Shown here piece after piece: positions 1 through 64,000 of a stretch of DNA of 64,000 nt. The notes beneath the pieces are model-generated. The model worked only from the letters and a program-made list of their open reading frames with translations. It did no database searches and was not told the DNA's origin. The DNA is taken from positions 19,486 to 83,485 of the forward strand of contig JBAZZV010000006.1 of the NCBI GenBank assembly GCA_041658645.1. The letters run 5' to 3'. The DNA is from Candidatus Margulisiibacteriota bacterium. Lineage in GTDB: Bacteria > Margulisbacteria > WOR-1 > O2-12-FULL-45-9 > XYB2-FULL-48-7. Positions within the stretch are counted from its first letter, which is position 1, and every line of letters begins with the position of its first letter. The position numbers and the translations under genes were made by a program.

Positions 1-636
1 GCCCTCTTTCAGGCTTTTGACCGGCCGGTCGGGCCGCACCCGGGCGAAGAAGCAGACTTCGTCACTATAGATGTTGCCCAGGCCGACGATATTTTGCGGG
101 TCCATCAAAAAGACCTTGATCTTATTGTTGGGCTTTTTCTTCAATCTCTCTTTGAAGACGTTGAGCGTAAAACCGGCATCTAAAGGTTCGGGGCCCAGTT
201 TCATGGCCTCGAGCTTTTCTTTTAACTCCCCGCTCCGGTAAAGGCGCACCCAGCCGAACTTGCGGACATCGTTAAAATAAAGATGCGAGCCGTCGGTGAA
301 AGTGAAAGTCGCGTGGGTAAAGCGGTTGGGATCTTTTTCAAAGCCCTCTTTGATCGGGTGGCCGCCGACCACTTTTTTCTTTTGGCCGCTGTAGACCAGC
401 TGGCCGGTCAGCTTGAGATGGAACCAGAGCCGCCAGTCGTCCGTGAGGTCGATGATCAGCATTTTGGCCCGGCGCTCGATCGCTTTGATCCGCAGGCCAG
501 CAACTATTTTTTTATATGCCGGCAGCGGCCGGTTGATCATCTTTCTCCAGTCGGAATCAAAGCCGGCGATCTTTTTGCCGATGATGGTTTTGGCCAGGCC
601 CCTTTTGATCGTTTCTACTTCCGGGAGTTCAGGCAT
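1..636 (-). CDS. mutM: Formamidopyrimidine-DNA glycosylase (Fpg/MutM), N-terminal 212 codons; C-terminus lies beyond window start
   Basis: Minus-strand translation from ATG (revcomp 634-636) gives MPELPEVETIKRGL..., the canonical Fpg N-terminus with catalytic Pro2/Glu3; followed by H2TH-like region. Confidence 0.85.
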   Translation of the reverse strand, partial: MPELPEVETIKRGLAKTIIGKKIAGFDSDWRKMINRPLPAYKKIVAGLRIKAIERRAKMLIIDLTDDWRLWFHLKLTGQLVYSGQKKKVVGGHPIKEGFEKDPNRFTHATFTFTDGSHLYFNDVRKFGWVRLYRSGELKEKLEAMKLGPEPLDAGFTLNVFKERLKKKPNNKIKVFLMDPQNIVGLGNIYSDEVCFFARVRPDRPVKSLKEG

Positions 637-647
637 GATGAAAGACC

Positions 648-765
648 CAATGACTAATGTCTAATGAACTAATGACTAATTGTGGTTCGCTTCGCATTAT
701 GCATTTAATAAACATTATGTTTGGCGTTCCTTCATTCGGCATTCGTCATTAGTCATTCGTCATTA
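648..765. repeat. MITE-like element with imperfect inverted arms built from AATGAC(T/G)AATG / CATT(A/C)GTCATT units (repeat family 1)
   Basis: Left arm 648-682 caatgactaatgtctaatgaactaatgactaattg, right arm 732-765 tcattcggcattcgtcattagtcattcgtcatta; related single arms at 26873-26905 and 46744-46783. Confidence 0.6.
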
Positions 766-766
766 T

Positions 767-1807
767 CTAAAGGCTTTCTTTGTAGATCTCGATGACCAGG
801 TCGAAAATGGTCAGGATGAGCGGGCCGATCAGGATGCCGGCGATGCCGAACAACTGGATGCCGCCAAGGATCCCGAAGAGGATGATCAGCGGGTGGATCT
901 TGGCGTTGTCGCCGACGATCTTCGGCTTCAGGAAGTTATCGATCAAGCTGATGACAAAAGTACCGTATAATAAAAGTGTAACGGCCCGCCAGTATTCCCC
1001 GGTCGTCGTCCCGACGATCGCCAAATAGGCAACGATCGGCACCCAGACGATCGCCGCCCCCAGCAAGGGAATGATCGAGATGATGGCGGTCAGGAAACCC
1101 CAGAGGACAGGATTGGGGACCCCCAGGAGGAAAAAACCTAGCCAGGCCAGGATCCCCTGGATGATGCCAACGACGATCTGCCCCATGATCATGCCGCGGC
1201 TCAAGTCATCGAACCGGTTCAGGATCTGGCGGTAACGCCCCTCGGCCAGGGGGACGATCTCGCCAAAGAACTTATAGAGGTCCTTGCCGTGAGCGAGGAA
1301 ATAGTAGATCGAGAAGATCGTGATGAAAATGTTCAGGACAACGCTCGGGACGCCGCGCAGCAAGCTCTGCAATATACCGATCAGCTGGCCGGCCAGGTCG
1401 GTCGCCACCTCCTTGAACTGCGGCAGGTAACCCGACCATTGGGTAATGAACGGCGGCAGGTGCGACACGTTCATTTGCGGGTTTTGCAAAAAATTCTGCA
1501 GGAAAATATAACCGTCCCGCACCTCCTGGGTCAGGATCAGGCTGACGATCACGGTTGGGATCAAGACGATCAGGATGATCAGGCCGCAAGTTAAGAGCGA
1601 GGCGATCTTCTTGGCCGGCAGGCGGGCGGGAACCAGCGGCAATAATTTAATGTAGACCGGATAAAAGACGTAAGAGAGCGCGGCCGCCGAAAGGATGGCA
1701 ATGATAAATGGCCGGATGATCAGATAAGAGAGGAGCAACAGGATAACCACAAAAACTATTCCGGCCGTGCGGCGGTAGCTCTCCAAGCGTTCTTGTTCTT
1801 TTGTCAT
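767..1807 (-). CDS. AI-2E family transporter (PerM/UPF0118 permease)
   Basis: 346 aa, multiple TM helices, typical AI-2E layout with C-terminal GxxG-rich TM block. Confidence 0.75.
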   Translation of the reverse strand: MTKEQERLESYRRTAGIVFVVILLLLSYLIIRPFIIAILSAAALSYVFYPVYIKLLPLVPARLPAKKIASLLTCGLIILIVLIPTVIVSLILTQEVRDGYIFLQNFLQNPQMNVSHLPPFITQWSGYLPQFKEVATDLAGQLIGILQSLLRGVPSVVLNIFITIFSIYYFLAHGKDLYKFFGEIVPLAEGRYRQILNRFDDLSRGMIMGQIVVGIIQGILAWLGFFLLGVPNPVLWGFLTAIISIIPLLGAAIVWVPIVAYLAIVGTTTGEYWRAVTLLLYGTFVISLIDNFLKPKIVGDNAKIHPLIILFGILGGIQLFGIAGILIGPLILTIFDLVIEIYKESL

Positions 1808-1824
1808 ACGGGAATTATAGCAGA

Positions 1825-3831
1825 TTAAAGCTTTGGTGTAAGCTCGACCGGCAGGACGTAAAGGCTGACCCCCATCTTATATAACTGGCGCTGGACAGCG
1901 AACAAAGTATGGTTGTGCAGAAAGCGCGAGAGGAGCGAGCGGCGCGGGAAGTTGATCTGCCCGCCGAAGAAGGTCGCGTTCGGATAGCGCTCCAGGATCT
2001 GCGGCACCAGTTTTTCGATCTGTTCGCCGGTATCGATGCCAAAGATCGCCTCCCCTTCGGCATGGTAGCCGTGGCGCCGCATTAAATTAACGTAACGGCC
2101 CAGCTCGTACTTCACTTTTTTCTCGACCCGGTCGAGCTCTTCGGTCCCTTTGAACGCCCCGGCATCGATCAGACCAACCTGGACAAAGACAAAGTTATGG
2201 AAATCATCCAGGAAAGACGGAAAAATGTGAAAGAGCGTTTTCAATCCGACCGCCGTGTAATCCTTGACAAAGACGACCGCTGTTTTATTCCGCGCGTTGA
2301 ACGGCTCGTCTTTGCGGTTACGCACTGGGATCTCGCGCACCGGCTGGGTCGCCTCGACCTCTTCGACCAGTTTTTCCATTTTCTTGATCTGCCGGTCTGT
2401 CCCCTCGTAACTTCTTTTAATAATGAACATCAGCCCGACCAGCGTCCCGGTGATCAACAGGGTGATCCAGCCTCCCTCGAAGAATTTGACCACCACGACT
2501 GAAACCAGGATAAAACCGGTCAAAAGGAGACCGATCCCGTTGATCGCCAGTTTAGACCGCCATTTCATGACCGTCTTCCGCTCCGACCACCAGTGCTTGA
2601 CCATCCCCGACTGGGAAAGACAAAAAGTAATGAAAACATTAATACTATAAAGAACGACCAGGTAGCCGACCGACCCGTTGGTCACGACCATCAGGACCAG
2701 GGCCCCTATCCCCATGATCAAAATACCGTTGAGGGAGACCAGCCGGTCGGAAAGGAGCGCGAACCGTTTTGGCACCCAGCGGTCGGCCGCCATATTGGCC
2801 AGGACCCTCGGACCGTCAATAAATCCGGCCTGGGCGGCGACAAAAAGGATCGCCGCCTCCGAGACCAGGGTAACCATAATAAAAACGACCCCAAATATCC
2901 CCCAATTGCCGGCGACCCGCTCAAAGAGGACCGCGTTGATCGTTTTACCGGCCACCGGCTCGATCTGATAAAGAGCATAAGCGAACATCAAGCCCAGGAC
3001 GACCGACGCCAGTGAGATCACCATGTACTTCATCGTCTTCTTGGCCGTTTGCACCTTAGGTTCTTTCAGGATCGGTAAACCGTTACTGACCGCTTCAATG
3101 CCGGTATAGGTCCCCGCTCCCATACTGTAGGCGCGCAGCAACAGAAAGATCATCCCTAGGAAACCGAGCTCGGAGCTGGAACTGCGCACGTCGACCGCCG
3201 TCGCCCGGGCGACTTCCGGCAGATTAAGTAGGTGGGTGACCAGGGCATAGATAATGACGAAAGCGTGGGTCAAAACAAAGAGCATGAAGATCGGCATCAG
3301 CACCATGACCGACTCCTTGACCCCGCGCAGGTTAAGGATGATCAAGACGACCAGCGCGGCCAGGGCAACCGGGACCTTCCAGACCAGCCAATCAGGCGGG
3401 AGGAGACTGAAGAGCGCGTCGGCGCCGCTGGCGATCGAGAGGGTGATCGTCAGGATATAATCGATCAGCAGGGCGCAGCCGGAGATCATGCCGATCGCCG
3501 GGGAGAGAAGTTTGCTGGCGACGATATACCCGCCCCCGCCAGTCGGAAAAAGCTCGACGATCTGGGAATAGCTTTCCGCGATGATAAAGATGGTCAGGGC
3601 GGTCGCCAGGGCGACCAGTAGTCCAAGAAAGTGGTGTTTGCCGAGCGTGATAAAAGCTTCCGACGGGCCGTAGCAGGAAGATGAAAGACCATCCGCGCCC
3701 AGCCCAACCCAGGCAAAAAAGGCGATCAGGGAGAGGTGCTGAAAAACGGAACGGTCCAGCGGGTTACGCGCTTCGCCGATAAATATATTCTTCAATCTTC
3801 CCGGCAGGGAAGGCTGCTTAGCGGGTATCAT
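1825..3831 (-). CDS. APC-superfamily amino-acid permease with long C-terminal cytoplasmic domain
   Basis: 668 aa; N-terminal ~450 aa with 12 predicted TM and APC-type motifs; soluble ~200 aa C-terminal extension. Confidence 0.65.
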   Translation of the reverse strand: MIPAKQPSLPGRLKNIFIGEARNPLDRSVFQHLSLIAFFAWVGLGADGLSSSCYGPSEAFITLGKHHFLGLLVALATALTIFIIAESYSQIVELFPTGGGGYIVASKLLSPAIGMISGCALLIDYILTITLSIASGADALFSLLPPDWLVWKVPVALAALVVLIILNLRGVKESVMVLMPIFMLFVLTHAFVIIYALVTHLLNLPEVARATAVDVRSSSSELGFLGMIFLLLRAYSMGAGTYTGIEAVSNGLPILKEPKVQTAKKTMKYMVISLASVVLGLMFAYALYQIEPVAGKTINAVLFERVAGNWGIFGVVFIMVTLVSEAAILFVAAQAGFIDGPRVLANMAADRWVPKRFALLSDRLVSLNGILIMGIGALVLMVVTNGSVGYLVVLYSINVFITFCLSQSGMVKHWWSERKTVMKWRSKLAINGIGLLLTGFILVSVVVVKFFEGGWITLLITGTLVGLMFIIKRSYEGTDRQIKKMEKLVEEVEATQPVREIPVRNRKDEPFNARNKTAVVFVKDYTAVGLKTLFHIFPSFLDDFHNFVFVQVGLIDAGAFKGTEELDRVEKKVKYELGRYVNLMRRHGYHAEGEAIFGIDTGEQIEKLVPQILERYPNATFFGGQINFPRRSLLSRFLHNHTLFAVQRQLYKMGVSLYVLPVELTPKL

Positions 3832-3899
3832 GGCTGTTCAAGGCAAACATCATAGCACAAGTTGATTTCAGCGTAAAATAGTTATAAGATACCGCAATC

Positions 3900-5213
3900 A
3901 TGTTCAAGATCAGGCCGAGTTTGATCATCGTTATCAGCTTTTTGCTGGTCATTCTGACCGGCGCCATCCTCCTTTCTCTGCCGCTCGCTTCCTCGCAAGG
4001 GACAACGACCAATTTCCTGGACGCTTACTTCACGGCCAATTCCGCCACCTGCGTGACTGGACTGGTCACGCTCGACACCGGGACCCATTTTTCACTCTTC
4101 GGCAAGATCATTTTGATCCTCCTGATGCAGATCGGCGGCCTCGGTTACATGACCTTTTCGACCTTCATGGTCCTCGTCTTCCGCCACAAACTGTTCATCT
4201 CCCAGAAGCTCGTTATCCAGGAAGCGCTCAACGTCTATTCCAGCCGCGACGTCATCAATGTCCTGCGGCGGATCTTTGGCATCGTCTTTTTCTTTGAGGG
4301 GGTCGGCGCCCTGATCCTCGCCCTCCGCTGGTGGCCGGAGTTCGGCTTACCCAAAGCGATCTTCTGGGGAGTCTTTCACTCGGTCTCGGCCTTTAACAAT
4401 GCCGGTTTCGCCCTGCCGGCTAAATTTGCCAATCTTATCCCTTACGCCACCGATTGGGTCATCAACCTGACAGTTACCACCCTGATCATTTTCGGCGGGC
4501 TCGGCTTTATCGTCATTGCCGATATCCTCCAGCACAAACGCTTTTCCCTCCACTCCAAAGTGGTCATCTTCACCACCCTCTGCCTGCTCATCGGCGGAAC
4601 GATCTTTATCTTCGCCCTGGAACATAACAACCCCAAAACGATCGGGGGAATGAGCCTCCCCCACCAGGCGCTTGCCTCATATTTCCAGGCGGTCACCCCG
4701 CGGACCGCCGGCTTCAACACTATCGATTACGGCAAGATCGTCCCGGCCACCGCCCTCTTCTCGATGTTCCTGATGTTCATCGGGGCAAGCCCCGGCGGCA
4801 CCGGCGGCGGCGTCAAGACCACGACCTTCGCCCTCATCATCATGACGATCGGCGCCACCCTGCGCGGGGCCAAAAACACCATCATGTTCGACCGGCGCGT
4901 GCCGGCCGAAACGGTCCGCCGCGCCTTTGCCATCACCTCCCTCGCCCTGGCCCTCGTCGCGATCGCCGTCTTCGCCCTGAACCAATCGGAAACATTTGGC
5001 CTGACCGAGGTCGCCTTTGAGACTTTTTCCGCTTTCGGCACCGTCGGGCTCTCCATGGGGATCACCCCCTTCTTGAGTTCTCTCGGAAAAATCATCATAA
5101 TAACCGTCATGTTCATCGGGCGGGTCGGCCCGCTGACCCTGATGCTCGCCCTGGCCATGGAACAAAAAGAACCAAAGATCGAAGTTCCGAAGGAGGGAAT
5201 ATCAATCGGATGA
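3900..5213 (+). CDS. ktrB: Ktr/Trk system potassium uptake membrane subunit (KtrB/TrkH family)
   Basis: 437 aa; four MPM repeats with selectivity-filter-like glycine motifs (e.g. GLGY, ATGGGVKTTT). Confidence 0.85.
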   Translation: MFKIRPSLIIVISFLLVILTGAILLSLPLASSQGTTTNFLDAYFTANSATCVTGLVTLDTGTHFSLFGKIILILLMQIGGLGYMTFSTFMVLVFRHKLFISQKLVIQEALNVYSSRDVINVLRRIFGIVFFFEGVGALILALRWWPEFGLPKAIFWGVFHSVSAFNNAGFALPAKFANLIPYATDWVINLTVTTLIIFGGLGFIVIADILQHKRFSLHSKVVIFTTLCLLIGGTIFIFALEHNNPKTIGGMSLPHQALASYFQAVTPRTAGFNTIDYGKIVPATALFSMFLMFIGASPGGTGGGVKTTTFALIIMTIGATLRGAKNTIMFDRRVPAETVRRAFAITSLALALVAIAVFALNQSETFGLTEVAFETFSAFGTVGLSMGITPFLSSLGKIIIITVMFIGRVGPLTLMLALAMEQKEPKIEVPKEGISIG

Positions 5214-5875
5214 AAAAACAATTTGCGGTGCTAGGGATCGGTCGTTTCGGCAGTAAGATCGCCCGGGAGTTATTTTACAAAGGGCAGGAAGTCGTGGCTA
5301 TAGATAAAGACGAGAAGGTGATCGACGACATCAAGGACGAGGTGACCCACGCCTATGTCGGCGACATTACCGATTCGGACGCGCTGAAAGAGGCCGGCGT
5401 AGCCGACTGCGACACGGTCATCATCGCCGAATCCTCGAACATGGAGAGCAATATCATCGCCGCCCAGATCTGCAAGGAGCTGGGGGTCGCCCAGGTGATC
5501 TGCAAAGCGCAGAACACCCTGCACGGCAAGATCCTAGGAAAACTAAGCGTCGACCAGATCGTCTACCCGGAACAGGACACCGCCATCAAGCTGGTCAATA
5601 AGCTGACCAGCCAGGGGGTGCTGGACTATTTTGATATCGGGGAGAATCTAACTATAGTCGGGGCCAAAGCACAGACCGAATGGGTCGGCCGGAAACTCTC
5701 CGACCTTGACCTGCGCAACAAGTTCAACATCACGGTCCTGGCGCTCCGGCGCGGCGGGGAGAATATCGTTATCCCGGCTTGGAGCACGGTCATAGAAAAA
5801 GAGGATACGATCGTCTTCTTCGGCCGCGAGGATTCGCTCAAGAAGATGAACCTCGACATCACCCACCGGACCTAG
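5210..5875 (+). CDS. ktrA: Ktr/Trk system NAD-binding regulatory subunit (KtrA/TrkA)
   Basis: 221 aa; GxGxxG Rossmann motif (GIGRFG), RCK_N and RCK_C domains; 4-nt overlap with ktrB. Confidence 0.85.
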   Translation: MKKQFAVLGIGRFGSKIARELFYKGQEVVAIDKDEKVIDDIKDEVTHAYVGDITDSDALKEAGVADCDTVIIAESSNMESNIIAAQICKELGVAQVICKAQNTLHGKILGKLSVDQIVYPEQDTAIKLVNKLTSQGVLDYFDIGENLTIVGAKAQTEWVGRKLSDLDLRNKFNITVLALRRGGENIVIPAWSTVIEKEDTIVFFGREDSLKKMNLDITHRT

Positions 5876-6537
5876 GCCAGGCGGTCACCGCATTCGCCGC
5901 AGAACCGGGTCCCGGCCGGACTTTCCGCGCCGCATTTGGCGCACTTGACCAGGCCGAGCGGCGAGCCGCAATTGGCGCAAAACTTCCCCTCACCCGCCGG
6001 CTTGCCGCATTTGGGGCAGAGAGTCTGCTTGCTCTTGATCTCTCCCTTGAAAACGGTCGTCGCGTCGGCGGCCGCTTCGATATCCTTGACCATCTTCTTC
6101 GCCTTGGCCGCGGCAACCTCGATCGCCTGGCGCGGGGCATCGTCTACGCAGAGCCCTTCCTGCTCGTTCCAGTCAGTCGGACAGACCCATTTCTTGCACT
6201 TGGGGCAGCGGTGGAAATGCTCTTTGGCCTCGTTTTGCGCCCGCTCGAAAGCTTCGTCGTGCTCCTTCTGCCATTCCGGCGACATCCCGTTGAACCGCTG
6301 GGTCAACAAGTCCGCGCCGCGCTCGATGTTGGAACCGATATTGTATTTCCCCATCATCGACGCCGCCATCGAAACCCCAGCCGCCAGCCCTTTGAAGAAA
6401 CCAGCTTTCTTGGCAGTCTTTGATTCCACAAATTTAGTCTTATACCCTTCCCGGCAAAGATCGCAGTAAAAGGTGAACTGGAAGCCGGCCTCGGTCGAAT
6501 TGTCCTGCATGTTATCGGTAAAAGATTGGAGCGCCAT
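5872..6537 (-). CDS. Zinc-ribbon protein with multiple CxxC pairs, C-terminal double zinc ribbon
   Basis: 221 aa; CDLC, CPKC...C, CPKCG...CANCG...CAKCG...CGECG motifs. Confidence 0.6.
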   Translation of the reverse strand: MALQSFTDNMQDNSTEAGFQFTFYCDLCREGYKTKFVESKTAKKAGFFKGLAAGVSMAASMMGKYNIGSNIERGADLLTQRFNGMSPEWQKEHDEAFERAQNEAKEHFHRCPKCKKWVCPTDWNEQEGLCVDDAPRQAIEVAAAKAKKMVKDIEAAADATTVFKGEIKSKQTLCPKCGKPAGEGKFCANCGSPLGLVKCAKCGAESPAGTRFCGECGDRLA

Positions 6538-6539
6538 CG

Positions 6540-6872
6540 TTATTTACCTCCCTGGAGCGGTTGCCCGCATTTCACGCAATTGTCGCCGAGCGGCGGTTGT
6601 TCCGTCCGGCATTTCGCGCAGACCACGGTCAACCGGGCGCCGCATTTATCACAGTAGTCACCAAAGAAAGTCGGCTGGGCGCATTTCGGGCAGGCCGTTT
6701 CCAGCTTCAGTCCGCATCCTTCGCAGTTTTTCCAGTTTGGCTTGACCGGGTTGAGGCATTTCGGGCAGCGGGGAGAACCGGCCGGATTGACCTTGCCGCA
6801 GAGCGGGCAGACCTTGGCGTCGGACGAGACCAATTCGTGGCAGTAGCGACAGGGGACTTTATAACCAACCAT
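6540..6872 (-). CDS. Double-zinc-ribbon protein
   Basis: 110 aa with ~8 CxxC pairs (CRYC, CPLCG, CPKC, CEGCG, CPKC, CDKCG, CAKC, CVKCG); translationally coupled to neighbours. Confidence 0.6.
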   Translation of the reverse strand: MVGYKVPCRYCHELVSSDAKVCPLCGKVNPAGSPRCPKCLNPVKPNWKNCEGCGLKLETACPKCAQPTFFGDYCDKCGARLTVVCAKCRTEQPPLGDNCVKCGQPLQGGK

Positions 6873-8041
6873 CAGGAACCCTCCTTCTTGGTTTCGATCT
6901 GGAGCAATTCTACCACACTATTTTTCCATTGTTCCGCGTCGGAGTGGATGGCGCGGCCGAGAAAGCGCTCGCGCAACAATTTTAAGCCCGGCAAACGGGC
7001 GACCGAGAACTTATAGCGCTGGTACTGCGGCTCCTCCAGCTTTTCGGCCGGCAGATAGACCGGTTCGCGGCGGAAATTTATTTCGCAAAGCGCCCGGTTA
7101 AACTGCGGCAGGTCATCCGTTCCGGTCAGGCGAAAAAAGTAGGTCGCCCGCCCCTCGGCTTCCCCCTCTTCAGGGGCCAAAGAGACCGCTTCCAAAGCAA
7201 CCGCCCTTTGCTTAGGCAAAGGGATCAGCGCCCAGAGGTAGTCGGCCTCGCCGCCGCCACCCAGTCCGCGCTTGAGGCCGAAGAGGACCTTTTCCCGGTC
7301 CGCCAGGGAGAAGAGATACTTGATATCCCCTTTATCCACGGCGGCGGTCAAACGCTGTTCTAAAACGGACCAGAGTCCGGGTGCTAATTTTTCCACGTCG
7401 CTCTTCGCGGCCGCCCGACCCTCGCGGAAATATTCCGCCAGCTTTAAGGTCGTTTCGGTACTCAAGCCGGGTGACAACGCTTTGAGGAGGGCCTGCGCCC
7501 GCAGGCTAAGTTCAGCCAGGGCGGTTTGCAGTTCGCGGGAGAAAGGTTCGAGCCAGCTTCCCATCAGTGCAAAAACATACTGTTGGCTAGCCGTCTTGAC
7601 GGTCAAACGGTAGTCGGCCTGGCTATTGGCAATAATATCCGCCAGCGGAACGCGGATCAGCTCCGCTTTATCGGGCATGATGACCAGGGCGGTCTCGTAG
7701 AGCCGGAGCTCGCACGGCACGCCGGCCAGGTCCGCCTTGACGTCGCCCAGCCTGATCTTTTCCTTGATCAACAGATCCTGGATGATGAGCTCGTTCCGCT
7801 GTTTTGCCAAGGAACGGAGGAAGTCTTCGTAGTCATGGCCGAGCTGGTCCAAAGCGAGCTTTTCGCCGGAAAACATGACGAGGGAAACACGATAGCCGGC
7901 GCCGGAGAGTTCGATAATATCGCGCAGGCCGAAATAAAGAGCGCTCCCCTTCGCCGGCAGGAGCGACAATCCCTGCTCATCCAGAGTGAGCCGGCATTCG
8001 CCGCGCTCCCCTTTAAATTCGTAACTCCCCTTAAAGCCCAC
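6872..8041 (-). CDS. Hypothetical protein, first gene of the three-gene Zn-ribbon operon
   Basis: 389-aa ORF, no recognisable domain; stop/start abutment with downstream Zn-ribbon gene. Confidence 0.5.
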   Translation of the reverse strand: MGFKGSYEFKGERGECRLTLDEQGLSLLPAKGSALYFGLRDIIELSGAGYRVSLVMFSGEKLALDQLGHDYEDFLRSLAKQRNELIIQDLLIKEKIRLGDVKADLAGVPCELRLYETALVIMPDKAELIRVPLADIIANSQADYRLTVKTASQQYVFALMGSWLEPFSRELQTALAELSLRAQALLKALSPGLSTETTLKLAEYFREGRAAAKSDVEKLAPGLWSVLEQRLTAAVDKGDIKYLFSLADREKVLFGLKRGLGGGGEADYLWALIPLPKQRAVALEAVSLAPEEGEAEGRATYFFRLTGTDDLPQFNRALCEINFRREPVYLPAEKLEEPQYQRYKFSVARLPGLKLLRERFLGRAIHSDAEQWKNSVVELLQIETKKEGS

Positions 8042-8049
8042 TCGGCAGT

Positions 8050-8556
8050 TTAGAAGCTAAGGCTCTGGCTGACCGAGCCGGTCGCGTAAGCGTTATAGGA
8101 TGAAGTCGTTATATTCGTATGGTTCAGATCGGGCATCATGACCCGATATTCCACGCCGGCCGAGAAACCGTTCAATTCAAACTTGATACCGGCTTCACCC
8201 TGGCCGCCGGAAGTTTGGGTCGAAGCGCCGCCAACCGTGGTCGTATTGTAGCTGACCCCGGCCCCAACATAAGGGCGGATCAGCCCGGCGATCGTCTGGC
8301 TATATATCAAGTCGACGGAGACCGGCATATAGGTAACATCGATCCCGCTCGCCTTGTAGGTAGTCGTCTCCACCATCCCCCGGAGCGCCAGGTTTGGAGT
8401 AATGGCATAATCAGCCGACGCGCCCAGCATGACCGAAGCGCTGTCGGCGCCGGAACCGTTATACATACCGGCCCGGCCTGATAAATTTATTGTACCGGCC
8501 AGAACAGGGGCCACCGTTAAACAAACCAGGGACAAAACAAGCGCAAACTTTTTCAT
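8050..8556 (-). CDS. Outer-membrane β-barrel protein (OmpW/OmpA-like) with signal peptide
   Basis: Start MKKFALVLSLVCLTVAPVLAG, preceded by GGAGGTG RBS; alternating amphipathic strands; C-terminal ...SLSF. Confidence 0.7.
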   Translation of the reverse strand: MKKFALVLSLVCLTVAPVLAGTINLSGRAGMYNGSGADSASVMLGASADYAITPNLALRGMVETTTYKASGIDVTYMPVSVDLIYSQTIAGLIRPYVGAGVSYNTTTVGGASTQTSGGQGEAGIKFELNGFSAGVEYRVMMPDLNHTNITTSSYNAYATGSVSQSLSF

Positions 8557-8602
8557 AGGAGCACCTCCGGATAAATAATACCATATGATATACTTGATTG
8601 CG

Positions 8603-9253
8603 ATGAAAAAAATCCCCATCGACCTGATATTTTTCGATCTCGACGGGACACTGACCGACTCGATCCCGCCGGCGATCACCGCTATTCAGAAGATGATGCG
8701 CGAGCTCGGTTATCCGGCCAAATCCGCCGCCGAGATCCACCGTTTCGTCGGTTTCGGCGAGTTCCCGCTGATCACCGGTTCGATCGGCACTGAAGAGCCG
8801 GAGAAAGTTTCTGCCGCTATGCGCCTTTACGAAAAATATTACCAGGAAGAGGGACTGCTCCAAGTCCCGCTCTACCCTCACGTCAAGGAGATGCTCGAAC
8901 ACTTTAAAAGCAAAACGAAAGTGATCATTTCTAACAAAAAAAGCTCTTTCATCCACATCCTCCTCCGGAACCTCCGGATCGATCATTATTTCAAAGAGGT
9001 CCTCGGCGGCGACAATTCCCCCTGTCTCAAGCCCGACCCGTGTGCCATCCTGGAGCTGTTGAAAAAATACGGCGTTCCCAAAGAACGAGCGGTCCTCATC
9101 GGCGACATGACGGTCGATATCGAGACCGGCCGGAACGCCGGCATCCAGACTTGCGGCGTCACTTATGGTTTTGACGGGCCAGAAAAGCTGGCCGCGACCA
9201 AACCGGACCTCCTGCTCGACGATCTAATGAAGCTGACGGGGTCGATCGAATAA
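8603..9253 (+). CDS. HAD-superfamily hydrolase (phosphoglycolate phosphatase-like)
   Basis: FFDLDGTLTDS motif I, ...SNK motif, GDxxxD motif IV; alternative upstream ATG at 8585. Confidence 0.75.
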   Translation: MKKIPIDLIFFDLDGTLTDSIPPAITAIQKMMRELGYPAKSAAEIHRFVGFGEFPLITGSIGTEEPEKVSAAMRLYEKYYQEEGLLQVPLYPHVKEMLEHFKSKTKVIISNKKSSFIHILLRNLRIDHYFKEVLGGDNSPCLKPDPCAILELLKKYGVPKERAVLIGDMTVDIETGRNAGIQTCGVTYGFDGPEKLAATKPDLLLDDLMKLTGSIE

Positions 9254-9840
9254 TGAAGATCACTACGCTCAAAGTCGGCTCGATCCGGACCAACTGTTAT
9301 ATCGTAGAAGATGAAGCGACGAAAAAAGCTCTGGTCATCGATGCCGGGGCGGAGCCGGAGCGGATCCTTGGCTTGCTCCAGAAAAACGGGTTAAAGCTCG
9401 AGTTGATCATCGCCACTCACGGCCACTTTGACCACCTGGAGGGGGTTCGCCGGCTCAAGGAAAAAACCGGCGCCCGTTTCCTGATGCACCAGGCCGATCT
9501 GTTCGGCTTGAAAACGACCGACGCCCCCCAACCGGACGGCTTCCTGGCTGATTCAAATACTTTTGAAGTTGGAGGTTTGAGGTTTGAAGTTCTTCACACG
9601 CCTGGCCACAGCCCCGGAGGGATCAGCCTGTATAATGAAAAAGAGCAAGTCCTGTTCAGCGGCGATACTTTATTCCAGGGGACCTACGGCCGGGTCGACC
9701 TCCCCTTTTCGGATGAAGGAAAAATGATCAATTCGCTCCAACGTCTGCTTAAATTACCTCCGGAAACGGTCGTCTACCCCGGCCACGGGAACGCCACGAC
9801 GATCGGGGCCGAACGGAACGTAATTAAGACCGCCTGGTAA
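9253..9840 (+). CDS. MBL-fold metallo-hydrolase (glyoxalase-II/YcbL-like)
   Basis: HGHFDH motif, FEVLHTPGHSPG, downstream D and H ligands. Confidence 0.8.
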   Translation: MKITTLKVGSIRTNCYIVEDEATKKALVIDAGAEPERILGLLQKNGLKLELIIATHGHFDHLEGVRRLKEKTGARFLMHQADLFGLKTTDAPQPDGFLADSNTFEVGGLRFEVLHTPGHSPGGISLYNEKEQVLFSGDTLFQGTYGRVDLPFSDEGKMINSLQRLLKLPPETVVYPGHGNATTIGAERNVIKTAW

Positions 9841-9857
9841 TGTGATATAATTTCCTC

Positions 9858-10778
9858 ATGAACCTATTTTCCGCCTTTTTAGTGATCGCCGGCCTTTGTT
9901 TATTTGAGATCATCTCGAGCATTGATAACGCCATTATCAACGCCGAGGTCCTGACGACGATGGGCCAAAAGGCGCGGCGCTGGTTCCTCTTCTGGGGGAT
10001 CCTGTTCGCGGTTTTCGTGGTCCGCGGTTTTCTTCCCTGGCTGATCGTCTGGGCAGTCAATCCCGCGCTCGGCCCGCTCGGCGCGCTGACCGCCACTTTT
10101 TCCAACGACCCGTCGATCGTGGCAGCGGTGGAAAGCTCGGCCCCGATCCTGTTGGCCGGCGGCGGGATATTCCTGGTCTTTCTTTTCCTCCACTGGCTTT
10201 TTCTGGAGGACAAGAACTTTGGCCTCCCCAGGACGGAGAAGTTCTTCCTTCGCCAGGGGGTCTGGTTCTACGCGGTCGTCTCCGTCCTGCTGACGCTGGT
10301 CGCCTGGTTCGCGCTGCAGCGCGACGCGATGATGGCCTTCGGGGCGATCGTCGGCTCGTCGGCCTTTTTCATCACCCACGGCTTCAAGCAAAACGCCGAG
10401 GAGAACGAAAAGAAGCTGCTGGGCAGCGGTTTTTCGGACATCAGCAAGATCTTCTATCTGGAGATCATTGACGCCACTTTTTCGATCGACGGGGTGCTGG
10501 GGGCGTTCGCCTTCACGATGTCGATCCCGCTGATCCTGATCGGGAACGGCTTGGGCGCCATAGTCGTCCGCCAGTTAACGATCGGCGGCATCGGCCAGAT
10601 CAAGAAATATCTTTATCTGAAAAACGGGGCAATGTACTCGGTCCTGGCGCTCGGAGTGATCATGCTGTCGCGCGCTTTCGGCGTCCACCTGCCGGAATGG
10701 CTCTCCCCGGCCATCACTTTCGGCGTGGTCGGCTTCTTCTTCTACAAATCACAGCTAAATTTGGCCAAAGAAGTATAG
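9858..10778 (+). CDS. DUF475/TerC-like integral membrane protein
   Basis: 306 aa, polytopic, duplicated SIDNAI / SIDGVLGAFA motifs. Confidence 0.55.
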   Translation: MNLFSAFLVIAGLCLFEIISSIDNAIINAEVLTTMGQKARRWFLFWGILFAVFVVRGFLPWLIVWAVNPALGPLGALTATFSNDPSIVAAVESSAPILLAGGGIFLVFLFLHWLFLEDKNFGLPRTEKFFLRQGVWFYAVVSVLLTLVAWFALQRDAMMAFGAIVGSSAFFITHGFKQNAEENEKKLLGSGFSDISKIFYLEIIDATFSIDGVLGAFAFTMSIPLILIGNGLGAIVVRQLTIGGIGQIKKYLYLKNGAMYSVLALGVIMLSRAFGVHLPEWLSPAITFGVVGFFFYKSQLNLAKEV

Positions 10779-10840
10779 TATAATAATTCCGGTCATGACT
10801 TCAGTCCCGAGCTCACTCGGGACACCCAGACCTCACTATT

Positions 10841-11938
10841 ATGTTAGTCCAGATAGATTTTGAGAAAAAGCCGCTGCTCTTCACCTCTCCGCTGGAGGTC
10901 ATCACCTGCCGGGAGCCGGCCAAACTGGCCACAACTTTCACCGCCATGGAGAAAGCCTTGGCCGCGGGTTATTACCTGGCCGGCTTTATCTCCTACGAAG
11001 CCGGCTATGCCTTCGAAACGAAATTAAAAGATAAAGATCATTACGATTTCCCTCTGGTCCAGATGGGCGTTTATCACGCTCCGTCAACAAAGTCGTCAGT
11101 CGCTTGCCGCCTGCCCCGAGCGAAGTCGAGGGGTCTGTCGTCTGTCGTCTCGAATCCTACCCTCAACCTGACCCGGGAAGAATATTACGCCAACATCGGC
11201 CGGATCAAGCATTATCTCGAGATCGGCGATACTTATGAGATCACCTATTGCGTCAAGTTCCGTTTTGAGACGAACGACCAACCGTACGCGCTTTACTCCG
11301 AACTCCTCCGGAAGCAACCGGTCCCCTATCCAGCCTATATTGAGACCGACCGCTATAAGCTCCTTTCGCTCTCACCGGAACTATTTATGAAAAAAGAGGG
11401 GTCCTTCATCACCACCAAACCGATGAAAGGGACTTGGCCGAGGAGCCGCGATCCGTTCGGCGGGCTCCGCCTCCATTTCGACGGGAAGAACCGGGCGGAG
11501 AACGTGATGATCGCCGACCTTCTGCGCAACGACCTGGGGCGGATCGGCTCCAATGTCCGCGCCCCCAAACTTTTCGAGGTCAAACGCTACACGACACTTT
11601 ACCAGATGACCTCAACGGTCACCGCCACTATCCCCACTGATATCCCGCTTTATCAACTCTTCAAGGCGCTCCACCCCTCCGGCTCGGTGACCGGCGCGCC
11701 GAAGATCCGCTCAATGGAGATCATCCGGGAGCTGGAGAACGAAGAGAGAAAAATATATACCGGCGCGATCGGCTATATTACGCCCAATAAAGACCTCTTT
11801 TTCAACGTCCCGATCCGGACGATCTTATTGGAAGGGGAACGCGGAGAAATGGGGGTAGGCGGAGGCATTGTCTGGGACTCGACTCCGGAAGGCGAGTTCG
11901 AGGAGTGCCGGATCAAGTCAAGATTCTTGATGGATTAA
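10841..11938 (+). CDS. Chorismate-binding enzyme, aminodeoxychorismate synthase component I-like (short PabB/TrpE family)
   Basis: 365 aa; C-terminal chorismate-binding signature LSPELF..., TTKPMKGT, GAPK, GAIGY, GGGIV; internal region 11090-11170 shares a motif with 26946-26976. Confidence 0.75.
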   Translation: MLVQIDFEKKPLLFTSPLEVITCREPAKLATTFTAMEKALAAGYYLAGFISYEAGYAFETKLKDKDHYDFPLVQMGVYHAPSTKSSVACRLPRAKSRGLSSVVSNPTLNLTREEYYANIGRIKHYLEIGDTYEITYCVKFRFETNDQPYALYSELLRKQPVPYPAYIETDRYKLLSLSPELFMKKEGSFITTKPMKGTWPRSRDPFGGLRLHFDGKNRAENVMIADLLRNDLGRIGSNVRAPKLFEVKRYTTLYQMTSTVTATIPTDIPLYQLFKALHPSGSVTGAPKIRSMEIIRELENEERKIYTGAIGYITPNKDLFFNVPIRTILLEGERGEMGVGGGIVWDSTPEGEFEECRIKSRFLMD

Positions 11939-13965
11939 AATATTTGAGGCAAAAAATGCGCCGCCCCGATGTGGCCGGCTTCTTCCGCGCTTTCGGCAAT
12001 GTATAAAAGATTTACGCTTATTCCCCGCTTTTTTAATTCCGCTTCCGCCGTCCTGATGATCATTTCCGCCGCCTCTCCCTCAATAATCGAACCCATCAAG
12101 GCTGCATTTTCTATATCGTAATAATTTAAAAGCTCAACGATCGAGGCCGCGGCATATCCGCCGATTTCCTGGTATATCTTTCGGGCATCTTCTCTCCCCT
12201 CGCTACTTGCGCCCGCCAACATTTCTTTTATTTTTACTGGCGCGCTATTTTCATCAAGCTGGTATTTTTGGAGCAAGCCATGCTTGCCGGCCAAATGCAC
12301 GATCCCCCGAAATGACAAGTAATTTCCCATCCGTCCGCGATAATACGGATCCGCTTGCGCCTCATCGGTCATGTTGACCCTGACTTTATTGTAACCGTTA
12401 AAACCCGAGGGAACGGCTCCCGCCTGGTCCACATAACCGGCGCACAGGGTAGTTCCAAAACGCAGCGCTAAAAGGTTATTCTTTCTCAACTTTTTATGTA
12501 AATGCAAAGCCAGCAGGTTCCCATCATTATCGACCAGGCAGGGAATTCCATTGAATTCGGAAGAGATCAATTCCGGCAGCCTGCTCCAGGTATTCATGCT
12601 GTTGGGAGTAAAATCCCTGATCACTCCCAGCGGGATCTTTAGCGGCCTGCCGTCTTTAACCGAAGACGCGACAGAAACTCCAATCGCCTCAATCGAAACT
12701 TGACTAAGACCGACTACCCGCCTGGCATTTTCCAATATCCTGGCGATTAAACCGTCCGCATCGCTCCTCTCGCCGCTCTTTCCCCAAGTCCTCATTTCAA
12801 AGAATTTTCCTACCGGCTCGATTTCACCGGTTGAGCCAATTTTCATGATCGAGATCCTGGTCTTGGTCTGACCGATATTGATGCCCAAAACCGTCCCGGG
12901 CATTCTTATAACTGATTTTTCCCGGTCAGTGACAATGCTTCCCGCCGGATGAGTTTCGATAAAAGAAGAAACATCAAACAGCCCCATCATCTCCTTGATC
13001 GAATAACGCCCTAAACTATTACCGCCGTACTCGTTATATTCTTCGTCAAACCTCGCGGCAACCATTGGCGGCAGATCCCTAAAATCAGATTCTATTTTGA
13101 TCCCGGCGGCGCCGAAACAGACGGCATAATTATTTATTACCGCGGCCAAATAACGCGAAACTATTCTTATGATTTCAGGAGGAGCGACTCTTGGGATTTG
13201 GATCATGAATTTCTTTTCGCTGCCGCCGCCGTTAAAGCTCACCTCTATTGAGCCAAATTGGTCCGGACGGGCCGCGGCAAAATCGGCGATTGCCACAAAT
13301 GCGTCATGCCAATCGGCAATTATCGGCTTTTCGTTTAATTCCAGCATTTTCTGATTTGCCCGGCCAACTGCGGCTGGTCCGGCAGCATCAATTGTTCGCG
13401 GGCTTTCTGCCATCACCGGTACGCCTTCATCCAGCAAACGGGCAATGCTCTCTGCCTTTTCGCCGCCGAAGAATGCCAGTATTTGCCCGACTTTCATCCC
13501 GCCATCGTGGCTCAATTTGACGATCGTTTTTAGAATCTTTACGATTTCGAGTTCTTCGCAGTTATTAAACAATGTGCGCATGATGTAAAGTCCGGTCTGC
13601 TCGAAATGAGCTCTTTCAAGCATTCTGGAGGTATCTTCGGGATATCTTTCCGCGGCCGCCAAAACTATTGGCGCAACGTCTGACGGATAATGAAATGAAG
13701 CAAAAGATACTATGTCGTCAGCAACGAAAACGAATTCCCGTCCACGCCATCTTTTTTCGTGGAAATTTCCCAGGGAATGAAGAACCTCCGCCGCATACTC
13801 CGGCTGCCAACTGGTCAGCCGATGCGCCGCCCTAGAAACATAACTTAATCTTAAATAAGCGGCATCGTCTTTTATTTGCTTATTTAACGCGGCAACCTTA
13901 AGACAGCTCCTCAGATCAGCGGCTGGTCTTGTATTTTTCTCGCCCCAAAGAATATTTGCTCTCAT
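11935..13965 (-). CDS. Large hypothetical protein with C-terminal ROK/BadF-type sugar-kinase-like ATPase domain; lower GC than surroundings
   Basis: 676 aa; C-terminal half with GINIGQTKTRI, GVSVAS, DNDGN motifs of ROK/ASKHA fold; N-terminal ~330 aa unassigned. Confidence 0.5.
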   Translation of the reverse strand: MRANILWGEKNTRPAADLRSCLKVAALNKQIKDDAAYLRLSYVSRAAHRLTSWQPEYAAEVLHSLGNFHEKRWRGREFVFVADDIVSFASFHYPSDVAPIVLAAAERYPEDTSRMLERAHFEQTGLYIMRTLFNNCEELEIVKILKTIVKLSHDGGMKVGQILAFFGGEKAESIARLLDEGVPVMAESPRTIDAAGPAAVGRANQKMLELNEKPIIADWHDAFVAIADFAAARPDQFGSIEVSFNGGGSEKKFMIQIPRVAPPEIIRIVSRYLAAVINNYAVCFGAAGIKIESDFRDLPPMVAARFDEEYNEYGGNSLGRYSIKEMMGLFDVSSFIETHPAGSIVTDREKSVIRMPGTVLGINIGQTKTRISIMKIGSTGEIEPVGKFFEMRTWGKSGERSDADGLIARILENARRVVGLSQVSIEAIGVSVASSVKDGRPLKIPLGVIRDFTPNSMNTWSRLPELISSEFNGIPCLVDNDGNLLALHLHKKLRKNNLLALRFGTTLCAGYVDQAGAVPSGFNGYNKVRVNMTDEAQADPYYRGRMGNYLSFRGIVHLAGKHGLLQKYQLDENSAPVKIKEMLAGASSEGREDARKIYQEIGGYAAASIVELLNYYDIENAALMGSIIEGEAAEMIIRTAEAELKKRGISVNLLYIAESAEEAGHIGAAHFLPQIF

Positions 13966-14123
13966 AAATTAATCACTATGATATATCCCTAATTAACAGG
14001 GAAAATTTCATAGTTATTTTATTTAAGAAAACTGAAAAGCCATTGAGCTTGAAATATCTTGATTTTTTTACAATTGGCCCCCAGTCCCCTGAAATCCCCG
14101 CAATAATTCACGGATAATAGATC

Positions 14124-14741
14124 ATGAAACCCAGCTCAATATCAGAGCCGGCCCCGGCAACGGGGAAACATTATAGATCGAGGATCACTCTGGCCGAACG
14201 AGCGCAGATTGCGGCGCAGGAGCGGACGATCGGTCTGGAGCAAGCGCGGGCGCACTGCAACTTAGCTCGGTTCGAGCTGGGCGGCAACCAATTTCAATTA
14301 TTTCGCAGCGGAGGATTCAACGATCCGGAGCTTGTAGCGCTGGTCGTTTCACATCTAGGTTCTGTATTTAAAGGTTTTTCGATCGGACTTTTTTTTACGG
14401 ACAACGATGGGACCACTTTTGTTCATGCCATGGTCGCGGCGGCCGGAGCTATCCATTCGTCAAGTCTTTATCAACCCGCCAAAACAGCACTCGAACTCTT
14501 CAAGCTCTGTTTCAATATTAAGGAGGGCCGCATGGAAATGAGCCATATAGAATCCAAGATACTGGGCAAAGGCGGCCAGGCTCTGATCGCGCTCTATAAT
14601 ATTGCCCGTGAGTATGGAGCCAAGATCATCAAATATGACGTCCGCGCAGCCAACCGGCCCGCCCAGTGTTTATATGCGAATCTGGGTTTCGGTACCCCCA
14701 ATAGTTGGCGTAACCAATGGATCGTTAAGATCATCCCCTAG
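14124..14741 (+). CDS. Hypothetical protein with C-terminal GNAT acetyltransferase-like region
   Basis: 205 aa; C-terminal ...GAKIIKYDVRAANRPAQCLYANLGF resembles GNAT core; the gene sits exactly between a 33-mer and lipoprotein upstream sequence that are contiguous in the second copy (16277-16320). Confidence 0.45.
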   Translation: MKPSSISEPAPATGKHYRSRITLAERAQIAAQERTIGLEQARAHCNLARFELGGNQFQLFRSGGFNDPELVALVVSHLGSVFKGFSIGLFFTDNDGTTFVHAMVAAAGAIHSSSLYQPAKTALELFKLCFNIKEGRMEMSHIESKILGKGGQALIALYNIAREYGAKIIKYDVRAANRPAQCLYANLGFGTPNSWRNQWIVKIIP

Positions 14742-14803
14742 TCCCCAATCAAAATTACGAATGATGAATGCGGACTGCGGAATAATTCTGTTATAATACG
14801 TCC

Positions 14804-14989
14804 GTGAAAAAGCTCTCGATCTTTTTTAGCCTGATAACGCTACTTTTGATCACTCTCTACGGTTGTGGCCAAAATAGCCAACCCTCAACCGGTCCGATTT
14901 TCACCGACCCCGCGACTAAGATCGCCGAGCTTTCGACCCAGGACTTTACTATTAAGATCTTTTACGAGGCGGTGGCGCTGGAGCCGTAA
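14804..14989 (+). pseudogene. Truncated N-terminal duplicate (61 codons) of the lipoprotein gene at 16376-17113
   Basis: 14742-14990 is ~90 % identical to 16311-16560, including upstream region, GTG start and lipobox LITLYGCGQ; stop after ...ALEP. Confidence 0.7.
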
Positions 14990-15052
14990 AGTGGTATAAT
15001 TACACACGAGCGGTTTTATAGGATCAGGAATTCGCATTACGGGGAGGAAAAA

Positions 15053-15613
15053 ATGAAGATATTGAAATGGTTTCTGATCGTTGTCCTTATCGTCATCGCC
15101 GCCGTGCTCTCTTTTCTCTGGTACCTGGGAGTTTTCAGCACTTTAAAAGTCAGCGAGAGGGAAATGGGCCCCTTCACCATCGCTTATAAGCATTACGTCG
15201 GGGAATATAAGGACACCGGCAAGGTCTTCATGGAAGTCTCTAATGCGATGAAAGATCTCGGCCTGGAGGTTTCTAATAAATCGGACAGCCTCGGCATCTA
15301 TTATGACAACCCGGCCACGGTGGCAAAAGACAAATTGAGAAGCGACTGCGGCATCGTCATTGCGGGCAAAGACCTGGCCAAAGCCCCGGCCCTGCTGAAA
15401 AAGGGCCTCAAAGTGATGACCATTGGGAAAAAGCCCTGCGTGGTGGCCGAATTCCCCATTCGAAACGTGATGTCATTCATGGTCGGCCCGGCCAAAGGCT
15501 ATCCCGCGCTGGCTAAATACGCCGCGCAAAAAAATCATAAAGCAGGCCGGATGTACGAATTCTATGACATGAAGAATAATTTGATCCTCTTCACGCTGGA
15601 GATCGCCAGGTAA
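15053..15613 (+). CDS. Membrane-anchored GyrI-like (effector/small-molecule-binding) domain protein
   Basis: N-terminal TM helix, then GyrI-like pattern incl. GIYYDNPATV...RSDCGIVI. Confidence 0.55.
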   Translation: MKILKWFLIVVLIVIAAVLSFLWYLGVFSTLKVSEREMGPFTIAYKHYVGEYKDTGKVFMEVSNAMKDLGLEVSNKSDSLGIYYDNPATVAKDKLRSDCGIVIAGKDLAKAPALLKKGLKVMTIGKKPCVVAEFPIRNVMSFMVGPAKGYPALAKYAAQKNHKAGRMYEFYDMKNNLILFTLEIAR

Positions 15614-15665
15614 AAAAGGACGGGCCGGTAAAAAAATGCATGCCCGGCCGGAAAACGGCGGCAGA

Positions 15666-16220
15666 TTAAGCTTTAATATTTTCAGCCAGGCGAAAAAAAC
15701 GGCCGAGTGTTCTTTTATCCGCAAAATCGTAACCGTGACTATGATACACAAAGTCGCAGGAAGTCACAACATTCTGCTTTTTGCCGATCAAAGTTGACGT
15801 TAGTTCATACCCGCTCACTGATAATTGAGCACCCAAAATCTTATAGGTGTCATCCAATTCGGTCATGTTCAGCAGCCGAAATTCGCGGCCGGGCTCTCTA
15901 TTCCGCCACCCGATATAAGCCATGGCATCCTCATAATTGATGCAATCCACGGAAGCACCGGCTTTGCCTCTTTTTACAAGAGAAATAAGTGGCCGCGCGT
16001 TGTCCCCCGTGATCTGATAGTCGGACTCTTTGACGAATTTACGGAATTGGCCGACCGTGACTTCGCCTCTCATGACCCTGTATTTTTTCCCCGGGATCTC
16101 GATCATTTCTTCGCAACGAGGGCCCCTGCTACCCCTAACCGGCCCAAGCCCGGCCAGCCGCTGCGCCGGCAATCTTACTCCTGATCTTTTTATTTCCATA
16201 TATATCTTTCTCCTGTTCAT
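15666..16220 (-). CDS. FGE-sulfatase/SUMF1-family-like domain protein (short)
   Basis: YRVMRGEVTVGQFRKF...SVDCINYEDAMAYIGWRN resembles the FGE-sulfatase family fold; only 184 aa, possibly truncated. Confidence 0.4.
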   Translation of the reverse strand: MNRRKIYMEIKRSGVRLPAQRLAGLGPVRGSRGPRCEEMIEIPGKKYRVMRGEVTVGQFRKFVKESDYQITGDNARPLISLVKRGKAGASVDCINYEDAMAYIGWRNREPGREFRLLNMTELDDTYKILGAQLSVSGYELTSTLIGKKQNVVTSCDFVYHSHGYDFADKRTLGRFFRLAENIKA

Positions 16221-16375
16221 ATGTATATTGGAAAATAAATCGGGAGATTTCAGGCAATCTTAGCCAACCGAAAAGTCAGTCCCCTGAAATCCCCGCGATA
16301 ATTCACGGATTAGTCCCCAGTCAAAATTACGAATGATGAATGCGGACGGCGGAATAATTCTGTTATAATACGTCC

Positions 16376-17113
16376 GTGAAAAAGCTTTCGATCTTTTTTA
16401 GTCTGATAACGCTACTTTTGATCACCCTCTACGGCTGTGGCCAACAGAATCAAAGCTCCACCGGCCCGATTTTCACCGACCCCGCGACCAAGCTCGCCGA
16501 ACTGGCCAGCCAGGACTTTACTGTTAAGCTTTTTTACGAGGCGGTGGCGCTGGAGCCGAAGCTGAACCAGGCCGGGGTCCGGGCCAGCATCGGTTTCTGG
16601 TCGCGCTCGCCCAACCGGGACAATCTGGTCGTCCTCCTGAACACGATCAACGCTTACGTCTCAACCGAAACCTATCGGGCGATCTGGGATGAAGGGACGA
16701 CAACCGCTACCGCCCAGCAGTATCCCTCTTACATCACCATGAACAAGGAATACTGGTATGAGCGCGCTTATCCGTTAAGCGACGGGACAGTTTCGATCGA
16801 AGGGGCCCACTACGCCGACCCGCATCCGGTCACGACGCTCGAGGCGGACCTGATCTGGGGAGCTTATTCCCAGCGCTACACCGACACAGCCAAACTGATC
16901 CGGCAGGCGACCGGCATTACGGTCGAATCGTGGTGTTTTGTTCAGGGTGCGCGGGCGCCAAGAATATTCTACGCTTTCGAATTGCCCGAATTAGTCTCGC
17001 TGGAAGCAACCGGGGATGTCTACGTCCATTTCGCTACGACTTATGAAGCCAGTTGGTTAAACGCGAGCCAGTGGATAACAGGGACAACGAATGCCCCGAC
17101 GCCGGAGCCGTAG
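16376..17113 (+). CDS. Lipoprotein of unknown function (full-length copy); GTG start 6 nt after TATAAT
   Basis: MKKLSIFFSLITLLLITLYGCGQ lipobox; TATAAT 16364-16369. Confidence 0.7.
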   Translation: MKKLSIFFSLITLLLITLYGCGQQNQSSTGPIFTDPATKLAELASQDFTVKLFYEAVALEPKLNQAGVRASIGFWSRSPNRDNLVVLLNTINAYVSTETYRAIWDEGTTTATAQQYPSYITMNKEYWYERAYPLSDGTVSIEGAHYADPHPVTTLEADLIWGAYSQRYTDTAKLIRQATGITVESWCFVQGARAPRIFYAFELPELVSLEATGDVYVHFATTYEASWLNASQWITGTTNAPTPEP

Positions 17114-17136
17114 AATAGATGCTTACACTACTTAAA

Positions 17137-17826
17137 TTACTTTCCTGTCGTTTGTAGTGTAAGAATTATTTCTTGCGCCTCTTTCTCACGCATAACCAAA
17201 TGCGCCTTTGACCATTCCAGGGCCGCAATAATGGCCTTCTTCCAGGGTTTAGGCAATTCTTCATAGTAATCAATGATTAGTCGTTTGTCACTCGCCGTTA
17301 GCGCGAGTATCGCATGTTCAAGGTCTTTGCGTTTCTTATCTGTATTCTTTCTTCTGGCCGCGATTAACAGCTTGTGTAGTCCAAAACAAACCATATTCGG
17401 GACCAAAACATCAATGCTCTGTTCTTTTACCCATACCGGATTTTTAAAAAGGATATCAACAAATCGTAAAGGGATCGCCTTAATGCTTAGGTTCCTGACC
17501 TCTTTCGCCCCAACCTCTCCCCGACCCCTTTCCGGAGTCAAGAACTCTACTTTTAGATCTGTCCCCCACATATAGATCGAACCATCTGAATTAAACCCGG
17601 TTTTGAAACCCAATGGGGCCAACAACGCAGCAATATCAATTTTATTTTTGGCTTTATATGGGCTGGGGATAAGAAAATCAATATCTACAGTCCTAAAAGG
17701 ATACGCTTTCACGCCAAAATGTTTCTGATAAAGAAGAAAACACCAGCTACCGATCAACTCGACACCCTCATCCCATAAGCCGTTTTCCTGAAATACTCGC
17801 AATATTTTATGAACAATGCCGATCAT
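17137..17826 (-). CDS. Nucleotidyltransferase-fold protein (AbiEii/GSU2403-like putative toxin)
   Basis: 229 aa; ...FRTVDIDFLIP... NTase-like segment; ATGA overlap with upstream small gene. Confidence 0.5.
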   Translation of the reverse strand: MIGIVHKILRVFQENGLWDEGVELIGSWCFLLYQKHFGVKAYPFRTVDIDFLIPSPYKAKNKIDIAALLAPLGFKTGFNSDGSIYMWGTDLKVEFLTPERGRGEVGAKEVRNLSIKAIPLRFVDILFKNPVWVKEQSIDVLVPNMVCFGLHKLLIAARRKNTDKKRKDLEHAILALTASDKRLIIDYYEELPKPWKKAIIAALEWSKAHLVMREKEAQEIILTLQTTGK

Positions 17827-18128
17827 TTTTGCTTTTTTCTGCCTTTTGTTCTATTTAATATCTTGATCATTTCCTTTGTTTTTTTTAATTCCTTTATCAA
17901 TTTCATCCTTTCGTTTATTTTCTCCTTTATTTCCTCCGGCTCATCCTTTCCCAGGTATTTGTGAACCACTTTCGGCCCTCTCCTGACTTGAAGATAATAA
18001 TAATTCTTTCCGCCGATTTTCCTCTTCTTGACGCTCCCTTTAGGCAGGCGCCCTAAACGGGCGATGATCTTTTTCTCAGTCTGGAGATAATAATCCATGC
18101 TTTCCTTTAAGATATCTTTTAAAACCAT
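17823..18128 (-). CDS. Small basic partner protein of the NTase gene (putative antitoxin/regulator)
   Basis: Start MVLKDIL preceded by AGGAGG; KIGGKNYYYLQVRRG motif; 5' part of the six-frame ORF up to 18248 is probably untranslated. Confidence 0.45.
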   Translation of the reverse strand: MVLKDILKESMDYYLQTEKKIIARLGRLPKGSVKKRKIGGKNYYYLQVRRGPKVVHKYLGKDEPEEIKEKINERMKLIKELKKTKEMIKILNRTKGRKKQK

Positions 18129-18140
18129 CACACGCCTCCT

Positions 18141-18180
18141 TACACTACATTTGTAGATTATATCGGCTTTGTAGTGTAAT
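18141..18180 (-). promoter_or_regulatory. Palindromic operator TTACACTACA...TGTAGTGTAA flanking a TATAAT -10 box upstream of the NTase-partner operon; a second copy of the same inverted repeat lies at 17123-17165 just past the operon stop
   Basis: Minus-strand reading ttacactacaaagccgaTATAATctacaaatgtagtgtaAGGAGGcgtgtgATG. Confidence 0.5.
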
Positions 18181-18263
18181 AGCAAGCGGCTATTCAATCG
18201 GCTGCTTATTGCCCAACAAATATCAAAATATGGTATTTTGTTGGGCAACTAGCGTTAAGCGGT

Positions 18264-18461
18264 TTGCGTTTCGAATCGTGGTGTTTTGTCCAGGGTGCGC
18301 GGGCGCCAAGAATATTCTACGCTTTCGAATTGCCCGAATTAGTCTCGCTGGAAGCAACCGGGGATGTCTACGTCCATTTCGCTACGACTTATGAAGCCAG
18401 TTGGTTAAACGCGAGCCAGTGGATAACAGGGACAACGAATGTTCCGGCTCCGGAACCCTAG
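18264..18461 (+). pseudogene. C-terminal duplicate (65 codons) of lipoprotein gene 16376-17113
   Basis: 18262-18461 ~97 % identical to 16921-17113. Confidence 0.75.
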
Positions 18462-18970
18462 TTTCCGGCCCCCTGTCCCTGACCTCCTTCATTATAAATC
18501 ACTTTTCGATTCCGATTATCCATGAACGAAACCGTAAACGGCGCGTTGAACTTGGTGCGATTGCCGGCTTTATCGGTCATGATAATGTGAAAATTAAACT
18601 TGCCGTCGGACAGGGTCGCGATCGTCCAAGCGACGTTGAGCTTCTTCCCTTTTTTGAGATTGGCGGCAGCTAAGACATCTCCGGTTAGACGCTGCCGGCC
18701 GTTCCCCATCCACGCCTCGACTTCGACGCTGACATCCTCGTCGGCGGAAAACGTCATGACCGGCAAATTAGTGGGGGTCATGACATTTTGAGGGGAAACG
18801 GTGGGCCGGAAGAGAAACCCGGGCGGTTTTTTATCAATAATTTTTTTCTTTAACTTCGTGTTTTTAACCGGTTGTTTGGCGATCTTTTTGACGGCGCCGG
18901 CTACCGGACCGGCTCCTGGCAGGAGCGAGAAGGAAAAAAGAACGATCACCAGGTAGATAATTGATCTCAT
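18458..18970 (-). CDS. Secreted hypothetical protein
   Basis: Start MRSIIYLVIVLFSFSLLPGAGPVAGA (signal peptide); no known domain. Confidence 0.5.
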   Translation of the reverse strand: MRSIIYLVIVLFSFSLLPGAGPVAGAVKKIAKQPVKNTKLKKKIIDKKPPGFLFRPTVSPQNVMTPTNLPVMTFSADEDVSVEVEAWMGNGRQRLTGDVLAAANLKKGKKLNVAWTIATLSDGKFNFHIIMTDKAGNRTKFNAPFTVSFMDNRNRKVIYNEGGQGQGAGN

Positions 18971-19246
18971 GGGCCTAATTGTAGCCCTTTCTGTTGAGGG
19001 AGACAAGTCAAACCCCCAATCCTCGCCCCCAACCGGCTCAAAGCTCCTGACCCACGCCTCCAGCAATCCCGAAACCCTGGCGACCGGATACCCTTTAACG
19101 GTCCTAGCCGGCACAGCCTGGGCCTATCTCCTCCCAATCGTGATAATCGGCATTTTGTTGATGGTCACGTTTAAAGAGCACGGGAAATAGAAGGGAAAGT
19201 AGCCCTAGTATCCGCCTGGACATCAATAGTGAGGTAAAATTCGGGG

Positions 19247-19630
19247 CTAGTTTTCCGTCGCGCCTAAATAAGCGAACGATTGTGGCGGGCATATGCCATA
19301 CTTGGATTTAATATCATACGACTCTTCATACTTAATATAATTTTTTATTTTAATCGCATATCCGGTTTCCTTCCCGCAAAAATAGTCATGAAAATAATCC
19401 ATTGATATTCCCGCGAACATTTTAGTGTTTTCCCACAAAGAATGTAAATCATCTGATATTATTGATTCTATTTCGAATTCCCCGATCACCCTCCCCACTG
19501 GTGCTGACGCGTAAACGACGACTCGATTTACGCCCTTCCTTTTAAATATCGCTCGCCTAAATTCATACTTTTTTTCCCCGCAAAATATCTTGTCAGCATA
19601 TTCCGGCTTAATGGATAATAATACTTTCAT
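19247..19630 (-). CDS. ASCH (PUA-like) domain protein
   Basis: MKVLLSIKPEYADKIFCGEKKYEFRR... matches ASCH N-terminal consensus; low-GC; 23-nt overlap with upstream PIN gene. Confidence 0.65.
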   Translation of the reverse strand: MKVLLSIKPEYADKIFCGEKKYEFRRAIFKRKGVNRVVVYASAPVGRVIGEFEIESIISDDLHSLWENTKMFAGISMDYFHDYFCGKETGYAIKIKNYIKYEESYDIKSKYGICPPQSFAYLGATEN

Positions 19631-21134
19631 TTGTTTTCGTCTCCTTTAGGATTAGATTAAGTTGATCTTTGCTAATTCGTGCAAACCCCCTTGGCGCCGA
19701 ATCAATATCTTTTATAATTTTTAAGTCTATTAGCTCCTTCAGGTTTAATCGCCTAGGGAATGAGTATGCACAAAGGAAATATACTACAAATGGGCGCCTC
19801 CCAGGGTTATAGTTCCACCATCCTGACAGCTCCTCTCGCGTAAATACACTTCGCTTCCCACACAATTCAATAAATCTTTCTTCATTTTCGATGTTGTCCT
19901 TCACCCCTTCGATTATACCGATTGTAGTAATTACAGACTTGAAATATCCCCCGGTTCTATAGAATACGATTAAGTCCCCTCTTCTTATGTTCCTTTCGAT
20001 TGATCTGCTTATGTAAACCTTACTAATCGCGTTACGAAATGGCTTGTCACCTTCGTAGTCCTCGGGCAATTCTGTTCGAAGGATCGAATCAGGCAAGAGA
20101 GTGGTATGATATTCTGGATATATTGGAGTGATAAATATATTATTGTCTGCCGAAATATAAGGGAAAGTAATTTTGGGCGCAGTGGGATTAAACTTTGGCG
20201 TAAAATCACGCACACACACCTCCTCCACGTCCCTGCAACTTGATGATTTTTTGTAACCATAATGATTGAAACCGAATTTCCTTAATAATTCTTTCAATCT
20301 CAACCTTTCAATACGCTCGTCGCAAATAGTCACATATATTTCTTCGGCCTTAAATAGTAGCGCGTGGTCAAAGACAATTTTCAAGAACCGTTCTCCCAAA
20401 TTAAACCCATTTGCGGCCACCTTAAATGTGCCGATTTTTAATCTTTTTTTACTGGCAAAAGCCGGTTCGATATCCGGGTATTTTTCCCCCTTATTCTCTA
20501 TTTTGATGTATAAAAAAGCTAATATTTTCTCATCCTGCATACAAACATACGCATCATCTTCTGATTTTCTATTAAACCAATCATCGAATCCGGGATAATC
20601 TTGTCTTAATGAATCAAAAAATTCATCTCTAATGTTTAAGTTGCCGAAATGCTCTTTTCTTACAGATAAAACCTTATAATTTATCAATGATGGATTCTCA
20701 GCTCTGACTCTTGCCAAAAACCCATCGATTGTAAAAACCGATGATGCTAGGCCAAGCCGGATCGCCTTATCATGAACACCACCATCTTCACTAATTAACA
20801 GGTCGACCCTTTTATTCATCAACTCATTCAACAACAAAGAATCATTAGTATCATTCTCGTTTTTGTCTAGCGGGAAACAGAGAGATTCAATCAATGGGTG
20901 GATAGGCGCTTTAGTTCGTAATACCGTATAACTTCCCAGCTTAATAAGAAAAGCTTTTACTGTTTTTGGGTCACGATGTTTTTCAATTTCCTCAACCGAA
21001 AGTGGGTGCGCACATTTAACAAAGTGCAAATCATCAAGCCATTTGAATAAAATGCCGATATCTGGGTCGACTGGGGTCGTTGCCTCTCGATGAATGATAA
21101 TATTCGTATCGAGTAAGACTTTTTTCCCTGTCAT
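19608..21134 (-). CDS. Multidomain protein: N-terminal PIN nuclease, central GNAT-like acetyltransferase, C-terminal PUA-like (ASCH/EVE-like) region
   Basis: VLLDTNIIIHRE + downstream acidic residues (PIN); ...ILAFLYIKIEN...RLKIGTFKVAANGFNLGERFLKIVFDHA...LLRKFGF (GNAT-like); RGDLIVFYRTGGYFKSVITTIGIIEGV (PUA-like); ~38 % GC. Confidence 0.55.
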   Translation of the reverse strand: MTGKKVLLDTNIIIHREATTPVDPDIGILFKWLDDLHFVKCAHPLSVEEIEKHRDPKTVKAFLIKLGSYTVLRTKAPIHPLIESLCFPLDKNENDTNDSLLLNELMNKRVDLLISEDGGVHDKAIRLGLASSVFTIDGFLARVRAENPSLINYKVLSVRKEHFGNLNIRDEFFDSLRQDYPGFDDWFNRKSEDDAYVCMQDEKILAFLYIKIENKGEKYPDIEPAFASKKRLKIGTFKVAANGFNLGERFLKIVFDHALLFKAEEIYVTICDERIERLRLKELLRKFGFNHYGYKKSSSCRDVEEVCVRDFTPKFNPTAPKITFPYISADNNIFITPIYPEYHTTLLPDSILRTELPEDYEGDKPFRNAISKVYISRSIERNIRRGDLIVFYRTGGYFKSVITTIGIIEGVKDNIENEERFIELCGKRSVFTREELSGWWNYNPGRRPFVVYFLCAYSFPRRLNLKELIDLKIIKDIDSAPRGFARISKDQLNLILKETKTNESIIIH

Positions 21135-21209
21135 TTATAGCCGAATTCTACGCTCTTTACAGGAAATAGCAAGCTCGGCCCTGAGTTCTATTGACAAGCA
21201 AATATAGCG

Positions 21210-21989
21210 GTGGGAGAATCTCCCCTGAACCTATTTTTGGGTAATAACATGACAAAGAACAAAAGAGCGTTTAAATTTCTTAGCGATTACATTAGACATT
21301 TAGAAAATGTAATTGATGAGAATGGACTAACCTTATTTCGGGGATTGGGCAAGGACTACCCTCTAGTACCTCGAATTGCAAGGATATTACTTAAAAACCC
21401 TCTTACAGCGACAGAAAATAGAATGATGAGGGATTTTCAATTAAAAAGCAGACCCTTCTTATCTATTGTTCCAAATTCTAGCTGGGATTGGTTAGCCTTG
21501 GCCCAACATCATGGATTACCAACCAGGTTAATGGACTGGACTAACAATCCGCTTGCCGCGTTATGGTTTGCCGTAAAGGATCCTCCTATAAATAATAATG
21601 ATGGCATTGTTTGGATGTTCAACGTCAATAAAGCTGATGTCCTTTCAGAAGACGAGAAAAAAACACTTAGCCCCAATCGTAACGGTCAAACAAGAATTTT
21701 TCAGCCAAACCATATCGCCGACCGCATTGCGAACCAAGGCGCATGGTTCACGGTCCATAAGTATAATTTTAGTAGAACGACACATAACGGATTTGTCCCA
21801 TTAGAGAACATGAAACGATATAAGCACTGTTTGACGCGATACCGAATTCCAGCAAAATATTTTTATGACATTCGATTTCATCTCGACTTGTGTGGTTTTA
21901 ACCATGCGTCATTATTCCCTGGGTTAGACGGCCTATGTAAACATTTATCTTGGTATCATTCTCTGCTAGAAGATGAAATAGACAAGTAA
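21210..21989 (+). CDS. FRG-domain protein
   Basis: LFRGLGKDYPLVPRIAR and AQHHGLPTRLMDWTNNPLAALWFA match FRG hallmarks (YRGQ...L.PS..R; QHYGLPTRLLDWT); low-GC; divergent from PIN gene. Confidence 0.7.
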   Translation: MGESPLNLFLGNNMTKNKRAFKFLSDYIRHLENVIDENGLTLFRGLGKDYPLVPRIARILLKNPLTATENRMMRDFQLKSRPFLSIVPNSSWDWLALAQHHGLPTRLMDWTNNPLAALWFAVKDPPINNNDGIVWMFNVNKADVLSEDEKKTLSPNRNGQTRIFQPNHIADRIANQGAWFTVHKYNFSRTTHNGFVPLENMKRYKHCLTRYRIPAKYFYDIRFHLDLCGFNHASLFPGLDGLCKHLSWYHSLLEDEIDK

Positions 21990-22038
21990 ACACTTCATCG
22001 TTTTTATTGCCCACACCATTCCAACCGTCACAACGGCA

Positions 22039-22431
22039 CTACTTCTTCCCCAGCGTCAAATTCATCGGACAATCGATCATCTTCAGCTCTTTATCGATAA
22101 CCACGATATGATCGGCGTCTTTTTGGAGGAAATTGTAGATATCCTGCGGCTTGTCGTAGTTTAGCTGGATAACCGCCCTGCCCTGGGAAGCATGTTTTTG
22201 CCATTTGCCGATAGAAGTGAAAGTTTTATCCCCATCCCGGGTGGCCAGGTAGGTTTCCTTGAGAAAATAAGTGCCGTTCGGGTATAAGGTCAATTCGGTC
22301 TTGAGGCCGGCGCAATCGGCGCCGGGGAGGACCCCTTCATATGTCGTCCCCGAACCTTGGCCGTTGAAGATGAAGAAGCCAACTCCCAAGATCAGGACAA
22401 GCGCTGCGATCCCCCAGCTCCATTTTGGCAT
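22039..22431 (-). CDS. NlpE N-terminal-domain-like lipoprotein (copper-resistance/CutF-like)
   Basis: YEGVLPGADCAGLKTELTLYPNGTYFLKETY matches NlpE N-domain motif YxGxLPCADCxGIxTxLxL. Confidence 0.6.
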   Translation of the reverse strand: MPKWSWGIAALVLILGVGFFIFNGQGSGTTYEGVLPGADCAGLKTELTLYPNGTYFLKETYLATRDGDKTFTSIGKWQKHASQGRAVIQLNYDKPQDIYNFLQKDADHIVVIDKELKMIDCPMNLTLGKK

Positions 22432-22436
22432 GGCGG

Positions 22437-22919
22437 TCAGAAATAAATGTGCACGCCGAGATTGCTGTTCAGGAAATAAAGCCAGGTCGTCCGGCTCCCG
22501 GCCGACATCTGGCTAAGGTAAGTGGCGAAAAATACCTTGCCGTCCAGCGCGACATGATCGTTAATAAAGACCTCGCCGCCGACAAAAGGATTGAACGCCA
22601 CCCGGTCAAAAGAGACGCCGGCACTAGAGCCCTGATTGTCCTGGACCGTCGTGCCGATCTCGAGCAGGGTGTTCGGATAGACCTCGCGAACATAAAAAAG
22701 CCCCAGCGCGAGGTTGTCAATATTGCTGTCAGCCTGGCCGCTCTGCGTGCTGTTAGAGTAAAAGACGCTAAGATCTAACCCAAAATTGTTGTTCACGAAG
22801 CCCCGAACACTTAAAGAGGTAGCCCGCAGGCCGACCCCGGTCTTGCCGCCCAGCTCCAGCGCCAGCGACGTGCCGGCCAGTAACGTGACCAGGAGCAGAA
22901 GCAAACACGCTTTTTTCAT
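22437..22919 (-). CDS. Small outer-membrane β-barrel protein (paralog 1)
   Basis: Signal peptide MKKACLLLLLVTLLAGTSLA; C-terminal ...HIYF. Confidence 0.6.
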   Translation of the reverse strand: MKKACLLLLLVTLLAGTSLALELGGKTGVGLRATSLSVRGFVNNNFGLDLSVFYSNSTQSGQADSNIDNLALGLFYVREVYPNTLLEIGTTVQDNQGSSAGVSFDRVAFNPFVGGEVFINDHVALDGKVFFATYLSQMSAGSRTTWLYFLNSNLGVHIYF

Positions 22920-22929
22920 GAATTTCTCC

Positions 22930-23415
22930 CTATAAATAAATGTGCGCGCCGAGCTCGCCGGTCAGGACGTTAAGCGCAGTCGACCTGGACCCGGCTTCCA
23001 TCTGGCTGCTGTAAGCGCCAAAGAAGACCTTGCCGTCCAGTCCAACGTGGTCATTGATAAAGCACTCCGCTCCGATGAACGGATCGAGCTCGAGGCCGCT
23101 GTAAAAGGTGCCGGCATCGTACCCCTGCCACCCCAGCACATTCACGCCGATCTCAAGCAGTGTATTGGGGTAGATCTCCCACGCCCTAAAACAGCCGAGC
23201 GAATAATCGTATTCGGTGCTGTCCTGCTGGCCGCTCCGGGTCCTGTTAAAATAACTGGCCGTTACATCGAAGCCCAGATTATTGTTCACGAAGCGCCGGA
23301 CCGAAAAGCCGCTAACCTGCAGGCCGAGCCCGGTTTTACCGCCAAGCTCCATCGCCATCGACATGCCGGCCAGCAACGTAACCAGGAGCAGAAGCAAACC
23401 TGCCTTTTTCATCAA
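22930..23415 (-). CDS. Small outer-membrane β-barrel protein (paralog 2, tandem duplicate)
   Basis: ~50 % identical to the neighbour; signal peptide; C-terminal ...HIYL. Confidence 0.6.
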   Translation of the reverse strand: MMKKAGLLLLLVTLLAGMSMAMELGGKTGLGLQVSGFSVRRFVNNNLGFDVTASYFNRTRSGQQDSTEYDYSLGCFRAWEIYPNTLLEIGVNVLGWQGYDAGTFYSGLELDPFIGAECFINDHVGLDGKVFFGAYSSQMEAGSRSTALNVLTGELGAHIYL

Positions 23416-23541
23416 CGATCCCTCCTTATGGGATTCAAACTGCGCTAATACTAGCGCCGCAGTCAGCCGAATGCAAGAGGAACTCTTCGCCGCCCCAAAA
23501 AAAGTGAGGGCGAGTTATCGATTAAAGCAGAAAACAGTGGA

Positions 23542-24660
23542 TCACCGGCGATGGGCGATCAGCCAATCCAAGCTCCTTTCCCAAACCTCACCTTCCGCGT
23601 TATTACCAATGACCAGATCGTTGTGCCCGCTCCCTTTGATGACCACAAAATTCGTCTCAGCTTGAGGCGTCAAGGCTTTTTGGGCCAGGCGGACGCTTTC
23701 CGGCGGAGCCAATTTATCCTTTTCGCCGGCAATAAATAAACAGTTCGGCCGCTCCCCTCGCCTGCTTCTCAAACCGGCATAGTAATCAAAATCCCCGCCT
23801 AATGAAACAAACCCCTCGCGAATGAATTGACTATATGAGTTTTCCAGGCCGGAAGGGATCGGCTCAACGATTCTGGCAAAAAAAGCGCGCAAAGTCTTAT
23901 GTTTTACATTATCTGGTTCATATAAAAAATCAAACTGCCTGCTTTTTAAGGCTCGATCCGGCAATAAAGCGGCCAGACTGGCAAAGAGATGGAGTTTGGC
24001 CGAAAGAGTCCCGCCGATCGTTTGTTCTTCCGCTCCTAAAATCTTTGAGAACCGGTTTATATTAGCGATCAAACGAGCCAAAGAAAGAGTAATGCGAATT
24101 GGGCTGCCGATCGCCACCAAATTGCCGATCCGATCGTCACCGTATTTTGCCAGATAGGCATAAGCCAGCATCCCGCCCATGCTAAAACCGACCCAGGAAA
24201 GGCGCTCGGTCCCCGCGTCTTTAGCTACCAGGTCGAGGACCAGCGGCAAATCAAGATTGACCATTTGGTCAAAATTCAAAGCGGGCGACACATTATAACG
24301 TTTACCGTAATAAACGCTCTCGGGGCAATGGCGGGAGACAAAACGGTTATAAACCAGCTCCGAACTTGGGTAATGCCAAAGATAAACCGCGAACCCCTGA
24401 CTGGCCAACAAATTAGCAAAAGACCTGGCATGATCAAAAGTCAGGATCTGGCCGTTATCCGTTCTTAAACGGAAAAGATTGCCGTTACAGGCGATCCCTG
24501 GGGCCATAATGACCGGTCCCAGCCGCGGCTTCCAGGCGGCGGTGGTGGTGATCTTTTTTACGAAGACTTCCCGTCCACCCTGGTTCGCGAACAGGCTTTT
24601 GCCCGTTAAATAATACGGACTGGTCAACCGTGAATGATCTTTAGGAGCAATGATTGTCAT
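23542..24660 (-). CDS. α/β-hydrolase-fold protein (lipase/esterase-like)
   Basis: GFSMGG nucleophile elbow; 372 aa. Confidence 0.65.
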   Translation of the reverse strand: MTIIAPKDHSRLTSPYYLTGKSLFANQGGREVFVKKITTTAAWKPRLGPVIMAPGIACNGNLFRLRTDNGQILTFDHARSFANLLASQGFAVYLWHYPSSELVYNRFVSRHCPESVYYGKRYNVSPALNFDQMVNLDLPLVLDLVAKDAGTERLSWVGFSMGGMLAYAYLAKYGDDRIGNLVAIGSPIRITLSLARLIANINRFSKILGAEEQTIGGTLSAKLHLFASLAALLPDRALKSRQFDFLYEPDNVKHKTLRAFFARIVEPIPSGLENSYSQFIREGFVSLGGDFDYYAGLRSRRGERPNCLFIAGEKDKLAPPESVRLAQKALTPQAETNFVVIKGSGHNDLVIGNNAEGEVWERSLDWLIAHRR

Positions 24661-24744
24661 ATCACTATGACTTCGCTGAAAATAACCGGGGATTTCAAGG
24701 GGATTGCCAAGCCGCTGTTCGCCATGTCATTGCAGTTAAATAAA

Positions 24745-24880
24745 TGTCCTAGCCATCGAAACATCATGCGACGAGACCTCCGCTTCTGTAGTAAAAGACG
24801 GGAGCGAAGTTTTGTCGAACGTCATCTCTTCCCAGGTCGAATTCCACAAAAAATACGGCGGGATCGTGCCGGTGGTTTGC
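24745..24880 (+). pseudogene. Degenerate duplicate of the tsaD 5' end (first ~45 codons)
   Basis: ~75 % nt identity to 25912-26046, ending in the identical 22-mer aaatacggcgggatcgtgccgg. Confidence 0.7.
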
Positions 24881-24907
24881 TTCCCCCAAGCGATTAATTG
24901 ACTTCTC

Positions 24908-24923
24908 CGGTGTAATATATTAC
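24908..24923. promoter_or_regulatory. Perfect 16-bp palindrome GTGTAATATATTACAC plus extra GGTGTAA half-site, 25 nt upstream of the MNT gene (putative TA operator)
   Basis: Direct reading of sequence. Confidence 0.5.
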
Positions 24924-24948
24924 ACTTATCGGTGTAAGGCCAAACAAT

Positions 24949-25503
24949 ATGATCTCCCTGAAATCAGAAATAACACAGCAAGTATTGAACTATTTTTTCC
25001 TGAACCCGCAGGAAAGCCTTTATATCAATGAGCTGGCCAGGCAGCTTTCCCTTGACAAAAGGAACCTGGTAAAAAAGATCAAAGAGCTGGAAAATGATGG
25101 TCTTTTGATCAGCTGGTCGCGCGGCAATCTGAAGCTTTACGCCATTAACCGAAAGTTCCCCTTATACAAGGAGTACAAAAACATTGTGCTCAAAACAGTC
25201 GGCTTTGAAAAAGAACTTAAAGACGTTCTTAAAGGAACGGCCGGCGCCGAGAAAGCCTATATTTACGGCTCATATGCGAGGGATAAAATGGACGCTCACA
25301 GCGACATTGATCTTCTGGTTATCGGCAACCACGGGGTTGTTCTGCTGCAAAGAAAGATTTCACGCCTCCAGAAAAAAATTGGCCGTGAAATAAATGCCGT
25401 GAATATGAGCGCCGGGGAGTTCAGGAAACGCAGGGCAAACCAAGACCCTTTCCTTCAAAACATTTTAAAAAACAAATATATTGAGATCAAAAATGAAATT
25501 TGA
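24949..25503 (+). CDS. Minimal nucleotidyltransferase (MNT-type) with N-terminal wHTH
   Basis: GSYARD...SDIDLLVIG NTase motif; AT-rich. Confidence 0.7.
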   Translation: MISLKSEITQQVLNYFFLNPQESLYINELARQLSLDKRNLVKKIKELENDGLLISWSRGNLKLYAINRKFPLYKEYKNIVLKTVGFEKELKDVLKGTAGAEKAYIYGSYARDKMDAHSDIDLLVIGNHGVVLLQRKISRLQKKIGREINAVNMSAGEFRKRRANQDPFLQNILKNKYIEIKNEI

Positions 25504-25897
25504 TAACAAATATTTCAGCCAGCATGATTTCCCCAAGGCGCAGATCGAGAAAAACCTTGGCAATGCCATTAAAGACTTGAATATCGCTAAAAAAGACAAT
25601 ATTTTAGATGTAAAATTTAATTACGCTTACTCCGCCCTATTAAAAACCGGCCTCACTTTATTGAGCCAACAACAGATCAAAATAAAAAGCGCGCCCGGAC
25701 ATCACATCAAGATCATTGAAGCAATGGCTGAATTATTAAAAGATGATTCGATCGCTGACGTTGGGAACGCCATGCGTTCAAAGCGAAACATTGATATGTA
25801 TTCCGGCGGCATTGAAGTCACCAAAAAGGAATGCGAGGAATATATTGATTTTGTTGATAAGATTGTTGTTCAAGTAAAAGCTTTTCTCGCTTTTTAA
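25493..25897 (+). CDS. HEPN-domain protein, partner of the MNT
   Basis: Overlaps the MNT gene by 11 nt; α-helical ~135 aa with MRSKRNIDMY segment. Confidence 0.55.
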   Translation: MKFDNKYFSQHDFPKAQIEKNLGNAIKDLNIAKKDNILDVKFNYAYSALLKTGLTLLSQQQIKIKSAPGHHIKIIEAMAELLKDDSIADVGNAMRSKRNIDMYSGGIEVTKKECEEYIDFVDKIVVQVKAFLAF

Positions 25898-25899
25898 AT

Positions 25900-26949
25900 A
25901 TGCTTATCCTCGCCATCGAAACCTCCTGCGACGAAACCGCGGCGGCCGTGGTCCGTGACGGCCAGGCCGTCCTCTCGAGCGTCATCTCCTCCCAGATCGA
26001 TTTCCACCGGAAATACGGCGGGATCGTGCCGGAGGTCGCCGCCCGGAAACATATCGAGGTCATAACGCCGGTCATCCAGGAGGCGATTTCAATCGCCGGT
26101 GTCGGCTTTAAGGAGATCGACGCCGTCGCCGTCACTTACGGCCCCGGCCTGATCGGTTCGCTGATCGTCGGCCTCTCCGCCGCCAAAGCGATCGCCTGGT
26201 CACTTGGCAAACCACTGATCGGAGTGAACCACCTTGAGGGTCACATCTACGCTAACTTCTTAACTTCCAACTTCAAACCTCAAACTTCAAAACAAATTAT
26301 AAATCCAAAATCAGAAATTCCAAACTTTCCATTCATTTGTCTTCTGGTCTCCGGCGGCCACACCATGATAATAAAAGTGAATGGTCACGGGCAGTACGAA
26401 ACCATTGGGCGGACTCGCGATGACGCCGCGGGGGAAGCTTTCGACAAGGTCGCCCGTTTTCTCAAACTCGGTTACCCCGGCGGCCCAATCATCGATAAAT
26501 TAGCTAAAGAAGGAAACCCCAAGGCAATTAACTTTACCCGCCCTATGCTAAATGATGGGTACGACTTCTCGTTTAGCGGGATCAAGACTGCTGTAGTCAA
26601 CTTTGGTACCAGGTACCAGGTACCAGGTACCAGGGTCGAAGATGTCGCAGCGTCGTTCCAGCAAGCCGTCGTCGACGTCCTAGTCGAGAAGACAGTCCGG
26701 GCCGCGCTTGACCACGGTTGCCGGACGGTTACAATCGCCGGCGGGGTCTCGGCTAACTCCCAGCTCCGCCAGGAGCTAATGACCAAAGGCAAAGCAGCCG
26801 GACTCAACGTCATCATCCTACCGTTCGAGTACTGCACCGACAACGCCGCCATGATCGCCTGCGCCGGTTATTACAAATTCATTAATTCGTCATTAGACAT
26901 TAGTCATTCGTCATTTTCCCTAGCCCCCGTTGCCAGTCTCAAGTTGTAG
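25900..26949 (+). CDS. tsaD: tRNA N6-adenosine threonylcarbamoyltransferase TsaD, carrying three in-frame repeat insertions
   Basis: [31 protein letters not shown]-terminal CTDNAAMIA; inserts at 26258-26335, 26609-26636, 26873-26905. Confidence 0.85.
   Translation: MLILAIETSCDETAAAVVRDGQAVLSSVISSQIDFHRKYGGIVPEVAARKHIEVITPVIQEAISIAGVGFKEIDAVAVTYGPGLIGSLIVGLSAAKAIAWSLGKPLIGVNHLEGHIYANFLTSNFKPQTSKQIINPKSEIPNFPFICLLVSGGHTMIIKVNGHGQYETIGRTRDDAAGEAFDKVARFLKLGYPGGPIIDKLAKEGNPKAINFTRPMLNDGYDFSFSGIKTAVVNFGTRYQVPGTRVEDVAASFQQAVVDVLVEKTVRAALDHGCRTVTIAGGVSANSQLRQELMTKGKAAGLNVIILPFEYCTDNAAMIACAGYYKFINSSLDISHSSFSLAPVASLKL
26258..26335. repeat. Family-2 dispersed repeat (single arm) inserted in-frame in tsaD
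   Basis: cttccaacttcaaacctcaaacttcaaaacaaattataaatccaaaatc...; relatives at 34646-34720 and 58655-58790. Confidence 0.6.
26873..26905. repeat. Family-1 repeat arm (cgtcattagacattagtcattcgtcatt) forming the 3' end of tsaD
   Basis: Similar to 648-765 and 46744-46783. Confidence 0.55.
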
Positions 26950-26987
26950 CGCTTGCCCCGAGAATATCGAGGGGTTATAATGGCTCC

Positions 26988-27266
26988 ATGAAGATCGATG
27001 TGGAGCATGTCGCCCGGCTCGCCCGGCTCGGTTTAACCGAAGAAGAAAAAGCGCTCTTTTCCCAACAGCTCTCCGCCATCCTCGACTTTGCCGCCAGCTT
27101 GCAAAAGCTTGAGACTGGCGACCTGCCGCCGACCGCCCACGCCATCCCGATGAAGAACATCTTCCGCGAAGATGAAGCTATCCCTTGCGAAAATGTCGAT
27201 GATATTCTGGCAAATGCGCCTGAGGAAGAGGAACATATGTTCAAGGTACCTAAAATACTGGAATAA
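26988..27266 (+). CDS. gatC: Asp/Glu-tRNA amidotransferase subunit C
   Basis: MKIDVEHVARLARLGLTEEEKALF... canonical GatC. Confidence 0.85.
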   Translation: MKIDVEHVARLARLGLTEEEKALFSQQLSAILDFAASLQKLETGDLPPTAHAIPMKNIFREDEAIPCENVDDILANAPEEEEHMFKVPKILE

Positions 27267-27267
27267 A

Positions 27268-27335
27268 TGTAGGGACAACCCTTGTGGTTGTCCGAAATAA
27301 ACGGACAGGGACAAGCCCTGTCCCTACATTTTCCA
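27268..27335 (+). other. Composite nested palindrome/stem-loop between gatC and gatA
   Basis: atgtagggacaacccttgtggttgtcc...ggacagggacaagccctgtccctacat: two inner hairpins enclosed by outer stem atgtaggga/tccctacat. Confidence 0.5.
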
Positions 27336-27344
27336 ACATAAGCC

Positions 27345-28796
27345 ATGTACACAAAAACAGCCCACGAACTTTGTAATGTCCTCTCCGAACGGAAGATAAG
27401 CTCCGTTGAATTGACCGGCCTGGTCCTGGCCAGGATCGAACAGGTCGAACCGCGGATCAAGGCGTTCGTCAGCTGGGACCAAGAGGCCGCGCTGGCCCAG
27501 GCTTACGCCGCCGATGAAAGGTTGAAGAGCGGCCAGGGGGTTACCCCGCTAACCGGTATCCCGATCGCCGTCAAAGACAACATGTGCACTCGCGGGGTCA
27601 CCACGACCTGCGGCTCCAAGATACTTAGTAACTACCTCCCGCCGTATGACGGCACAGTCGTAGCCAAACTGAAGGCGGCCGGCGCGGTCATCGTCGGCAA
27701 AACGAACATGGACGAGTTCGCCATGGGCTCCTCGACCGAGAACTCCGCTTTCCATCCCACTCATAATCCGTGGGATACCGGCACCGTCCCCGGCGGCTCG
27801 TCCGGCGGTTCGGCCGCGGCGGTCGCCGCGCATGAAGCGATCCTGGCGACCGGTTCGGACACCGGCGGCTCGATCCGGCAACCGGCCGCTTTCTGCGGCG
27901 TGGTCGGGCTAAAACCGACCTACGGCCTGGTCTCCCGCTATGGGCTGGTCGCTTTCGCCTCATCGCTCGACCAGATCGGCCCGCTGACTAAAGATGTCGC
28001 CGACTCGGCTTTGCTGCTGAACGCGATCGCCGGCCATGATCCGAAAGACTCGACCTCGGTCAACCAACCGGTCCCCGATTACCTCGGGGCACTTCAGACC
28101 GATATCAAGCGCCGCCGGGTCGGCCTGATCAAGGAATTAATGGGGGCTGGGATCGCCCCCGAAGTCAAAGCGGCGGTCAAAGCGGCCGCCGACAAATTGT
28201 CCAACCTTGGGGCGGAGATCAGCGAGGTCTCGCTCCCCTCTTTCGAACACGCGGTCGCCACCTATTATCTGATCGCCCCGGCTGAAGCGAGCTCGAACCT
28301 CGCCCGCTATGACGGGGTTAAATATGGCCAGAGGTCCAAAGAGGCCAAAGACCTGATCTCAATGTATTACAACACCCGCCGGGAAGGTTTTGGCCCCGAA
28401 GTGAAGCGCCGGATCATGCTCGGCACTTACGCCCTCTCCGCCGGCTACTACGACGCTTACTATTTGAAAGCACTTAAGGTCCGGACGCTGATCAAGCAGG
28501 ATTTCGATCGGGCGTTCAGCGGCTGCGACGCGCTTATTTCCCCGACCGCCCCGACCGTCGCCTTCAAGCTCGGCGAAAAGACAGCCGACCCGCTCGCCAT
28601 GTACCTCTCCGACATCGCCACCATCCCGGTCAACCTGGCCGGCCTCCCGGCCATTTCTCTCCCCTGCGGCTTCAGCGGCAACCTGCCGATCGGCTTGCAG
28701 ATCATCGGCCCGGCTTTCGCCGAAGAGACGCTCCTCCGCCTCGCGTTCGCCTACGAACAAGGAACTGAATGGCACATAAAAAAAGCACCGCTCTGA
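27345..28796 (+). CDS. gatA: Glutamyl-tRNA(Gln) amidotransferase subunit A
   Basis: Amidase signature [13 protein letters not shown], 483 aa. Confidence 0.9.
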
Positions 28797-30241
28797 TCCT
28801 CGGGCTGGCCCTGACCGGACTGGCGGCCTGCGCCGCCCTGGCCGCCAGCCAGGCTGACATCAAGAAATTCCCGCCGGTCTCCGGCGAGATCTACGGCCAG
28901 GCCTCACCCAGCGTCCGCTCGATCACGGTCAACGGCAAACCGGTCTCCTTCGACTCCGGCCAGAACTTCAAGGCGGCCGTCAATCTCCGGCCGGGAGAAA
29001 AATATCTTGTCCTCAAGATCAATTACGAGGGATTGCGCATCATTAAAAAATACCTGATCTTAAGGAAGACCGCGATCAAGAAGTTCAAGGTCTTCGTCCC
29101 TAAAGAGAAGATCGAGAAGGATGTCCAGGCGTCAAAACGGGCCCGGGCGGCCGAGCTGAAAACGCAAAGGGGAGAACAGGCCAGACAGCGGGCCCTGCAA
29201 GCCCTGGCCAAGCAAGAACGGGCCAGGGTCCTCCAGGCCGAGCGGGAAAATAACTGGCTGAAGAAGGTCCCCTCACCCAAATTCTATGCCAAGGAATTCC
29301 GGGGGAGCAACGAAGTGCTCGCCCTTAACCAGGCGGTGGTGGGCGATAATTACGGACTCCCCTTCAAGACGCCGATCGATTCGGTCACCCGGCTCAATGA
29401 ATTGCTGAAAGTGACCAATTTTTACGAACTGGGCAGAAAGAAACATCCGAACGCCCCGCTCTCGCCGCAAGCCAGGGCCCTGGTCGAGGAAACCGCCGCT
29501 TACCGGGGGCGACCCTTTGAGCAGCTCTCCCCTTACCAGCAAAAGAAGGTCCTCCTCCTGAACCGCCTGTTGCTGGAAGCGTTCTATCCCTCTGTCCCCC
29601 AGCGGGATACCTGGTGGGTGGCGACGCCGAAAACAAAAGAAGAAGCTAAATGGCTGAAAGCGGTCCCTTCGCCGAAATATTACGCCAGCGAGTTCACCGG
29701 GGGAACGGCCGAGGTCGCCGCCCTCAACGAATTGATCGCCCGGGACAACTACGGTCTGCCGTTCCGCGCCCCGCTCGACTCGGTTGACCGGCTGAACGAA
29801 CTGTTACAGACGCCGAACTTCTATGAGTTGACCCAAAAGAAGAACAAGGTCTTTGTCCCCTCGCCGCTCCTGGCCGCCCTGATCAAGGAGACGGCCGACT
29901 ACCGTAACCTCCCCTTCTGGAAGCTTGATCCGGTCCGGCAGAAAAAGATCCGGCTGTTGAACCGCCTCCTCCTTTCAACCCTCTATCCGGAAGCGCCGCA
30001 GCGGGCCGCCTGGGGGATCACCGCGGCGGAAATGCCGCTCCCCAAGGTCAAGGAATATCTCTATGTCTGGGAATTCAGTGAAGGGAAGCTCCTCATCGCC
30101 AAGGAGACCAAAGGGAAATACTCGGCCGAGGTCTATCTCCCGGTCTCCCAGGAATGGCTTGACCTGCGCGGCATCAGCGAAGCGGAGCTCCGCCAGCTGA
30201 TCGAGAAACCGGTCAAAACCTTTAAACCTAAGAAAAAATAG
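28769..30241 (+). CDS. Secreted/lipoprotein hypothetical with two ~120-aa internal repeats
   Basis: Signal [23 protein letters not shown]; repeats [15 protein letters not shown]...NYGLPF...RLNELL...FYEL...LLNRLLL...YP..PQR; start overlaps gatA 3' end. Confidence 0.55.
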
Positions 30242-30243
30242 AT

Positions 30244-31173
30244 CTATTTTCTTCCCAAGCTTCTTAATTTCCCAATTGCCCCAGCCGCCACCACATCGTC
30301 ATCGTCCTTCAGCAAACCTGTTAAAATTTTGAAATAAGTAACAGAGTGGGGATCAAGTTTGTCGGTGACTTTTTCTCTGGCTGCCCAATAGCCGCGGTTC
30401 GCCGCCCCATACCTTAATAAGTCGAACTCCGAATTAAAAGACCCCCTGCCGTTTAAGACGTCATATGCATTCCTGGCAATACTTCTTTCGGCATCCAATA
30501 AAGCAAAAAGACAACCAGTTGATGTGTCCGGAGATCTTGCGGCCTCGTCTTTTAATTCTTGATGGCAGCTTTTCGCTGCCGCGTCCATAATTTTATTTTT
30601 AGCGACATTCCCTCTTTTAATTAAATTCTCAAATGCTCCTATTGCCACCTCTCTGCTGGCATCGACTCTTACGCGTTTCAGAAGAACGTCAACTGGCGTA
30701 ACTGACGATCCTGCCGCTGCCCCCCTGATGCTCGAATTAGGGCTGTTACTCGCCATCTCCATAAGCATGTCTTCATCAACGATCTCCCTTCCCCTCAAAG
30801 TCTCTAACGCAGCCAAAGCCACGTCACTGTCAACCATACTATCTCCGATTAATTCAAAAAGGGTTCGGTTCGGCAGTCCGGAAATCGCGTTCTTTAATTC
30901 ATCCAGGATTGACGTTGTCTCTTCTGCCGGTTTTTCTGTGATAAGCAATTTGGCTTGAGCCGCTCTAATGACCTCCTCGGAGCATTCTGATGCCGGCCTT
31001 CTACTTTCAAAACCGATAACCCCCTTGAGAGTTTCGCGGTCCAAGTGCCCGGATTCCACGGCGGCCAGTCTTAATTCTCGCTGTGGGCTCATTGCCCTTT
31101 TCTTGGCCGCCGCCAATTCTACTTGAACAATAATTCCAATTTTTCCCGTCCCCTTTACTCCGCTCATGTTCAT
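30244..31173 (-). CDS. HEAT/PBS-lyase-like repeat protein; lower GC
   Basis: Start MNMSG with AAGGAGAAT RBS; repeated ...A..ALG..G motifs (SIRGAAAGS, ARNAYDVLNGRG, AANRGYWAAREKV, VAAGAIGKLRSLG); upstream six-frame extension would overlap gatB. Confidence 0.5.
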   Translation of the reverse strand: MNMSGVKGTGKIGIIVQVELAAAKKRAMSPQRELRLAAVESGHLDRETLKGVIGFESRRPASECSEEVIRAAQAKLLITEKPAEETTSILDELKNAISGLPNRTLFELIGDSMVDSDVALAALETLRGREIVDEDMLMEMASNSPNSSIRGAAAGSSVTPVDVLLKRVRVDASREVAIGAFENLIKRGNVAKNKIMDAAAKSCHQELKDEAARSPDTSTGCLFALLDAERSIARNAYDVLNGRGSFNSEFDLLRYGAANRGYWAAREKVTDKLDPHSVTYFKILTGLLKDDDDVVAAGAIGKLRSLGRK

Positions 31174-31272
31174 ATTCTCCTTTATTTTTTCCTTAACCTG
31201 TCGCCCATATTTATCAATAGTTCGGGCCGGTAATTTCACTATATTTCTGATAAAAATGTTATAATCAGGGTC

Positions 31273-32715
31273 ATGAAATTCGAAACCGTGATTGGCCTCG
31301 AGACCCACGCCCAGCTTTTGACCAAAAGCAAGATGTTCTGCTCCTGCCCTAATCTCTTCGGCGACCAGCCGAACACCAATATCTGCCCGGTCTGCACCGG
31401 CCAGCCGGGGGTACTGCCAGTCATTAACAAACGAGCGGTCGAACTGGCGATCAAGACCGCCCTCGCCCTGAACTGTAAGATCGAGCCGCGGAATGTCTTC
31501 GCCCGCAAGCACTATTTCTATCCCGACCTGCCGAAGAACCTGCAAATATCCCAGTACGAACTCCCCCTGGCGACCGGCGGCTATTTAGAGATCGAAGTTG
31601 ACGGGGTCAAAAGAAAGATCGGCATCACCCGCATCCATCTCGAAGAAGATGCCGGCAAGCTCGTCCACCTGGGAGCCGCCCGGATCATGGGGGCCGAAGC
31701 TTCGCTGGTCGATTACAACCGGACCGGCACCCCGCTGATGGAGATCGTCTCCGAGCCGGACCTCCGCTCCCCCCGGGAAGCGGCCGTCTATACCCAAACG
31801 CTGGCCAACATCCTCCGCTATCTTGAGGTCTGCGACGCCAAAATGGAGGAAGGGTCGCTCCGCTGCGATGCCAACCTCTCGCTCCGCCCGGTCGGCGAGA
31901 AAAAACTCGGCACCAAGAGCGAGATCAAGAACATGAATTCCTATAAGGCGATCGAAAAGGCGCTCCTCGCCGAGGAAAAGAGGCACGCCGAGATCCTCGA
32001 GGAAGGCGGCAAGATCGTCCAGGAGACCAGGTTCTTTGACGACGTGACCGAAACGACCACCGGGATGAGGAACAAAGAATTCGCCCACGATTACCGCTAC
32101 TTCCCTGAACCGGACCTGGTCCCGATCGAACCGGCAGCCGAATGGGTCGAGGCGATCCGGCAAACTATCGGCGAACTCCCCTGGCAGCGGCAGTTCCGCT
32201 TCACCTCGGAGTTCAAGCTACCAGCTGAAATAGCGGCGATCCTCCTGGCCGACAAACCGATGGCTGATTTCCTCGACGCGACGGCCAAGCTCTACGATAA
32301 ACCGGCGATCATTGCCAACTGGTTGGTCGGTGACCTGAACGGTTATCTTAATGAGAACAAATTAAAGATCTCCGCCCTGAAGTTTGTCCCGGCGCAACTA
32401 GCCGAATTGCTCCAATTGATCGAGGCCGGCACGCTAAGTAACAAGATAGCCAAAACTGTGTTGAGCGAAGTCTTAAAGACCGGCCAGCAGGTCAAAGACG
32501 TGATCGCCAAATCGGGCTTGACGCAGATCAGCAATGAGGATGAACTCAAAAAGATCGTTCAGGAAGTGATCGACAACAATCCAAAGCAAGTTGAACAGTT
32601 TAAGTCGGGCAAAGAAACAGTGATGATGTTCCTGGTCGGTCAAGTGATGAAGTTATCAAAAGGCCGGGCCAACCCGGCCTTAGCCAATCAGCTGCTCAAG
32701 GAAGCGCTCAAATAG
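31273..32715 (+). CDS. gatB: Asp/Glu-tRNA amidotransferase subunit B
   Basis: MKFETVIGLETHAQL... canonical GatB, 480 aa. Confidence 0.9.
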   Translation: MKFETVIGLETHAQLLTKSKMFCSCPNLFGDQPNTNICPVCTGQPGVLPVINKRAVELAIKTALALNCKIEPRNVFARKHYFYPDLPKNLQISQYELPLATGGYLEIEVDGVKRKIGITRIHLEEDAGKLVHLGAARIMGAEASLVDYNRTGTPLMEIVSEPDLRSPREAAVYTQTLANILRYLEVCDAKMEEGSLRCDANLSLRPVGEKKLGTKSEIKNMNSYKAIEKALLAEEKRHAEILEEGGKIVQETRFFDDVTETTTGMRNKEFAHDYRYFPEPDLVPIEPAAEWVEAIRQTIGELPWQRQFRFTSEFKLPAEIAAILLADKPMADFLDATAKLYDKPAIIANWLVGDLNGYLNENKLKISALKFVPAQLAELLQLIEAGTLSNKIAKTVLSEVLKTGQQVKDVIAKSGLTQISNEDELKKIVQEVIDNNPKQVEQFKSGKETVMMFLVGQVMKLSKGRANPALANQLLKEALK

Positions 32716-32716
32716 T

Positions 32717-34336
32717 TTAGAGTTGGTCTAATTTGTCCAACAGTTTTTTATACCGATGAATATATCTCTGCCAGGCGGGGACGTTAGTAACAGGCTCGTT
32801 CCGGGTTTCGAAAAAGAAGCCTAGCTGTAAGATATAGGAAGCCCCTTTCCTTAATTTCGCCACTTTCTCTTCGCGGGTCAGCGTCGGATCGTATAATTTG
32901 GGCAACGCTTTTTGCAGTCCGTCGACCCGGCCCTTACACCTTATCAGCCACGGATCACGCATCTCATCCCGCAGAAATGTCTTAAGAAAATCGTCAAGCC
33001 GGCTTTCGATCCAACCAAGCCAGCGCGAGCTGGTCAATGATCTTGGATCGGCTAAGTTTTCAACGATCGAAACGGCAAAAGCCATTAAATGATCGATTAT
33101 CTTTTTTTCCGCTTCCCGCTTAAGCTCCCCGATCCGTTTGGCCTGCACCGCTAAGACCTCCTGGCGCAAATTGAGCGAATCCTCCGCGACCCCCAGCAGG
33201 CTTTGCGCCAACCGGACCGCCTGATCGGAGCCGACCAGCGTAACGTGCAGCGCCGCTTCCAGCTCAACGCAGGCTTTATCTTTATGCCAGGCAAAGAACG
33301 AAGTGAAGCGCTCATGCAACTCCAGCAATTCCGGCCATTGACCGAGCGGATCGGCCGCGATCGCTTTGATCTGTTCCAGATAAACTTTATTGTCATCTAA
33401 TTCCTGGGTGATCTTCTTCTGTTCCTTGCCGATCATGCTCAATAATTTAGCGGTCGAGACCCGGTGCGGGATCGATTCCCGGCGTAAAAGACCGCTCGGA
33501 GTCAGCCGATAGCCAACCTGGTTGACGATCCAATCTCCTTTGTGTTCACCAGTTTCGATCAGCGAGATCTTCCAGTTTTGGGCCGGGCGGGTGTAGCGCA
33601 AGCGCCTGACCATTAGTTCATCGAGTCGCTTGACCAAACGGCCGGTTAAATACTGCAGGCCGGTGTCGGCCGCAACATTGTTCCCTTTGCCCTGCAAACA
33701 ATCGACCGCTTTTTGCAGGCTTTCCTTGTCCCGCTCGACGCTGAAAGGGAAATTACCTAGAAAAGATGAGAGGACTGTACAGACCTCCTGAAAAGGGTCG
33801 GCCGCGAGCGGCAGGCCCTGTTTCTTTCTGGCGGAGCGCTCTTCTCCAGCCTTATACAGTTCTACTCTGACCCGCAGGATCGTTTTATAAAGGAACAAAG
33901 CGGCGTATTCCGGGTCGCGGGCAAACGCTTTTTTCTCTTTATCAAAGGATGTTATTAATTCCGCCATTGGCTGAGGTTCGTAAGGGGTCGCTTTTGCGGC
34001 GCCATTTTTGGCGCGGGCCGCGCCGTTCCCTAAACGAGCCACCCCCTTCTCGTTAACCGAAAAAGCCAAAGCGGTCCCGGCTAACCCAGACGGTACGATG
34101 ATCTTTTCTATCCGCCCGCCACGCTGGTGTAAAACTTCGATCGCCTTTTCGGTCGCCTGGGGATGCAAACTAGCCAGGGTTTCAAGATTGGCGCGTGAGC
34201 TATCGGTAATCGGAGCGGCGGTCCGCCGGATAAGATTCCCGACCGCGGTCCAATATTTTGGTTCAGCAGTAACTCTTTTTTCAATTCGCTGAAGCTGAAA
34301 ATATCTCGATCTTAAGGTCTCCAATAGTGTTTTCAT
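32717..34336 (-). CDS. Large hypothetical protein (539 aa), predominantly α-helical, no recognised domain
   Basis: Long ORF with coding-like composition. Confidence 0.45.
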   Translation of the reverse strand: MKTLLETLRSRYFQLQRIEKRVTAEPKYWTAVGNLIRRTAAPITDSSRANLETLASLHPQATEKAIEVLHQRGGRIEKIIVPSGLAGTALAFSVNEKGVARLGNGAARAKNGAAKATPYEPQPMAELITSFDKEKKAFARDPEYAALFLYKTILRVRVELYKAGEERSARKKQGLPLAADPFQEVCTVLSSFLGNFPFSVERDKESLQKAVDCLQGKGNNVAADTGLQYLTGRLVKRLDELMVRRLRYTRPAQNWKISLIETGEHKGDWIVNQVGYRLTPSGLLRRESIPHRVSTAKLLSMIGKEQKKITQELDDNKVYLEQIKAIAADPLGQWPELLELHERFTSFFAWHKDKACVELEAALHVTLVGSDQAVRLAQSLLGVAEDSLNLRQEVLAVQAKRIGELKREAEKKIIDHLMAFAVSIVENLADPRSLTSSRWLGWIESRLDDFLKTFLRDEMRDPWLIRCKGRVDGLQKALPKLYDPTLTREEKVAKLRKGASYILQLGFFFETRNEPVTNVPAWQRYIHRYKKLLDKLDQL

Positions 34337-34389
34337 GATTATCTTTCGCCAGCTAGGCCGGAAAATTTCAGCTATGTTATAATTAAAAC

Positions 34390-35058
34390 ATGAGCGATAT
34401 CGCCTACCAAATAGGGGATTCCCTGTATTTAAATATTACCAACCGCTGCACGAACGAATGCCCGTTCTGTATCCGGAATAAAGGCCGGCAATTCAACCAG
34501 CAATATGACCTCTGGTTGAATAAAGAACCAACTGTTGATGAGATCATGGCCGCGATCGGCGATCCGGCTAAATACGAACAAATAGTCTTTTGTGGATATG
34601 GTGAACCGACAATTCGGCTGGACATCATTAAGACGGTTACCGCCGAATTTAAATCCAAACTTCAAACCTCAAACATCCAAACAAAAGACAAATCCCAATT
34701 ATCCAACCTCAAAAACGCCGCATCACCTATTATCAGGCTGGATACGAATGGAACCGCCAACCTCTTCTGGGGGCGGAACATTTTGCCGGAATTGAAAGGA
34801 TTGATCGATTTCATTTCCATCAGCCTGAACGCGGAAAACGCTGAAAAATACAATAAACTTTGCCGGCCGATGTTCGGCGAGCAAACCTATGCCGCCGTCC
34901 TCGATTTTATCCGAACGGCCAAGAGTTTCATTCCCGTGGTCGAAGCGACAATCGTCGACCTCCCCGGAGTGGATAAGGAAGCGTGTCGCAAGGTCGCTAA
35001 AGAGCTGGGGGCGAGTTTCCGGGTCCGCCCCTATTATGAGGAGAGCTATGTCAAATAA
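34390..35058 (+). CDS. Small radical-SAM protein with in-frame family-2 repeat insertion
   Basis: CTNECPFC (Cx3Cx2C) near N-terminus; ~222 aa; insertion ...FKSKLQTSNIQTKDKSQLSNLKNAAS... Confidence 0.6.
   Translation: MSDIAYQIGDSLYLNITNRCTNECPFCIRNKGRQFNQQYDLWLNKEPTVDEIMAAIGDPAKYEQIVFCGYGEPTIRLDIIKTVTAEFKSKLQTSNIQTKDKSQLSNLKNAASPIIRLDTNGTANLFWGRNILPELKGLIDFISISLNAENAEKYNKLCRPMFGEQTYAAVLDFIRTAKSFIPVVEATIVDLPGVDKEACRKVAKELGASFRVRPYYEESYVK
34646..34720. repeat. Family-2 dispersed repeat (single arm) in-frame within the radical-SAM gene
   Basis: aaatccaaacttcaaacctcaaacatccaaacaaaagacaaatcccaattatccaacctcaaaaac. Confidence 0.6.
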
Positions 35059-36379
35059 GTATGATGTCGTTGTCTTAGGCGGCGGGCCGGGTGGTTACGC
35101 CGCGGCGATCCGGGCCGCGCAGCTGGGAGCGAAAGTCGCCCTGATCGAGAAGGACAAGCTCGGTGGCGTCTGCCTCAACCGCGGTTGCATTCCCACCAAA
35201 GCCATCATCGCCTGCACCTCGCTTTTCGAAAAGTTCCAGAAAGCGGAAAGTTTTGGCATCTCGGCCGGCAAGCCGACCATCGATCTCGCCAAAGTGATCG
35301 AGCGAAAGAATACGCTCGTAGCCAAGATCGTCAAAAACCTGCAGGGCTTGATCGAAAAGAACAAGATCGAGATCATAAACGGCAACGGGAAAGTCATAGC
35401 TCCGGGAAACATTGAAGTCACATTAAATAACGGTAGTAAATTGTCAGTTGTTAGTAGTAAGTTAATTATTGCTACCGGGTCTGTCCCCAGCTGTCTGCCC
35501 GGGTTGAGCTTTGATAAAGACCGCTACCTCTGCAGCGACGATGCGCTTGAGCTGAAAGAAGCACCGGCTAAGATTACGATCGTCGGCGGCGGAGTGATCG
35601 GCATTCACTTCGCGGCAATCTACAGTACACTGGGTTCCGAGGTCACTATTTATGAAGCCCTGCCGGAAATATTGACCGGTATCGATGAAGAAGTCGTCGC
35701 TTTGGTCAAAAGGATCTTAAACCGAAAGAAAGTCAAGGTTTTGACCGGCACCCGCTTCGACCCGGCCCAAGCCAAAGGCAAGACACTGATCTGCGTCGGC
35801 CGCACACCAAATATTATGGGGCTCGAAACTTTGGGCCTGAAAATGAGCAAGCGAAGCGTTTGGGTCAGCGAAAAGATGGAAACAAGTGTCAAAGGCGTCT
35901 ACGCGGTCGGCGACGTTTGCAGCCAAACCATGCTGGCGCATGTCGCGTATGAACAGGGCGTCGTGGCGGCGGAAAACGCGCTGGGCGGGAATAGAACGTT
36001 CAATTACGATTGTATTCCGATCGGCATTTATACCAATCCGGAGATCGGTGCCGTCGGGCTGACCGAAAAAGCGGCGCGCGAGAAAGGCATTAATGTCAGT
36101 ATCGGCAAGTTCCCCTTTGGCGCGCTGGGAATCTCGCAAGCCATGGGTGAGATCGAAGGATTCGTCAAATTTGTTTGTGATGAAAAAGGCAAGATTTTAG
36201 GCGTTCATATCATCGGACCGGAGGCCACGTCACTCATCGGCACGGCTGCCCTGGCGATAAAGAACAATTTATCGATTGAACAGATCGCAGAAACTTTCCA
36301 GTCCCACCCCTCCTACCCCGAAGGTCTGCAGGAAGCGGCCGAAGCGGTCCTAAAGCGGGCGCTGCATATTTTTAATTGA
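35047..36379 (+). CDS. FAD-dependent pyridine-nucleotide-disulfide oxidoreductase, dihydrolipoyl dehydrogenase family
   Basis: GGGPGGY FAD motif, GGVCLNRGCIPTK redox-disulfide motif, NAD-binding GGGVIG, C-terminal dimerisation domain. Confidence 0.8.
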
Positions 36380-36394
36380 ATCTCTTAAGTCAGT

Positions 36395-37852
36395 TTAGCC
36401 CGCGAATACCTTATCAATAATACTTCTAAAAAAAGGAAGAAAGCTTTGGTTTTCCCATGATTTCCCATAACTTCCTGAAAGACTGCTCATTAATTCATGT
36501 GAAAGGCCAATTTCTTCTTTCCAAGGATCGCCCGGAGCTAATCCATATGAAGAAAACGAATAATCTTCAGGCTCGATCCATTTTACTAATTCTCTTCGCA
36601 CTCTCGTTCCCGGGTACGGCATAAGAGGAAATATTCTCACTGAAACCTTTACCCCTTCTTCCGATAATCCCAAAAAAGTTTCCATGTCATCAGCGATGGC
36701 TCGAGCTGACTCCCTGTCTTCAAAAGGAGTTATTATATAAGATAAAAATAGTTTATGCGGCGGAATGTCCGGAGCCCGGGTATGCACTGTTTTTAAAGCC
36801 CGAATAAACTTCGCCAGAGCCTCTTTCTCGTCATCAAGTTGTTTCTGGCTTTTAACCTTCCCTCGCAAGTTACTGCCGGCGACCCGAGCGCTTTGTTCCG
36901 TCACCACATCGCGCCCGATGAAAAATTTAAAAAAGGCGTGCCGCAACAAAAAGGGCCCCAATTTGTTCCGATAATCATCCGAAACTATCAAGGATGGGTC
37001 AAGAAACGTTATTTTAAAAACTGGTCGTTCTCTGTCATATAAGCCTTCAAATACCTCACGATAATAATCAAATCTTCTTGTTTCAAATGGGTTGGAATCA
37101 TATAGTGACAATTGACCTGGAGCAAGATTAGCAAAAACCGGCCGGAGGCTGTCAATCACTGTTCCGGCTGCAAATAACGGGGAACGGCTTAAAGGAATCG
37201 CGCAAAAACCGCATCTGTTTTCACATGAGTCATCAAAGATCGTTCCAATCAGTCTCGATCCTTCGGTATATGTATAGGGGACTGTTCGTAATTGTGGGAA
37301 TTTACCGTAACCATGCCCCTTAACCTCTTCGCCGGCAGAGCCTAAATAATAAAGCCCGGGACTGGCTATCAGATCCTTTTGACCATGTTGATTAATAACT
37401 AAATCAATAAACGGCTGAGCGTGACCAACCACTACCGAATCCGCCAATTTTGAGACCAAAGCGGTTTCAACCGAATCGCGGTAACCCTCAAGTTTCTCTC
37501 TTTTAAAATGCGGCCCTCCCGCTACTATTCTTGCTTGCGGAAATTCTTGCCGTATCAATTCAGCTAAAGCTGTAAATTTAAAATACTCTTCCGAAGTGGT
37601 CGACAGGCCGAAAACCGCGTCGTTTTCACCCGCCACCGTTCTTTTCAGCTCTTCGATGATTACTGCCCTATCGCGCCAGAGATCCAGACCAACGGCAGGG
37701 TCCCCAGGAAAATGAAGCACATTATTGAATCCTGCCTGTCTTAACGAATCCTCAATCGTTTTTAATCCTAGACGCTTTTCTGGGTTAAAATGATGATTGA
37801 GCCAATGTGCCCCGATGCGGTAGTAACCAGCGCTTGTTAAAATGACTTTCAT
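36395..37852 (-). CDS. B12-binding-domain radical-SAM protein; lower GC
   Basis: CENRCGFCAIP Cx3Cx2C; N-terminal Rossmann-like B12-binding-like region; start MKVIL (alternative 37885). Confidence 0.6.
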   Translation of the reverse strand: MKVILTSAGYYRIGAHWLNHHFNPEKRLGLKTIEDSLRQAGFNNVLHFPGDPAVGLDLWRDRAVIIEELKRTVAGENDAVFGLSTTSEEYFKFTALAELIRQEFPQARIVAGGPHFKREKLEGYRDSVETALVSKLADSVVVGHAQPFIDLVINQHGQKDLIASPGLYYLGSAGEEVKGHGYGKFPQLRTVPYTYTEGSRLIGTIFDDSCENRCGFCAIPLSRSPLFAAGTVIDSLRPVFANLAPGQLSLYDSNPFETRRFDYYREVFEGLYDRERPVFKITFLDPSLIVSDDYRNKLGPFLLRHAFFKFFIGRDVVTEQSARVAGSNLRGKVKSQKQLDDEKEALAKFIRALKTVHTRAPDIPPHKLFLSYIITPFEDRESARAIADDMETFLGLSEEGVKVSVRIFPLMPYPGTRVRRELVKWIEPEDYSFSSYGLAPGDPWKEEIGLSHELMSSLSGSYGKSWENQSFLPFFRSIIDKVFAG

Positions 37853-37940
37853 AATAGTTTTATCCTGTTTTTCATTGCCTGACATATATCGATATCATTA
37901 AAAATATATTTCATTCATTTATAAATCTTTATATAAAGAT

Positions 37941-37999
37941 AAGGCGGAGATCCTACCCCAAAGGCCTGCAGGTAGCGGTCGAAGCGGGCGTAAAGCGGG
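37941..37999 (+). pseudogene. Degenerate duplicate of the lpd 3' end
   Basis: ~85 % identical to 36311-36369. Confidence 0.6.
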
Positions 38000-38010
38000 C
38001 GCTGTCTATC

Positions 38011-38634
38011 TTATAAACACTGTTTTCTTTCGGGTAATTCCAGGATTGGTGATTGAAACACCGCTTCCAGCATTCTAAAACCTCCACTTGATCTATATTG
38101 TTCAAAAAATCTTATGATCGAGGGGCTTTCTAAATAATTTCTAATCATGAGACTTTGCGGATGAAGCGCCGTAATGAATATTAATTTGCGTTGGGCCTCT
38201 GACAATCTTGAAACGGCCTCCCAAAAATCCATTAACACCTCACCATCGCTCCGATCGTCGCCGTATCCCGCTAATAAGTTCTGATCAAGCAAGCCAATCA
38301 GCCCCGGCAAAAAAGAATGGATCTCATCAAGCACATAAATATCAGCGACTGGCGCCCGGCTTAAGTCCGCATCAATCATACATCCGTGATGTGAATTATG
38401 ATGGTAACAACACAATTCGTTTTTTTTCAAATAGCTCTGCCATGCCGGGTTTTTAAACAGGCTTGTTTTGCCGATCTGTGTATTAGCGTTAAAATTGCTT
38501 TGATTTGTCCCGGTAACAACAAGCCGCGGAGAACAACCAACTAAGCGGATCAATGTTTCAATTCTATTGCCATCGGTTTTGGTCGGATAATATTTAGTTA
38601 TTATTAGTGGACCAACCGGAGCTACTCTTGTCAT
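38011..38634 (-). CDS. Hypothetical protein (207 aa) downstream of the radical-SAM insert
   Basis: ORF only; Cys/His-rich segment CCYHHNSHHGC. Confidence 0.4.
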   Translation of the reverse strand: MTRVAPVGPLIITKYYPTKTDGNRIETLIRLVGCSPRLVVTGTNQSNFNANTQIGKTSLFKNPAWQSYLKKNELCCYHHNSHHGCMIDADLSRAPVADIYVLDEIHSFLPGLIGLLDQNLLAGYGDDRSDGEVLMDFWEAVSRLSEAQRKLIFITALHPQSLMIRNYLESPSIIRFFEQYRSSGGFRMLEAVFQSPILELPERKQCL

Positions 38635-38671
38635 GCAAGATTGTCATTTAAAACCAGACAAAATTTCAGGG

Positions 38672-40297
38672 TTATTTAAGCAGGCTTTTCGCCGTCATCG
38701 CTTTGGGGATCGGCAGGCCCATCAAATCGAGCACGGTCACACCGACATCAGGGATGATGCCGGACTCATTCAATTTAACCTCTTTGCCGAGGACCCAGAA
38801 CGGGACCGGATTGAGAGAATGCTGGGTGCTGGCGACTTCCTGGCCCTTATTTTCCAGCTTCATCTCGTCGGCATTCCCATGGTCGGCGGTGATGATAAAG
38901 ACCCCGCCCTTGGCCGTCCAGGCGGGGACTAATTTTTCTAAACAGGCGGAGATGTCGCCGATCGCTTCGGTCGCGGCCGCCAGGTTGCCGGTATGGCCGA
39001 CCATATCGCCATTCTGGAAATTATGGACGACCAGCGAATACTCGCCCCGGTCGATCGCCCCCAGCGCGTAGTCGGTCTCCAGAAAGGCGGTCATCTCCGG
39101 CACCCAGTCGTAATGCTTCCCCTCTTCGGTCCGCTCCTTCAAGGTCATATCCTGGGCCAGATGGCGGTCTTCTCCCGGGAAAGGGTCCGCCCTCCGGCCG
39201 GAGAACCAGCCGGTGACATGAGCGAACTTCTCCGGACCGGCCAGACGCAATTGTTTTAAGCCGGCTTCGGATACGATCTGGCCAACCGTATCCGGGACCT
39301 CCTTCTCGGGGAAGGCGGTCAGGGCGTTCAAGCCGTGATAATACTCGGTCATCGCCACGAACAGGAGCCCGGCAACCTTGGCCCGCAACCCCTGAATCTC
39401 GTTGTAGCTATTGTCGTCGATCGGCTTCGTCCCTTTTTTGTAATTAAAATATTTCTTGTCCGTTTCGCAGAAGGCGGCCGTCAGCTGGATCGTCCGGTCC
39501 TGCCGGTAGTTCCAGTAAATGACCGAATCGTTCGGCCTCATCCCCTGATAATCACCGATAACCGTCGGCCTGATAAATTCATCAGTTTGCCCGCGAGCAT
39601 AAGAATTATCGATCGCTTCACGGGCAGTGGCGGCTTTAAATTCCCCCGTCCCTAGTACCAAGCACCTCATGCCTATTAGCGTCTTATCCCAGGACGTATC
39701 CCGATCCATCGCGATCTCCCGCCCCATCACTGTTGCGACCCTGGTCCCTGGTCCCTGGTCCCTGATCGCTTCTTCCAGCATCGGCAAATATATTTCTCCC
39801 GCCGCCTTCGGATTAGTGTCACGGCCGTCAGTAAAGAGATGAATAGCGATGTCGGTCAAACCGTTCTTTTTAGCCAACTCGAGCAAGGCGAAAAGATGGC
39901 GAATGCTGGCGTGGACAGTTCCGCCATGTCCTTGCAGGAGCCCCATGAGATGGAGGGTTGAATTATTCTGTTGACAACGGGTGACCGCCGCCGTCAGGGC
40001 ATCGTTGCGGAAGAAACTCCCGTCATCGATCGCCACATTGATCCGTTCGATCGACTGGTAGACGATCCGCCCCGCTCCCATGTTCAGGTGGTTGACCTCG
40101 GAGTTCCCCATCGTCCCGGCCGGCAAGCCGACCGCCAGGCCGGAACATTCCAGTTTGGCGTAAGGGTGATTTTTGAACAAGTCGGCAATGAACGGCGCCT
40201 TTCCCTGGTCGATCGCGTCGTAAATGGCGTTCTTCGGCCCCTGCTCTCCGACCGCGAAGCCATCCAGAATGCAAAGATAAACCGGTGTTGTTTTCAC
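38672..40297 (-). CDS. gpmI: 2,3-bisphosphoglycerate-independent phosphoglycerate mutase
   Basis: LCILDGF, metal-binding and ADHGNAD-type motifs; probable GTG start 6 nt after TATAAT; contains (agggacc)x3 tandem repeat at 39740-39766. Confidence 0.85.
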   Translation of the reverse strand: MKTTPVYLCILDGFAVGEQGPKNAIYDAIDQGKAPFIADLFKNHPYAKLECSGLAVGLPAGTMGNSEVNHLNMGAGRIVYQSIERINVAIDDGSFFRNDALTAAVTRCQQNNSTLHLMGLLQGHGGTVHASIRHLFALLELAKKNGLTDIAIHLFTDGRDTNPKAAGEIYLPMLEEAIRDQGPGTRVATVMGREIAMDRDTSWDKTLIGMRCLVLGTGEFKAATAREAIDNSYARGQTDEFIRPTVIGDYQGMRPNDSVIYWNYRQDRTIQLTAAFCETDKKYFNYKKGTKPIDDNSYNEIQGLRAKVAGLLFVAMTEYYHGLNALTAFPEKEVPDTVGQIVSEAGLKQLRLAGPEKFAHVTGWFSGRRADPFPGEDRHLAQDMTLKERTEEGKHYDWVPEMTAFLETDYALGAIDRGEYSLVVHNFQNGDMVGHTGNLAAATEAIGDISACLEKLVPAWTAKGGVFIITADHGNADEMKLENKGQEVASTQHSLNPVPFWVLGKEVKLNESGIIPDVGVTVLDLMGLPIPKAMTAKSLLK

Positions 40298-40310
40298 TGG
40301 TCTATTATAC

Positions 40311-40343
40311 AAAAAAAAGCCCGGCAGTTAAAGCCGGGCTTTT
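40311..40343 (-). terminator. Rho-independent terminator for the com-like gene
   Basis: On minus strand: aagcccggc-tttaact-gccgggc followed by tttttttt. Confidence 0.7.
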
Positions 40344-40361
40344 CAGTTTATCGGAAACTAC

Positions 40362-40568
40362 TTAATTCTGCAGGAAATCGTACTTAATGACGCCGCGTTC
40401 CAAGATCTTTTTGGTGACGTTGTTCTCGGGCACTTCATAGACAATGACCGTCTCGTCATCATAGAGGTTCATCGTCTTGCACTTGGGACACTTGATCTCG
40501 ACTTTCGACCCCTCCTCCACCTTGGCCAGCAGCCGGTGGCAGAATTTACAGCGGAATTCTTTCATCAT
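40362..40568 (-). CDS. Com-family zinc-ribbon protein (Mu Com-like)
   Basis: MMKEFRCKFCHRLLAKVEEGSKVEIKCPKCKTMN matches Com pattern ...RC..C.KLL.K....EI.CP.CK. Confidence 0.6.
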   Translation of the reverse strand: MMKEFRCKFCHRLLAKVEEGSKVEIKCPKCKTMNLYDDETVIVYEVPENNVTKKILERGVIKYDFLQN

Positions 40569-40727
40569 AATATTGTCGTCCTCCTTTATCGTCTTCCTGT
40601 TACCATTTGTTTATCGGGCCGACATATGAATAATTTCACTGTTTTTTTAAATTTTCCGCCAAAGGCGGATCCGCCTTCGGCGGACACCTAATTTATGCCG
40701 CGCCCGCCGCGTGCTATAATCCCTGGG

Positions 40728-42722
40728 ATGAGACAAGCGCTGATCTGTGCCACCGTGGTCCTGACCGTAGCCTTGCTCAGCGGATGCTCCAACATGAGCC
40801 AGAAAAAAGATAACCTGACCGACCTCGATACTACCGTCCGCCCGGGGGACGATTTCTACCGCTATGCCGTTGGCCATTGGCAGAAAAACAATCCAATCCC
40901 GGCGGAATACAGCAGTTGGGGGAGTTTCGTCATCCTCGGCGAGGAAAACCTCAAGGTCCTGCGGGAAATAATGGAGCGGGCGGCTAAACGGCCGCGTGAT
41001 AGCCGCGAAAAAATGGTCGGCGACTTCTATGCCGGCGGGATGGATGAACAGAAGATCGAAGCGGCCGGGCTGCAACCGCTTCAACCCGAACTGGCCAGGA
41101 TCGAAGCGATCAGAGATCTGACCGGGTTAGCTTTGGAACTCGCCCATATGCAGCAAACAACTTCCGACCCCCTCTTCTCTTTCGGCGTCGCCCCCGATCT
41201 CGCTCGGAGCGATCGGCAGATCGTTCACCTAGACCAGGGGGGCTTGAACCTGCCGGACCGTGATTATTACCTGAAAAACGACCTTTACTCCAGGGAGATC
41301 CGGACCAAATACCAACTTTTTGTCGCCAGGATATTCAAGCTGATGGGGGAAGACGAGCGAACCTCCGCCGCGTCAGCCCGGACGGTCCTCAAGATCGAGA
41401 CAGCCCTCGCTAAAATATCGAGGACCAAGGTCGCCTTGCGCGATCCCCGGCAGAACTATCATCCGCAATCCCTGGCCGCGCTGGCCAAACTTGCCCCCAA
41501 CTTCGCCTGGCCGCTCTATTTCCGGGCGATCGGGCTGACCAAACCGGGGAAAATCAACGTCGGCCAGCCGGAGTTCTTGGCCGGGCTAAATAAACTGCTG
41601 GTCAAGATCCCCCTGGCGGAATGGAAAGTTTATCTGGCCTTCACCTTGGTCAATGATAATGCCGAGTATTTAAGCTCGGCTTTTGTCAATGAAGAATTCG
41701 CTTTTTACGCCAAGACGATGAACGGCAACCAGGTCCTCCGCCCCCGCTGGAAACGGGTCGTCGGTACGGTCAACGCTTATCTTGACCATCCGGTCGGCCG
41801 TCTCTTCGTCCAAAAGCGCTTCTCTCCCCACTCCAAAAAACGCGCCAGCCAGATGATCGAGAGCATCCGCCGAACGTTTGCCCGGCGGATCAAGGGGCTT
41901 GATTGGATGAGCCCGCGGACAAAACAGGCCGCCCAGCAGAAGCTGGCAGCGATGACCTTTAAGATCGGCTATCCGGACAAATGGCGCGACTATTCGAAGT
42001 TGAAGATAGAACGCAACTCGTATCTGGCCAATATCTTTCGCGGCAATTATTTTGACTTCCACTATGAACTGAATAAGGTTGGTAAACCGGTCGACCGGCA
42101 GGAGTGGCAGATGCCGGCCCAGATCGTCAACGCCGGCTATATGCCGCAACGCAACGAAATGATCTTCCCGGCCGGGATCCTCCAACCCCCGTTCTTCGAT
42201 GCGGCGGCCGATGACGCCATCAATTATGGTTCGATCGGCACCATCATGGCCCACGAGATGACCCATGGTTTCGACGACCAGGGAAGGAAATTTGACGCCA
42301 AAGGAAACCTCAAGGATTGGTGGAGTAAAAAAGATGAAGCCAACTTTAAAGCCAAAACCAAAGGAGTGGTCGCCCAGTTTGGCGCCTACACCCCCTTTCC
42401 CGGCCTGCCGCTTAACGGCAAACTGACCCTCGGGGAAAATCTTGCCGACCTTGGCGGCTTAAGCCTCGCCTATGAAGCACTCGGCTCTCTCCCGGCCGGG
42501 AAAAAGCCTCAACCCCGTTTCTTTCTTTCTTACGCCAGGGTCTGGCGGAACAACACCCGCCCGGAACGGGCCAAGCTCCTGATCAAGGTTGACCCCCACT
42601 CCCCCGCTCAATATCGGGTCAACGGCCCGCTTAGCAACCTGCCGGAGTTTTATCAGGCGTTCAACCTCATCTCTGGTGAGGCCATGTATAAACCAGCCGC
42701 CCAGCGTGTTAAGGTCTGGTAA
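40728..42722 (+). CDS. M13-family metalloendopeptidase (PepO/neprilysin-like) lipoprotein
   Basis: HEMTHGFDDQG zinc motif, GENLADLGG, lipobox LLSGC; TATAAT 7 nt upstream of ATG. Confidence 0.85.
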   Translation: MRQALICATVVLTVALLSGCSNMSQKKDNLTDLDTTVRPGDDFYRYAVGHWQKNNPIPAEYSSWGSFVILGEENLKVLREIMERAAKRPRDSREKMVGDFYAGGMDEQKIEAAGLQPLQPELARIEAIRDLTGLALELAHMQQTTSDPLFSFGVAPDLARSDRQIVHLDQGGLNLPDRDYYLKNDLYSREIRTKYQLFVARIFKLMGEDERTSAASARTVLKIETALAKISRTKVALRDPRQNYHPQSLAALAKLAPNFAWPLYFRAIGLTKPGKINVGQPEFLAGLNKLLVKIPLAEWKVYLAFTLVNDNAEYLSSAFVNEEFAFYAKTMNGNQVLRPRWKRVVGTVNAYLDHPVGRLFVQKRFSPHSKKRASQMIESIRRTFARRIKGLDWMSPRTKQAAQQKLAAMTFKIGYPDKWRDYSKLKIERNSYLANIFRGNYFDFHYELNKVGKPVDRQEWQMPAQIVNAGYMPQRNEMIFPAGILQPPFFDAAADDAINYGSIGTIMAHEMTHGFDDQGRKFDAKGNLKDWWSKKDEANFKAKTKGVVAQFGAYTPFPGLPLNGKLTLGENLADLGGLSLAYEALGSLPAGKKPQPRFFLSYARVWRNNTRPERAKLLIKVDPHSPAQYRVNGPLSNLPEFYQAFNLISGEAMYKPAAQRVKVW

Positions 42723-42726
42723 ATTT

Positions 42727-42755
42727 TGAATTTTTCTCCCCCCTATGTTAAAATA
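42727..42755 (+). promoter_or_regulatory. σ70-like promoter for tRNA-Gly (TTGAAT-17 nt-TAAAAT)
   Basis: -10 ends 8 nt before tRNA 5' end. Confidence 0.5.
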
Positions 42756-42763
42756 ATTACTAT

Positions 42764-44195
<1,432 letters not shown>

Positions 44196-44226
44196 AGCTC
44201 CCCTCACCCTAGCTTCGTTCAAGCTT

Positions 44227-44262
44227 AGACCCCTCTCCCTCAGGGAGAGGGGTCTTTGTTTT
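44227..44262 (+). terminator. Rho-independent terminator after eno; a second hairpin follows at 44285-44308
   Basis: agacccctctccct-cag-ggagaggggtct + ttgtttt. Confidence 0.7.
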
Positions 44263-44359
44263 GGTAAAGCTGAGGTGAGGAAAACCCTTCTCCCACAGGG
44301 AGAAGGTCACAAGCCTCAACTAAGTTAGATGAGGGGAACGCCATTAGGTGAGGGCTGCC

Positions 44360-45079
44360 TCAAACCTTCAAGGTCGAAGCTAAAAGTTTCTGCGTGTAAG
44401 GGTCTTGTGGACTGCCTAGTACCTGGTCCCTGGTACCCAGTTCCACCAGTTTTCCTTCTTTCATGACCGCTATCCTGTCGCTCATGTAGCCGATAACATT
44501 AAGGTCGTGAGCGATAAAGAGATAAGTCAGGTTCAGCCGAGTTTTAACCTCTTTTAAAAGCTTCAGAATATCAACCTGGATCGAGACATCCAGCGCCGAG
44601 ACCGGCTCATCGAGGACCAGGAATTTCGGGGCGGAAGCAAGCGCCCGGGCGATCCCCACCCTCTGCCTCTCCCCGCCGGAAAGTTCATGCGGCCAGCGCC
44701 TGGCATAGGCGGCCGGCAACCTCACTAATTCGAGCAGTTCAGCCACTCGCCCGTTAATCTTGGCCTTGGGGAGAAGCTGATGGATCAAGATCGGCTCACC
44801 GATCGCTTCCCCTATCCTGATCCGGGGATTGAGCGAGGTCTGCGGGTCCTGGAAGACGATCTGGCAATCGCGGCGGACATTCTCAATTCCGTAGTAATTG
44901 ACCTCGCCGGAACTCGGTTCGATCAGACGGAGCAGTAAACGAGCCAGGGTTGATTTCCCCGATCCGGATTCTCCGACCAAGCCCAAAGTTTCGCTGTACT
45001 CGATAGTAAAAGTAACGCCGCCAACCGCCCGGACCGAACCGAAGGCCCTGGTTAGATTGTTCGCTTTGATCAACGCCAT
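44360..45079 (-). CDS. ABC transporter ATP-binding protein (oligo/dipeptide DppF/OppF type)
   Basis: GESGSGKST Walker A, LSGGERQR signature; contains gggtaccagggaccaggtac repeat at 44405-44435. Confidence 0.85.
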   Translation of the reverse strand: MALIKANNLTRAFGSVRAVGGVTFTIEYSETLGLVGESGSGKSTLARLLLRLIEPSSGEVNYYGIENVRRDCQIVFQDPQTSLNPRIRIGEAIGEPILIHQLLPKAKINGRVAELLELVRLPAAYARRWPHELSGGERQRVGIARALASAPKFLVLDEPVSALDVSIQVDILKLLKEVKTRLNLTYLFIAHDLNVIGYMSDRIAVMKEGKLVELGTRDQVLGSPQDPYTQKLLASTLKV

Positions 45080-45083
45080 CAGC

Positions 45084-45185
45084 TTAGATCCGGAAAATGA
45101 TGATGACCAGCAAGATCGTGATCGCCGCTAAAAGAACTAGAGCAAGGCCATTGATCCAGTTCGGCAAACGTTCCGTTAATTTCAT
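45084..45185 (-). CDS. Possible 33-aa single-TM small protein between the two ABC ATPase genes
   Basis: MKLTERLPNWINGLALVLLAAITILLVIIIFRI; preceded by AAGGGGTG RBS. Confidence 0.35.
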   Translation of the reverse strand: MKLTERLPNWINGLALVLLAAITILLVIIIFRI

Positions 45186-45187
45186 TA

Positions 45188-45979
45188 TTATTCACCCCTT
45201 CCGTTCAAGACTTTCAAGGCGCCTAACAGCCTGGCAGTATAAGCGGACCGGGGCGCCGCCAGAAGATCGGCCACGCTCCCCGCCTCCACCACCTCCCCCT
45301 GATAAACCACTAACGCTTTCTGACAAACCGCTTTAATGATCCCAAAATTATGAGTTATGTAAATTATGGATAGGTTCAAGCTTTTTTGCAACTCTTTTAA
45401 CAGCTTCAGTATCTCCGCCTGGATGGTAACGTCGAGCGCGGTAGTTGGTTCATCCGCGATCAGCAGTTCCGGCTGGCAAGCCAGCGCCAGCGCGATCATT
45501 ACGCGCTGCTTCATCCCGCCCGAAAACTGATGGGGATAGTCCCTCGCCCTGGCCGCCGGATCGTTGATCTTCACCAGATCAAGTAAGGCAATCGTCTTGG
45601 CCCAGGCTTCTTTCCTTTTTAACCCTTGATGCAATTCGATGGTTTCCGCGATCTGATCACCGACCGTGAAGAGCGGATTAAGCGAAGTGAAGGGATCCTG
45701 GAAGATCATCGATATCCCGGCCCCGCGGATCTTGATCATCTCTTTTTCCGGCAGGGTCAAGAGCGCCTGGCCGGCAAAGGTGATCTCCCCGGCGTCGATC
45801 CTGGCCGCCGGCGGCAGGAGGCGCATGATCGCCAGCGCGATCGTTGACTTCCCGGAGCCTGATTCGCCGACGATCCCCAGCGCTTCACCCTTGGTGACGG
45901 TAAAGCTCATCTCTTTGACCGCTCGAACCGGCTGGTCATTGACCAGATAGCTGACCGACAGCCCTTTAACCTCTAACAT
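45188..45979 (-). CDS. ABC transporter ATP-binding protein (DppD/OppD type)
   Basis: [17 protein letters not shown]. Confidence 0.85.
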
Positions 45980-46781
45980 TTAACTTCTCCCGCAACCCTT
46001 CGCCAACAAAATAAAGTGCTAGGACTGATATTAAAATTAAGACCCCCGGAATGATCGCCATCCACGGAGCATCGCGCATGTACGCCTGCGAATCCATCAA
46101 CATATTTCCCCAGGAAGACATCGGCGGTTGGACGCCGAGGCCAAGAAAAGAGAGGGCCGATTCGGTCAGGACAGCGCCGGCCATCCCCAGCGTTGCGGCG
46201 ACGATGATCGGGCTGGAGGCGTTCGGCAAGATATGGCGGAAGATGATCCGGAAGTCAGAACAGCCGATAGCGCGAGCGGCTTCCACATACTGCAACTCCC
46301 TGATCCGGAGGAATTCACCCCGCACCAGCCGCGCCACCCCCATCCAGGAAGTCAGCCCGATAACGATCATCACATTATAGATATTGGGAGTCAACATCGC
46401 CTGGATCGCCAGGATAAGAAAGATCGAGGGGAACGCCAGCATCACATCCACCCCGCGCATAATGACACTATCCAGCCAACTGCCGTAATAGCCGGAGAGT
46501 GCCCCAAGCAAAGTCCCGATCAACACGGAAATTATGACGGCAACCGCGCCAACGGTCAGCGAGATCCGCGCGCCGTAGAGCGCCCGGCTTAACAGATCAC
46601 GCCCCAGATCATCAGTCCCGAACAGATGCCGGAGTGACGGCCCCTGGATCTCCGATTCAGTGATCTCGGACGGATCAAACGGAGCCAGTGCCGGAGCAAA
46701 TATCGCGGCAGTTATCATGATTAAGATAATAATAATACCAACATTCGTCATTCGAAATTGGTTATTCGTCATTTTATTCAT
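45966..46781 (-). CDS. ABC transporter permease (DppC/OppC type); N-terminus encoded by a family-1 repeat
   Basis: Permease EAA-like region ALSFLGLGVQPP; N-terminal MNKMTNNQFRMTNV from repeat. Confidence 0.8.
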   Translation of the reverse strand: MNKMTNNQFRMTNVGIIIILIMITAAIFAPALAPFDPSEITESEIQGPSLRHLFGTDDLGRDLLSRALYGARISLTVGAVAVIISVLIGTLLGALSGYYGSWLDSVIMRGVDVMLAFPSIFLILAIQAMLTPNIYNVMIVIGLTSWMGVARLVRGEFLRIRELQYVEAARAIGCSDFRIIFRHILPNASSPIIVAATLGMAGAVLTESALSFLGLGVQPPMSSWGNMLMDSQAYMRDAPWMAIIPGVLILISVLALYFVGEGLREKLNVRG

Positions 46782-46783
46782 AA
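46744..46783. repeat. Family-1 repeat arm (cattcgtcattcgaaattggttattcgtcatt)
   Basis: Similarity to 648-765 and 26873-26905. Confidence 0.5.
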
Positions 46784-47679
46784 CGAATCCTCGGGTCGAC
46801 CAACGCGTAACATATATCCGCCAACAGATTTCCCAAAACGATCAGCACGGCGGAGAACATGACGATCCCCATAATGACCGGATAATTGCGCTGGAAGATG
46901 CACTGGACCCCCAACCGACCCATCCCCGGCCAGGCGAAGATCGTCTCTATAATGAAAGCTCCGCCAAAGAGGTCGGGGAGTGATAAACCAAATATAGTCA
47001 CGATCGGCAGAAGAGCGTTACGCAAAGCGTGTTTATAGATGACGATCCATTCCGGCAAACCTTTAGCCCGCGCCGTCCGGATAAAATCCTGGTTGAGGAC
47101 CTCGAGCATCGCCGACCGCTGGTAGCGGGTCAAGCCGGCCAGGCTCCCGATCGTCATCGTGATGAGCGGCAAGACGATATTGCCGACCGCCGGCAGCCAG
47201 TGGAGCTGGACCGAGAAGAGGAGCATCAGCATCAGGCCGAGCCAGAAGGTCGGTATCGCCATCCCGGTAAAAGAGAGGAAGGTGACCGTATTATCGAACC
47301 AGGAGTTTTTCCTGACCGCCGACATTACCCCGAGCGGGATGCAGATCAGGAAGGTCAGGATATATGAGGGGATCATCAGCATCAGGGTCAGCGGCAGCCG
47401 CTCGGCGATCTCGCTGATGACCGGCTGGCCGGTCGTATAGCTCCGGCCAAAGTCGAGGAGAACGGCATTCTTCAGCCAGAGAAAATATTGGATATAGACT
47501 GGCTGGTCCAGCCCCCAGTTGGCGCGCACACGCATTAGTTCTTCGGGTTTGACGTTGGGATCGATAAAAAGAGCGGTCGGGTCACCGGGAGCCAGGTGCA
47601 TGACGAAAAAGGAAATCAGGGAGATGCCGATCAGGAGCGGGATCAGCTGCAGCAGTCTTTTTACAATGTATGCGCGCAT
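46774..47679 (-). CDS. ABC transporter permease (DppB/OppB type)
   Basis: 301 aa, 6 TM, binding-protein-dependent transport inner-membrane component. Confidence 0.8.
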   Translation of the reverse strand: MRAYIVKRLLQLIPLLIGISLISFFVMHLAPGDPTALFIDPNVKPEELMRVRANWGLDQPVYIQYFLWLKNAVLLDFGRSYTTGQPVISEIAERLPLTLMLMIPSYILTFLICIPLGVMSAVRKNSWFDNTVTFLSFTGMAIPTFWLGLMLMLLFSVQLHWLPAVGNIVLPLITMTIGSLAGLTRYQRSAMLEVLNQDFIRTARAKGLPEWIVIYKHALRNALLPIVTIFGLSLPDLFGGAFIIETIFAWPGMGRLGVQCIFQRNYPVIMGIVMFSAVLIVLGNLLADICYALVDPRIRYE

Positions 47680-47732
47680 CTAGCGTTATTTTAAACTAAC
47701 GCCGACAAATGCGCAAATATCAGGGCGGCTTA

Positions 47733-48299
47733 CTATTTCAAATAATCGGGCAATTGGTCGGCCAGGATCAGCAGAAAGCTTGCTCCGCCGAAACGATAGA
47801 CATCTTTGGCTGGAACGGTATAAACAAAAAACCTTTCTGTGGTTTCTGCCCCTCTTGCCGCAGTCAACATGCCGTTCAATTTATCTTCAGCCATTTTTGC
47901 GCCCCGGGGAAAATCGAGCGCGGCCAGATCAGGGTTTGAAAACAACCTGGCCAGTTCGGGCTCGCTAAACCGGGCGGCCAGCGCTTCATTAACCGCTACC
48001 CTTTGCCCCGTTAAATGATCGATATTCTTGACGCCGGCATCCCCGCCGCTGATTACAATCTGCGAGCTGGCTACTCCGAGTTTTTTAGGATCGATCTCGA
48101 TCGTTTGCAAATAATGCGTTTGCAAATAATGATATTTTATCGCCTGCCGGTCCTCGACACCTTCGCGTTTGGCCTTTTGTGATAAAGAAAAGAAAAACCG
48201 CCGGCGAGCGATCTGAACTGCATTATTTGAAATTGGTTTACCATCCATGGTCAATACCTCCTGAAAAGATTGGGGCCAATTCTTTATCCGCCTGGCCAA
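47733..48299 (-). CDS. Hypothetical protein; contains 13-bp tandem duplication (tttgcaaataatg x2, HYLQTHYLQT)
   Basis: ORF only. Confidence 0.4.
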   Translation of the reverse strand: MARRIKNWPQSFQEVLTMDGKPISNNAVQIARRRFFFSLSQKAKREGVEDRQAIKYHYLQTHYLQTIEIDPKKLGVASSQIVISGGDAGVKNIDHLTGQRVAVNEALAARFSEPELARLFSNPDLAALDFPRGAKMAEDKLNGMLTAARGAETTERFFVYTVPAKDVYRFGGASFLLILADQLPDYLK

Positions 48300-48406
48300 G
48301 CCAAAATTTCATTGTTTTTTAAAAGGGTTAAAATCCTGGTTATTTCTGTTTGATAAAAATCTTTTCGCGGTGGCGCAGCAGTCAAAATACATTAATGAAA
48401 AAGTTT

Positions 48407-50503
48407 CTACAACCCTTTACTTTTTCTTAGCGCCGCCGCTGGGTCAGCTGGATTATTAACCGCAAAGCGCCAGGCATCAGACGGGGTAACTCCCTGATCT
48501 TGGTATTTAGCTGCCAGGTCTGCCGCCACTTTGAGTGCTTTCTTCAGCGCCGCTTCGGTATCTTTATACCCACCCGCAAAGTGCCAGGCATCGGACGGGG
48601 TAACTCCCTGATCTTGGTATTTATTCGCCAGGTCTGCCGCAACCTTTAGCGCTTTCTTTAGCGCGGCTTCGGCATCTTTATACTCAACCGCAAAGTACCA
48701 GGCATCGGACAGGGTAACTCCCTGATCTTGGAATTTATTCGCCAGGTCCGCCGCAACCTTTAGCGCTTTGGTTAGTGCTGTCTCTGGCTTGTCTGGATTA
48801 TAAACCGCAAAGTACCAGACATCAGACTTGGTAACTCCCTCAGATTCGTACTTTTTCGCTAGTTCAGTCGCTACCTTGAGCGCTTTCTTTAGCCCTCTTT
48901 CTGGATCGGTTGGATTTCTAACCGCAAAGCGCCAGGCATCGAACGGGGTAACTCCCTCAGATTCGTACTTTTTCGCTAGTTCAGTCGCTACCTTGAGTGC
49001 TTTCTTCAGCGCCGCTTCGGCATCTTTATACCCAACCGCAAAGTGCCAGGCATCGGACGGGGTAACTCCCTGATCTTGGTATTTATTCGCCAGGTCTGCC
49101 GCAACCTTTAGCGCTTTGGTTAATGCTATCTCTGGCTTGTCTGAATTTCCAACTGCAAAGCGCCAGACATCAGCCTGGGTAACTCCCTGATCTTGGTATT
49201 TATTCGCCAGGTCTGCCGCAACCTTTAGCGCCTTGGTTAGTGCTGTCTCTGGCTTGTCTGGATTATAAACCGCAAAGTACCTGGCATCGGATGGGGTAAC
49301 TCCCTGATCTTGGTATTTATTCGCCAGGTCTGCCGCAACCTTTAGCGCTTTGGTTAGTGCTGTCTCTGGCTTGTTTGGATTATAAACCGCAAAGTACCTG
49401 GCATCGGATGGGGTAACTCCCTGATCTTGGTATTTATTCGCTAGTTCAGTCGCTACCTTGAGCGCTTTCTTCAGTGCCGCTTCTGGATCGGCTGGATTAC
49501 TAACCGCAAAGCGCCAGGCATCAGACCGGGGAACCCCCTCAGCCTGATATTTATTCACCAAGTCAGTCGCTGCTTTGAGCGCTTTCTTCAGTGCCGCTTC
49601 TGGATCGGCTGGATTACTAACCGCAAAGCGCCAGGCATCAGACCGGGGAACCCCTTGAGCTTGATATTTATTGAAGAGATAATCAATATAACCAGCTGGC
49701 ATTAGTCTTTTTACCATTGTTGGAATTTGTTTAGGGGAAAATTTAGCAGTTAGATATTCTTCCACGGTTTTCATCAGCATAAGGGTTAGCCTTTCCGCGC
49801 CAACTTCCCTGGAACGGATTAAGAGCTGGTCGGCATCACTGGGTAAAAGCATCCCCCAGGCAACCAGGCGGCTTAATTTGGCCTCGTTACTCCTGACCAA
49901 TGCTTCAGCCGCCAAGGGAATAGTAGTTCCTGATTCGATATCAGGCAGAGAAAAACCGCTGAAATGCCAATGCCTCGTTATCTCCCCGGATAAATATTCA
50001 AAATAATTTATTTCTATTTGAGACAATGAACCGCATCTGCCTCGAGGAAGTTCCGTTGGCTGAAAAGAATAATCAGGAGTAGTAAAAGGATATTCTGTCG
50101 GCTGAAGCGGCCCCTCTTTTTGAATGATCGGTTGCGAGTATGCCGGCGCCACCTTAGTAATAGGAGAAGCGTCAACGATCTCCAATCCTTTCACTTGAGC
50201 AACTACATTTTGCTGGCCGTTGAATTCGCTTATGATCATCTCCCTGATCGGTTTGTGTGGCGAATTCGCGGCAATAAGAAACTCAAGGTTTCTTCCCCCA
50301 ACCTGGCCGATAGCCAAGACAACAACTGTCGGAGTTTTTTTCAAGCAGTCAATCGCCATTGCGGTTATTGTTCCATTGGTGTTCAAGCCGTTGAAATGAT
50401 GGCCTGGAAAAGTGAATTGACGGTAAGCCTGGAGCAAGCTCACGGTTTTCGCAGAAACCTTCCCGGCGCATGGGAATACACCTATTTTATTGATCGCAAC
50501 CAT
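48407..50503 (-). CDS. Repeat protein: ~330-aa N-terminal domain plus ~11 tandem 38-aa helical repeats
   Basis: Repeat unit ...GVTPSDAWRFAV.NPDKPEAALTKALKVAADLANKYQDQ... Confidence 0.55.
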   Translation of the reverse strand: MVAINKIGVFPCAGKVSAKTVSLLQAYRQFTFPGHHFNGLNTNGTITAMAIDCLKKTPTVVVLAIGQVGGRNLEFLIAANSPHKPIREMIISEFNGQQNVVAQVKGLEIVDASPITKVAPAYSQPIIQKEGPLQPTEYPFTTPDYSFQPTELPRGRCGSLSQIEINYFEYLSGEITRHWHFSGFSLPDIESGTTIPLAAEALVRSNEAKLSRLVAWGMLLPSDADQLLIRSREVGAERLTLMLMKTVEEYLTAKFSPKQIPTMVKRLMPAGYIDYLFNKYQAQGVPRSDAWRFAVSNPADPEAALKKALKAATDLVNKYQAEGVPRSDAWRFAVSNPADPEAALKKALKVATELANKYQDQGVTPSDARYFAVYNPNKPETALTKALKVAADLANKYQDQGVTPSDARYFAVYNPDKPETALTKALKVAADLANKYQDQGVTQADVWRFAVGNSDKPEIALTKALKVAADLANKYQDQGVTPSDAWHFAVGYKDAEAALKKALKVATELAKKYESEGVTPFDAWRFAVRNPTDPERGLKKALKVATELAKKYESEGVTKSDVWYFAVYNPDKPETALTKALKVAADLANKFQDQGVTLSDAWYFAVEYKDAEAALKKALKVAADLANKYQDQGVTPSDAWHFAGGYKDTEAALKKALKVAADLAAKYQDQGVTPSDAWRFAVNNPADPAAALRKSKGL
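48446..49680. repeat. Tandem array of ~11 near-identical 114-bp units (in-frame, coding)
   Basis: Period 114 nt, unit begins ccgcaaagtRccaggcatcRgac... Confidence 0.8.
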
Positions 50504-50654
50504 TACTAATATATATCGCCTAAAAAAGAGAGAAATTTCAAAATTTGTGGAAATAGAGCCGATGAAAAAATCGTTTTCTGAAGCCTGAAAATGACATTCT
50601 CGGTTCCTCGCCGTTTGGAAACCGCGACGTTTAGTCGCCGGTTTCCAAAATATA

Positions 50655-52193
50655 TCATTTTTTTATAAACACTTTTTCAAGATGGAGGAACATCCCGGCC
50701 GGACCGGGCTTGGACAACCCGCCGACCCGGGTGTTAACGCCGGAAACCGACTTCGGATACCAGAGAAAAATATACGGCTGGTCGTCAGCGATCAGTTTCC
50801 AGATCCGGGCATAGATCCGCTTCCGCCCACCCCGGTCGATCGTCGTCCTCCCCTCCTCCAAAAGCCGGTCAACCTCGGGGTTCTTATATTTGACGAAGTT
50901 AAACCCTTTGGGATACTGGCTCGAATGCCAAATCGAATAAGCGTCGGGATCAAGGCCGAGCGACCACCCCATGATCAGTGCCTCAAAATCTTTCGGGTCT
51001 TTCGGCGCGTTAACTATTTTGAGAATAGAGGACCATTCCATCACCCGAACCTTAACTTTGACCCCCACCTTCTTATACTGCTGCTGGAGGATGACGGCCG
51101 CCTTTTCCCGCTCTTTGTTCCCCTGGTTGACCAGGATGGTGAATTCGAGGTTCTCCGCTCCCGCCTCTTTCAATAATTGCCGCGCTTTATCTTGGTTGTA
51201 CGGATATTTAGCTACCTCGCCGGAGTAAGCCCAGGAGATCGGCGCGGAAGGGGCATAAGCTGGTGTCGCTAGACCCCGAAAGATCAGGCCGACGAGTTGT
51301 TTCCGGTCTGTAGCGTAAGCCAGCGCCTGCCCGACCCTCCGGTCGGTAAATTTAGGATTGGCCAGGTTCAACCCGAGATAGACATAGAGCAAAACATCGG
51401 ACTCGTAAACGCCTATCCCTTTGACGCTCTTCATTCTGGTGTAATCTTTTGGCGGGATCCCCGCCTCATCGATCTCCCCCGCCTCCAGGGCGACCAGGGC
51501 GGTGTTATCATCCGGGATAATCTTATAAACGATCTGTTTAAGCAAAGGTTTCCCCAGGTAATAATCGGGATTGCGGCGGACGGTAATGTGGTCGCCGGTC
51601 TGCCACTCCTGGAAGATAAAGGGTCCGGTCCCGACCGGCCGGCGGTTGAACTTGGCCGTGTTGATATCCTCACCTTGCAGCAGATGTTTAGGGATAACGC
51701 TCATCGCCGCGTGGGTCAGGAAAGGGGCGAACGGCTTAGGCAGAACAGCCTGCACGGTATACTTGTTAACCGCCCGGAAAACGATCGGCCGACCGTCAAT
51801 AATATAATCGCTCCGGCGGACCGAATTCACTTTGGGGTTGAGGATCGAGTTGAAAGTAAAGACCACGTCATCGGCCGTGAACGGGACGCCATCGTGCCAG
51901 AGAACATCGCGGCGTAATTTGAAAGTCCAGGTCCGGCCATCGCGGGAAACCTGCCAGCTGGCCGCCAGGTCGGGAACGGGTTCAAGATTCTCGTTGAAGC
52001 TGATCAGCCCGGAAAAAATAGCGCTTTCCACCGCGGAGGAGACATTGTCGGTCGAAAGAATCGGATTTAAAAGAGAAACTTCGCCACCTAAACTGAATTT
52101 AAGTCCCCCGTCGGGGTCAACCTGCCCGGCCAGGGCGGCCGTCACCAACAGACAACTACATATTAGACAGTTCTTGAAGTTGCGCCATTCCAT
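50655..52193 (-). CDS. ABC transporter substrate-binding protein, family 5 (DppA/OppA-like)
   Basis: 512 aa, signal peptide, SBP_bac_5 architecture. Confidence 0.8.
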   Translation of the reverse strand: MEWRNFKNCLICSCLLVTAALAGQVDPDGGLKFSLGGEVSLLNPILSTDNVSSAVESAIFSGLISFNENLEPVPDLAASWQVSRDGRTWTFKLRRDVLWHDGVPFTADDVVFTFNSILNPKVNSVRRSDYIIDGRPIVFRAVNKYTVQAVLPKPFAPFLTHAAMSVIPKHLLQGEDINTAKFNRRPVGTGPFIFQEWQTGDHITVRRNPDYYLGKPLLKQIVYKIIPDDNTALVALEAGEIDEAGIPPKDYTRMKSVKGIGVYESDVLLYVYLGLNLANPKFTDRRVGQALAYATDRKQLVGLIFRGLATPAYAPSAPISWAYSGEVAKYPYNQDKARQLLKEAGAENLEFTILVNQGNKEREKAAVILQQQYKKVGVKVKVRVMEWSSILKIVNAPKDPKDFEALIMGWSLGLDPDAYSIWHSSQYPKGFNFVKYKNPEVDRLLEEGRTTIDRGGRKRIYARIWKLIADDQPYIFLWYPKSVSGVNTRVGGLSKPGPAGMFLHLEKVFIKK

Positions 52194-52572
52194 TCCGTTT
52201 GTATCCTGTCAGCGTATATTTGCCGCTCGGATCATCGTAACTGTAAACGATCCGGCCGGCCGTGTCTGAATCGGAGTACTCCTTACCGGTGAACGGGTTT
52301 TTCGGAATACCGGCAACATATCCGCCGGCCATCAGATAGTCGCGGCAGAGCGAAGCCAGGGTAATGTTCTTGGCCATGGGATAAACATCATTCTCCATCT
52401 GGTAAGCTTCTACCGCCAGCTGGACGGTATGCATGACCCCCCGGACGGCCGCTTCCTTACCCCGGTCGCGCGCTCCCAACAAATTAGGGACCAGGAAAAC
52501 CGAGAGCAAACCGATTATCCCGATAACGACCAGGACCTCAATTAACGTAAAACCTTTTTTCATACTAACCAT
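52156..52572 (-). CDS. Type II secretion/type IV pilus pseudopilin (GspG/PulG-like prepilin)
   Basis: KKGFTLIEVLVVIGIIGLL prepilin N-terminal motif. Confidence 0.75.
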   Translation of the reverse strand: MVSMKKGFTLIEVLVVIGIIGLLSVFLVPNLLGARDRGKEAAVRGVMHTVQLAVEAYQMENDVYPMAKNITLASLCRDYLMAGGYVAGIPKNPFTGKEYSDSDTAGRIVYSYDDPSGKYTLTGYKRNGMAQLQELSNM

Positions 52573-52605
52573 CTCCTTATATTATAGGGTTTAGACAATA
52601 AAACT

Positions 52606-53625
52606 TCAATTCAAAGCTGAAATCATGTTCATCAGCGGGAGAAAAATCCCCATGACAACCAAGCCGACAAAGAGGCCGACCGAGAGGGTCATGACCGGCT
52701 CGATCAGAGCGGTCAATCTTTTAAGGCTCATCTCCCTCTCCCGCGCCTGGTAATGAGAAACGCTCAAGAACATTTCGGCCAGCCGGCCGGAATTTTCGCC
52801 GACCTTAAGCATGTCGGTCATCTCGGGCGGGAAGAATTGGCCGGCCGCCAGAACTGACGATAATTTTTCCCCGTTGATCACCTTATCGCGCGCCGCCAGA
52901 ATGGTCGAACGGAAAGCTCTCCCGCGGGAGGTCTCGGCCGCCACCTGCAACGCTTTATCGATCGGTGTCCCGGTGTTGAGCAAAGCGCCGATCGTCCCTA
53001 ACCCCTGGATGATCTCCTCTTGTTTCATAATACTTCCGACGAACGGCAAACGGCTGGCGACATCAGCTTTTCTGCGCCAAACAACCAAGCTCGCCAGCAA
53101 ACCGCCGATGATCAGGATCGGGAACAATTGCGCGAACAGATCAGCTGAACCAAGAATTATCCGGGTGATCAGAGGCAATTCACCGCCGATATCGGCAAAC
53201 ACGCCGCTCAACCCGGGAAGAACAAAGACGGCCAGGCCGATGAGACAAACGAGGCTTAAACAGAATATAAAAGCGGGATAAACGAGGGCGCTGATCAGTT
53301 TTTCTTCGATCTCCGCCCGCTCTTCGTAATATTTGGCGAGCTGGCCGAGGGCATCCTCAAGGCTCCCATTACTCTCTCCCACTTTTATTGAACTGGCGGC
53401 CAAAATTGGCAAATAGTTGACGAGCGCTTCACTTAACATCAGCCCGTTGTTTAACTTCTCGATTACCTCCGGCATCATGTTGTAAAACTTTTTTTTACCT
53501 GCTTTACTTGCAATTGATAAAGCTGAGAGTAAGGGAACGCCGGAGGAGAGGAGCATCTTAAGTTGCGAACAGAAGTAAGCCGTCTGACGCTTATTAAGCG
53601 TCCGCTTAGAAGACATCTTCATCAC
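52606..53625 (-). CDS. Type II secretion system F / PilC-family platform protein (short)
   Basis: GspF-like duplicated domain, 339 aa. Confidence 0.7.
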   Translation of the reverse strand: MMKMSSKRTLNKRQTAYFCSQLKMLLSSGVPLLSALSIASKAGKKKFYNMMPEVIEKLNNGLMLSEALVNYLPILAASSIKVGESNGSLEDALGQLAKYYEERAEIEEKLISALVYPAFIFCLSLVCLIGLAVFVLPGLSGVFADIGGELPLITRIILGSADLFAQLFPILIIGGLLASLVVWRRKADVASRLPFVGSIMKQEEIIQGLGTIGALLNTGTPIDKALQVAAETSRGRAFRSTILAARDKVINGEKLSSVLAAGQFFPPEMTDMLKVGENSGRLAEMFLSVSHYQAREREMSLKRLTALIEPVMTLSVGLFVGLVVMGIFLPLMNMISALN

Positions 53626-54005
53626 TTAGGCCTAAATCCCTTTAATATTCGCTTGTAAATTAGTTCTCTTCTAGAGAAATTAACCAATAAGCCTAGCTCA
53701 AGGTCAGCTTCTCTCAAATATTTTAATACTTGAATAACATTATTTCGTGAAAACCTTGGCGTGGCTTTTATTTCAAGGACAATCTTGTTGTCTACGAGAA
53801 AATCAGCATATTGATTACCAATCAATCCGTTTCTTAATATCTCTATTTTCTGTTGTTCGCGGTAATTAATAGCCTGTCTGGTAAATTCCTTGGCGATCGA
53901 TCGTTGATAATGCTTTTCAGCTAGGTTAGGCCCAAGTTCATTATGGACCTTAAAAAGAACTCCGATTATCTTATAGCTTAGTTCTGGATAAACAAGATTT
54001 GCCAC
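53622..54005 (-). CDS. GxxExxY-family protein
   Basis: GLIGNQYADFLVDNKIVLEIKA (GxxExxY-like), 127 aa. Confidence 0.6.
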   Translation of the reverse strand: MANLVYPELSYKIIGVLFKVHNELGPNLAEKHYQRSIAKEFTRQAINYREQQKIEILRNGLIGNQYADFLVDNKIVLEIKATPRFSRNNVIQVLKYLREADLELGLLVNFSRRELIYKRILKGFRPK

Positions 54006-54164
54006 TTGATCAACTCCGCTTGGCTTAGAGCAATCTTATTACCAGGTACAACACGAATGCACTAATGATGGCCCGAATGCTCTAATATTTGCTGTCTTAT
54101 TAGGATATTAGGACCCATATTCGTGTATTCGGGTTGTATATGTCTATCGACGAAATCTCGCCAC

Positions 54165-55643
54165 CTACTGTTGGATCCGGGGAAAAAGAACGTCACCCTT
54201 ATTGACCTTGGTTCCGTCGGGGTTAAGCTGAACGATGATCCTGGCAGCGGTCTCGGGCATGAAGGGGGTAATTAACCCGGCCACGGTCTTCAGGACCTCG
54301 TAAAGATTGGCCATGACGATGGCCAGCTGTTCCTTCTCCCCTTTCTTCGCCAACGACCAGGGGGCCTGTTTCTCAATATAAACGTTGGCCGCAGTGATCA
54401 AAGCCCAGACCACCCCCAGAGCGTCAGAGAAAGCCAATTCATCCATAGCCTGGGTGAAAGCCGCCGGCGTCTTCTTCAGCAGAGCAATTAAATCATCTTC
54501 TTGCCCCTGGACCCTAGGGACTATCCCATCAAAGTATTTCTCGATCATAGTCAGGGTCCGGCTTAAAAGGTTCCCCAGATCGTTGGCCAGATCGGTGTTG
54601 TAGCGATTAATGAAGAGCTTCTGGGAAAAATCGCCGTCAACCCCGAACGGCACTTCACGTAAGATGAAATAACGGACCACATCAACCCCATACTGTTTAG
54701 CTAAAGCTATCGGGTCAACGACATTCCCCTTCGACTTGCTCATCTTCTCCCCCTCGACCGTCCACCAGCCGTGCCCAAAAACCTTCTCCGGCAGGGGGAG
54801 CGAAAGAGCCATTAGGATCGCCGGCCAGATGACCGCATGGAAACGGACGATCTCCTTCCCCATCAGGTGGACCTGCGCGGGCCACCATTTGTTGAACTTG
54901 GCGTCATCCTGCAAGTAACCGATGGCGGAAATATAGTTGATCAGGGCGTCAAACCAGACATAAACGACATGCTGGGGATCGTCCGGAACACTGACCCCCC
55001 AGGGGAAAGCGGTCCGGGTCACCGAAAGGTCTTTCAACCCCTGCTTGATGAACTGGGTGATCTCGTTGCGGCGTGAGGCCGGCTGGATAAAACCGGGGTG
55101 GTCCTCAATGTATTTCAGTAAACGGTGCTGGTAGCCCGAGAGCTTAAAGAAATAGGAGTCTTCCTTGAGAAGATCGGTCGGGCGGCCGCAATCGGGGCAA
55201 AGCTTGCGCCCTTCCATATCCTCTTTCAATTCCCCTTCAGCCCAATAGGTCTCACAGGTCACGCAATACCACCCCTGGTATTGGCCCTTATAAATATCCC
55301 CTTGCTTCCGCAAACGGCTAAAGATCTTCTGGACGCACTCTTCATGCCGCGGTTCGGTGGTGCGGATAAAATCGTCGTATTTGACGTTCAACACTTGCCA
55401 GGCGGACTTGAACCGTTCGACGATCTCGTCGACGAAGGCCTGCGGCTGCTTCCCCTGCCCCTCCGCCGCTTTCCAGACCTTCTGCCCGTGCTCGTCTGTC
55501 CCGGTCAGGAAGTGGACCTCAAACCCCTTCGATCGCTTATAACGAGCCAAAACATCAGCCGCGATCGTCGTATACGCATGGCCGATGTGAGGGATATCGT
55601 TCACGTAGTATAGCGGCGTGGTCAGATAGAACTTTTGCGCCAT
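54165..55643 (-). CDS. metG: Methionyl-tRNA synthetase (short form without C-terminal tRNA-binding domain)
   Basis: Start MAQKFYLTTPLYYVNDIPHIGHAYT (HIGH), KMSKS; six-frame ORF extends to 55727 but MAQKF is the conserved N-terminus. Confidence 0.85.
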   Translation of the reverse strand: MAQKFYLTTPLYYVNDIPHIGHAYTTIAADVLARYKRSKGFEVHFLTGTDEHGQKVWKAAEGQGKQPQAFVDEIVERFKSAWQVLNVKYDDFIRTTEPRHEECVQKIFSRLRKQGDIYKGQYQGWYCVTCETYWAEGELKEDMEGRKLCPDCGRPTDLLKEDSYFFKLSGYQHRLLKYIEDHPGFIQPASRRNEITQFIKQGLKDLSVTRTAFPWGVSVPDDPQHVVYVWFDALINYISAIGYLQDDAKFNKWWPAQVHLMGKEIVRFHAVIWPAILMALSLPLPEKVFGHGWWTVEGEKMSKSKGNVVDPIALAKQYGVDVVRYFILREVPFGVDGDFSQKLFINRYNTDLANDLGNLLSRTLTMIEKYFDGIVPRVQGQEDDLIALLKKTPAAFTQAMDELAFSDALGVVWALITAANVYIEKQAPWSLAKKGEKEQLAIVMANLYEVLKTVAGLITPFMPETAARIIVQLNPDGTKVNKGDVLFPRIQQ

Positions 55644-55665
55644 ATGTGAATTATACAGATAATAA

Positions 55666-57519
55666 TTGAAATTTTCAAAAAAGGAGCCCGATAAGCAGTA
55701 TATGGCCATCGAAAAAGCCGCAACCATAATGGATAGAACACGTAATTTATTGGCGCGTCCGTTAAGTAAAGCGGTCTTAGCCCTCGGCCTTGCCTCTTCA
55801 GCCCTGATCCCCTCTCATCAAACAGTCAGGCAAGCCCCGACCGCTAGTTTTTTTGACCCCAGCATAAAATTGCCCGATGCGATCAAAAACATTAAACGGT
55901 TAACACAGGAAATTGCTGAAAGCTATCCCAACCAAAACCTGGGACACTTGAGGCCGATTTTTGACAATCTTTCGATTTATGCGGAAAAATATTCGGTTCC
56001 CTGGCTGAAACAGCTCTACGATAATAAAAGAGAAATCCTTCGGCTGCTGGATAACGCGAAAAGGATCGCCGATCATGAGCCGGCCGCGCGGCAAGAGCTG
56101 AATAAAGAAGAAACAGACGACCTGCGGGCAATTTTATCGGCCAGAACTCTATTTGACCTTTTGGACCATTTTGTCCCCCAGACAAGCAGAACGGTTACGG
56201 TTACCCCTCCGGGCAATTTACCTCCGTTCGAAATCCAGCTGACTCCCGACCGGAGCGCCAGGACCATGTATAAAATGATCACCTCATCTCCACGGTTGCA
56301 AGCCAACACTCATTCGTCCAGCGGCACCCATGAGGAATTAAACGCAGGCAGCGGAAAAATGGAGCAATGGGTTGCCGGCAAGATCTGCGACAGCTCGCCT
56401 GCCTCTTATGACAAAACTTACGCCCAATTTTATATCGATGCGCTCGGAATAAACAGGTCGCTGCCGTTGCCCGAACTGGATCGGCTGATCGCCGAACTGG
56501 AAGCAAAATTCAAGGGTCAGGTAGCCAATCCGGCCAGGATCTGGATCAGCGATTTGGAACCGGCAAAAGAAAGCAATACCTGGGCGCTCAACTCCAATTT
56601 CGCTTTTAGATATGTTGACTTAAAACTTCATGCCGACGCGTTCCGCCTGATAAAAACACATCAATTCGCCTTCAATGAGGCGGCCCGAAAATTACATGAC
56701 TCCCATCCAGACATTTCCTCTGAACTATTTAGAAGCTTTTTGATGGCCCATTCACTGATCACGCATACCTGGCTGCGCTGGGACGATGTCTGGCAAGACG
56801 CAGGAGCAGCTTCAGCCTTCGGCACGGCGGCACAAGCGTTAAACTTTGGGGGAACATATAGCGCTTATAAAAAACAAGGTTACGCTTTTGGTATCACATT
56901 TAAACAAGGGGACACGATGTATGATTGCCCGTGGGGATTGGCTTCTCTAATGAAACTCCCCGTCCCCTTCCAAAGCCTGGGACATAACACCGTCATGGCG
57001 GGCGATCTATTGATCGCCGGAGAACGCGACGGCGGCCAGCTCTGGCATAAATATTTTCCCGAGTTCGAAATGACCGAAGAGAACGCAATCAGGATCGCCC
57101 TCGATCCGGTCAACTCACTTTACGCCGTGGCTCTTGTCTGCGATGCAAAATTAGATGATTTAAACAAAACCGTTTTCAGCAACCCGAACGTCGGCCTGCC
57201 GAGCGACGTTTATCCGTATATAAAAAATCCTGAGGACGCCAGGCGCTATCTGATGATCGAGCTGATGGGCCATTTGCGGGCTTTCCCCGAAGTGGGGATA
57301 AACTTTCCGAACGCTTTCCCTTTCAATATAGACTCCTGGAATCTCGGGCTGGGCGCTTCTTATAATTTATTGATCAGCCGAATACTGGGCGAAAACAGCG
57401 CCCTGCCCTATTTAAAAGGGAGCTTTGTGGTAGATTCAGGCGAGAAGTTAGACGCTTTTCACCACAGAAAACCAGAAAAATTCCCGGCGATAATGTGGAC
57501 GTTGACGCGCAATGATTGA
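55666..57519 (+). CDS. Large hypothetical protein, possibly secreted
   Basis: 617-aa ORF; hydrophobic segment AVLALGLASSALIP near N-terminus; no known domain. Confidence 0.4.
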   Translation: MKFSKKEPDKQYMAIEKAATIMDRTRNLLARPLSKAVLALGLASSALIPSHQTVRQAPTASFFDPSIKLPDAIKNIKRLTQEIAESYPNQNLGHLRPIFDNLSIYAEKYSVPWLKQLYDNKREILRLLDNAKRIADHEPAARQELNKEETDDLRAILSARTLFDLLDHFVPQTSRTVTVTPPGNLPPFEIQLTPDRSARTMYKMITSSPRLQANTHSSSGTHEELNAGSGKMEQWVAGKICDSSPASYDKTYAQFYIDALGINRSLPLPELDRLIAELEAKFKGQVANPARIWISDLEPAKESNTWALNSNFAFRYVDLKLHADAFRLIKTHQFAFNEAARKLHDSHPDISSELFRSFLMAHSLITHTWLRWDDVWQDAGAASAFGTAAQALNFGGTYSAYKKQGYAFGITFKQGDTMYDCPWGLASLMKLPVPFQSLGHNTVMAGDLLIAGERDGGQLWHKYFPEFEMTEENAIRIALDPVNSLYAVALVCDAKLDDLNKTVFSNPNVGLPSDVYPYIKNPEDARRYLMIELMGHLRAFPEVGINFPNAFPFNIDSWNLGLGASYNLLISRILGENSALPYLKGSFVVDSGEKLDAFHHRKPEKFPAIMWTLTRND

Positions 57520-57550
57520 TCGCGGATTCGGGAAACAGTCAACAGCGAAA

Positions 57551-58786
57551 CTAATCTTTGATCGGGAACAAGATCCTTATCGCCGTGACGTTTGACAGCG
57601 CTGTATTCGCCCAGGCGGGAACATCTCCGGTCAGGTCATAGTCGTCAAATTCCTCCGCCGGCATCGGCTGCCAATTATCTTTCCCTTTCAATTTAACCTC
57701 GACCAGGAAACGGCCTAACAATTTATTTTCCCAGTCGTCAGCCAGCAGATCGTTCTCACCGTAGACCGGGCGGAGGAAATATTTAAATAATGGGGCTGTT
57801 CCTTCGAGCGACGCCCCGCCGACCTCCGCCGGGCCGACGACCAGCCACTGGGTCAGCTCCCGGACCGACTTCATCGTCTGCCCGTGGAGAGAGGGAACGA
57901 TCTGAAAGCCGCCGATCTTCCCCAGGCGCGAAGTACAAACATCGATCACCCCGGGATGGTTGGCCCGGAGCCGGCCGACCGAGGCGTACTTGGTCCCGTC
58001 AAAGCGCCCGACCCCAATGACCGGGCGAAGGACCTCGCCGATCACTTTTTCCCCGCCGGCAAAATAATTCACGGTCACTTTACCGCCGAACTTGTTCTCA
58101 AAAATGATCTCTTTGGGTTGATCGGCCGCCCGCTCGACCATAATATAGAGCTTGTCGTTCAGTTGAGGGACATAGCCTACCGGCAGCGGCACGATGGCAT
58201 AACCGGGACGCGACAACATAACCCGGTTCCCCACGAACGGCGAGTATTCCCCGCCAAAGATCGACTCCCCGGCCGGGATATCGGTATAGAGCGAGGAATC
58301 GGAGCTTAAGTAAGAGCGATATCGGGACTGGGTCTTGAGGAATTCCCTGGGGAGGAGGCTGAAGATGACACCAGAACCGGTCGCCGCGCCAAGCGCGGTC
58401 TTGATGTGGATAGCATTGACCGCGGTGGCCGCTATCCGCCCATCGCCAACCCAGCGTGAAGCGGCATACCCTTCGGGATTAGTTTTAATTGTCGGATAAA
58501 CCACTTTACCCAGTTGAACGTAACTTTTCCCGCCGTCGGCGCTGACCTCGACCGTCCCCCCCGCCTGGTTCCAGATCTTAATCCGGTACTGCTCCTTGAA
58601 AATAGGGGTATTCTCGTGGTCCAACGGAGAGAGCGCGAAAGCCGGAGCAGTAACATCCAACATCAAACATCCAACCTCAAAACAAATGGCAACGATCAAA
58701 CAACAAATACCAAAATATTTGGTTATTGGAAATTGATATTTGATATTTGTTTTGAAGTTGGAAGTTGGAAGTTTGAAGTTCTTCAA
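57551..58786 (-). CDS. Hypothetical protein (start uncertain; 5' region coincides with a family-2 repeat)
   Basis: 411-aa ORF; possible starts at TTG 58786, or ATG of MLDV... Confidence 0.4.
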   Translation of the reverse strand: MKNFKLPTSNFKTNIKYQFPITKYFGICCLIVAICFEVGCLMLDVTAPAFALSPLDHENTPIFKEQYRIKIWNQAGGTVEVSADGGKSYVQLGKVVYPTIKTNPEGYAASRWVGDGRIAATAVNAIHIKTALGAATGSGVIFSLLPREFLKTQSRYRSYLSSDSSLYTDIPAGESIFGGEYSPFVGNRVMLSRPGYAIVPLPVGYVPQLNDKLYIMVERAADQPKEIIFENKFGGKVTVNYFAGGEKVIGEVLRPVIGVGRFDGTKYASVGRLRANHPGVIDVCTSRLGKIGGFQIVPSLHGQTMKSVRELTQWLVVGPAEVGGASLEGTAPLFKYFLRPVYGENDLLADDWENKLLGRFLVEVKLKGKDNWQPMPAEEFDDYDLTGDVPAWANTALSNVTAIRILFPIKD

Positions 58787-58790
58787 GACC
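58655..58790. repeat. Family-2 repeat, full palindromic copy (two inverted arms around ccaaaatattttgg)
   Basis: Left arm catccaacatcaaacatccaacctcaaaacaaat; right arm atttgttttgaagttggaagttggaagtttgaag. Confidence 0.6.
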
Positions 58791-60270
58791 TTAACAATTC
58801 TATGAAGGTCCGCACCGGCACACCGGTCGCCCCTTCCGGTAAGTACCCGCGCCCCTTGTTGAGGAAAGCGGTCCCGGCGATATCGAGATGGGCCCAGGCG
58901 GTCTCACCGACAAATTTAGCCAGGAAAGCGGCGCCGCTGGAAGGGGACGCCTTACCGGTCCCGGAAGTGTTCTTCAAGTCGGCGATTTTGCTTTTCAAAG
59001 CTTCTTTGTATTCGTCATAGAGCGGCAGCTGCCACATCTTCTGGCCGCAGTTGTTGCCCGCCGCGATCACCCGGTCGATCAGCGCCTGGTCATTGCCGAT
59101 CACCGCCGTGGCCGCATCCCCCAGGGCGACAATACAGCCGCCGGTCAGGGTCGCCACATCTATTAGTTTGGTCGCGCCCCTTTTTTTGGCGTAAGTGATC
59201 GCGTCGGCCAGGATCATCCGCCCTTCGGCGTCGGTGTTGGTCACTTCGATCGTATAGCCCGCCAGGGAGGAGACGACATCGCCCGGCTTGGTCGCGTGGC
59301 CGGAAGGCATATTCTCGGTCAGCGGGATAACACCCAGGACGTTCTTCTTCGGCTTCAGGTCGGAGAGCAGGCTCATCACGCCGAGCACGGCGGCCGCCCC
59401 GGCCATGTCGGACTTCATCTCGTCCATATTCTTGGATGGCTTAAGCGAAATGCCGCCGGAATCAAAAGTGATCCCCTTGCCGATCAGGGCGATCTTGGCC
59501 TTGGAGCGCGGATCGCCGCGGTATTCCAGGGCAACGAGGCGCGGCGGCTGGTTCGAACCCTTGGCCACTGCCCAGAGCGCCTCCATCCCCGCTTTTTTCG
59601 GGTCAAGGACGGTGAACTTTAAACCGTTGATCCGGGCGATCTTTCTGGCCAGTTCGGCAAAACGGACCGGGGTCATCCGGTTGGACGGCTCATTGACCAG
59701 GTCACGCGCGTGGTTCTCCGCTTCGGCAATGATCAGGCCGAGCTTGGCCCCCCGGCTGATGGCGCCAAGCTTTGTCCGGTCGTGATCGACCAGCACCAGC
59801 TCTTTGACCGCGAACTGCGGCTCGTCGTTATCTTTGGCATAGCCGGCGAACTTATACAAGCCAAGGATCGCCCCTTCAACCAGCGCCTTGGCCGCCTCTT
59901 CCGGATCAAGGTCGCCGCAGCCGCAACCGTGGACGATCGTCACGACCCGTCCGGCTTTGATCTCTTGGGCTTTTTTGATCAGCGCGGCCGCCGCCCGGCG
60001 TCCCGCTTCCAGGTCAAATTTATCCTGCTTACCCAGGCCGAGGACGGCCACCTTGCGTACTTTCAATTTACCCGGGCAATGGATGACGGTGATCTTATCC
60101 GCCTTACCGTCGATCTCGCCATCTTTGATCAGGCGGCTGATCATCCCGCCGAGGGCCTGGTCCGCCACCGCGGTCGCGCCAGTCGGCTTCTTGACCCCCG
60201 CGAATAAACCGACGACCAACAGGTCGCCGCTGATCCCAGTCAGCGAGCCGCTCTCTACCCTGATCTTCAC
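58783..60270 (-). CDS. pepA: Leucyl aminopeptidase (M17 family)
   Basis: NTDAEGRM signature, 495 aa. Confidence 0.85.
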   Translation of the reverse strand: MKIRVESGSLTGISGDLLVVGLFAGVKKPTGATAVADQALGGMISRLIKDGEIDGKADKITVIHCPGKLKVRKVAVLGLGKQDKFDLEAGRRAAAALIKKAQEIKAGRVVTIVHGCGCGDLDPEEAAKALVEGAILGLYKFAGYAKDNDEPQFAVKELVLVDHDRTKLGAISRGAKLGLIIAEAENHARDLVNEPSNRMTPVRFAELARKIARINGLKFTVLDPKKAGMEALWAVAKGSNQPPRLVALEYRGDPRSKAKIALIGKGITFDSGGISLKPSKNMDEMKSDMAGAAAVLGVMSLLSDLKPKKNVLGVIPLTENMPSGHATKPGDVVSSLAGYTIEVTNTDAEGRMILADAITYAKKRGATKLIDVATLTGGCIVALGDAATAVIGNDQALIDRVIAAGNNCGQKMWQLPLYDEYKEALKSKIADLKNTSGTGKASPSSGAAFLAKFVGETAWAHLDIAGTAFLNKGRGYLPEGATGVPVRTFIELLRS

Positions 60271-60827
60271 TAGAACTTCACCTTGGGGGCTTCTTTAGCC
60301 TCCTTGGCCGCTTCAAAGAAAGCTTTCTCCCGCTCAAAACCGAACATGCTCACAAAGAAAGCGGTCGGCAAGGTCTTGGCAGTAACATTGTATTCCTGGA
60401 CGGCGTCGTTATAGCGCATCCGGGCGACCGAGATCCGGTTCTCCGTGCCGGCCAACTCGTCCTGCAGGGCCCGGAAATTCTCGGCAGCCTTTAATTGCGG
60501 ATAGTTCTCGGCGACCGCCATCAACCGGCCGAGAAAACCTTCCATCTGGTTCGCCGCGGCAACCTTCTCGTTGGTGTTGCTGGCGCCGGCCCAAGCGGTC
60601 CGCGCCTTGGCCACGTTCTCAAAAAGTTCTTTTTCATGCGTCGCGTAACCCTTGACCGTTTCGACGAGGTTCGGGACCAGATCGTAGCGCCGCTGGAGCT
60701 GCGTTTCGACCTGCGCCCAATTAGTTTTGACGTTCTGGTCCTTACCGACCAAACCGTTATAAAGACCGACCAGCCACATCCCACCCACCAGAACAACGAC
60801 CAGTATCCCAATTAACCATTTCCACAT
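60270..60827 (-). CDS. lemA: LemA-family protein
   Basis: Start MWKWLIG after AAGGAGG; N-terminal TM, LemA core. Confidence 0.75.
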   Translation of the reverse strand: MWKWLIGILVVVLVGGMWLVGLYNGLVGKDQNVKTNWAQVETQLQRRYDLVPNLVETVKGYATHEKELFENVAKARTAWAGASNTNEKVAAANQMEGFLGRLMAVAENYPQLKAAENFRALQDELAGTENRISVARMRYNDAVQEYNVTAKTLPTAFFVSMFGFEREKAFFEAAKEAKEAPKVKF

Positions 60828-60926
60828 ACTATTTCCTCCTTCGTGATTGGAATCCTGCGACTGAACGTCGCGGCTTCCAATCATATTCAGGAAACCGCGA
60901 AGTTTATTCGCCGGTTTCCTGAATGT

Positions 60927-61736
60927 TTACCAACTTCTCCCCGCACCACCACCACCACTGCCCCCGCCGCCAAACCTCCCCGAACCGCTCGACCAACCAC
61001 CGCCACCAAAACCGGAAATTCTGGTATATGATAACACAAAACCGAGGCAGGCTCCAACCAACGCCCCAACGCCGCCAAAGAGCATAAAGCCGAAAACCGC
61101 CCCCACCCCGGCGCCAAACAGCCCGGCCACGATCCCCGAAGCAAAAGTGGAAAGGATAACTATGATGACAAAAGCAATATTGATCGTGAACTCCGGATCG
61201 AACTTACCTGTCCAGGACAAATGGGTAGCCCCTGCGCCGGCTAAGACCTCGCCTTCTTCGCTCGCCCGGCCGGAGATCCGGTCGGCTAAAGCGGTGACCG
61301 TGTTCAGCAATCCGGCAGAGTAGTTCCCTTGTTTGAAGTACGGTATGGCATATTCATCGAGGATCCGGCCGGCCCGGGCGTCGGTGATGATCCCTTCCAG
61401 GCCATAACCGACTTCTACTTCGACCCGCCGCTCGTCCCGGGCAAAGAGGACCAGCAAGCCGTTATCTTTATTCTTCTTGCCGATCCCCCATTTCTCAAAT
61501 AACTTGACCGCGTACTCTTTGGAATCGAGCGGCGCGACGGTCGCGACAATGGCCAGGGCGATCTCGGCCGAGGTCTGTTTTTCCAGCTGACGGCAAACCT
61601 CTGCTATCTTTTGGCTAGACGACGCGTCCAGCAAGCCGATATAATCGTTGACAAAACCTCGGGAGAGCGGTAGATCGGGCGCCGCGGCCAAGGCGGCGGA
61701 GCAAAGCAGGCACCAGCAGAGCAAAACTCGTTTCAA
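60927..61736 (-). CDS. TPM-domain protein (YgcG-like) with C-terminal TM and Gly-rich tail
   Basis: Signal peptide, TPM domain, TM helix, GGGGSGGGG tail. Confidence 0.7.
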   Translation of the reverse strand: MKRVLLCWCLLCSAALAAAPDLPLSRGFVNDYIGLLDASSSQKIAEVCRQLEKQTSAEIALAIVATVAPLDSKEYAVKLFEKWGIGKKNKDNGLLVLFARDERRVEVEVGYGLEGIITDARAGRILDEYAIPYFKQGNYSAGLLNTVTALADRISGRASEEGEVLAGAGATHLSWTGKFDPEFTINIAFVIIVILSTFASGIVAGLFGAGVGAVFGFMLFGGVGALVGACLGFVLSYTRISGFGGGGWSSGSGRFGGGGSGGGGAGRSW

Positions 61737-62455
61737 TTTGTCCTCTTGCTAAAATTCAGGAAAAAACCAAGGGCCGCCGCCAGGGCCATCCCCGGCACTC
61801 CCAGAAACATGTAACCAAATAGCCCGCCGACCGCGATACTGAAGCCCATCAGAAATCCGCCGCCGGTCACCAGGGTCAGAGCGATCGCGACCAACACCAG
61901 AAGAAAAAGAGGGAAAGAGGCTTTTTCCCAATTCAGCCCGCCAAACCAAGCCCCCTTGGTCGGCCAGTGAGCCAGGATCTGCTGAATGATAAGCCCGGAG
62001 CCGACCTCAACCCCCTGGGAAAACTTACCTTCGGCGAGTTCCGCCATCACGCTCCACTCCATCTGCTCTTTTTCTTCCTGGGTAAAAAGCTTGTCGACCT
62101 GCCGGCCCAGAATGATCTTGACCTGGCGGTCGACGATCGAGACCAGCAGCAGGACGCCATGCTCCAGGCCGTCTTTGGCCTGGCCAACATCCCAGCGGTC
62201 ATACAATTGCTGGCCGTAAGCCTGGGCATCGATCACTTCCATCATCTCCACCGAACGAATGACGACCACCCGGTATTTGACCGAAGTGATCCGCTTCAGT
62301 TCGCCGGCCAACTTCTCAACTTTATCCCTGGTATAAGCGTCAACGACCTCGGCGTAATCCGACACGACCCCCTGCTCCTTGATCAGTTCGACTTTCTGGG
62401 CGGAAGATATGGAGAGGAGGAGAAGGCAGGTCAAACCGGCCAAGAACAGCCTCAT
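61733..62455 (-). CDS. TPM-domain protein (second copy in the LemA-TPM-TPM operon)
   Basis: Signal peptide + TPM domain + C-terminal TMs. Confidence 0.65.
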   Translation of the reverse strand: MRLFLAGLTCLLLLSISSAQKVELIKEQGVVSDYAEVVDAYTRDKVEKLAGELKRITSVKYRVVVIRSVEMMEVIDAQAYGQQLYDRWDVGQAKDGLEHGVLLLVSIVDRQVKIILGRQVDKLFTQEEKEQMEWSVMAELAEGKFSQGVEVGSGLIIQQILAHWPTKGAWFGGLNWEKASFPLFLLVLVAIALTLVTGGGFLMGFSIAVGGLFGYMFLGVPGMALAAALGFFLNFSKRTN

Positions 62456-62874
62456 TAGAAGAAGATCGCCAGTTCCCGGGCCGCCGACTCCGGGCTGTCA
62501 GAGCCGTGGACCAGATTTTTGATAATGCCCTGCTCATTGATCACTTCGGCTTCACGCAGGTCGCCGCGGATCGTGCCGCGGGCCGCCGCCAGCGGGTCGG
62601 TCTCGCCCATCAATTCGCGCAGGCGGGCGATCGCCCCTTCGCCCGCTACCGTGCAGGCAACGACCGGGCCGGAAGTGATGAACTTGACCAGTCCGGGATA
62701 GAATTTTTTTCCCAGATGCGGCCGGTAAAGGTCAGCCGCTTCCGCCGGGGTTAATTGGAGAATACGGCTCGTCTCGATCTTCAGGCCGGCCTGGTCAACC
62801 CGGGCAAAGATCTCTTTTTCGAGGCCGCGGGCAACACCGTCAGGCTTGATCATGAAGTAGCTCTTTTCGAGCAC
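62455..62874 (-). CDS. ndk: Nucleoside-diphosphate kinase
   Basis: YFMIKPDGV, NLVHGSDS (active-site His). Confidence 0.85.
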   Translation of the reverse strand: MLEKSYFMIKPDGVARGLEKEIFARVDQAGLKIETSRILQLTPAEAADLYRPHLGKKFYPGLVKFITSGPVVACTVAGEGAIARLRELMGETDPLAAARGTIRGDLREAEVINEQGIIKNLVHGSDSPESAARELAIFF

Positions 62875-64000
62875 GCTTGATCGCCTCCTTGACCCGGTGC
62901 GGAGCTGTCCCGCCGGTGATATCGCGATTGGCCAGGCTGCTTTCGACCGACAACACGCGGGTCGCGTCGTAGCCGAAAGCGTCCGAAAATTCCTTCAGCT
63001 GTTTCAGCGAAAGGTATTCCAGCTCCATGTTCGATTCTTCACAGAAAGCGACGATCTTACCAACGATCGCATGAGCGTCGCGGAATGGCACGTCATGGCC
63101 GACCAGATAATAAGCCAGGTCGGTCGCGGTCAGGAAACCTTTTTTCGCCGCCGCTTTCATTACGTCGGCATTGACCTTCATCGTGGCCAGCATCTCGACA
63201 TAGATCGAGAGGACCGCCTTGACGGTATCGACCGAATCAAAGAGCGCTTCCTTGTCTTCCTGCATATCACGGTTATAAGCGAGCGGCAGCCCTTTCAAGG
63301 TTGTCAGCAGGCCAAGCAGGTTGCCAAAAACGCGGCCGGTCTTCCCCCGGCTTAATTCGGCGATGTCCGGGTTTTTTTTCTGGGGCATGATCGACGAGCC
63401 AGTAGTGTATTTGTCAGAGAGCTCGATAAAATCAAATTCGTAGCTCGACCAGATGATCAGTTCTTCGGAGAGGCGGGAGAGATGCATCATCAAAACTGCC
63501 GCGGCAGAGTTGAAGTCAATGGCAAAGTCACGATCGGAGACCGCGTCCAGGCTGTTGCGCGAGACCTTGGCAAAACCGAGGTCGCGAGCCAGCGCCTCCC
63601 GGTCGAGCCCGAAGGCCGCCCCGGCCAGCGCCCCGGAACCGAGGGGCATGACGTCGGCTTCCAAAGCGACCGCCAAAAAACGCTCCTTGTCCCTCTTCAG
63701 CATTTCGTAATAGGCGAGAAAATGGTGCGAGAGGAGGACCGGTTGGGCCCGCTGCAGGTGGGTATAGCCAGGCATGACGACCTTAAGATTATTGTCCGCC
63801 AGGTCAAGCAAACACCCCTGGAATTTATTCAGGCCGTCGACAATACTGGCTACTTCCGCTTTAACGTACATCCGGAGGTCGGTCGCCACCTGGTCGTTGC
63901 GGCTCCGGCCGGAATGGAGCTTCTTGCCGATCTCGCCCACCTTGTTGATCAGGAAGGTTTCGATGTTCATGTGGATATCTTCCAGTTCCGGGGAGAGGGC
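62840..64000 (-). CDS. argH: Argininosuccinate lyase (N-terminus beyond window end)
   Basis: HSGRSRNDQVATD, GSSIMPQKKNPD fumarate-lyase signature. Confidence 0.85.
   Translation of the reverse strand, partial: ALSPELEDIHMNIETFLINKVGEIGKKLHSGRSRNDQVATDLRMYVKAEVASIVDGLNKFQGCLLDLADNNLKVVMPGYTHLQRAQPVLLSHHFLAYYEMLKRDKERFLAVALEADVMPLGSGALAGAAFGLDREALARDLGFAKVSRNSLDAVSDRDFAIDFNSAAAVLMMHLSRLSEELIIWSSYEFDFIELSDKYTTGSSIMPQKKNPDIAELSRGKTGRVFGNLLGLLTTLKGLPLAYNRDMQEDKEALFDSVDTVKAVLSIYVEMLATMKVNADVMKAAAKKGFLTATDLAYYLVGHDVPFRDAHAIVGKIVAFCEESNMELEYLSLKQLKEFSDAFGYDATRVLSVESSLANRDITGGTAPHRVKEAIKRARKELLHDQA

Follow-up and report, generated by a model that had tools for sequence, protein, structure and literature searches.

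Short heptanucleotide tandem arrays dispersed at gene junctions and within reading frames in a Margulisbacteria genome

The repeat element located between the AI-2E transporter gene and mutM in a genome of an uncultured, WOR-1/Saganbacteria-related member of Candidatus Margulisiibacteriota (annotation of protein P0123; the TsaD relatives belong to candidate division WOR-1) is built of tandem heptanucleotides. Arrays of about five units (~35 nt) were found at several loci of the 64-kb stretch of DNA analyzed (hereinafter referred to as the window), and single arrays lie in frame within coding sequence. The explanation that we favor, at a probability of roughly 0.6, is that this repeat family (Family 1) belongs to the STRR-type short dispersed heptanucleotide tandem repeats, which spread non-locally and are mostly neutral or selfish at permissive sites. 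Repeats of this kind are already known; their behavior here raises the question of how the arrays spread. An unexpected result was that orthologous sites retain an array but switch heptamer family between genomes, and that several sites of one genome share a family.

Heptamer arrays in the window

The Family-1 unit is 7 nt long and repeated in tandem, with the consensus AATGACN (complement NGTCATT). Exact matches to CATTMGTCATT numbered 7 in the 64-kb window versus 0.05 ± 0.22 in shuffled sequences, and the motif with N and one mismatch matched 23 times versus 3.7 expected. Occurrence above chance, as assumed in a preliminary description made from the sequence, was thus borne out within the window, and so was a dispersed family with inverted arms, of which further copies were present at 26878–26918 and 46736–46776 (85 and 76% identical to the right arm, respectively; family D9). 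Family 1 is real, but that it is one among many heptamer families had been missed in the same description. Period 7 was the sole strongly enriched period, with 7 arrays versus 0–2 for periods 4–12 and 0–1 in shuffles, and about 10 heptamer arrays of at least three families were identified in the window. The arrays outside the AI-2E–mutM junction are given below.

9561–9596, plus strand: Family-2 36-mer, 92% identical to 58750–58785, encoding FEVGGLRFEVLH in a metallo-beta-lactamase (MBL)-fold gene
14753–14775, minus strand: degenerate Family-1-like array (plus-strand units AATTACG, AATGATG, AATGCGG), with which a duplicated segment of 248 nt begins
16325–16347: second degenerate Family-1-like copy, within the same 248-nt duplication (sequence of the two arrays, AATTACGAATGATGAATGCGG)
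26261–26324, plus strand: Family-2 single arm in TsaD loop 1, 64 nt, four AACTTCA and three AAATCCA units, in frame
26605–26638, plus strand: Family-3 array (GGTACCA, 4.3 units) in TsaD loop 2, in frame
26878–26918, plus strand: Family-1 single arm in tsaD, NGTCATT orientation, no in-frame stops
34650–34713, plus strand: Family-2 single arm in a radical-SAM gene, in frame
39736–39764: inverted relative of Family 3 (CCCTGGT) in the iPGM gene, in frame
46736–46776, minus strand: Family-1 single arm at the oppB-like/oppC-like junction, AATGACN orientation (AATGACG, AATAACC, AATTTCG, AATGACG, AATG)
58651–58780, minus strand: Family-2 inverted doublet (AACTTCA/TGAAGTT), 63-nt arms and a 3-nt loop

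The sequence examined from this genome comprised the 64 kb and ~1.7 kb at its left, in which three clear Family-1 loci, including only one doublet, were found. Family 1 contained one doublet and two to four singlets, and Family 2 contained one doublet and three singlets. The Family-2 doublet sits between an M17 aminopeptidase gene and the adjoining ORF, with a predicted hairpin of z = −6.2, and the TGA stop of the aminopeptidase gene lies inside the repeated 36-mer. The 64-nt composite arm of Family 2 recurs at 3–4 loci. Intragenic copies were single arms only (35–64 nt), and both doublets were intergenic. HIP1 (GCGATCGC), sought as a cyanobacterial-type signature, was not significantly enriched in the window (6 matches versus 2.4 expected).

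Independent slippage from a chance proto-repeat at each site, with no dispersal, would make these arrays local microsatellites. The arrays are indeed short and imperfect, and heptanucleotides are the commonest long simple sequence repeat (SSR) class in many prokaryotes, ascribed to slippage (Mrazek, 2007, as reported in PMC4679880). Such an origin is nevertheless strongly disfavored, because a single unit, and in Family 2 even the whole 64-nt composite, is found again at unrelated loci, because the sites of one genome share families that differ at orthologous sites, and because the exact 11-mer exceeds its expected number of 0.05 so far. Heptamers fall into ~1170 classes, and independent origins would not be expected to yield three to five loci of one class per 64 kb. 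Chance similarity or an artefact of assembly can be dismissed almost entirely: the sequence comes from a metagenome assembly, in which short repeats may be joined wrongly, yet reading frames were intact, the motif count was far above chance, and identical or orthologous arrays were present in independent assemblies from other sources (ENA, L001 and L176; Logan, L122; JGI, L125 and L177; NCBI, L178).

The inverted doublet between the AI-2E transporter gene and mutM

The junction contains the following parts.

637–766, minus strand: entire segment between the AI-2E gene and mutM (130 nt), interpreted as an insertion
649–680, plus strand: Family-1 left arm, ~4.4 imperfect AATGACT units (AATGACT, AATGTCT, AATGAAC-T, AATGACT, AATT; TRF period 7, 84% matches)
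681–727, no strand: spacer between the arms, 47 nt, AT-rich, with small internal palindromes
728–764, plus strand: Family-1 right arm, ~5 units (CATTCGT, CATTAGT, CATTCGG)

Both arms are ~35 nt long and mutually inverted, and for the two arms as well as both singlets TRF reported period 7, with 4.4–4.7 copies each. On the minus-strand transcript the left arm is the 3' arm of the hairpin, and the right arm reads AATGACG, AATGACT, AATGACG, AATGCCG, AATGAAG immediately past the AI-2E stop. The AI-2E transporter gene (767–1807, minus strand) and mutM/fpg (ATG at 636–634, minus strand), both supported by Pfam, are co-directional, and the element occupies the space between the stop of the former and the start of the latter. 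The arms, inversion and location of a ~120-bp element had been described correctly, with the heptamer unit overlooked. It had also been proposed that such repeats donate gene termini; this does not hold for the doublet, since the AI-2E stop lies 2 nt and the mutM start 12 nt outside the array.

The gap between the two genes was just 6 nt (TAAccgATG-type) in the related contigs L127, L129 and L131, in which gene order is unchanged. As judged from this comparison, the doublet is therefore a ~125-nt lineage-specific insertion into a stop-to-start junction that normally measures 6 nt. An identical element was found in one further contig (L176, metagenome sample ERZ27249422), and the spacer occurred a single time in all sequence available. 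The 3' end of the AI-2E gene (GAAAGCC) was also complementary, over 7 bp, to the sequence preceding the mutM ATG (GGGTCTTTC); this match is too short to interpret.

A long imperfect hairpin was predicted for the RNA of 637–766 (−30.1 kcal/mol versus −21.4 ± 2.7 kcal/mol for shuffled sequences, z = −3.2), and none of 200 shuffles was as stable. This significant fold, together with the position of the element exactly between stop and start of a co-directional pair, could indicate a selected cis-regulatory RNA, i.e., a terminator, attenuator, mRNA stabilizer or device of translational coupling in which the heptamers are regulator binding sites, as proposed for the TAACTGA repeats. We consider this rather improbable. 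L127, L129 and L131 share the gene order but lack the element at the orthologous junction, the arms are only ~75% complementary, and a regulatory role is unlikely for the arrays that stand in frame in unrelated housekeeping genes. No terminator-like site or T-tract was found inside the element in a terminator scan around it, a promoter scan of the same region gave only a weak promoter-like match, and the sole Rfam match in the whole window at gathering thresholds was the tRNA at 42764–42836. Further points in favor of a regulatory RNA are that AATGACN arrays adjoin ORF ends or starts in other phyla and that post-transcriptional regulation has been suggested for TAACTGA arrays (MacGregor, 2015, PMC4679880). 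In addition, the Shine-Dalgarno-like AAGGAG, which in relatives sits in the last AI-2E codons, has been displaced by the insertion, so that translation of mutM must now work differently. In the explanation that we favor, by contrast with a selected element, the hairpin of the doublet would probably uncouple mutM translation or remodel it, perhaps in the manner of REP-type hairpins in mRNA.

The architecture of the element also suggests a non-autonomous mobile element of the REPIN/MITE type, in which the doublet would be the mobile unit, the transposase would be encoded elsewhere (e.g., RAYT/IS200-IS605-type Y1) and the singlets would be decayed remnants. An extragenic, hairpin-forming inverted doublet with a spacer (649–680/728–764) is what characterizes a REPIN. 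It is an insertion relative to the orthologous junctions, hairpin doublets coexist with singlets of the same family in Families 1 and 2, and inverted AATGACG...CGTCATT doublets occur in other phyla, immediately past ORF ends, as in Gemmataceae (L002) and Verrucomicrobiae (L069). Inverted REP doublets, less conserved spacers and decaying singlets are predicted by that model (PMC3116915). The arm itself, however, is a direct tandem AATGACN array with no internal self-complementarity, unlike the palindromic REP unit. As for a MITE, which has terminal inverted repeats, a target-site duplication and multiple near-identical full-length copies, no target-site duplication was found around 649–764 against the empty junctions of L127, L129 and L131, no terminal inverted repeats were found other than the arrays, and the spacer was unique in the sequence examined. 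Pfam scans of 45 distinct window ORFs, with Y1_Tnp included, detected neither a transposase nor a reverse transcriptase, and the TsaD and AI-2E products matched only their own precomputed Pfam families. Moreover, singlets occur in frame within essential genes, and their positions are conserved from genome to genome; decayed doublets are unexpected at such places, because the AATGACN arm carries stops in all frames. An origin as a mobile element thus appears unlikely.

Arrays within genes and switching of heptamer families

Orientation governs how an array can be read. Three AATGACG units contain TGA and ATG in all three frames, so that an AATGACN array of three units at a junction is bound to terminate the upstream ORF and to provide a downstream start, as an ATGA overlap. 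In the NGTCATT orientation, the C, G and T variants are free of stops in every frame, and the array can therefore be read through. Arrays of this orientation survive in low-confidence, probably disordered stretches, as in TsaD, or in a hydrophobic signal peptide, as in L122.

In tsaD, the Family-1 arm encodes residues 327–339 (FINSSLDISHSSF) of the 349-residue protein. It had been taken for the last codons of the gene; it is instead an internal in-frame stretch. A 10-residue C-terminus (SLAPVASLKL), conserved among homologues, comes next, and the stop codon (26947–26949) lies outside the repeat. The alignment places the array in a variable stretch near the C-terminus. Low confidence (pLDDT < 50) was found in the AlphaFold model of TsaD at residues 127–138 and 335–349, and block means were 68–70 over residues 311–330, which take in the start of the Family-1 peptide. 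The Family-2 arm of loop 1 provides ~15 residues extra to the T. maritima TsaD structure and likewise has pLDDT < 50. As judged from reading frames and structure models, the in-frame copies are real and compatible with translation. The Family-1 array of TsaD was equal in length in orthologues at 67–80% identity; no copy-number polymorphism was seen among these orthologues or between the intergenic doublet and its one identical contig. Since array length is constant in TsaD, active slippage is not demonstrated.

The array at the permease junction supplies the first 10–14 codons of the permease (ORF 45966–46781), including the candidate starts M4 and M11, and the in-frame TGA expected in its third unit is missing. 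Most orthologues begin with MRKNKLAIFG (266 aa), and one subclade begins with MTN[ND]K[LF][QK]MTNVG. In the relatives L177 and L178, the TGA that ends the upstream permease gene (oppB) also lies in the array, together with the start of oppC; in L177, the two form an ATGA overlap inside the array. The view that this arm forms the first permease codons, as well as the translation given earlier (MNKMTNNQFRMTNV), proved correct, as the ATGs lie in the array and most orthologues begin differently. Of the two genes cited for the donation of start or stop regions, the permease thus conforms to the claim and tsaD does not.

Period-7 arrays were the dominant tandem repeat in the WOR-1 loci L122–L138 and L177–L180 as well. 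CGTCCCT arrays occupied all three TsaD variable regions of L179, and GACCCGC arrays were found in two TsaD regions and the radical-SAM gene of L180. The radical-SAM site held five heptamer families in five genomes (Family 2 in the window and four others in relatives). In L122, (CATTTGT)5 encodes the signal-peptide-like SFVICYLSFVIF, where the window orthologue has an ordinary signal peptide. STRR1-like AGTCCCC arrays were also present in relatives (L122, position 5881; L180, position 10361). In the MBL-fold gene of the window, the Family-2 36-mer encodes a native-looking beta-hairpin of unchanged length relative to PDB 7ev5, for which replacement fits better than simple insertion.

The same families at unrelated loci of one genome and different families at orthologous sites argue for non-local spread, and the arrays would be generated or spread by a process other than local slippage alone. 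For the most part they would be neutral or selfish, with selection confining them to permissive sites such as loops and junctions. A more specific and tentative possibility is that arrays are kept at fixed array sites, the unit sequence of which is periodically overwritten by the family currently active in the genome. It is based on the shared families of L179 and L180, the five radical-SAM families and the MBL 36-mer, which is shared with the intergenic doublet and leaves length unchanged. If true, this would imply an active mechanism of templated array replacement or array homing, so far undescribed, and might explain the recurrence of the same few heptamers across phyla; such overwriting would not be conversion of the RecA type, because the different families share no homology. 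Candidates for fixed sites are the three TsaD variable regions, one radical-SAM loop and the oppB/oppC junction.

A difference in tsaD between the window and L123, the flanks of which are 99.85% identical, was considered as a case of short-timescale cassette replacement and rejected as proof. The tsaD allele of L123 is diverged (81%), with identical blocks distributed in it as a mosaic, and old alleles that recombined account for the difference. Where tracts have recombined between strains, the arrays appear to mark the tract boundaries.

AATGACN-type arrays were found in more than 120 stretches of GTDB genomes, mostly of Cyanobacteria (including Nostoc, Microcoleus and Calothrix) and also of Verrucomicrobia, Planctomycetes and Bacteroidetes. 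Inverted doublets of the heptamer likewise occur in Cyanobacteria, Verrucomicrobia and Planctomycetes. In other phyla, arrays of the heptamer stand directly after ORF ends or before ORF starts. Among 102 sense-oriented arrays across phyla, 12 terminated and 29 initiated an ORF of 100 codons or more; as 40% of random positions lie in a long open frame, these counts say nothing about a preference for ORF termini. A scan of viral contigs yielded 94 stretches with an array, widely distributed, and identified no vector.

Significance and comparison with known repeats

These observations extend the phenomenon, and even the AATGACN unit, to Margulisbacteria/WOR-1, a non-photosynthetic lineage related to Cyanobacteria, and to in-frame positions in essential genes such as tsaD. 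Arrays shift start and stop positions, add low-complexity peptides to conserved proteins, and create spurious N-terminal extensions and overlapping gene calls. The many metagenome-assembled genomes and the conserved genes provide a tractable comparative system for array movement.

The TAACTGA repeats of Beggiatoaceae, Cyanobacteria and Bacteroidetes (MacGregor, 2015, PMC4679880) resemble Family 1 in several respects. They carry TAA/TGA-type stops, in three frames in the forward orientation, lie at stop/start junctions where they overlap upstream stop codons or directly precede starts with no Shine-Dalgarno sequence, are tolerated in reverse only at the protein periphery (a permease N-terminus among the examples), and are distributed across phyla with no known vector (PMC4679880). 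Correspondingly, stops in three frames, the oppB stop and oppC start inside the array (L177, L178) and peripheral reverse copies (TsaD C-terminus, L122 signal peptide) were found here. The unit differs, being AATGACN (rotated TAATGAC in the T variant) and also containing ATG; inverted doublets are rare for TAACTGA (one reported, PMC4679880) versus two in the 64-kb window; and orthologous sites, compared in the present analysis, were not compared by MacGregor (2015, PMC4679880).

RAYT-mobilized REP/REPIN sequences (Bertels and Rainey, 2011, PMC3116915) share with our elements extragenic inverted doublets that bear a spacer, fold into hairpins and coexist with singlets. A REP is a short palindrome (PMC3116915), whereas the arm here is a direct tandem array and the singlets lie in frame within genes. 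A RAYT gene was not detected in the window.

Rickettsia palindromic elements (RPE) are reportedly palindromic units of 100–150 bp inserted whole and in frame in conserved genes, and are said to be selfish repeats tolerated as surface segments of the encoded proteins. Selfish repeats in frame in conserved protein-coding genes are common to both systems; within the genes of the window, unlike RPE, only single, non-palindromic heptamer arrays were found and no whole palindrome. Small dispersed repeats are also said to lie within heptamer arrays.

The GGGNATC heptamers described in Xanthomonas and Nostoc by Rehm et al. (2015, PMC4692102) are likewise dispersed arrays, concentrated < 50 bp from ORF ends between co-directional genes. 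They differ from Family 1, an AT-rich repeat that often lies inside ORFs and gives hairpins only where it forms a doublet. Heptanucleotide repeats as a whole are the commonest class of long SSRs in prokaryotes (Mrazek, Guo and Shah, 2007, as summarized in PMC4679880 and PMC4692102). The arrays described here agree with them in dominant period and scattered phylogenetic distribution; long SSRs are explained in these summaries by local polymerase slippage, whereas the recurrence of families and the switching at sites go beyond slippage alone.

The closest counterpart is STRR, tandem heptanucleotide repeats of heterocystous cyanobacteria (Mazel et al., 1990, as cited in PMC4692102), used as a fingerprinting target (PMC5088731). 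STRR and similar repeats have served for cyanobacterial fingerprinting for 35 years, with origin, spread and function still unexplained. Our arrays differ in their host, a non-photosynthetic relative of cyanobacteria, in a unit, AATGACN, that is not among STRR1–3, in the many copies in frame in housekeeping genes, and in the two inverted hairpin doublets. They agree with STRR in that tandem heptanucleotides form short arrays at dispersed places in the genome and that one genome carries several unit families.

Abundance and families of heptamer arrays

Family-1 arrays, built from the heptamer AATGACN or its complement NGTCATT, were real and highly non-random in the window: the motif CATT[AC]GTCATT was matched 7 times, compared with 0.05 ± 0.22 expected from dinucleotide-preserving shuffles of the window, and 23 matches versus 3.7 expected were obtained when N and one mismatch were permitted. 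Strong enrichment of tandem arrays was found for period 7 only (7 arrays; periods 4-12 gave 0-2 arrays and shuffles 0-1), and at least two heptamer families besides Family 1 were present. Two more degenerate Family-1 copies (AATTACG AATGATG AATGCGG) begin a 248-nt duplicated segment (14739 and 16311).

Heptamer arrays and associated genes in the window
649-680, Family-1 left arm, AATGACT AATGTCT AATGAAC(T) AATGACT AATT
728-764, Family-1 right arm, (TTC)CATTCGG CATTCGT CATTAGT CATTCGT CATT
727-767; 26878-26918 (85%); 46736-46776 (76%), Family-1 repeat group, three aligned copies
9561, 26261, 34650 and 58651-58780, Family 2 (AACTTCA/TGAAGTT)
26605 and 39736, Family 3 (GGTACCA/CCCTGGT)
start ATG 636-634, minus, mutM/fpg (N-terminus MPELPEVE; Pfam)
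767-1807, minus, AI-2E-family transporter gene (stop TAG 769-767; Pfam)
25900-26949, tsaD ORF

Other repeats were also found in the window. The stretch 14000-22000, perhaps a variable or defence-type island, was of low GC (0.39-0.48 vs ~0.55 in the remaining window), contained duplications of 248 nt (14739/16311) and 191 nt (16923/18271) and a 34-mer present three times, and had Pfam matches for few of its ORFs (NTP_transf_8, FRG, and ASCH domains). A tandem repeat of 117 nt (39 aa; 10.5 copies, ~81% identity; 48448-49672) lay within a 698-aa ORF with a weak DUF6894 match (48410-50503, minus). The GC-rich hairpin family GGAAACCGCGAnGTTTAnTCGCCGGTTTCC comprised two direct copies and one inverted relative (50617-50651, 60890-60924, 60847-60880), all intergenic and two of them in tandem (60845-60926). 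Further, there were two large intergenic palindromes: a 67-nt double hairpin between gatC and gatA (27265-27331; -37.6 kcal/mol), and one of ~100 nt directly 3' of the enolase gene (44191-44291; -52.7 kcal/mol).

Arrays at gene junctions

The inverted-arm element reported between mutM and the AI-2E transporter gene was borne out, as two imperfect 7-nt tandem arrays, mutually inverted and separated by a 47-nt AT-rich spacer, were present at 649-764. The AI-2E stop lies 2 nt, and the mutM start 12 nt, beyond the array ends, so this doublet contributes neither a stop nor a start codon. In three related contigs with the same gene order (L127, L129, and L131; ~66-71% protein identity), the distance from the AI-2E stop to the mutM ATG was 6 nt (TAAccgATG, TAGcctATG, and TAAtcaATG, respectively), compared with a gap of 130 nt in the window; judged from these junctions, the doublet is an insertion, at which no target-site duplication was seen. 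The last AI-2E codons hold a Shine-Dalgarno-like AAGGAG/AAGGAA in L127 and L129 and AGGGAA in L131, and this sequence was degraded in the window. An identical element was found in a second contig (L176) from metagenome sample ERZ27249422. As RNA of the transcribed strand, the segment folded into a long imperfect hairpin of -30.1 kcal/mol, which was equalled by 0 of 200 shuffles (-21.4 ± 2.7 kcal/mol). The terminator scan detected no T-tract terminator in the element, and Rfam gave no match to it.

At the junction of the oppB-like and oppC-like permease genes, the repeat does supply first codons, as had been proposed: in AATGACN orientation, the array reads AATGACG AATAACC AATTTCG AATGACG AATG and encodes the N-terminal MNKMTNNQFRMTNV. 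The majority of the 120 closest homologues have 266 aa and begin with MRKNKLAIFG, and a subclade (P0126, P0128, P0131, P0132, P0156, P0217, P0178, and P0239) has the N-terminus MTN[ND]K[LF][QK]MTNVG. The orthologous junctions of two other contigs, L177 and L178, contain an array of (AATGACA)-type units, within which a TGA ends the upstream permease gene; in L177 it forms an ATGA stop/start overlap. Translation of pure (AATGACG)n gives MTNDE-stop, and the unit due to give the in-frame TGA was changed in all three species, which is consistent with selection for an open frame and leaves the permease start codon a candidate. Of the five differences between the window and L177 arrays, four are at position 7 in the four units; the pattern is concerted, and three of these four would be accounted for by CpG-to-CpA decay.

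In three AATGACG units, every one of the three frames has an ATG and a TGA, so that the array terminates any entering ORF and offers the next start; the same stop/start frame logic has been described for TAACTGA repeats (MacGregor, 2015, PMC4679880). In reverse orientation, the C/G/T variants are stop-free in all frames, and the array is therefore translatable. The orientation of the copies fits this logic, being sense at the permease junction and antisense in TsaD. In the related contig L122, (CATTTGT)5 (8335-8368) encodes SFVICYLSFVIF, the hydrophobic core of a putative signal peptide, at the N-terminus of the ORF that follows gatA; the window orthologue (28769-) has an ordinary signal peptide and an unrelated GC-rich sequence of period 9.

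The Family-2 doublet at 58651-58780 (arms 63 nt, loop 3 nt, folding z = -6.2) shares the layout of the Family-1 doublet and is flanked by co-directional genes; the upstream M17 aminopeptidase gene has its TGA stop within a repeated 36-mer (58750-58785). This 36-mer is 92% identical to the copy at 9561-9596, which encodes FEVGGLRFEVLH in an MBL-fold hydrolase gene, a native-looking peptide that aligns gap-free with the native beta-hairpin in PDB 7ev5. Four AACTTCA units, AAACAAAT, and three AAATCCA units make up the composite Family-2 arm of 64 nt, which recurs entire at three to four unrelated loci.

Fixed sites and switching families in tsaD and a radical-SAM gene

The preliminary description had a single arm forming the last codons of tsaD, which was incorrect: the Family-1 array (26878-26918, NGTCATT orientation) encodes residues 327-339, FINSSLDISHSSF, and is followed by ten residues kept in homologues (SLAPVASLKL), with the stop outside the repeat. 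The view that repeats supply start or stop regions was half right, holding for the permease junction and failing for tsaD and the AI-2E/mutM doublet.

Three arrays lie in frame in tsaD, the first of Family 2, the second of Family 3, and the third of Family 1; compared with the Thermotoga maritima TsaD structure, the protein is longer by ~15 residues at the first array and by ~2 at the second. In the AlphaFold model (mean pLDDT 78.8, pTM 0.75), pLDDT was below 50 at residues 127-138 and 335-349, with block means of 68-70 at residues 311-330, a stretch in which the Family-1 peptide starts. The three variable regions common to TsaD homologues bear heptamer-derived peptides of many kinds, and at the DNA level every relative has arrays at the three shared positions, with differing units.

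The radical-SAM loop gave the same picture, with an array in all five genomes examined and five different unit families.

Arrays at the radical-SAM loop (units in the four relatives: TTACGCG, AAATCCG, AAAAGTC, and GACCCGC)
34650-34713, window, Family 2
~11790, L122
~20070, L125
18713-18746, L179
18942-18973, L180

Within one genome, a single family was reused at several sites, namely CGTCCCT in all three TsaD regions of L179 and GACCCGC in two TsaD regions and the radical-SAM gene of L180. The recurring composite, the 36-nt copy in the MBL-fold gene, and this sharing and switching of families point to dispersal or replacement between loci; simple local slippage is an unlikely origin of the arrays. 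Of 45 distinct window ORFs scanned against Pfam, none matched a transposase or reverse transcriptase. What most merits further study is the pattern of fixed sites with switching families.

As proof of recent array replacement, contig L123, from sample ERZ27249422, was rejected. Over the compared region (window 22564-27081), the two strains are 99.85% identical for 3.4 kb upstream and L123 carries an additional 780-nt gene, but its tsaD allele is only 81% identical overall and has Family 2 instead of Family 1, at equal length, in the C-terminal stretch. In this mosaic allele, the three arrays form the centres of divergent blocks, with identical blocks between them. Recombination between old alleles accounts for this, so L123 is no evidence of recent replacement.

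Separately, the first 130-150 nt of tsaD recur at 76-82% identity (window 24747-24876 vs 25907-26036; three copies in L122 at 2093-2245, 4357-4499, and 5531-5672), upstream of nucleotidyltransferase (NTP_transf_2/Polbeta) and HEPN-type cassettes. The 5' end looks like an insertion hot spot whose target is duplicated by incoming cassettes.

Distribution and comparison with known repeats

The window permease is identical to P0123, a protein annotated as 'MAG: Candidatus Margulisiibacteriota bacterium', and the closest named TsaD relatives belong to candidate division WOR-1. Period 7 also dominated in the related contigs L122-L138 and L177-L180, with many different units, and more distant loci retrieved with the AI-2E query were mostly without such arrays. 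In a scan with each GTDB species represented by one genome, at least 120 stretches matched (CATTNGT)3CATT. Among the matches listed, the majority were from Cyanobacteria (Nostoc, Microcoleus, Calothrix, Fischerella, and others) with A/G/T variants; Verrucomicrobia and Planctomycetes had the C variant, like the window, and Bacteroidetes, Acidobacteria, and one Margulisiibacteriota genome were also represented. Inverted CATTNGT/AATGACN doublets occurred at five loci among these listed matches; in a Gemmataceae (L002) and a Verrucomicrobiae (L069) locus, an ORF runs directly into (AATGACG)n - spacer - (CGTCATT)n and has its TGA inside the first array. In addition, 94 stretches with a Family-1 array were found in IMG/VR contigs. 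With matches across phyla, the AATGACN unit is not specific to the Margulisbacteria/WOR-1 clade; its spread may reflect horizontal transfer or a sequence preference shared by the generating process. The HIP1 palindrome GCGATCGC was not enriched window-wide (6 matches vs 2.4 expected), so heptamer repeats, but not HIP1, are common to this genome and cyanobacteria.

A search of the literature turned up no account of heptamer repeats in either Saganbacteria or Margulisbacteria. REPINs (PMC3116915) have a similar doublet architecture, but each REP is itself a palindrome, a defining feature that the Family-1 arm lacks, and the Pfam scan of 45 window ORFs revealed no RAYT. Rickettsia palindromic elements are likewise tolerated in frame within conserved genes. 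Among named kinds, the closest are the cyanobacterial STRR sequences, the heptanucleotide class of long simple sequence repeats, the TAACTGA junction repeats (PMC4679880), and the GGGNATC heptamers (PMC4692102). Family 1 belongs to a known kind of repeat, and what is new is its unit and its host lineage.

Follow-up and report, generated by a model that had tools for sequence, protein, structure and literature searches.

The 64,000-nt window examined here, from a metagenome-assembled genome (MAG) of the uncultivated phylum Margulisiibacteriota, contains three copies of a lipoprotein gene with unrelated genes between them (Table 1). Only the second, lipoB, is intact; lipoA is a pseudogene and lipoC a displaced 3' fragment. 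The protein has a predicted signal peptide and LYGC lipobox, matched no Pfam family, and ends in a C-terminus that is conserved across relatives. In all 19 related loci, which come from other organisms, it is a single-copy core gene, the state that a preliminary description of the locus had proposed to look for; relatives with all three copies, the contrary case envisaged there, were not seen among them. Synteny in relatives is conserved as Chorismate_bind, lipoprotein, a variable interval and tsaD-gatC-gatA. The lipoprotein-to-tsaD interval, strain-variable and between 0.8 kb and about 9 kb long, carries PADLOC candidate defence systems in the window; it is a variable defence island and, as the preliminary description had it, an accessory-gene hotspot. 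The three copies are closest to each other (88% and 96%, against at most 73–81% for any other genome), and the nearest relative shares 82–86% protein identity. Searches of genomes and metagenomes for contigs above 86% amino-acid identity returned only re-assemblies of the same population. An empty site did not turn up in any near-isogenic genome, the 19 single-copy loci all lying at or below 86%, so we infer the polarity and order of the events described below.

Table 1. Features of the lipoprotein locus and of two further scars in the window.
Feature	Position	Strand	Remarks
34-mer, copy A	14082–14115	+	1 mismatch to copy B
ORF, 205 aa	14124–14741	+	weak GNAT motif, residues 145–191 only
Lipoprotein upstream/promoter region, copy A	14739–14803	+	97% to 16311–16375; TATAAT 7 nt before GTG start
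lipoA pseudogene	14804–14989	+	codons 1–61 plus TAA
GyrI-like gene, 186 aa	15053–15613	+	N-terminal TM helix; 24.9 bits, just under Pfam cut-off; homologs annotated GyrI-like
Short FGE-sulfatase-like gene	15666–16220	-	26 bits, above cut-off; partial domain
34-mer, copy B	16277–16310	+	imperfect inverted partner at 16234–16254
Lipoprotein upstream/promoter region, copy B	16311–16375	+	
lipoB, intact gene, 245 aa	16376–17113	+	conserved NAPTPEP* tail; single-copy core gene in relatives
D2 copy 1 (3' end of lipoB)	16923–17113	+	
Left palindrome of NTase module	17121–17163		CTTACACTAC-N22-GTAGTGTAAG
GSU2403-family nucleotidyltransferase-fold (NTase) gene	17137–17826	-	NTP_transf_8, PF12281, 79.6 bits against 26.3 cut-off; low GC
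DUF6788 partner gene, 101 aa	17823–18128	-	start deduced from the gene calls in L015, L016 and L029
Right palindrome	18139–18180		CTTACACTACA-N20-GTAGTGTAA; overlaps best minus-strand promoter-like site (18185–18157)
19-nt filler	18252–18270		separates lipoprotein fragment from the point where module homology stops (by L029)
lipoC, displaced 3' fragment	18271–18461	+	last 63 codons, tail NVPAPEP*
Second scar, 45-codon 5' pseudo-fragment of tsaD	24740–24876	+	76% to 25907–26036
Third scar, displaced 3' fragment of Pyr_redox gene 34889–36379	37951–38017	+	about 22 codons, 85%

Self-comparison of the locus recovered all three repeats of the preliminary description, with small corrections. The first, D1, pairs 14739–14986 with 16311–16558 (248 nt, 90.3% identity, E 1e-93; previously 14742–14990 and 16311–16560, ~90%), and D2 pairs 16923–17113 with 18271–18461 (191 nt, 96.3%, E 2e-85; previously 16921–17113 and 18262–18461, ~97%). 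What had been called a 33-mer at 14078 and 16277 is a 34-mer, CAGTCCCCTGAAATCCCCGC(A/G)ATAATTCACGGAT, correctly placed in its second copy but not in its first; it occurs only twice, with 0 matches expected in shuffled sequence. Divergence is uneven along both long repeats. The upstream part of D1 is 97% identical, versus 83–87% for codons 21–61, and in D2, which contains a 151-nt exact repeat, 170 of 171 positions agree between 16923–17093 and 18271–18441, whereas six of the last 20 nt differ (14/20).

The structure of lipoA is particularly informative. It has an internal deletion of 552 nt (codons 62–245) between CTGGAGCCG and CCGGAGCCG, and the break falls at GGAGCCG (codons 59–61), a repeat of the gene's own 3' terminus, after which the stop codon is read. 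Among 715 internal positions this is the only one that shares at least 5 nt (here 7 nt) with the 3' terminus. Because lipoA ends exactly at this sole internal match and then at a stop, it must once have been a full-length paralog, from which 552 nt were lost between short direct repeats; what was previously taken, at the right border of D1, for the end of a homologous fragment carried on a circle is instead a deletion within that gene. Comparison with lipoB (dS 0.34, dN 0.076, dN/dS 0.22) shows that the two diverged under purifying selection, and thus that each was still functional during most of that divergence. The stop codon of lipoC overlaps that of a convergent Big_13 gene (18458–19114). 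A small hairpin lies in the lipoprotein tail, with two rearrangement borders at its base.

In copy B the 34-mer runs straight into the lipoprotein upstream sequence; between the two, copy A has a 623-nt segment (14116–14738) that is absent from copy B. The preliminary description had placed a GNAT gene at this point. The segment is where it was said to be, but its assignment to GNAT is weak, with E 0.034 in Pfam and E 0.002 for rimI (limited to the residues in Table 1), and other gene callers report only a 103-aa ORF. Since it lacks a flanking duplication, the segment reads as a plain indel, of either polarity. The motif AGATCAT near both ends raised the possibility of a microhomology deletion, which we rejected as a deletion between these copies would not yield the sequence of copy B.

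The GyrI-like and FGE-like gene calls hold with qualifications, the FGE-sulfatase match being above the cut-off though partial, and the GyrI-like score falling just under it while homologs agree with the call. In another genome (L007) a full-length lipoprotein gene is followed after 69 nt by a GyrI-like gene, the same position as in the window, with a homolog that is 49% identical. Among the closest GyrI homologs L007 is the one case of this adjacency; P0057 and P0059 have different surroundings (MarR/DEAD helicase; Mrp-like operon), and GyrI-like genes elsewhere mostly lie in other contexts too. The starts of contigs L027 and L028, considered as possible lipoprotein remnants, are not lipoprotein-derived. 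The GyrI and NTase proteins served as queries for exact-protein look-ups.

The pair of genes between lipoB and lipoC, previously read as two NTases, comprises one PF12281 NTase and a small, adjacent and overlapping DUF6788 partner. NCBI names the former a GSU2403 family protein, a family on which our literature search found nothing; the latter is recorded as PF20586 for an identical product, although our own scan gave only E 0.07. The same palindrome brackets this module on both sides in the window, L015 and L029, and was found only at this module; its right copy is probably an operator, given the promoter-like site it overlaps. The module occurs in other genomes and contexts at 80% nucleotide identity. 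In L015 a full-length lipoprotein gene is directly joined to the NTase pair without duplication; judging from L007 and L015, the “cassettes” of the preliminary description are what normally stands beside a full-length lipoprotein gene in other genomes. In L029, which has no lipoprotein gene at that place, the module has other surroundings and comes with about 20 nt of lipoprotein tail. A Cys-rich ORF in L029 was tested for the lipoprotein's syntenic slot; synteny is scrambled, and replacement or deletion is therefore not separable from a circular or tandem-duplication intermediate. In the window, the left border of the displaced D2 copy (18270/18271) is sharp, follows the 19-nt filler, shows no evident microhomology, and is compatible with an arbitrary end of a homologous fragment.

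Similar scars are found elsewhere in the window. The tsaD 5' fragment lies upstream of an inserted PDC-M05 NTase/partner pair (24949–25897) and intact tsaD (25900–26949), and the Pyr_redox 3' fragment lies beyond one inserted minus-strand gene (36395–37885). The inserted genes are low-GC, candidate TA/defence-type modules. By their arrangement, D2 and both fragments fit homology-anchored insertion-duplication. Tandem paralogs are also present in the window, at 22437–22919 and 22930–23415.

We consider it probable that the lipoprotein gene was partly duplicated twice around accessory genes by general recombination, and that the copies then decayed; the locus is a known kind of recombination scar rather than a new mobile system. 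In this lineage the gene would have been duplicated at least twice through homology-driven insertion-duplication, whether by a single crossover with circularised DNA, by a homologous anchor combined with illegitimate joining of linear DNA, or by unequal exchange. Such events would have set alternative segments of lipoprotein plus neighbour one behind the other (lipoA-GyrI-FGE, lipoB-NTase pair, lipoC fragment-Big_13). Decay of the redundant copies would have followed, lipoA losing codons 62–245 between two 7–9-nt direct repeats and lipoC being reduced to its last 63 codons, and gene conversion would later have homogenised parts of them. No dedicated recombinase would be needed, the partial copies being scars. 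The repeats, the single copy in relatives, the signature of the deletion, the donor-type junctions elsewhere and the recurrence of scars are observed; the route of recombination and the succession of events are deduced from them. Several observations sit uneasily with this history. Differences are clustered in the D2 tail (6/20 versus 1/171), and the 3% divergence upstream of lipoA and lipoB contrasts with their dS of 0.34, so that gene conversion or local constraint must be assumed in addition; the GNAT-like indel is not explained; and GyrI-like genes mostly occur elsewhere, the homolog in L007 being only 49% identical.

That these repeats are an artefact, a contig chimera threaded through co-occurring strain variants of one locus, has in its favour that the genome is a MAG and that the 151-nt exact repeat in D2 is unresolvable by short-read graphs, whose contigs break there. 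We nevertheless regard it as very improbable. Independent assemblies from three datasets (ENA ERZ27247322 and ERZ27249422, Logan SRR8449812) reproduce every junction at 100% identity, namely lipoA deletion to GyrI, FGE to 34-mer, lipoB stop to NTase, and NTase flank to lipoC. One MEGAHIT contig (k=141) covers 5053–17083 with both D1 copies on it, and the copies differ in sequence and are thus not collapsed duplicates. The preliminary description, which had named such an artefact as one finding that would refute it, explained the locus by Campbell-type integration: three cassettes, each brought in by a single crossover of a circle, with repeat borders marking the fragment ends. As written, this is unlikely. 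The layout of D2, repeat-cargo-repeat, is exactly what it predicts, and it can draw on the natural junction of lipoprotein stop and NTase module in L015 and on the lipoprotein tail carried in L029; MEGAHIT contigs L016 and L017, which begin and end with the same 141-mer, form a graph loop compatible with a circle, although an integrated repeat exceeding k would be expected to produce it just as well. Not every cassette is bounded by a direct duplicate, however: the NTase pair (D2) and the GyrI/FGE genes (D1 and 34-mer) are, and the GNAT-like segment is not. Moreover, D1 is bordered on its right by the scar of a deletion between GGAGCCG repeats, and a simple single crossover predicts uniform divergence, so that the uneven identities of D1 and D2 require later gene conversion. 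Sequence alone cannot separate a Campbell-type circle from linear homology-facilitated illegitimate recombination (HFIR) or unequal exchange.

An origin entirely in situ, with an ancient tandem duplication like the staphylococcal lpl paralog array followed by unrelated indels and no horizontal input, would account for the mutual closeness of the copies, the purifying selection on lipoA and lipoB and the former full length of lipoA, and has a parallel in the other tandem paralogs of the window. We find it improbable, since no relative has more than one copy, the NTase module is low in GC and recurs in other genomes and contexts, and the accessory genes between the copies differ, each neighbouring single lipoprotein genes elsewhere; a tandem paralog family was likewise rejected on the one copy per locus in 19 loci. 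Hardly any weight attaches to a dedicated site-specific system, integron-like or an integrase-borne island, that targets the lipoprotein gene and recombines at the 34-mer, at the hairpin of the tail or at the CTTACACTAC palindromes. The palindromes do bracket the NTase module in three genomes, and two rearrangement borders coincide with the base of the hairpin. Yet the 34-mer occurs only twice, the palindrome only at the NTase module, where its coincidence with the operon promoter means that an operator role suffices, and the module junctions vary between the window, L015 and L029. An integron cassette array is contradicted by the lack of any integrase, transposase or IntI-like ORF in 11.9–25.9 kb, by mixed gene orientations and by the lack of a recurrent attC-like repeat at the locus; an island, by the lack of a recombinase and of an att-like site, by repeats of 191 and 248 nt, and by a region free of tRNA, Rfam element, integrase or transposase matches, with the nearest tRNA at 42764. 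A more speculative, and in our view doubtful, idea is recombinase-free “homology hitch-hiking”, in which each module carries a piece of the core gene next to it, loops out as a circle when the partial duplicates on its two sides undergo RecA-type recombination, and re-inserts by single crossover, regenerating the duplicates. Three scars in 64 kb, the L029 module with its lipoprotein tail and the graph loop at D2 are compatible with it, and if true, small TA/defence modules of these bacteria would spread without any recombinase, passing between related strains at one and the same core gene.

The locus, read as partial duplication by general recombination, reveals no new mechanism or system. It offers a worked example, set in an uncultivated phylum, of the build-up of accessory and defence genes beside a core gene by general recombination alone, and of the decay of the redundant copies thereafter. 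It also cautions that a truncated gene copy beside an insert need not be an integration border; here one such border goes back to a microhomology deletion of later date, so that the history has to be reconstructed differently.

This arrangement has counterparts in known systems. In the minimal mobile elements of Neisseria, cassettes without mobility genes of their own are swapped by homologous recombination (PMC3787668, PMC1797815), and from strain to strain the interval enclosed by the same conserved genes holds different cassettes, as here; the classical elements, however, are clean double-crossover replacements without partial flank duplicates. The tandem lipoprotein paralogs of the S. aureus lpl cluster (PMC2568036) and transformation-induced merodiploidy (PMC3784515) resemble our locus in that tandem lipoprotein copies recombine together and duplications arise from unequal exchange at repeats. 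Unlike in lpl, relatives carry the gene only once, and of the three copies at our locus, which have unrelated genes between them, two are truncated pseudogenes. The order of an intact gene whose 3' end is complete, a newly arrived module and a displaced orphan 3' fragment recalls the rhs/CDI C-terminal displacement arrays (Jackson et al. 2009, as cited in PMC5361080) and the sequential displacement of T6SS effector-immunity modules in Vibrio cholerae (PMC5361080), including its repetition at one locus without an integrase. In those systems the C-terminus is variable and the cargo a cognate immunity gene, neither of which applies here; we rejected a polymorphic-toxin reading because the lipoprotein C-terminus is conserved, and with no toxin or immunity family matched, only the layout agrees. 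HFIR and Campbell-type insertion-duplication are described for bacteria capable of natural transformation (de Vries & Wackernagel 2002; Prudhomme et al. 2002; both as cited in PMC5361080). Our case differs in being read from scars in a MAG, and no microhomology is visible at 18270/18271. What is shared is that foreign or allelic DNA would be anchored through homology to a conserved gene and joined illegitimately at its other side, leaving the cargo beside the anchor and, in some cases, a partial anchor copy; the donor-type arrangement expected under HFIR, with the anchor gene joined directly to the cargo, occurs in both L015 (lipoprotein to NTase pair) and L007 (lipoprotein to GyrI-like).

The direct duplications claimed for the lipoprotein locus in the preliminary description are all present in the window by self-comparison: D1, covering the upstream region and start of the gene; D2, a repeat of its 3' end; and a 34-mer, which had been placed four bases off, at 14078, and has no match in shuffled sequence (Table). 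In copy B, the intact gene, the 34-mer adjoins the upstream region directly, whereas in the truncated copy A 623 nt (14116-14738) separate the two. Part of the copy B 34-mer also pairs with a sequence located 22 nt upstream as an imperfect inverted repeat, within the promoter region between the divergent FGE and lipoprotein genes; the copy A 34-mer lacks such a partner.

Features of the lipoprotein locus and of other parts of the window
Feature	Position	Strand	Remarks
34-mer	14082-14115; 16277-16310		one mismatch; self-BLAST E 2e-8
D1	14739-14986; 16311-16558		248 nt, 90.3% identical; self-BLAST E 1e-93
Copy A, truncated lipoprotein gene	14804-14989
GyrI-like gene	15053-15613
Short FGE-sulfatase-like gene	15666-16220	minus
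Imperfect inverted repeat	16234-16297		13-bp stem with one bulge, ~27-nt loop
Copy B, intact lipoprotein gene	16376-17113
D2	16923-17113; 18271-18461		191 nt, 96.3% identical; self-BLAST E 2e-85
Palindromes bracketing NTase module	17121-17163; 18139-18180		CTTACACTAC/GTAGTGTAAG
GSU2403-family nucleotidyltransferase-fold gene	17137-17826	minus	PF12281
DUF6788 partner	17823-18128	minus	101 aa
Hairpin, right edge of NTase module	18210-18249		perfect, 12 bp, TTGCCCAACAAA-N16-TTTGTTGGGCAA
Defence islet	19247-21989		low GC (~39%)
Two tandem paralogous ORFs	22437-23415		160 and 161 aa; 72% nt identity; no Pfam match
tsaD 5' pseudo-fragment	~24740-24876		45 codons
Promoter-region palindrome, second NTase-type pair	24917-24945		GTGTAATATATTACAC; same GTGTAA/TTACAC core
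Pyr_redox scar	36311-38017		repeated end at 37951-38017
ORF with many tandem repeat copies	48407-50503	minus	698 aa; period ~117 nt, 75-85% identical

Independent assemblies of the same population, located by exact-protein look-up, reproduce all novel junctions, since their contigs match the window across them. A 33-kb MEGAHIT contig (L019) carries both D1 copies and matches 5053-17083 at 100%, L016 and L017 equal 16943/16953-18431, and two Logan contigs equal 17064-18320 (L018) and 14785-16378 (L020). Given the recurrence of each junction, an assembly artefact is very unlikely. The contigs break only at a 151-nt exact tract of D2, and the same 141-mer stands at both ends of L016 and of L017; such a graph loop is expected for any repeat longer than k and fits an integrated copy or a circle alike, so the assemblies do not discriminate between the two.

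The lipoprotein has an identical annotated counterpart in Candidatus Margulisiibacteriota MAGs, and scanning genomes, metagenomes and the protein database yielded 19 loci of other organisms with proteins 58-86% identical. Each (19/19) holds exactly one copy. The core order is TrkH-TrkA ... Lactamase_B-HAD-Chorismate_bind, lipoprotein, a variable interval, then tsaD-gatC-gatA. This interval measures 0.8-1.8 kb in two other loci (L002 and L003) and ~8.8 kb in the window, where its low-GC genes match the PADLOC candidate defence systems PDC-M11A/B, PDC-S15 and PDC-M05A/B; the proposal of a hotspot for accessory genes therefore holds. The islet at 19247-21989 encodes an ASCH protein together with a 508-aa protein, which match PDC-M11B/A (E 8e-50 and 1e-202), as well as an FRG-domain protein matching PDC-S15 (E 1e-81). 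Next to the tandem paralogous ORFs lies a gene for an NlpE-domain lipoprotein, syntenic in relatives.

Copy A ends in ...GCGCTGGAGCCG, directly followed by TAA. In the intact gene GGAGCCG occurs at exactly two sites, codons 59-61 and the last three codons before the stop, and a match of at least five bases to the 3' terminus occurs at just one of 715 internal positions, nt 183, where seven bases agree. Since this is the exact point at which copy A passes into its stop codon, the arrangement is the signature of a once full-length gene that has lost 552 nt in frame between short direct repeats. The right border of D1, previously read as an integration border, coincides with this GGAGCCG deletion scar. 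In another organism (L007) a full-length lipoprotein gene is followed after 69 nt (63 nt in the window) by a GyrI-like gene, order and orientation being as in the window. Copies A and B are mutually closest (88%, against at most 73% to any other genome), and their dN/dS ratio of 0.22 (dN 0.076) at a dS of 0.34 indicates that both evolved for long as functional genes. Identity across D1 falls from 97% in the 34-mer and upstream region to 93% for the first 20 codons and 83-87% for codons 21-61, a gradient that a single crossover would not give, suggesting either later gene conversion or a constrained promoter region. Nor is every insert bounded by a direct duplicate, as had been stated: the GNAT-like segment, the 623 nt of copy A, has none, and is therefore just an insertion in one copy or a deletion from the other. 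Its GNAT assignment has weak support from Pfam (E 0.034) and rimI (E 0.002), and other gene callers give just 103 aa.

Within D2, identity is 170/171 over 16923-17093, and the remaining 20 nt hold six differences, giving tails of NAPTPEP-stop in copy B (the form conserved in nearly all relatives) and NVPAPEP-stop in lipoC, the displaced 3' fragment. Because the lipoC stop overlaps that of the convergent Big_13 gene, facing lipoprotein and Big_13 genes are suggested as the original arrangement, with the NTase module (GC 37-44%) arriving between them, a polarity that we infer. The six differences, one compensatory pair among them, turn an imperfect hairpin (17093-17108, GCCCCG-ACGC-CGGAGC) into a perfect one (18441-18456, GTTCCG-GCTC-CGGAAC), which might terminate transcription of the convergent gene or be the product of quasi-palindrome correction.

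In a more distant relative (L015) an intact lipoprotein gene leads into the same module (74% nt identity) with no duplicated fragment, so the junction of lipoprotein stop and module occurs naturally elsewhere. Two further loci, L029 and L030, have a copy with 80% nt identity (84% aa for the NTase), and in L029 the sequence up to 16 kb from the module holds no lipoprotein gene. In both loci the left end of the module keeps the last ~20 nt of a lipoprotein gene (APTPEP-stop) and the same 8-nt spacer, the remnant being fused in frame to an internally deleted Cys-rich ORF (L029 8684-8920) whose L015 homolog (1665-2003) flanks the module at its other end. The module has thus been rearranged along with part of the lipoprotein gene, perhaps via a circular or tandem-duplication intermediate, perhaps by replacement only. 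Gene order around the module is circularly permuted between L029/L030 and L015; the hairpin at its right edge is conserved with substitutions in the former and absent from the latter.

Two copies of the palindrome CTTACACTAC...GTAGTGTAA(G) bracket the module, and the window holds five matches against 0.76 expected, counting one one-mismatch match elsewhere. Because the best promoter-like site for the NTase operon overlaps the right-hand copy, a putative operator role suffices to explain that copy. A dedicated site-specific system acting at the locus is unlikely, because no tRNA, Rfam element, integrase or transposase was found in 11.9-25.9 kb, the genes point in both directions, and the 34-mer and the palindrome have no further occurrences apart from that one-mismatch match. 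The best account is general homology-anchored insertion-duplication, which would strike core genes bordering variable DNA and leave redundant copies to decay, with gene conversion acting afterwards. The D2 layout may have arisen by Campbell-type single crossover of a circle, by linear homology-facilitated illegitimate recombination with the illegitimate join inside the resident gene, or by unequal exchange; all three would produce a layout of this kind, and the sequence fits each of them. Homology-driven duplication survives from the Campbell reading, and three Campbell cassettes with fragment borders do not. We consider it improbable that defence modules hitch-hike on core-gene fragments through circular intermediates without a recombinase.

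Self-comparison revealed two more scars of the same design. At tsaD, a 5' pseudo-fragment with a damaged start (76% identical to the resident gene, 81% to tsaD of L003) precedes an inserted HTH-NTase and partner pair (PADLOC PDC-M05A/B) and then intact tsaD (to 26949); this scar (24740-26949) mirrors the D2 layout. At a lipoamide-dehydrogenase-like Pyr_redox gene, a second copy of the last ~22 codons (85% identical) lies past one inserted minus-strand gene (496 aa, B12-binding/radical-SAM-like); like lipoC, the fragment abuts a convergent gene. In this genome, therefore, gene gain generally leaves an intact core gene, an insert and a displaced fragment of that core gene.

The layout resembles rhs/CDI C-terminal displacement and sequential displacement of T6SS effector-immunity modules, but the lipoprotein does not belong to the polymorphic toxins. 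In its behaviour the locus is comparable to the minimal mobile elements of Neisseria (PMC3787668), but retains partial duplicates; other parallels are transformation-driven merodiploidy (PMC3784515) and clusters of tandem lipoprotein paralogs (PMC2568036). Given these likenesses, the lipoprotein locus is a fresh instance of a genome-plasticity scar of an already known type.

What the first reader, a model, noticed from the sequence alone, without database searches (positions are those of the whole stretch)
19247..21989. Low-GC island encoding ASCH + PIN/GNAT/PUA-like + FRG proteins: candidate RNA-acetylation-based conflict or defense module
A ~2.8 kb block at ~38 % GC sits in a ~57 % GC backbone. 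It holds (i) a standalone ASCH-domain gene that overlaps by 23 nt (ii) a 508-aa protein combining an N-terminal PIN nuclease, a central GNAT-like acetyltransferase and a C-terminal PUA-like region, and (iii) a divergently transcribed FRG-domain protein. ASCH/PUA-like domains are proposed readers or hydrolases of N4-acetylcytidine, GNAT toxins acetylate aminoacyl-tRNAs, and PIN domains cleave RNA. FRG domains are enriched in defense islands. A writer/reader/nuclease combination on one operon plus FRG is not a described system as far as I can recall.
Basis: partly seen in the sequence, partly recalled or inferred. Interest (0 to 1): 0.8.

Follow-up and report, generated by a model that had tools for sequence, protein, structure and literature searches.

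The report
Known PIN-GNAT-PUA/ASCH defence-candidate cassette
The low-GC block holds a real, widespread two-gene module (a PIN–GNAT-like–PUA-like protein translationally coupled to a small ASCH protein) that is already catalogued as the untested phage-defence candidate PDC-M11, while the neighbouring FRG gene is a separate single-gene candidate that only happens to sit next to it.

Summary
There are three intact ORFs at the stated coordinates, a 23-nt overlap, and a block at 38.7% GC. The backbone is about 53% GC, not 57%.

The two genes are strictly linked: 78 of 78 related loci with room carry the ASCH gene, and 57 of 80 have the same 23-nt overlap. The same overlap occurs on a Pseudomonas plasmid, an E. 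coli phage and an archaeal virus.

FRG is not part of the system. It was found in 0 of 81 loci, and the reciprocal check found the pair in 0 of 6 FRG loci. It is PADLOC PDC-S15, with an ADP-ribosyltransferase-like fold.

The novelty claim fails. The PIN-GNAT-PUA + ASCH operon was described by Iyer 2013, Matelska 2017 and Bell 2020, and is PADLOC PDC-M11. A PIN-less phage homolog pair is annotated GevT toxin / GevA antitoxin.

"RNA acetylation" remains unproven, because the GNAT lacks the canonical acetyl-CoA motif A. The most likely reading is a toxin–antitoxin-like defence cassette. This is a new member of a known, uncharacterised kind.

The parts
19608..21134 (-). Gene A: 508-aa PIN-GNAT-like-PUA-like protein (PADLOC PDC-M11A; the 'PIN-GNAT-EVE' protein of Bell et al.)
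   Evidence: ORF. PDC-M11A HMM match at 1.3e-202 over the full length. More than 5,000 homologs at 55-63% identity across bacterial and archaeal phyla. AF2 model with pLDDT 81.7.
20685..21134 (-). PIN domain (about residues 1-150), VapC-type, predicted active
20181..20684 (-). GNAT-fold domain (about residues 151-318) with a non-canonical cofactor motif
19608..20180 (-). C-terminal PUA-like (EVE/ASCH-type) domain (about residues 319-508, plus stop codon). Includes the invariant PEYHTxLxPDSILxTE motif (residues 340-355), most of which lies in the low-confidence linker
19247..19630 (-). Gene B: 127-aa standalone ASCH protein (PDC-M11B; ZmASCH subfamily; 50% identical to phage 'GevA antitoxin')
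   Evidence: PDC-M11B at 8e-50. Pfam ASCH. The family profile hits ZmASCH at E 1.2e-21. K20, E23, R25 (invariant) and G18 (at least 90%) form the GxKxxExR motif; Y40 (=ZmASCH Y47) and Q117 (=Q127) are also invariant. BLASTP against GevA gives 4e-45.
19608..19630 (-). 23-nt A/B overlap with a GGAG Shine-Dalgarno inside the end of A: translational coupling
   Evidence: Junction sequence. An exact 23-nt overlap occurs in 57 of 80 loci, and some overlap in 75 of 80. The same 23 nt is seen in E. coli phage PhiR47_2, a Pseudomonas plasmid and archaeal virus psiM100.
21135..21248 (.). Divergent intergenic region with promoter-like sites for A-B (21172->21145, - strand) and for FRG (21191-21219, + strand)
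   Evidence: Consensus scan only; not evidence of function.
21249..21989 (+). FRG-domain protein (PADLOC PDC-S15). An independent single-gene neighbour, not part of the A-B system. An alternative GTG start lies at 21210

Best explanation
The block holds two unrelated sets of mobile conflict genes placed side by side.

(1) The first is a two-gene, toxin-antitoxin-like defence cassette of the (PIN)-GNAT-EVE + ASCH type, which PADLOC calls PDC-M11. Gene A encodes the effector or toxin. It has a VapC-type PIN nuclease with an intact active site, a GNAT-fold domain whose cofactor motif is non-canonical, and a PUA-like domain that probably docks the protein onto a base or nucleotide in single-stranded nucleic acid, most likely RNA (tRNA or rRNA). 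Gene B encodes a ZmASCH-type ASCH protein. It is made in fixed proportion to A through a conserved 23-nt overlap and keeps A harmless. It may do this by binding A, or by acting on the same nucleic-acid substrate. When infection disturbs this balance, A damages RNA and aborts the infection.

(2) The divergently transcribed FRG gene is a separate single-gene candidate effector (PDC-S15). It has an ADP-ribosyltransferase-like fold and probably consumes NAD+.

Shown here: the domain folds, the conserved catalytic residues, the strict A-B linkage and coupling, the mobility, the restriction-modification-rich neighbourhoods, and the independence of FRG.

Inferred: that A is toxic, that B neutralises it, that RNA is the target, and what the trigger is.
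For: Identity:
- PDC-M11A at 1.3e-202, PDC-M11B at 8e-50 and PDC-S15 at 1.2e-81.

Folds:
- PIN residues D9, E49, D98 and D117 are invariant.

Linkage:
- ASCH lies downstream in 78 of 78 loci with room.
- The 23-nt overlap is exact in 57 of 80 loci, and recurs in a phage, a plasmid and an archaeal virus.

Toxin-antitoxin logic:
- Homologs in E. coli phage PhiR47_2 are annotated 'GevT toxin' and 'GevA antitoxin'. They sit directly after cI, which I recognise from my own knowledge as the lambda rexAB slot. A is 35% identical to GevT and B is 50% identical to GevA.
- In alpha-proteobacterial plasmids the ASCH gene, often annotated as HTH-containing, lies upstream of A, as a classic antitoxin does (PMC5499597, PMC7641849).

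RNA link:
- The PIN is VapC-like.
- ZmASCH binds ssRNA and ssDNA and cleaves ssRNA in vitro (PMC5615036). Its cleft residues Y47 and Q127 are invariant in B.
- B resembles the C-terminal domain of an L22-fusion protein (NCBIfam PRK12279, 9e-12).

Mobility and defence context:
- The cassette is AT-richer than its flanks in 44 of 50 loci.
- The commonest neighbour families are ResIII, HsdS, HNH, N6_Mtase, SWI2/SNF2 and GmrSD.
- The window's own neighbours include PDC-M05 and an NTP_transf_8 pair.

FRG:
Against: - No experiment on any PIN-containing member was found. PDC-M11 is explicitly one of '145 untested' candidates.
- The GevT/GevA toxin/antitoxin labels are a depositor's annotation. No paper behind them is in the searchable library.
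- Gene order here is toxin first, which is atypical for type II toxin-antitoxin systems.
- B's nucleic-acid cleft is invariant, which is not needed for a simple protein-binding antitoxin.
- Many loci are lone cassettes among housekeeping genes.
- Whether the GNAT-like domain is catalytic cannot be decided from sequence.
- The A-B physical interaction could not be modelled.
Confidence: 0.55

Rival explanations
1. Write/erase acetylation system, which is the first reader's idea without FRG. The GNAT-like domain acetylates a nucleic-acid base (for example cytidine N4) or aminoacyl-tRNA. The fused PUA-like domain targets or reads the mark. The PIN cleaves marked or unmarked RNA. The ASCH protein is an amidohydrolase 'eraser' antitoxin. 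The logic resembles DarT/DarG.
For: - Many invariant residues in the GNAT-like domain (K211, E213, E217, Y219, Y267, T269, R249) are too conserved for a dead scaffold.
- B's pocket and cleft residues are invariant, which suits an enzyme or substrate binder.
- PIN-less GNAT-EVE proteins are annotated as the toxin, so the toxicity would lie in the GNAT-PUA part.
- Iyer et al. 2013 proposed nucleic-acid acetylation, as cited in PMC5499597 and PMC7641849.
Against: - The canonical acetyl-CoA pyrophosphate motif A is absent in 40 of 40 homologs (PMC5499597).
- The position where many GNATs carry a tyrosine in the 'YxxxGF' motif (my recollection of the family) is Leu (L284) here.
- B is in the ZmASCH subfamily, whose only reported activity is nucleic-acid binding and RNase. 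A PDB profile search at E<=10 found no ac4C amidohydrolase.
- No acetylated substrate is known.
Confidence: 0.2
2. Modification-dependent restriction-like sensor. The two PUA-like domains (in A and in B) recognise modified bases in invading phage DNA or RNA and direct the PIN nuclease to it, as a companion to type I restriction-modification systems.
For: - EVE, SRA and ASCH domains read modified bases, and PIN-GNAT-EVE is associated with type I R-M (PMC7641849).
- HsdS, HsdR, N6_Mtase and GmrSD are among the nearest neighbours.
- Bell et al. note ASCH-HsdS fusions in Methanohalophilus.
Against: - VapC-type PINs are RNases, not DNases.
- PIN-less forms exist and are carried by phages themselves, in the lysogeny region.
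- Most loci are not next to R-M genes.
- This reading gives the GNAT-like domain no role.
Confidence: 0.12
3. Three-gene ASCH + PIN/GNAT/PUA + FRG module acting together, as the finding was written.
For: - The genes are adjacent, divergently transcribed and similarly low in GC (0.38-0.39) in this genome.
- The same arrangement appears in other contigs of the same population.
Against: - None of 81 A-B loci from other organisms carries an FRG homolog within up to 5-10 kb.
- None of 6 FRG-homolog loci carries A-B.
- PADLOC models them as separate candidates, M11 and S15.
Confidence: 0.03
4. B is the effector, an ASCH ribonuclease like ZmASCH in vitro, and A is its regulator or targeting subunit. 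Alternatively, the pair is a housekeeping RNA-turnover or RNA-modification factor.
For: - ZmASCH degrades ssRNA in a Mg-dependent manner (PMC5615036).
- Its residue Y47 is invariant in B and S128 is conserved in most members.
Against: - K53 of ZmASCH is not conserved in B.
- The phage homolog of B is annotated as the antitoxin.
- The patchy cross-domain distribution, low GC, and phage and plasmid carriage argue against housekeeping.
- A carries its own intact nuclease.
Confidence: 0.07

Closest known systems
PADLOC phage-defence candidate PDC-M11 (cassette CAS_00069, Payne et al. 2024 preprint), which is the '(PIN)-GNAT-EVE + ASCH' operon of Bell, Wolf & Koonin 2020 and the PIN_15/PIN_17 operons of Matelska et al. 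2017
   Same: Both proteins match the PDC-M11 A and B models over their full length. The domain order PIN-GNAT-PUA, the second PUA-like ASCH gene and the association with restriction-modification all agree.
   Different: Nothing essential differs. This copy comes from a Margulisiibacteriota MAG and has no AAA_17 ATPase or HTH fusion. The kind itself is only predicted and has not been tested experimentally.
GevT/GevA pair of lambdoid E. coli phages (GenBank PV340567.1 annotation; present in 275 of 5,426 complete E. coli genomes)
   Same: GevT aligns to A residues 157-508 at 35% identity. GevA is 50% identical to B. Gene order and the 23-nt overlap are the same.
   Different: GevT has no PIN domain. 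The pair is phage-borne and sits directly after cI, which I recognise from my own knowledge as the lambda rexAB slot. The toxin/antitoxin labels come from the database record only; no paper was found.
ZmASCH (Zymomonas mobilis ASCH protein; PDB 5GUQ, 5GUS, 5Y6B, 5Y6C)
   Same: The B family profile matches it at E 1.2e-21 over the whole domain. Y47 and Q127 are invariant in B, and S128 is conserved in most members. ZmASCH-like genes on plasmids lie next to A-type genes.
   Different: ZmASCH was studied in isolation as an ssRNA RNase, and no operon partner was considered. K53 is not conserved in B. Whether the Zymomonas gene has an A-type neighbour was not tested.
VapBC (PIN toxin with VapB antitoxin) and GNAT/RHH toxin-antitoxin systems (TacAT, AtaRT, KacAT)
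   Same: VapC-like PIN fold with four conserved acidic residues. GNAT fold. Two-gene, mobile, toxin-antitoxin-like organisation.
   Different: The PIN and GNAT are fused in one 508-aa protein together with a PUA-like domain. The partner is an ASCH protein, not an RHH, AbrB or DUF1778 antitoxin. GNAT motif A is missing. The partner gene lies downstream.
FRG domain proteins (Pfam PF08867; PADLOC PDC-S15; assigned to the ART superfamily by Aravind and colleagues, PMC9503650)

Membership tests
PADLOC PDC-M11 / (PIN)-GNAT-EVE + ASCH operon | Large protein matches the PDC-M11A profile over its full length | tested here: met
   PDLC04422 at 1.3e-202, residues 5-508 against profile positions 2-501 of 501
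PADLOC PDC-M11 / (PIN)-GNAT-EVE + ASCH operon | Adjacent same-strand ASCH gene matching PDC-M11B | tested here: met
   PDLC04425 at 8.2e-50. There is a 23-nt overlap. The ASCH gene is present in 78 of 78 related loci with room.
PADLOC PDC-M11 / (PIN)-GNAT-EVE + ASCH operon | Domain order: N-terminal PIN, central GNAT fold, C-terminal PUA-like (EVE) domain | tested here: met
PADLOC PDC-M11 / (PIN)-GNAT-EVE + ASCH operon | Association with restriction-modification or defence loci (the basis of 'guilt by embedding') | tested here: met
   The top neighbour families are ResIII, Methylase_S, HNH_5, N6_Mtase, SWI2_SNF2, HSDR_N and GmrSD_N. Many loci are solitary, however. No background control was run.
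PADLOC PDC-M11 / (PIN)-GNAT-EVE + ASCH operon | Anti-phage activity | not testable with these tools
   The source describes these candidates as untested.
GevTA (phage toxin-antitoxin, as annotated in PV340567.1) | Homology of both partners, plus the same gene order and overlap | tested here: met
   35% identity at 2e-55 and 50% identity at 4e-45. The overlap is 23 nt.
GevTA (phage toxin-antitoxin, as annotated in PV340567.1) | Same domain composition (GNAT-EVE only) | tested here: not met
   The window protein has an extra N-terminal PIN domain of about 150 aa. GevT aligns only from residue 157.
GevTA (phage toxin-antitoxin, as annotated in PV340567.1) | Toxicity of the large protein and neutralisation by the ASCH protein | not testable with these tools
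   Only the database annotation is available; no paper was found.
Catalytically canonical GNAT acetyltransferases (including the tRNA-acetylating toxins TacT, AtaT and KacT) | Acetyl-CoA pyrophosphate-binding motif A, R/Q-x-x-G-x-G/A, at the beta4-alpha3 junction | tested here: not met
   Absent at that site in 40 of 40 homologs; the invariant N-G-x-[RK]-[LI]-G-E-R is there instead. Pfam Acetyltransf_1 matches only 1 of 40. Also noted in PMC5499597.
Catalytically canonical GNAT acetyltransferases (including the tRNA-acetylating toxins TacT, AtaT and KacT) | RHH/DUF1778-type antitoxin partner | tested here: not met
   The partner is an ASCH protein.
VapBC toxin-antitoxin | PIN fold with the conserved acidic tetrad | tested here: met
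VapBC toxin-antitoxin | Stand-alone PIN toxin with an upstream VapB-type antitoxin | tested here: not met
   The PIN is the N-terminal domain of a 508-aa fusion. Upstream lies the divergent FRG gene.
YqfB-type ASCH N4-acetylcytidine amidohydrolases | Specific sequence relationship of the ASCH protein to YqfB-type enzymes | tested here: inconclusive
   The B-family profile searched against all PDB sequences at E<=10 returned ZmASCH and three PUA-like hypothetical proteins, with no amidohydrolase. That a YqfB structure is in the PDB is from my memory. B carries E23 in the GxKxxExR motif.
FRG / PDC-S15 | Pfam FRG domain above the gathering score, and a PDC-S15 profile match | tested here: met
   87.3 bits against a cutoff of 25. 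PDLC04938 at 1.2e-81.
FRG / PDC-S15 | ADP-ribosyltransferase-superfamily fold | tested here: met
Three-gene ASCH + PIN-GNAT-PUA + FRG system (as proposed) | Co-conservation of FRG with the A-B pair | tested here: not met
   0 of 81 A-B loci, and 0 of 6 FRG-homolog loci.

The most novel reading that the evidence does not exclude
The PIN-GNAT-PUA / ASCH pair is a write-and-erase toxin-antitoxin system for nucleic-acid acylation. The atypical GNAT would use an acyl donor, through its invariant N-G-x-[RK]-x-G-E-R motif, to mark RNA or aminoacyl-tRNA. The ZmASCH-type partner would remove or mask the mark. The PIN would destroy marked RNA during infection. This would be a DarTG-like logic based on acylation, and the first function assigned to prokaryotic ZmASCH-type proteins.
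Probability: 0.15. Interest if true: 0.75.

Novelty: new member of a known kind. Interest (0 to 1): 0.3.

Why it matters
The locus is a textbook copy of a very widespread cassette. There are more than 5,000 homologs, found in bacteria, archaea, plasmids, and bacterial and archaeal viruses. The PIN-less version is in about 5% of complete E. coli genomes. The biochemistry is still unknown.

Three results here are useful leads for whoever tests PDC-M11/GevTA:
- The small partner belongs to the same family as the crystallised, RNA-binding ZmASCH.
- The 23-nt translational overlap is conserved across domains of life.
- The GNAT cofactor motif is systematically replaced by another invariant motif.

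For the genome scan itself, the finding is not a new system. The FRG link is coincidental.

Tried and rejected
I switched to the metagenome scan with an alignment.
- Sequence-profile searches of PDB with the whole A family and with the GNAT domain alone found nothing meaningful. The GNAT assignment therefore rests on fold only.
- hhalign of A's C-terminal domain against B showed no similarity. I dropped the idea that the two PUA-like domains are recent paralogs.
- Searches for 'GevT', 'GevA' and 'GNAT-EVE' found no experimental study. Iyer et al. 2013 (PMC3763556) is not held in the library.
- I looked for direct repeats bounding the M11+FRG block, like those around the two neighbouring cassettes. 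None was found.
- Rfam and tandem-repeat scans for an RNA antitoxin found nothing.
- Pfam, PADLOC and PHROGs on the extra gene inserted between A and B in L074 and L078 gave no match.
- I considered and rejected membership in the TacT/AtaT-type GNAT toxin-antitoxin systems and in VapBC, because the partner and the architecture are wrong.
- I considered and rejected a housekeeping tRNA ac4C writer/eraser role, because of the patchy mobile distribution and the low GC.
Full report
**Observation.** The three ORFs exist as described. They are a 127-aa ORF at 19247-19630(-), a 508-aa ORF at 19608-21134(-) that overlaps it by 23 nt, and a divergent FRG ORF at 21210-21989(+). The FRG gene more probably starts at the ATG at 21249. 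That start gives the 246-aa protein that NCBI annotates, and it follows a promoter-like site at 21191-21219. The block is 38.7% GC. The whole window is 52.2%, and 53.2% once its three low-GC cassettes are removed. The contrast is real, but the "57% backbone" is too high. No Rfam family or tandem array lies in the block.

**Domain content of the 508-aa protein (A).** Pfam on the window protein alone finds only a sub-threshold EVE match. Across 40 homologs, PIN_3 matches 34, EVE matches 28 and Acetyltransf_1 matches 1. An AlphaFold2 model built on a 40-sequence alignment has mean pLDDT 81.7.
- Foldseek agrees.

- The PIN acidic tetrad (D9, E49, D98, D117) is invariant, so an active nuclease is expected.
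- The GNAT-like domain lacks the canonical acetyl-CoA motif A (R/Q-x-x-G-x-G/A) at the beta4-alpha3 junction in all 40 sequences. It carries an invariant N-G-x-[RK]-[LI]-G-E-R instead.
- A profile of this domain finds no solved GNAT by sequence.

Matelska et al. made the same point about motif A and concluded that the domain is probably not an acetyltransferase (PMC5499597). However, many charged and aromatic residues in the domain are invariant, so it is unlikely to be a dead scaffold. That last point is my inference.

**The 127-aa protein (B).** It passes Pfam ASCH. A profile of 34 homologs hits the crystallised Zymomonas mobilis ASCH protein (PDB 5GUQ and its mutants) at E 1.2e-21 over the full domain. 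ZmASCH binds ssDNA and ssRNA and cleaves ssRNA in vitro in a Mg-dependent way. Its residues Tyr47, Lys53 and Ser128 contribute to this (PMC5615036).
- In the B family, Y40 (=Y47), Q117 (=Q127), and K20, E23 and R25 of the GxKxxExR motif are invariant; G18 of that motif is at least 90% conserved.
- S118 (=S128) is mostly kept.
- K53 is not conserved.

The PDB profile search returned no N4-acetylcytidine amidohydrolase. The "ac4C eraser" idea therefore has no specific homology support. A's C-terminal PUA-like domain and B show no profile-profile similarity, so the system contains two distinct PUA-like modules.

**Co-conservation.** The A family has more than 5,000 database relatives at 55-63% identity. 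They span many bacterial phyla and archaea, and the window's copy is from a Margulisiibacteriota MAG.
- In 81 related loci, an ASCH homolog lies downstream of A in all 78 loci that have room. It is on the same strand as A in 77 of them and on the opposite strand in one, L054.
- The A/B overlap is exactly 23 nt in 57 of 80 loci, and some overlap exists in 75 of 80. There is a GGAG Shine-Dalgarno, and the B start codon sits inside A's last codons.
- The same 23-nt overlap occurs in an E. coli lambdoid phage, a Pseudomonas conjugative plasmid and the archaeal virus psiM100.
- By contrast, no FRG homolog occurs in any of the 81 loci.
- The loci of FRG's closest homologs lack the A-B pair. They sit next to an integrase, next to a type I R-M system, or among housekeeping genes.
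- FRG next to A-B is seen only in contigs of the same population.

FRG is therefore an independent neighbour.

**Context and mobility.**
- The cassette is AT-richer than its flanks in 44 of 50 loci, by 6.7 points on average.
- It occurs on plasmids (33 records) and in phages (16 records).
- It has PHROG families, all of unknown function.
- Among the 150 ORFs nearest to the pair in about 60 loci, the commonest Pfam families are ResIII, Methylase_S, HNH_5, DEAD, N6_Mtase, SWI2_SNF2, N6_N4_Mtase, HSDR_N and GmrSD_N.
- One homolog lies in an R-M/nuclease island, while others are lone insertions among housekeeping genes.
- In the window, the block sits in a 9-kb stretch with two other low-GC two-gene cassettes. 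These are an NTP_transf_8 pair and a PDC-M05 MNT/HEPN-like pair.

**What is already known.** PADLOC-DB models match at 1.3e-202 (PDC-M11A), 8e-50 (PDC-M11B) and 1.2e-81 (FRG = PDC-S15). PDC-M11 is cassette CAS_00069, with 293 copies in RefSeq. It is one of 145 explicitly untested candidates found embedded in BREX, DISARM or type I R-M systems.

The architecture itself was described earlier, in three places:
- Iyer et al. 2013, as cited by the two papers below.
- Matelska et al. [quoted passage not shown]
- Bell, Wolf & Koonin 2020: "(PIN)-GNAT-EVE" operons that almost always carry an ASCH gene, are linked to type I R-M, and are predicted to be toxin-antitoxin or defence systems. They state that none of the modules has been characterised experimentally.

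A PIN-less homolog pair in E. coli phage PhiR47_2 is annotated "GevT toxin / GevA antitoxin". It sits immediately after cI; that this position corresponds to lambda's rexAB is my own knowledge.
- A residues 157-508 are 35% identical to GevT, and B is 50% identical to GevA.
- That pair is present in 275 of 5,426 complete E. coli genomes, where RefSeq still calls it "hypothetical protein | ASCH domain-containing protein".
- I found no paper behind the Gev names.
- On alpha-proteobacterial plasmids the ZmASCH-like gene, often annotated as HTH-containing, lies directly upstream of the A-type gene. This is the classic antitoxin position.

**Mechanism.** Best supported is a mobile, toxin-antitoxin-like defence cassette (confidence 0.55 for the full statement; identity as PDC-M11 is about 0.95).
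- A is the effector. It has an active VapC-like PIN, an atypical GNAT-fold domain and a PUA-like nucleic-acid or base-binding domain, and it most probably acts on RNA.
- B is co-translated in fixed ratio and restrains A.
- Because B's nucleic-acid cleft is invariant from archaeal viruses to E. coli phages, B probably acts on or competes for the substrate, and does not merely bind A. This is my inference.

The rivals are:
- an acylation write/erase system (0.2)
- a modification-dependent restriction-like sensor (0.12)
- B as the RNase effector, or a housekeeping role (0.07)
- the three-gene module as originally proposed (0.03)

**Verdict.** The observation and the domain predictions are right. 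The FRG linkage and the novelty claim are wrong. The acetylation mechanism is unproven and is weakened by the missing motif A. This is a new member of a known, computationally described but biochemically uncharacterised kind. Interest is 0.3.

Noticed in passing
window 16923-17113 and 18271-18461, flanking 17137-18248: A low-GC (0.37-0.42) two-gene cassette sits on the - strand: an NTP_transf_8 nucleotidyltransferase (229 aa) plus a 141-aa partner. It is bracketed by a 191-nt direct repeat at 96% identity that duplicates the 3' end of the gene at 16376-17113. There is no integrase. It looks like a cassette insertion that regenerated the end of the target gene. A contig of the same population (L094) ends about 20 nt before the second repeat copy would begin.
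   Followed up: partly
window 24747-24876 and 25907-26036, flanking 24949-25897: A second low-GC cassette, a PADLOC PDC-M05 pair (HTH + MntA-like nucleotidyltransferase of 184 aa, and a 138-aa partner matching PDC-M05B), is bracketed by a diverged 130-nt repeat at 76% identity. The second copy of the repeat is the 5' end of tsaD. This is the same insertion signature as the NTP_transf_8 cassette. The M11+FRG block has no such repeat.
   Followed up: partly
L074 1490-2614 and L078 2503-3441: In two metagenomic loci, a 312-374-aa gene with a C-terminal transmembrane helix is inserted between the A and B genes, making a three-gene variant. The two inserted proteins are homologous to each other and have no Pfam, PADLOC or PHROG match.
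   Followed up: partly
window 20070-20117 (A residues 340-355), - strand: The invariant motif P-E-Y-H-T-x-L-x-P-D-S-I-L-x-T-E lies at the boundary between the GNAT-like and PUA-like domains. Most of it falls in the only low-confidence segment of the model (343-367). It is also conserved in phage GevT. It could be a flexible catalytic or substrate loop.
   Followed up: no
L085 (E. coli phage PhiR47_2, PV340567.1) 3983-5411: The PIN-less homolog pair (GevT/GevA) sits directly downstream of cI, before kil-gam-bet, which I recognise as the slot lambda uses for rexAB. The same DNA, at 99% identity or more, is in 275 of 5,426 complete E. coli genomes, including many O157:H7 strains.
   Followed up: partly
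L093 (Methanothermobacter phage psiM100) 3498-5343: ORFD of psiM100 is a full PIN-GNAT-PUA protein, and ORF5 is its ASCH partner, with the same 23-nt overlap. The annotated 'inserted fragment IFa' ends inside ORFD, whereas ORF5 is shared with phage psiM2. The insertion therefore seems to have created or replaced most of gene A.
   Followed up: no
window 19247-19630 (protein B): B matches the C-terminal 'unknown domain' of NCBIfam PRK12279 (50S ribosomal protein L22/unknown domain fusion protein) at 9e-12. This hints that this ASCH subfamily can work at the ribosome.
   Followed up: no
L087 8396-8887: A Macro-domain gene (an ADP-ribose-processing family) lies 1.6 kb from an FRG homolog, on the opposite strand. 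This is of possible interest given FRG's ART-like fold, but it was seen only once.
   Followed up: no
window 22437-22919 and 22930-23415: Two tandem paralogous 160-aa genes, which look like small outer-membrane or beta-barrel proteins with signal peptides, lie next to an NlpE-domain gene (a 199-nt repeat at 77% identity). They are native GC and unrelated to the finding.
   Followed up: no
L092 (Pseudomonas plasmid NZ_CP087161.1) 3479-6111: This is a four-gene variant: a small ATP-binding protein, a PIN-less GNAT-PUA protein, ASCH (with the 23-nt overlap), and a second small GNAT that weakly resembles the GNAT region of PDC-M11A (E 4e-4).
   Followed up: no
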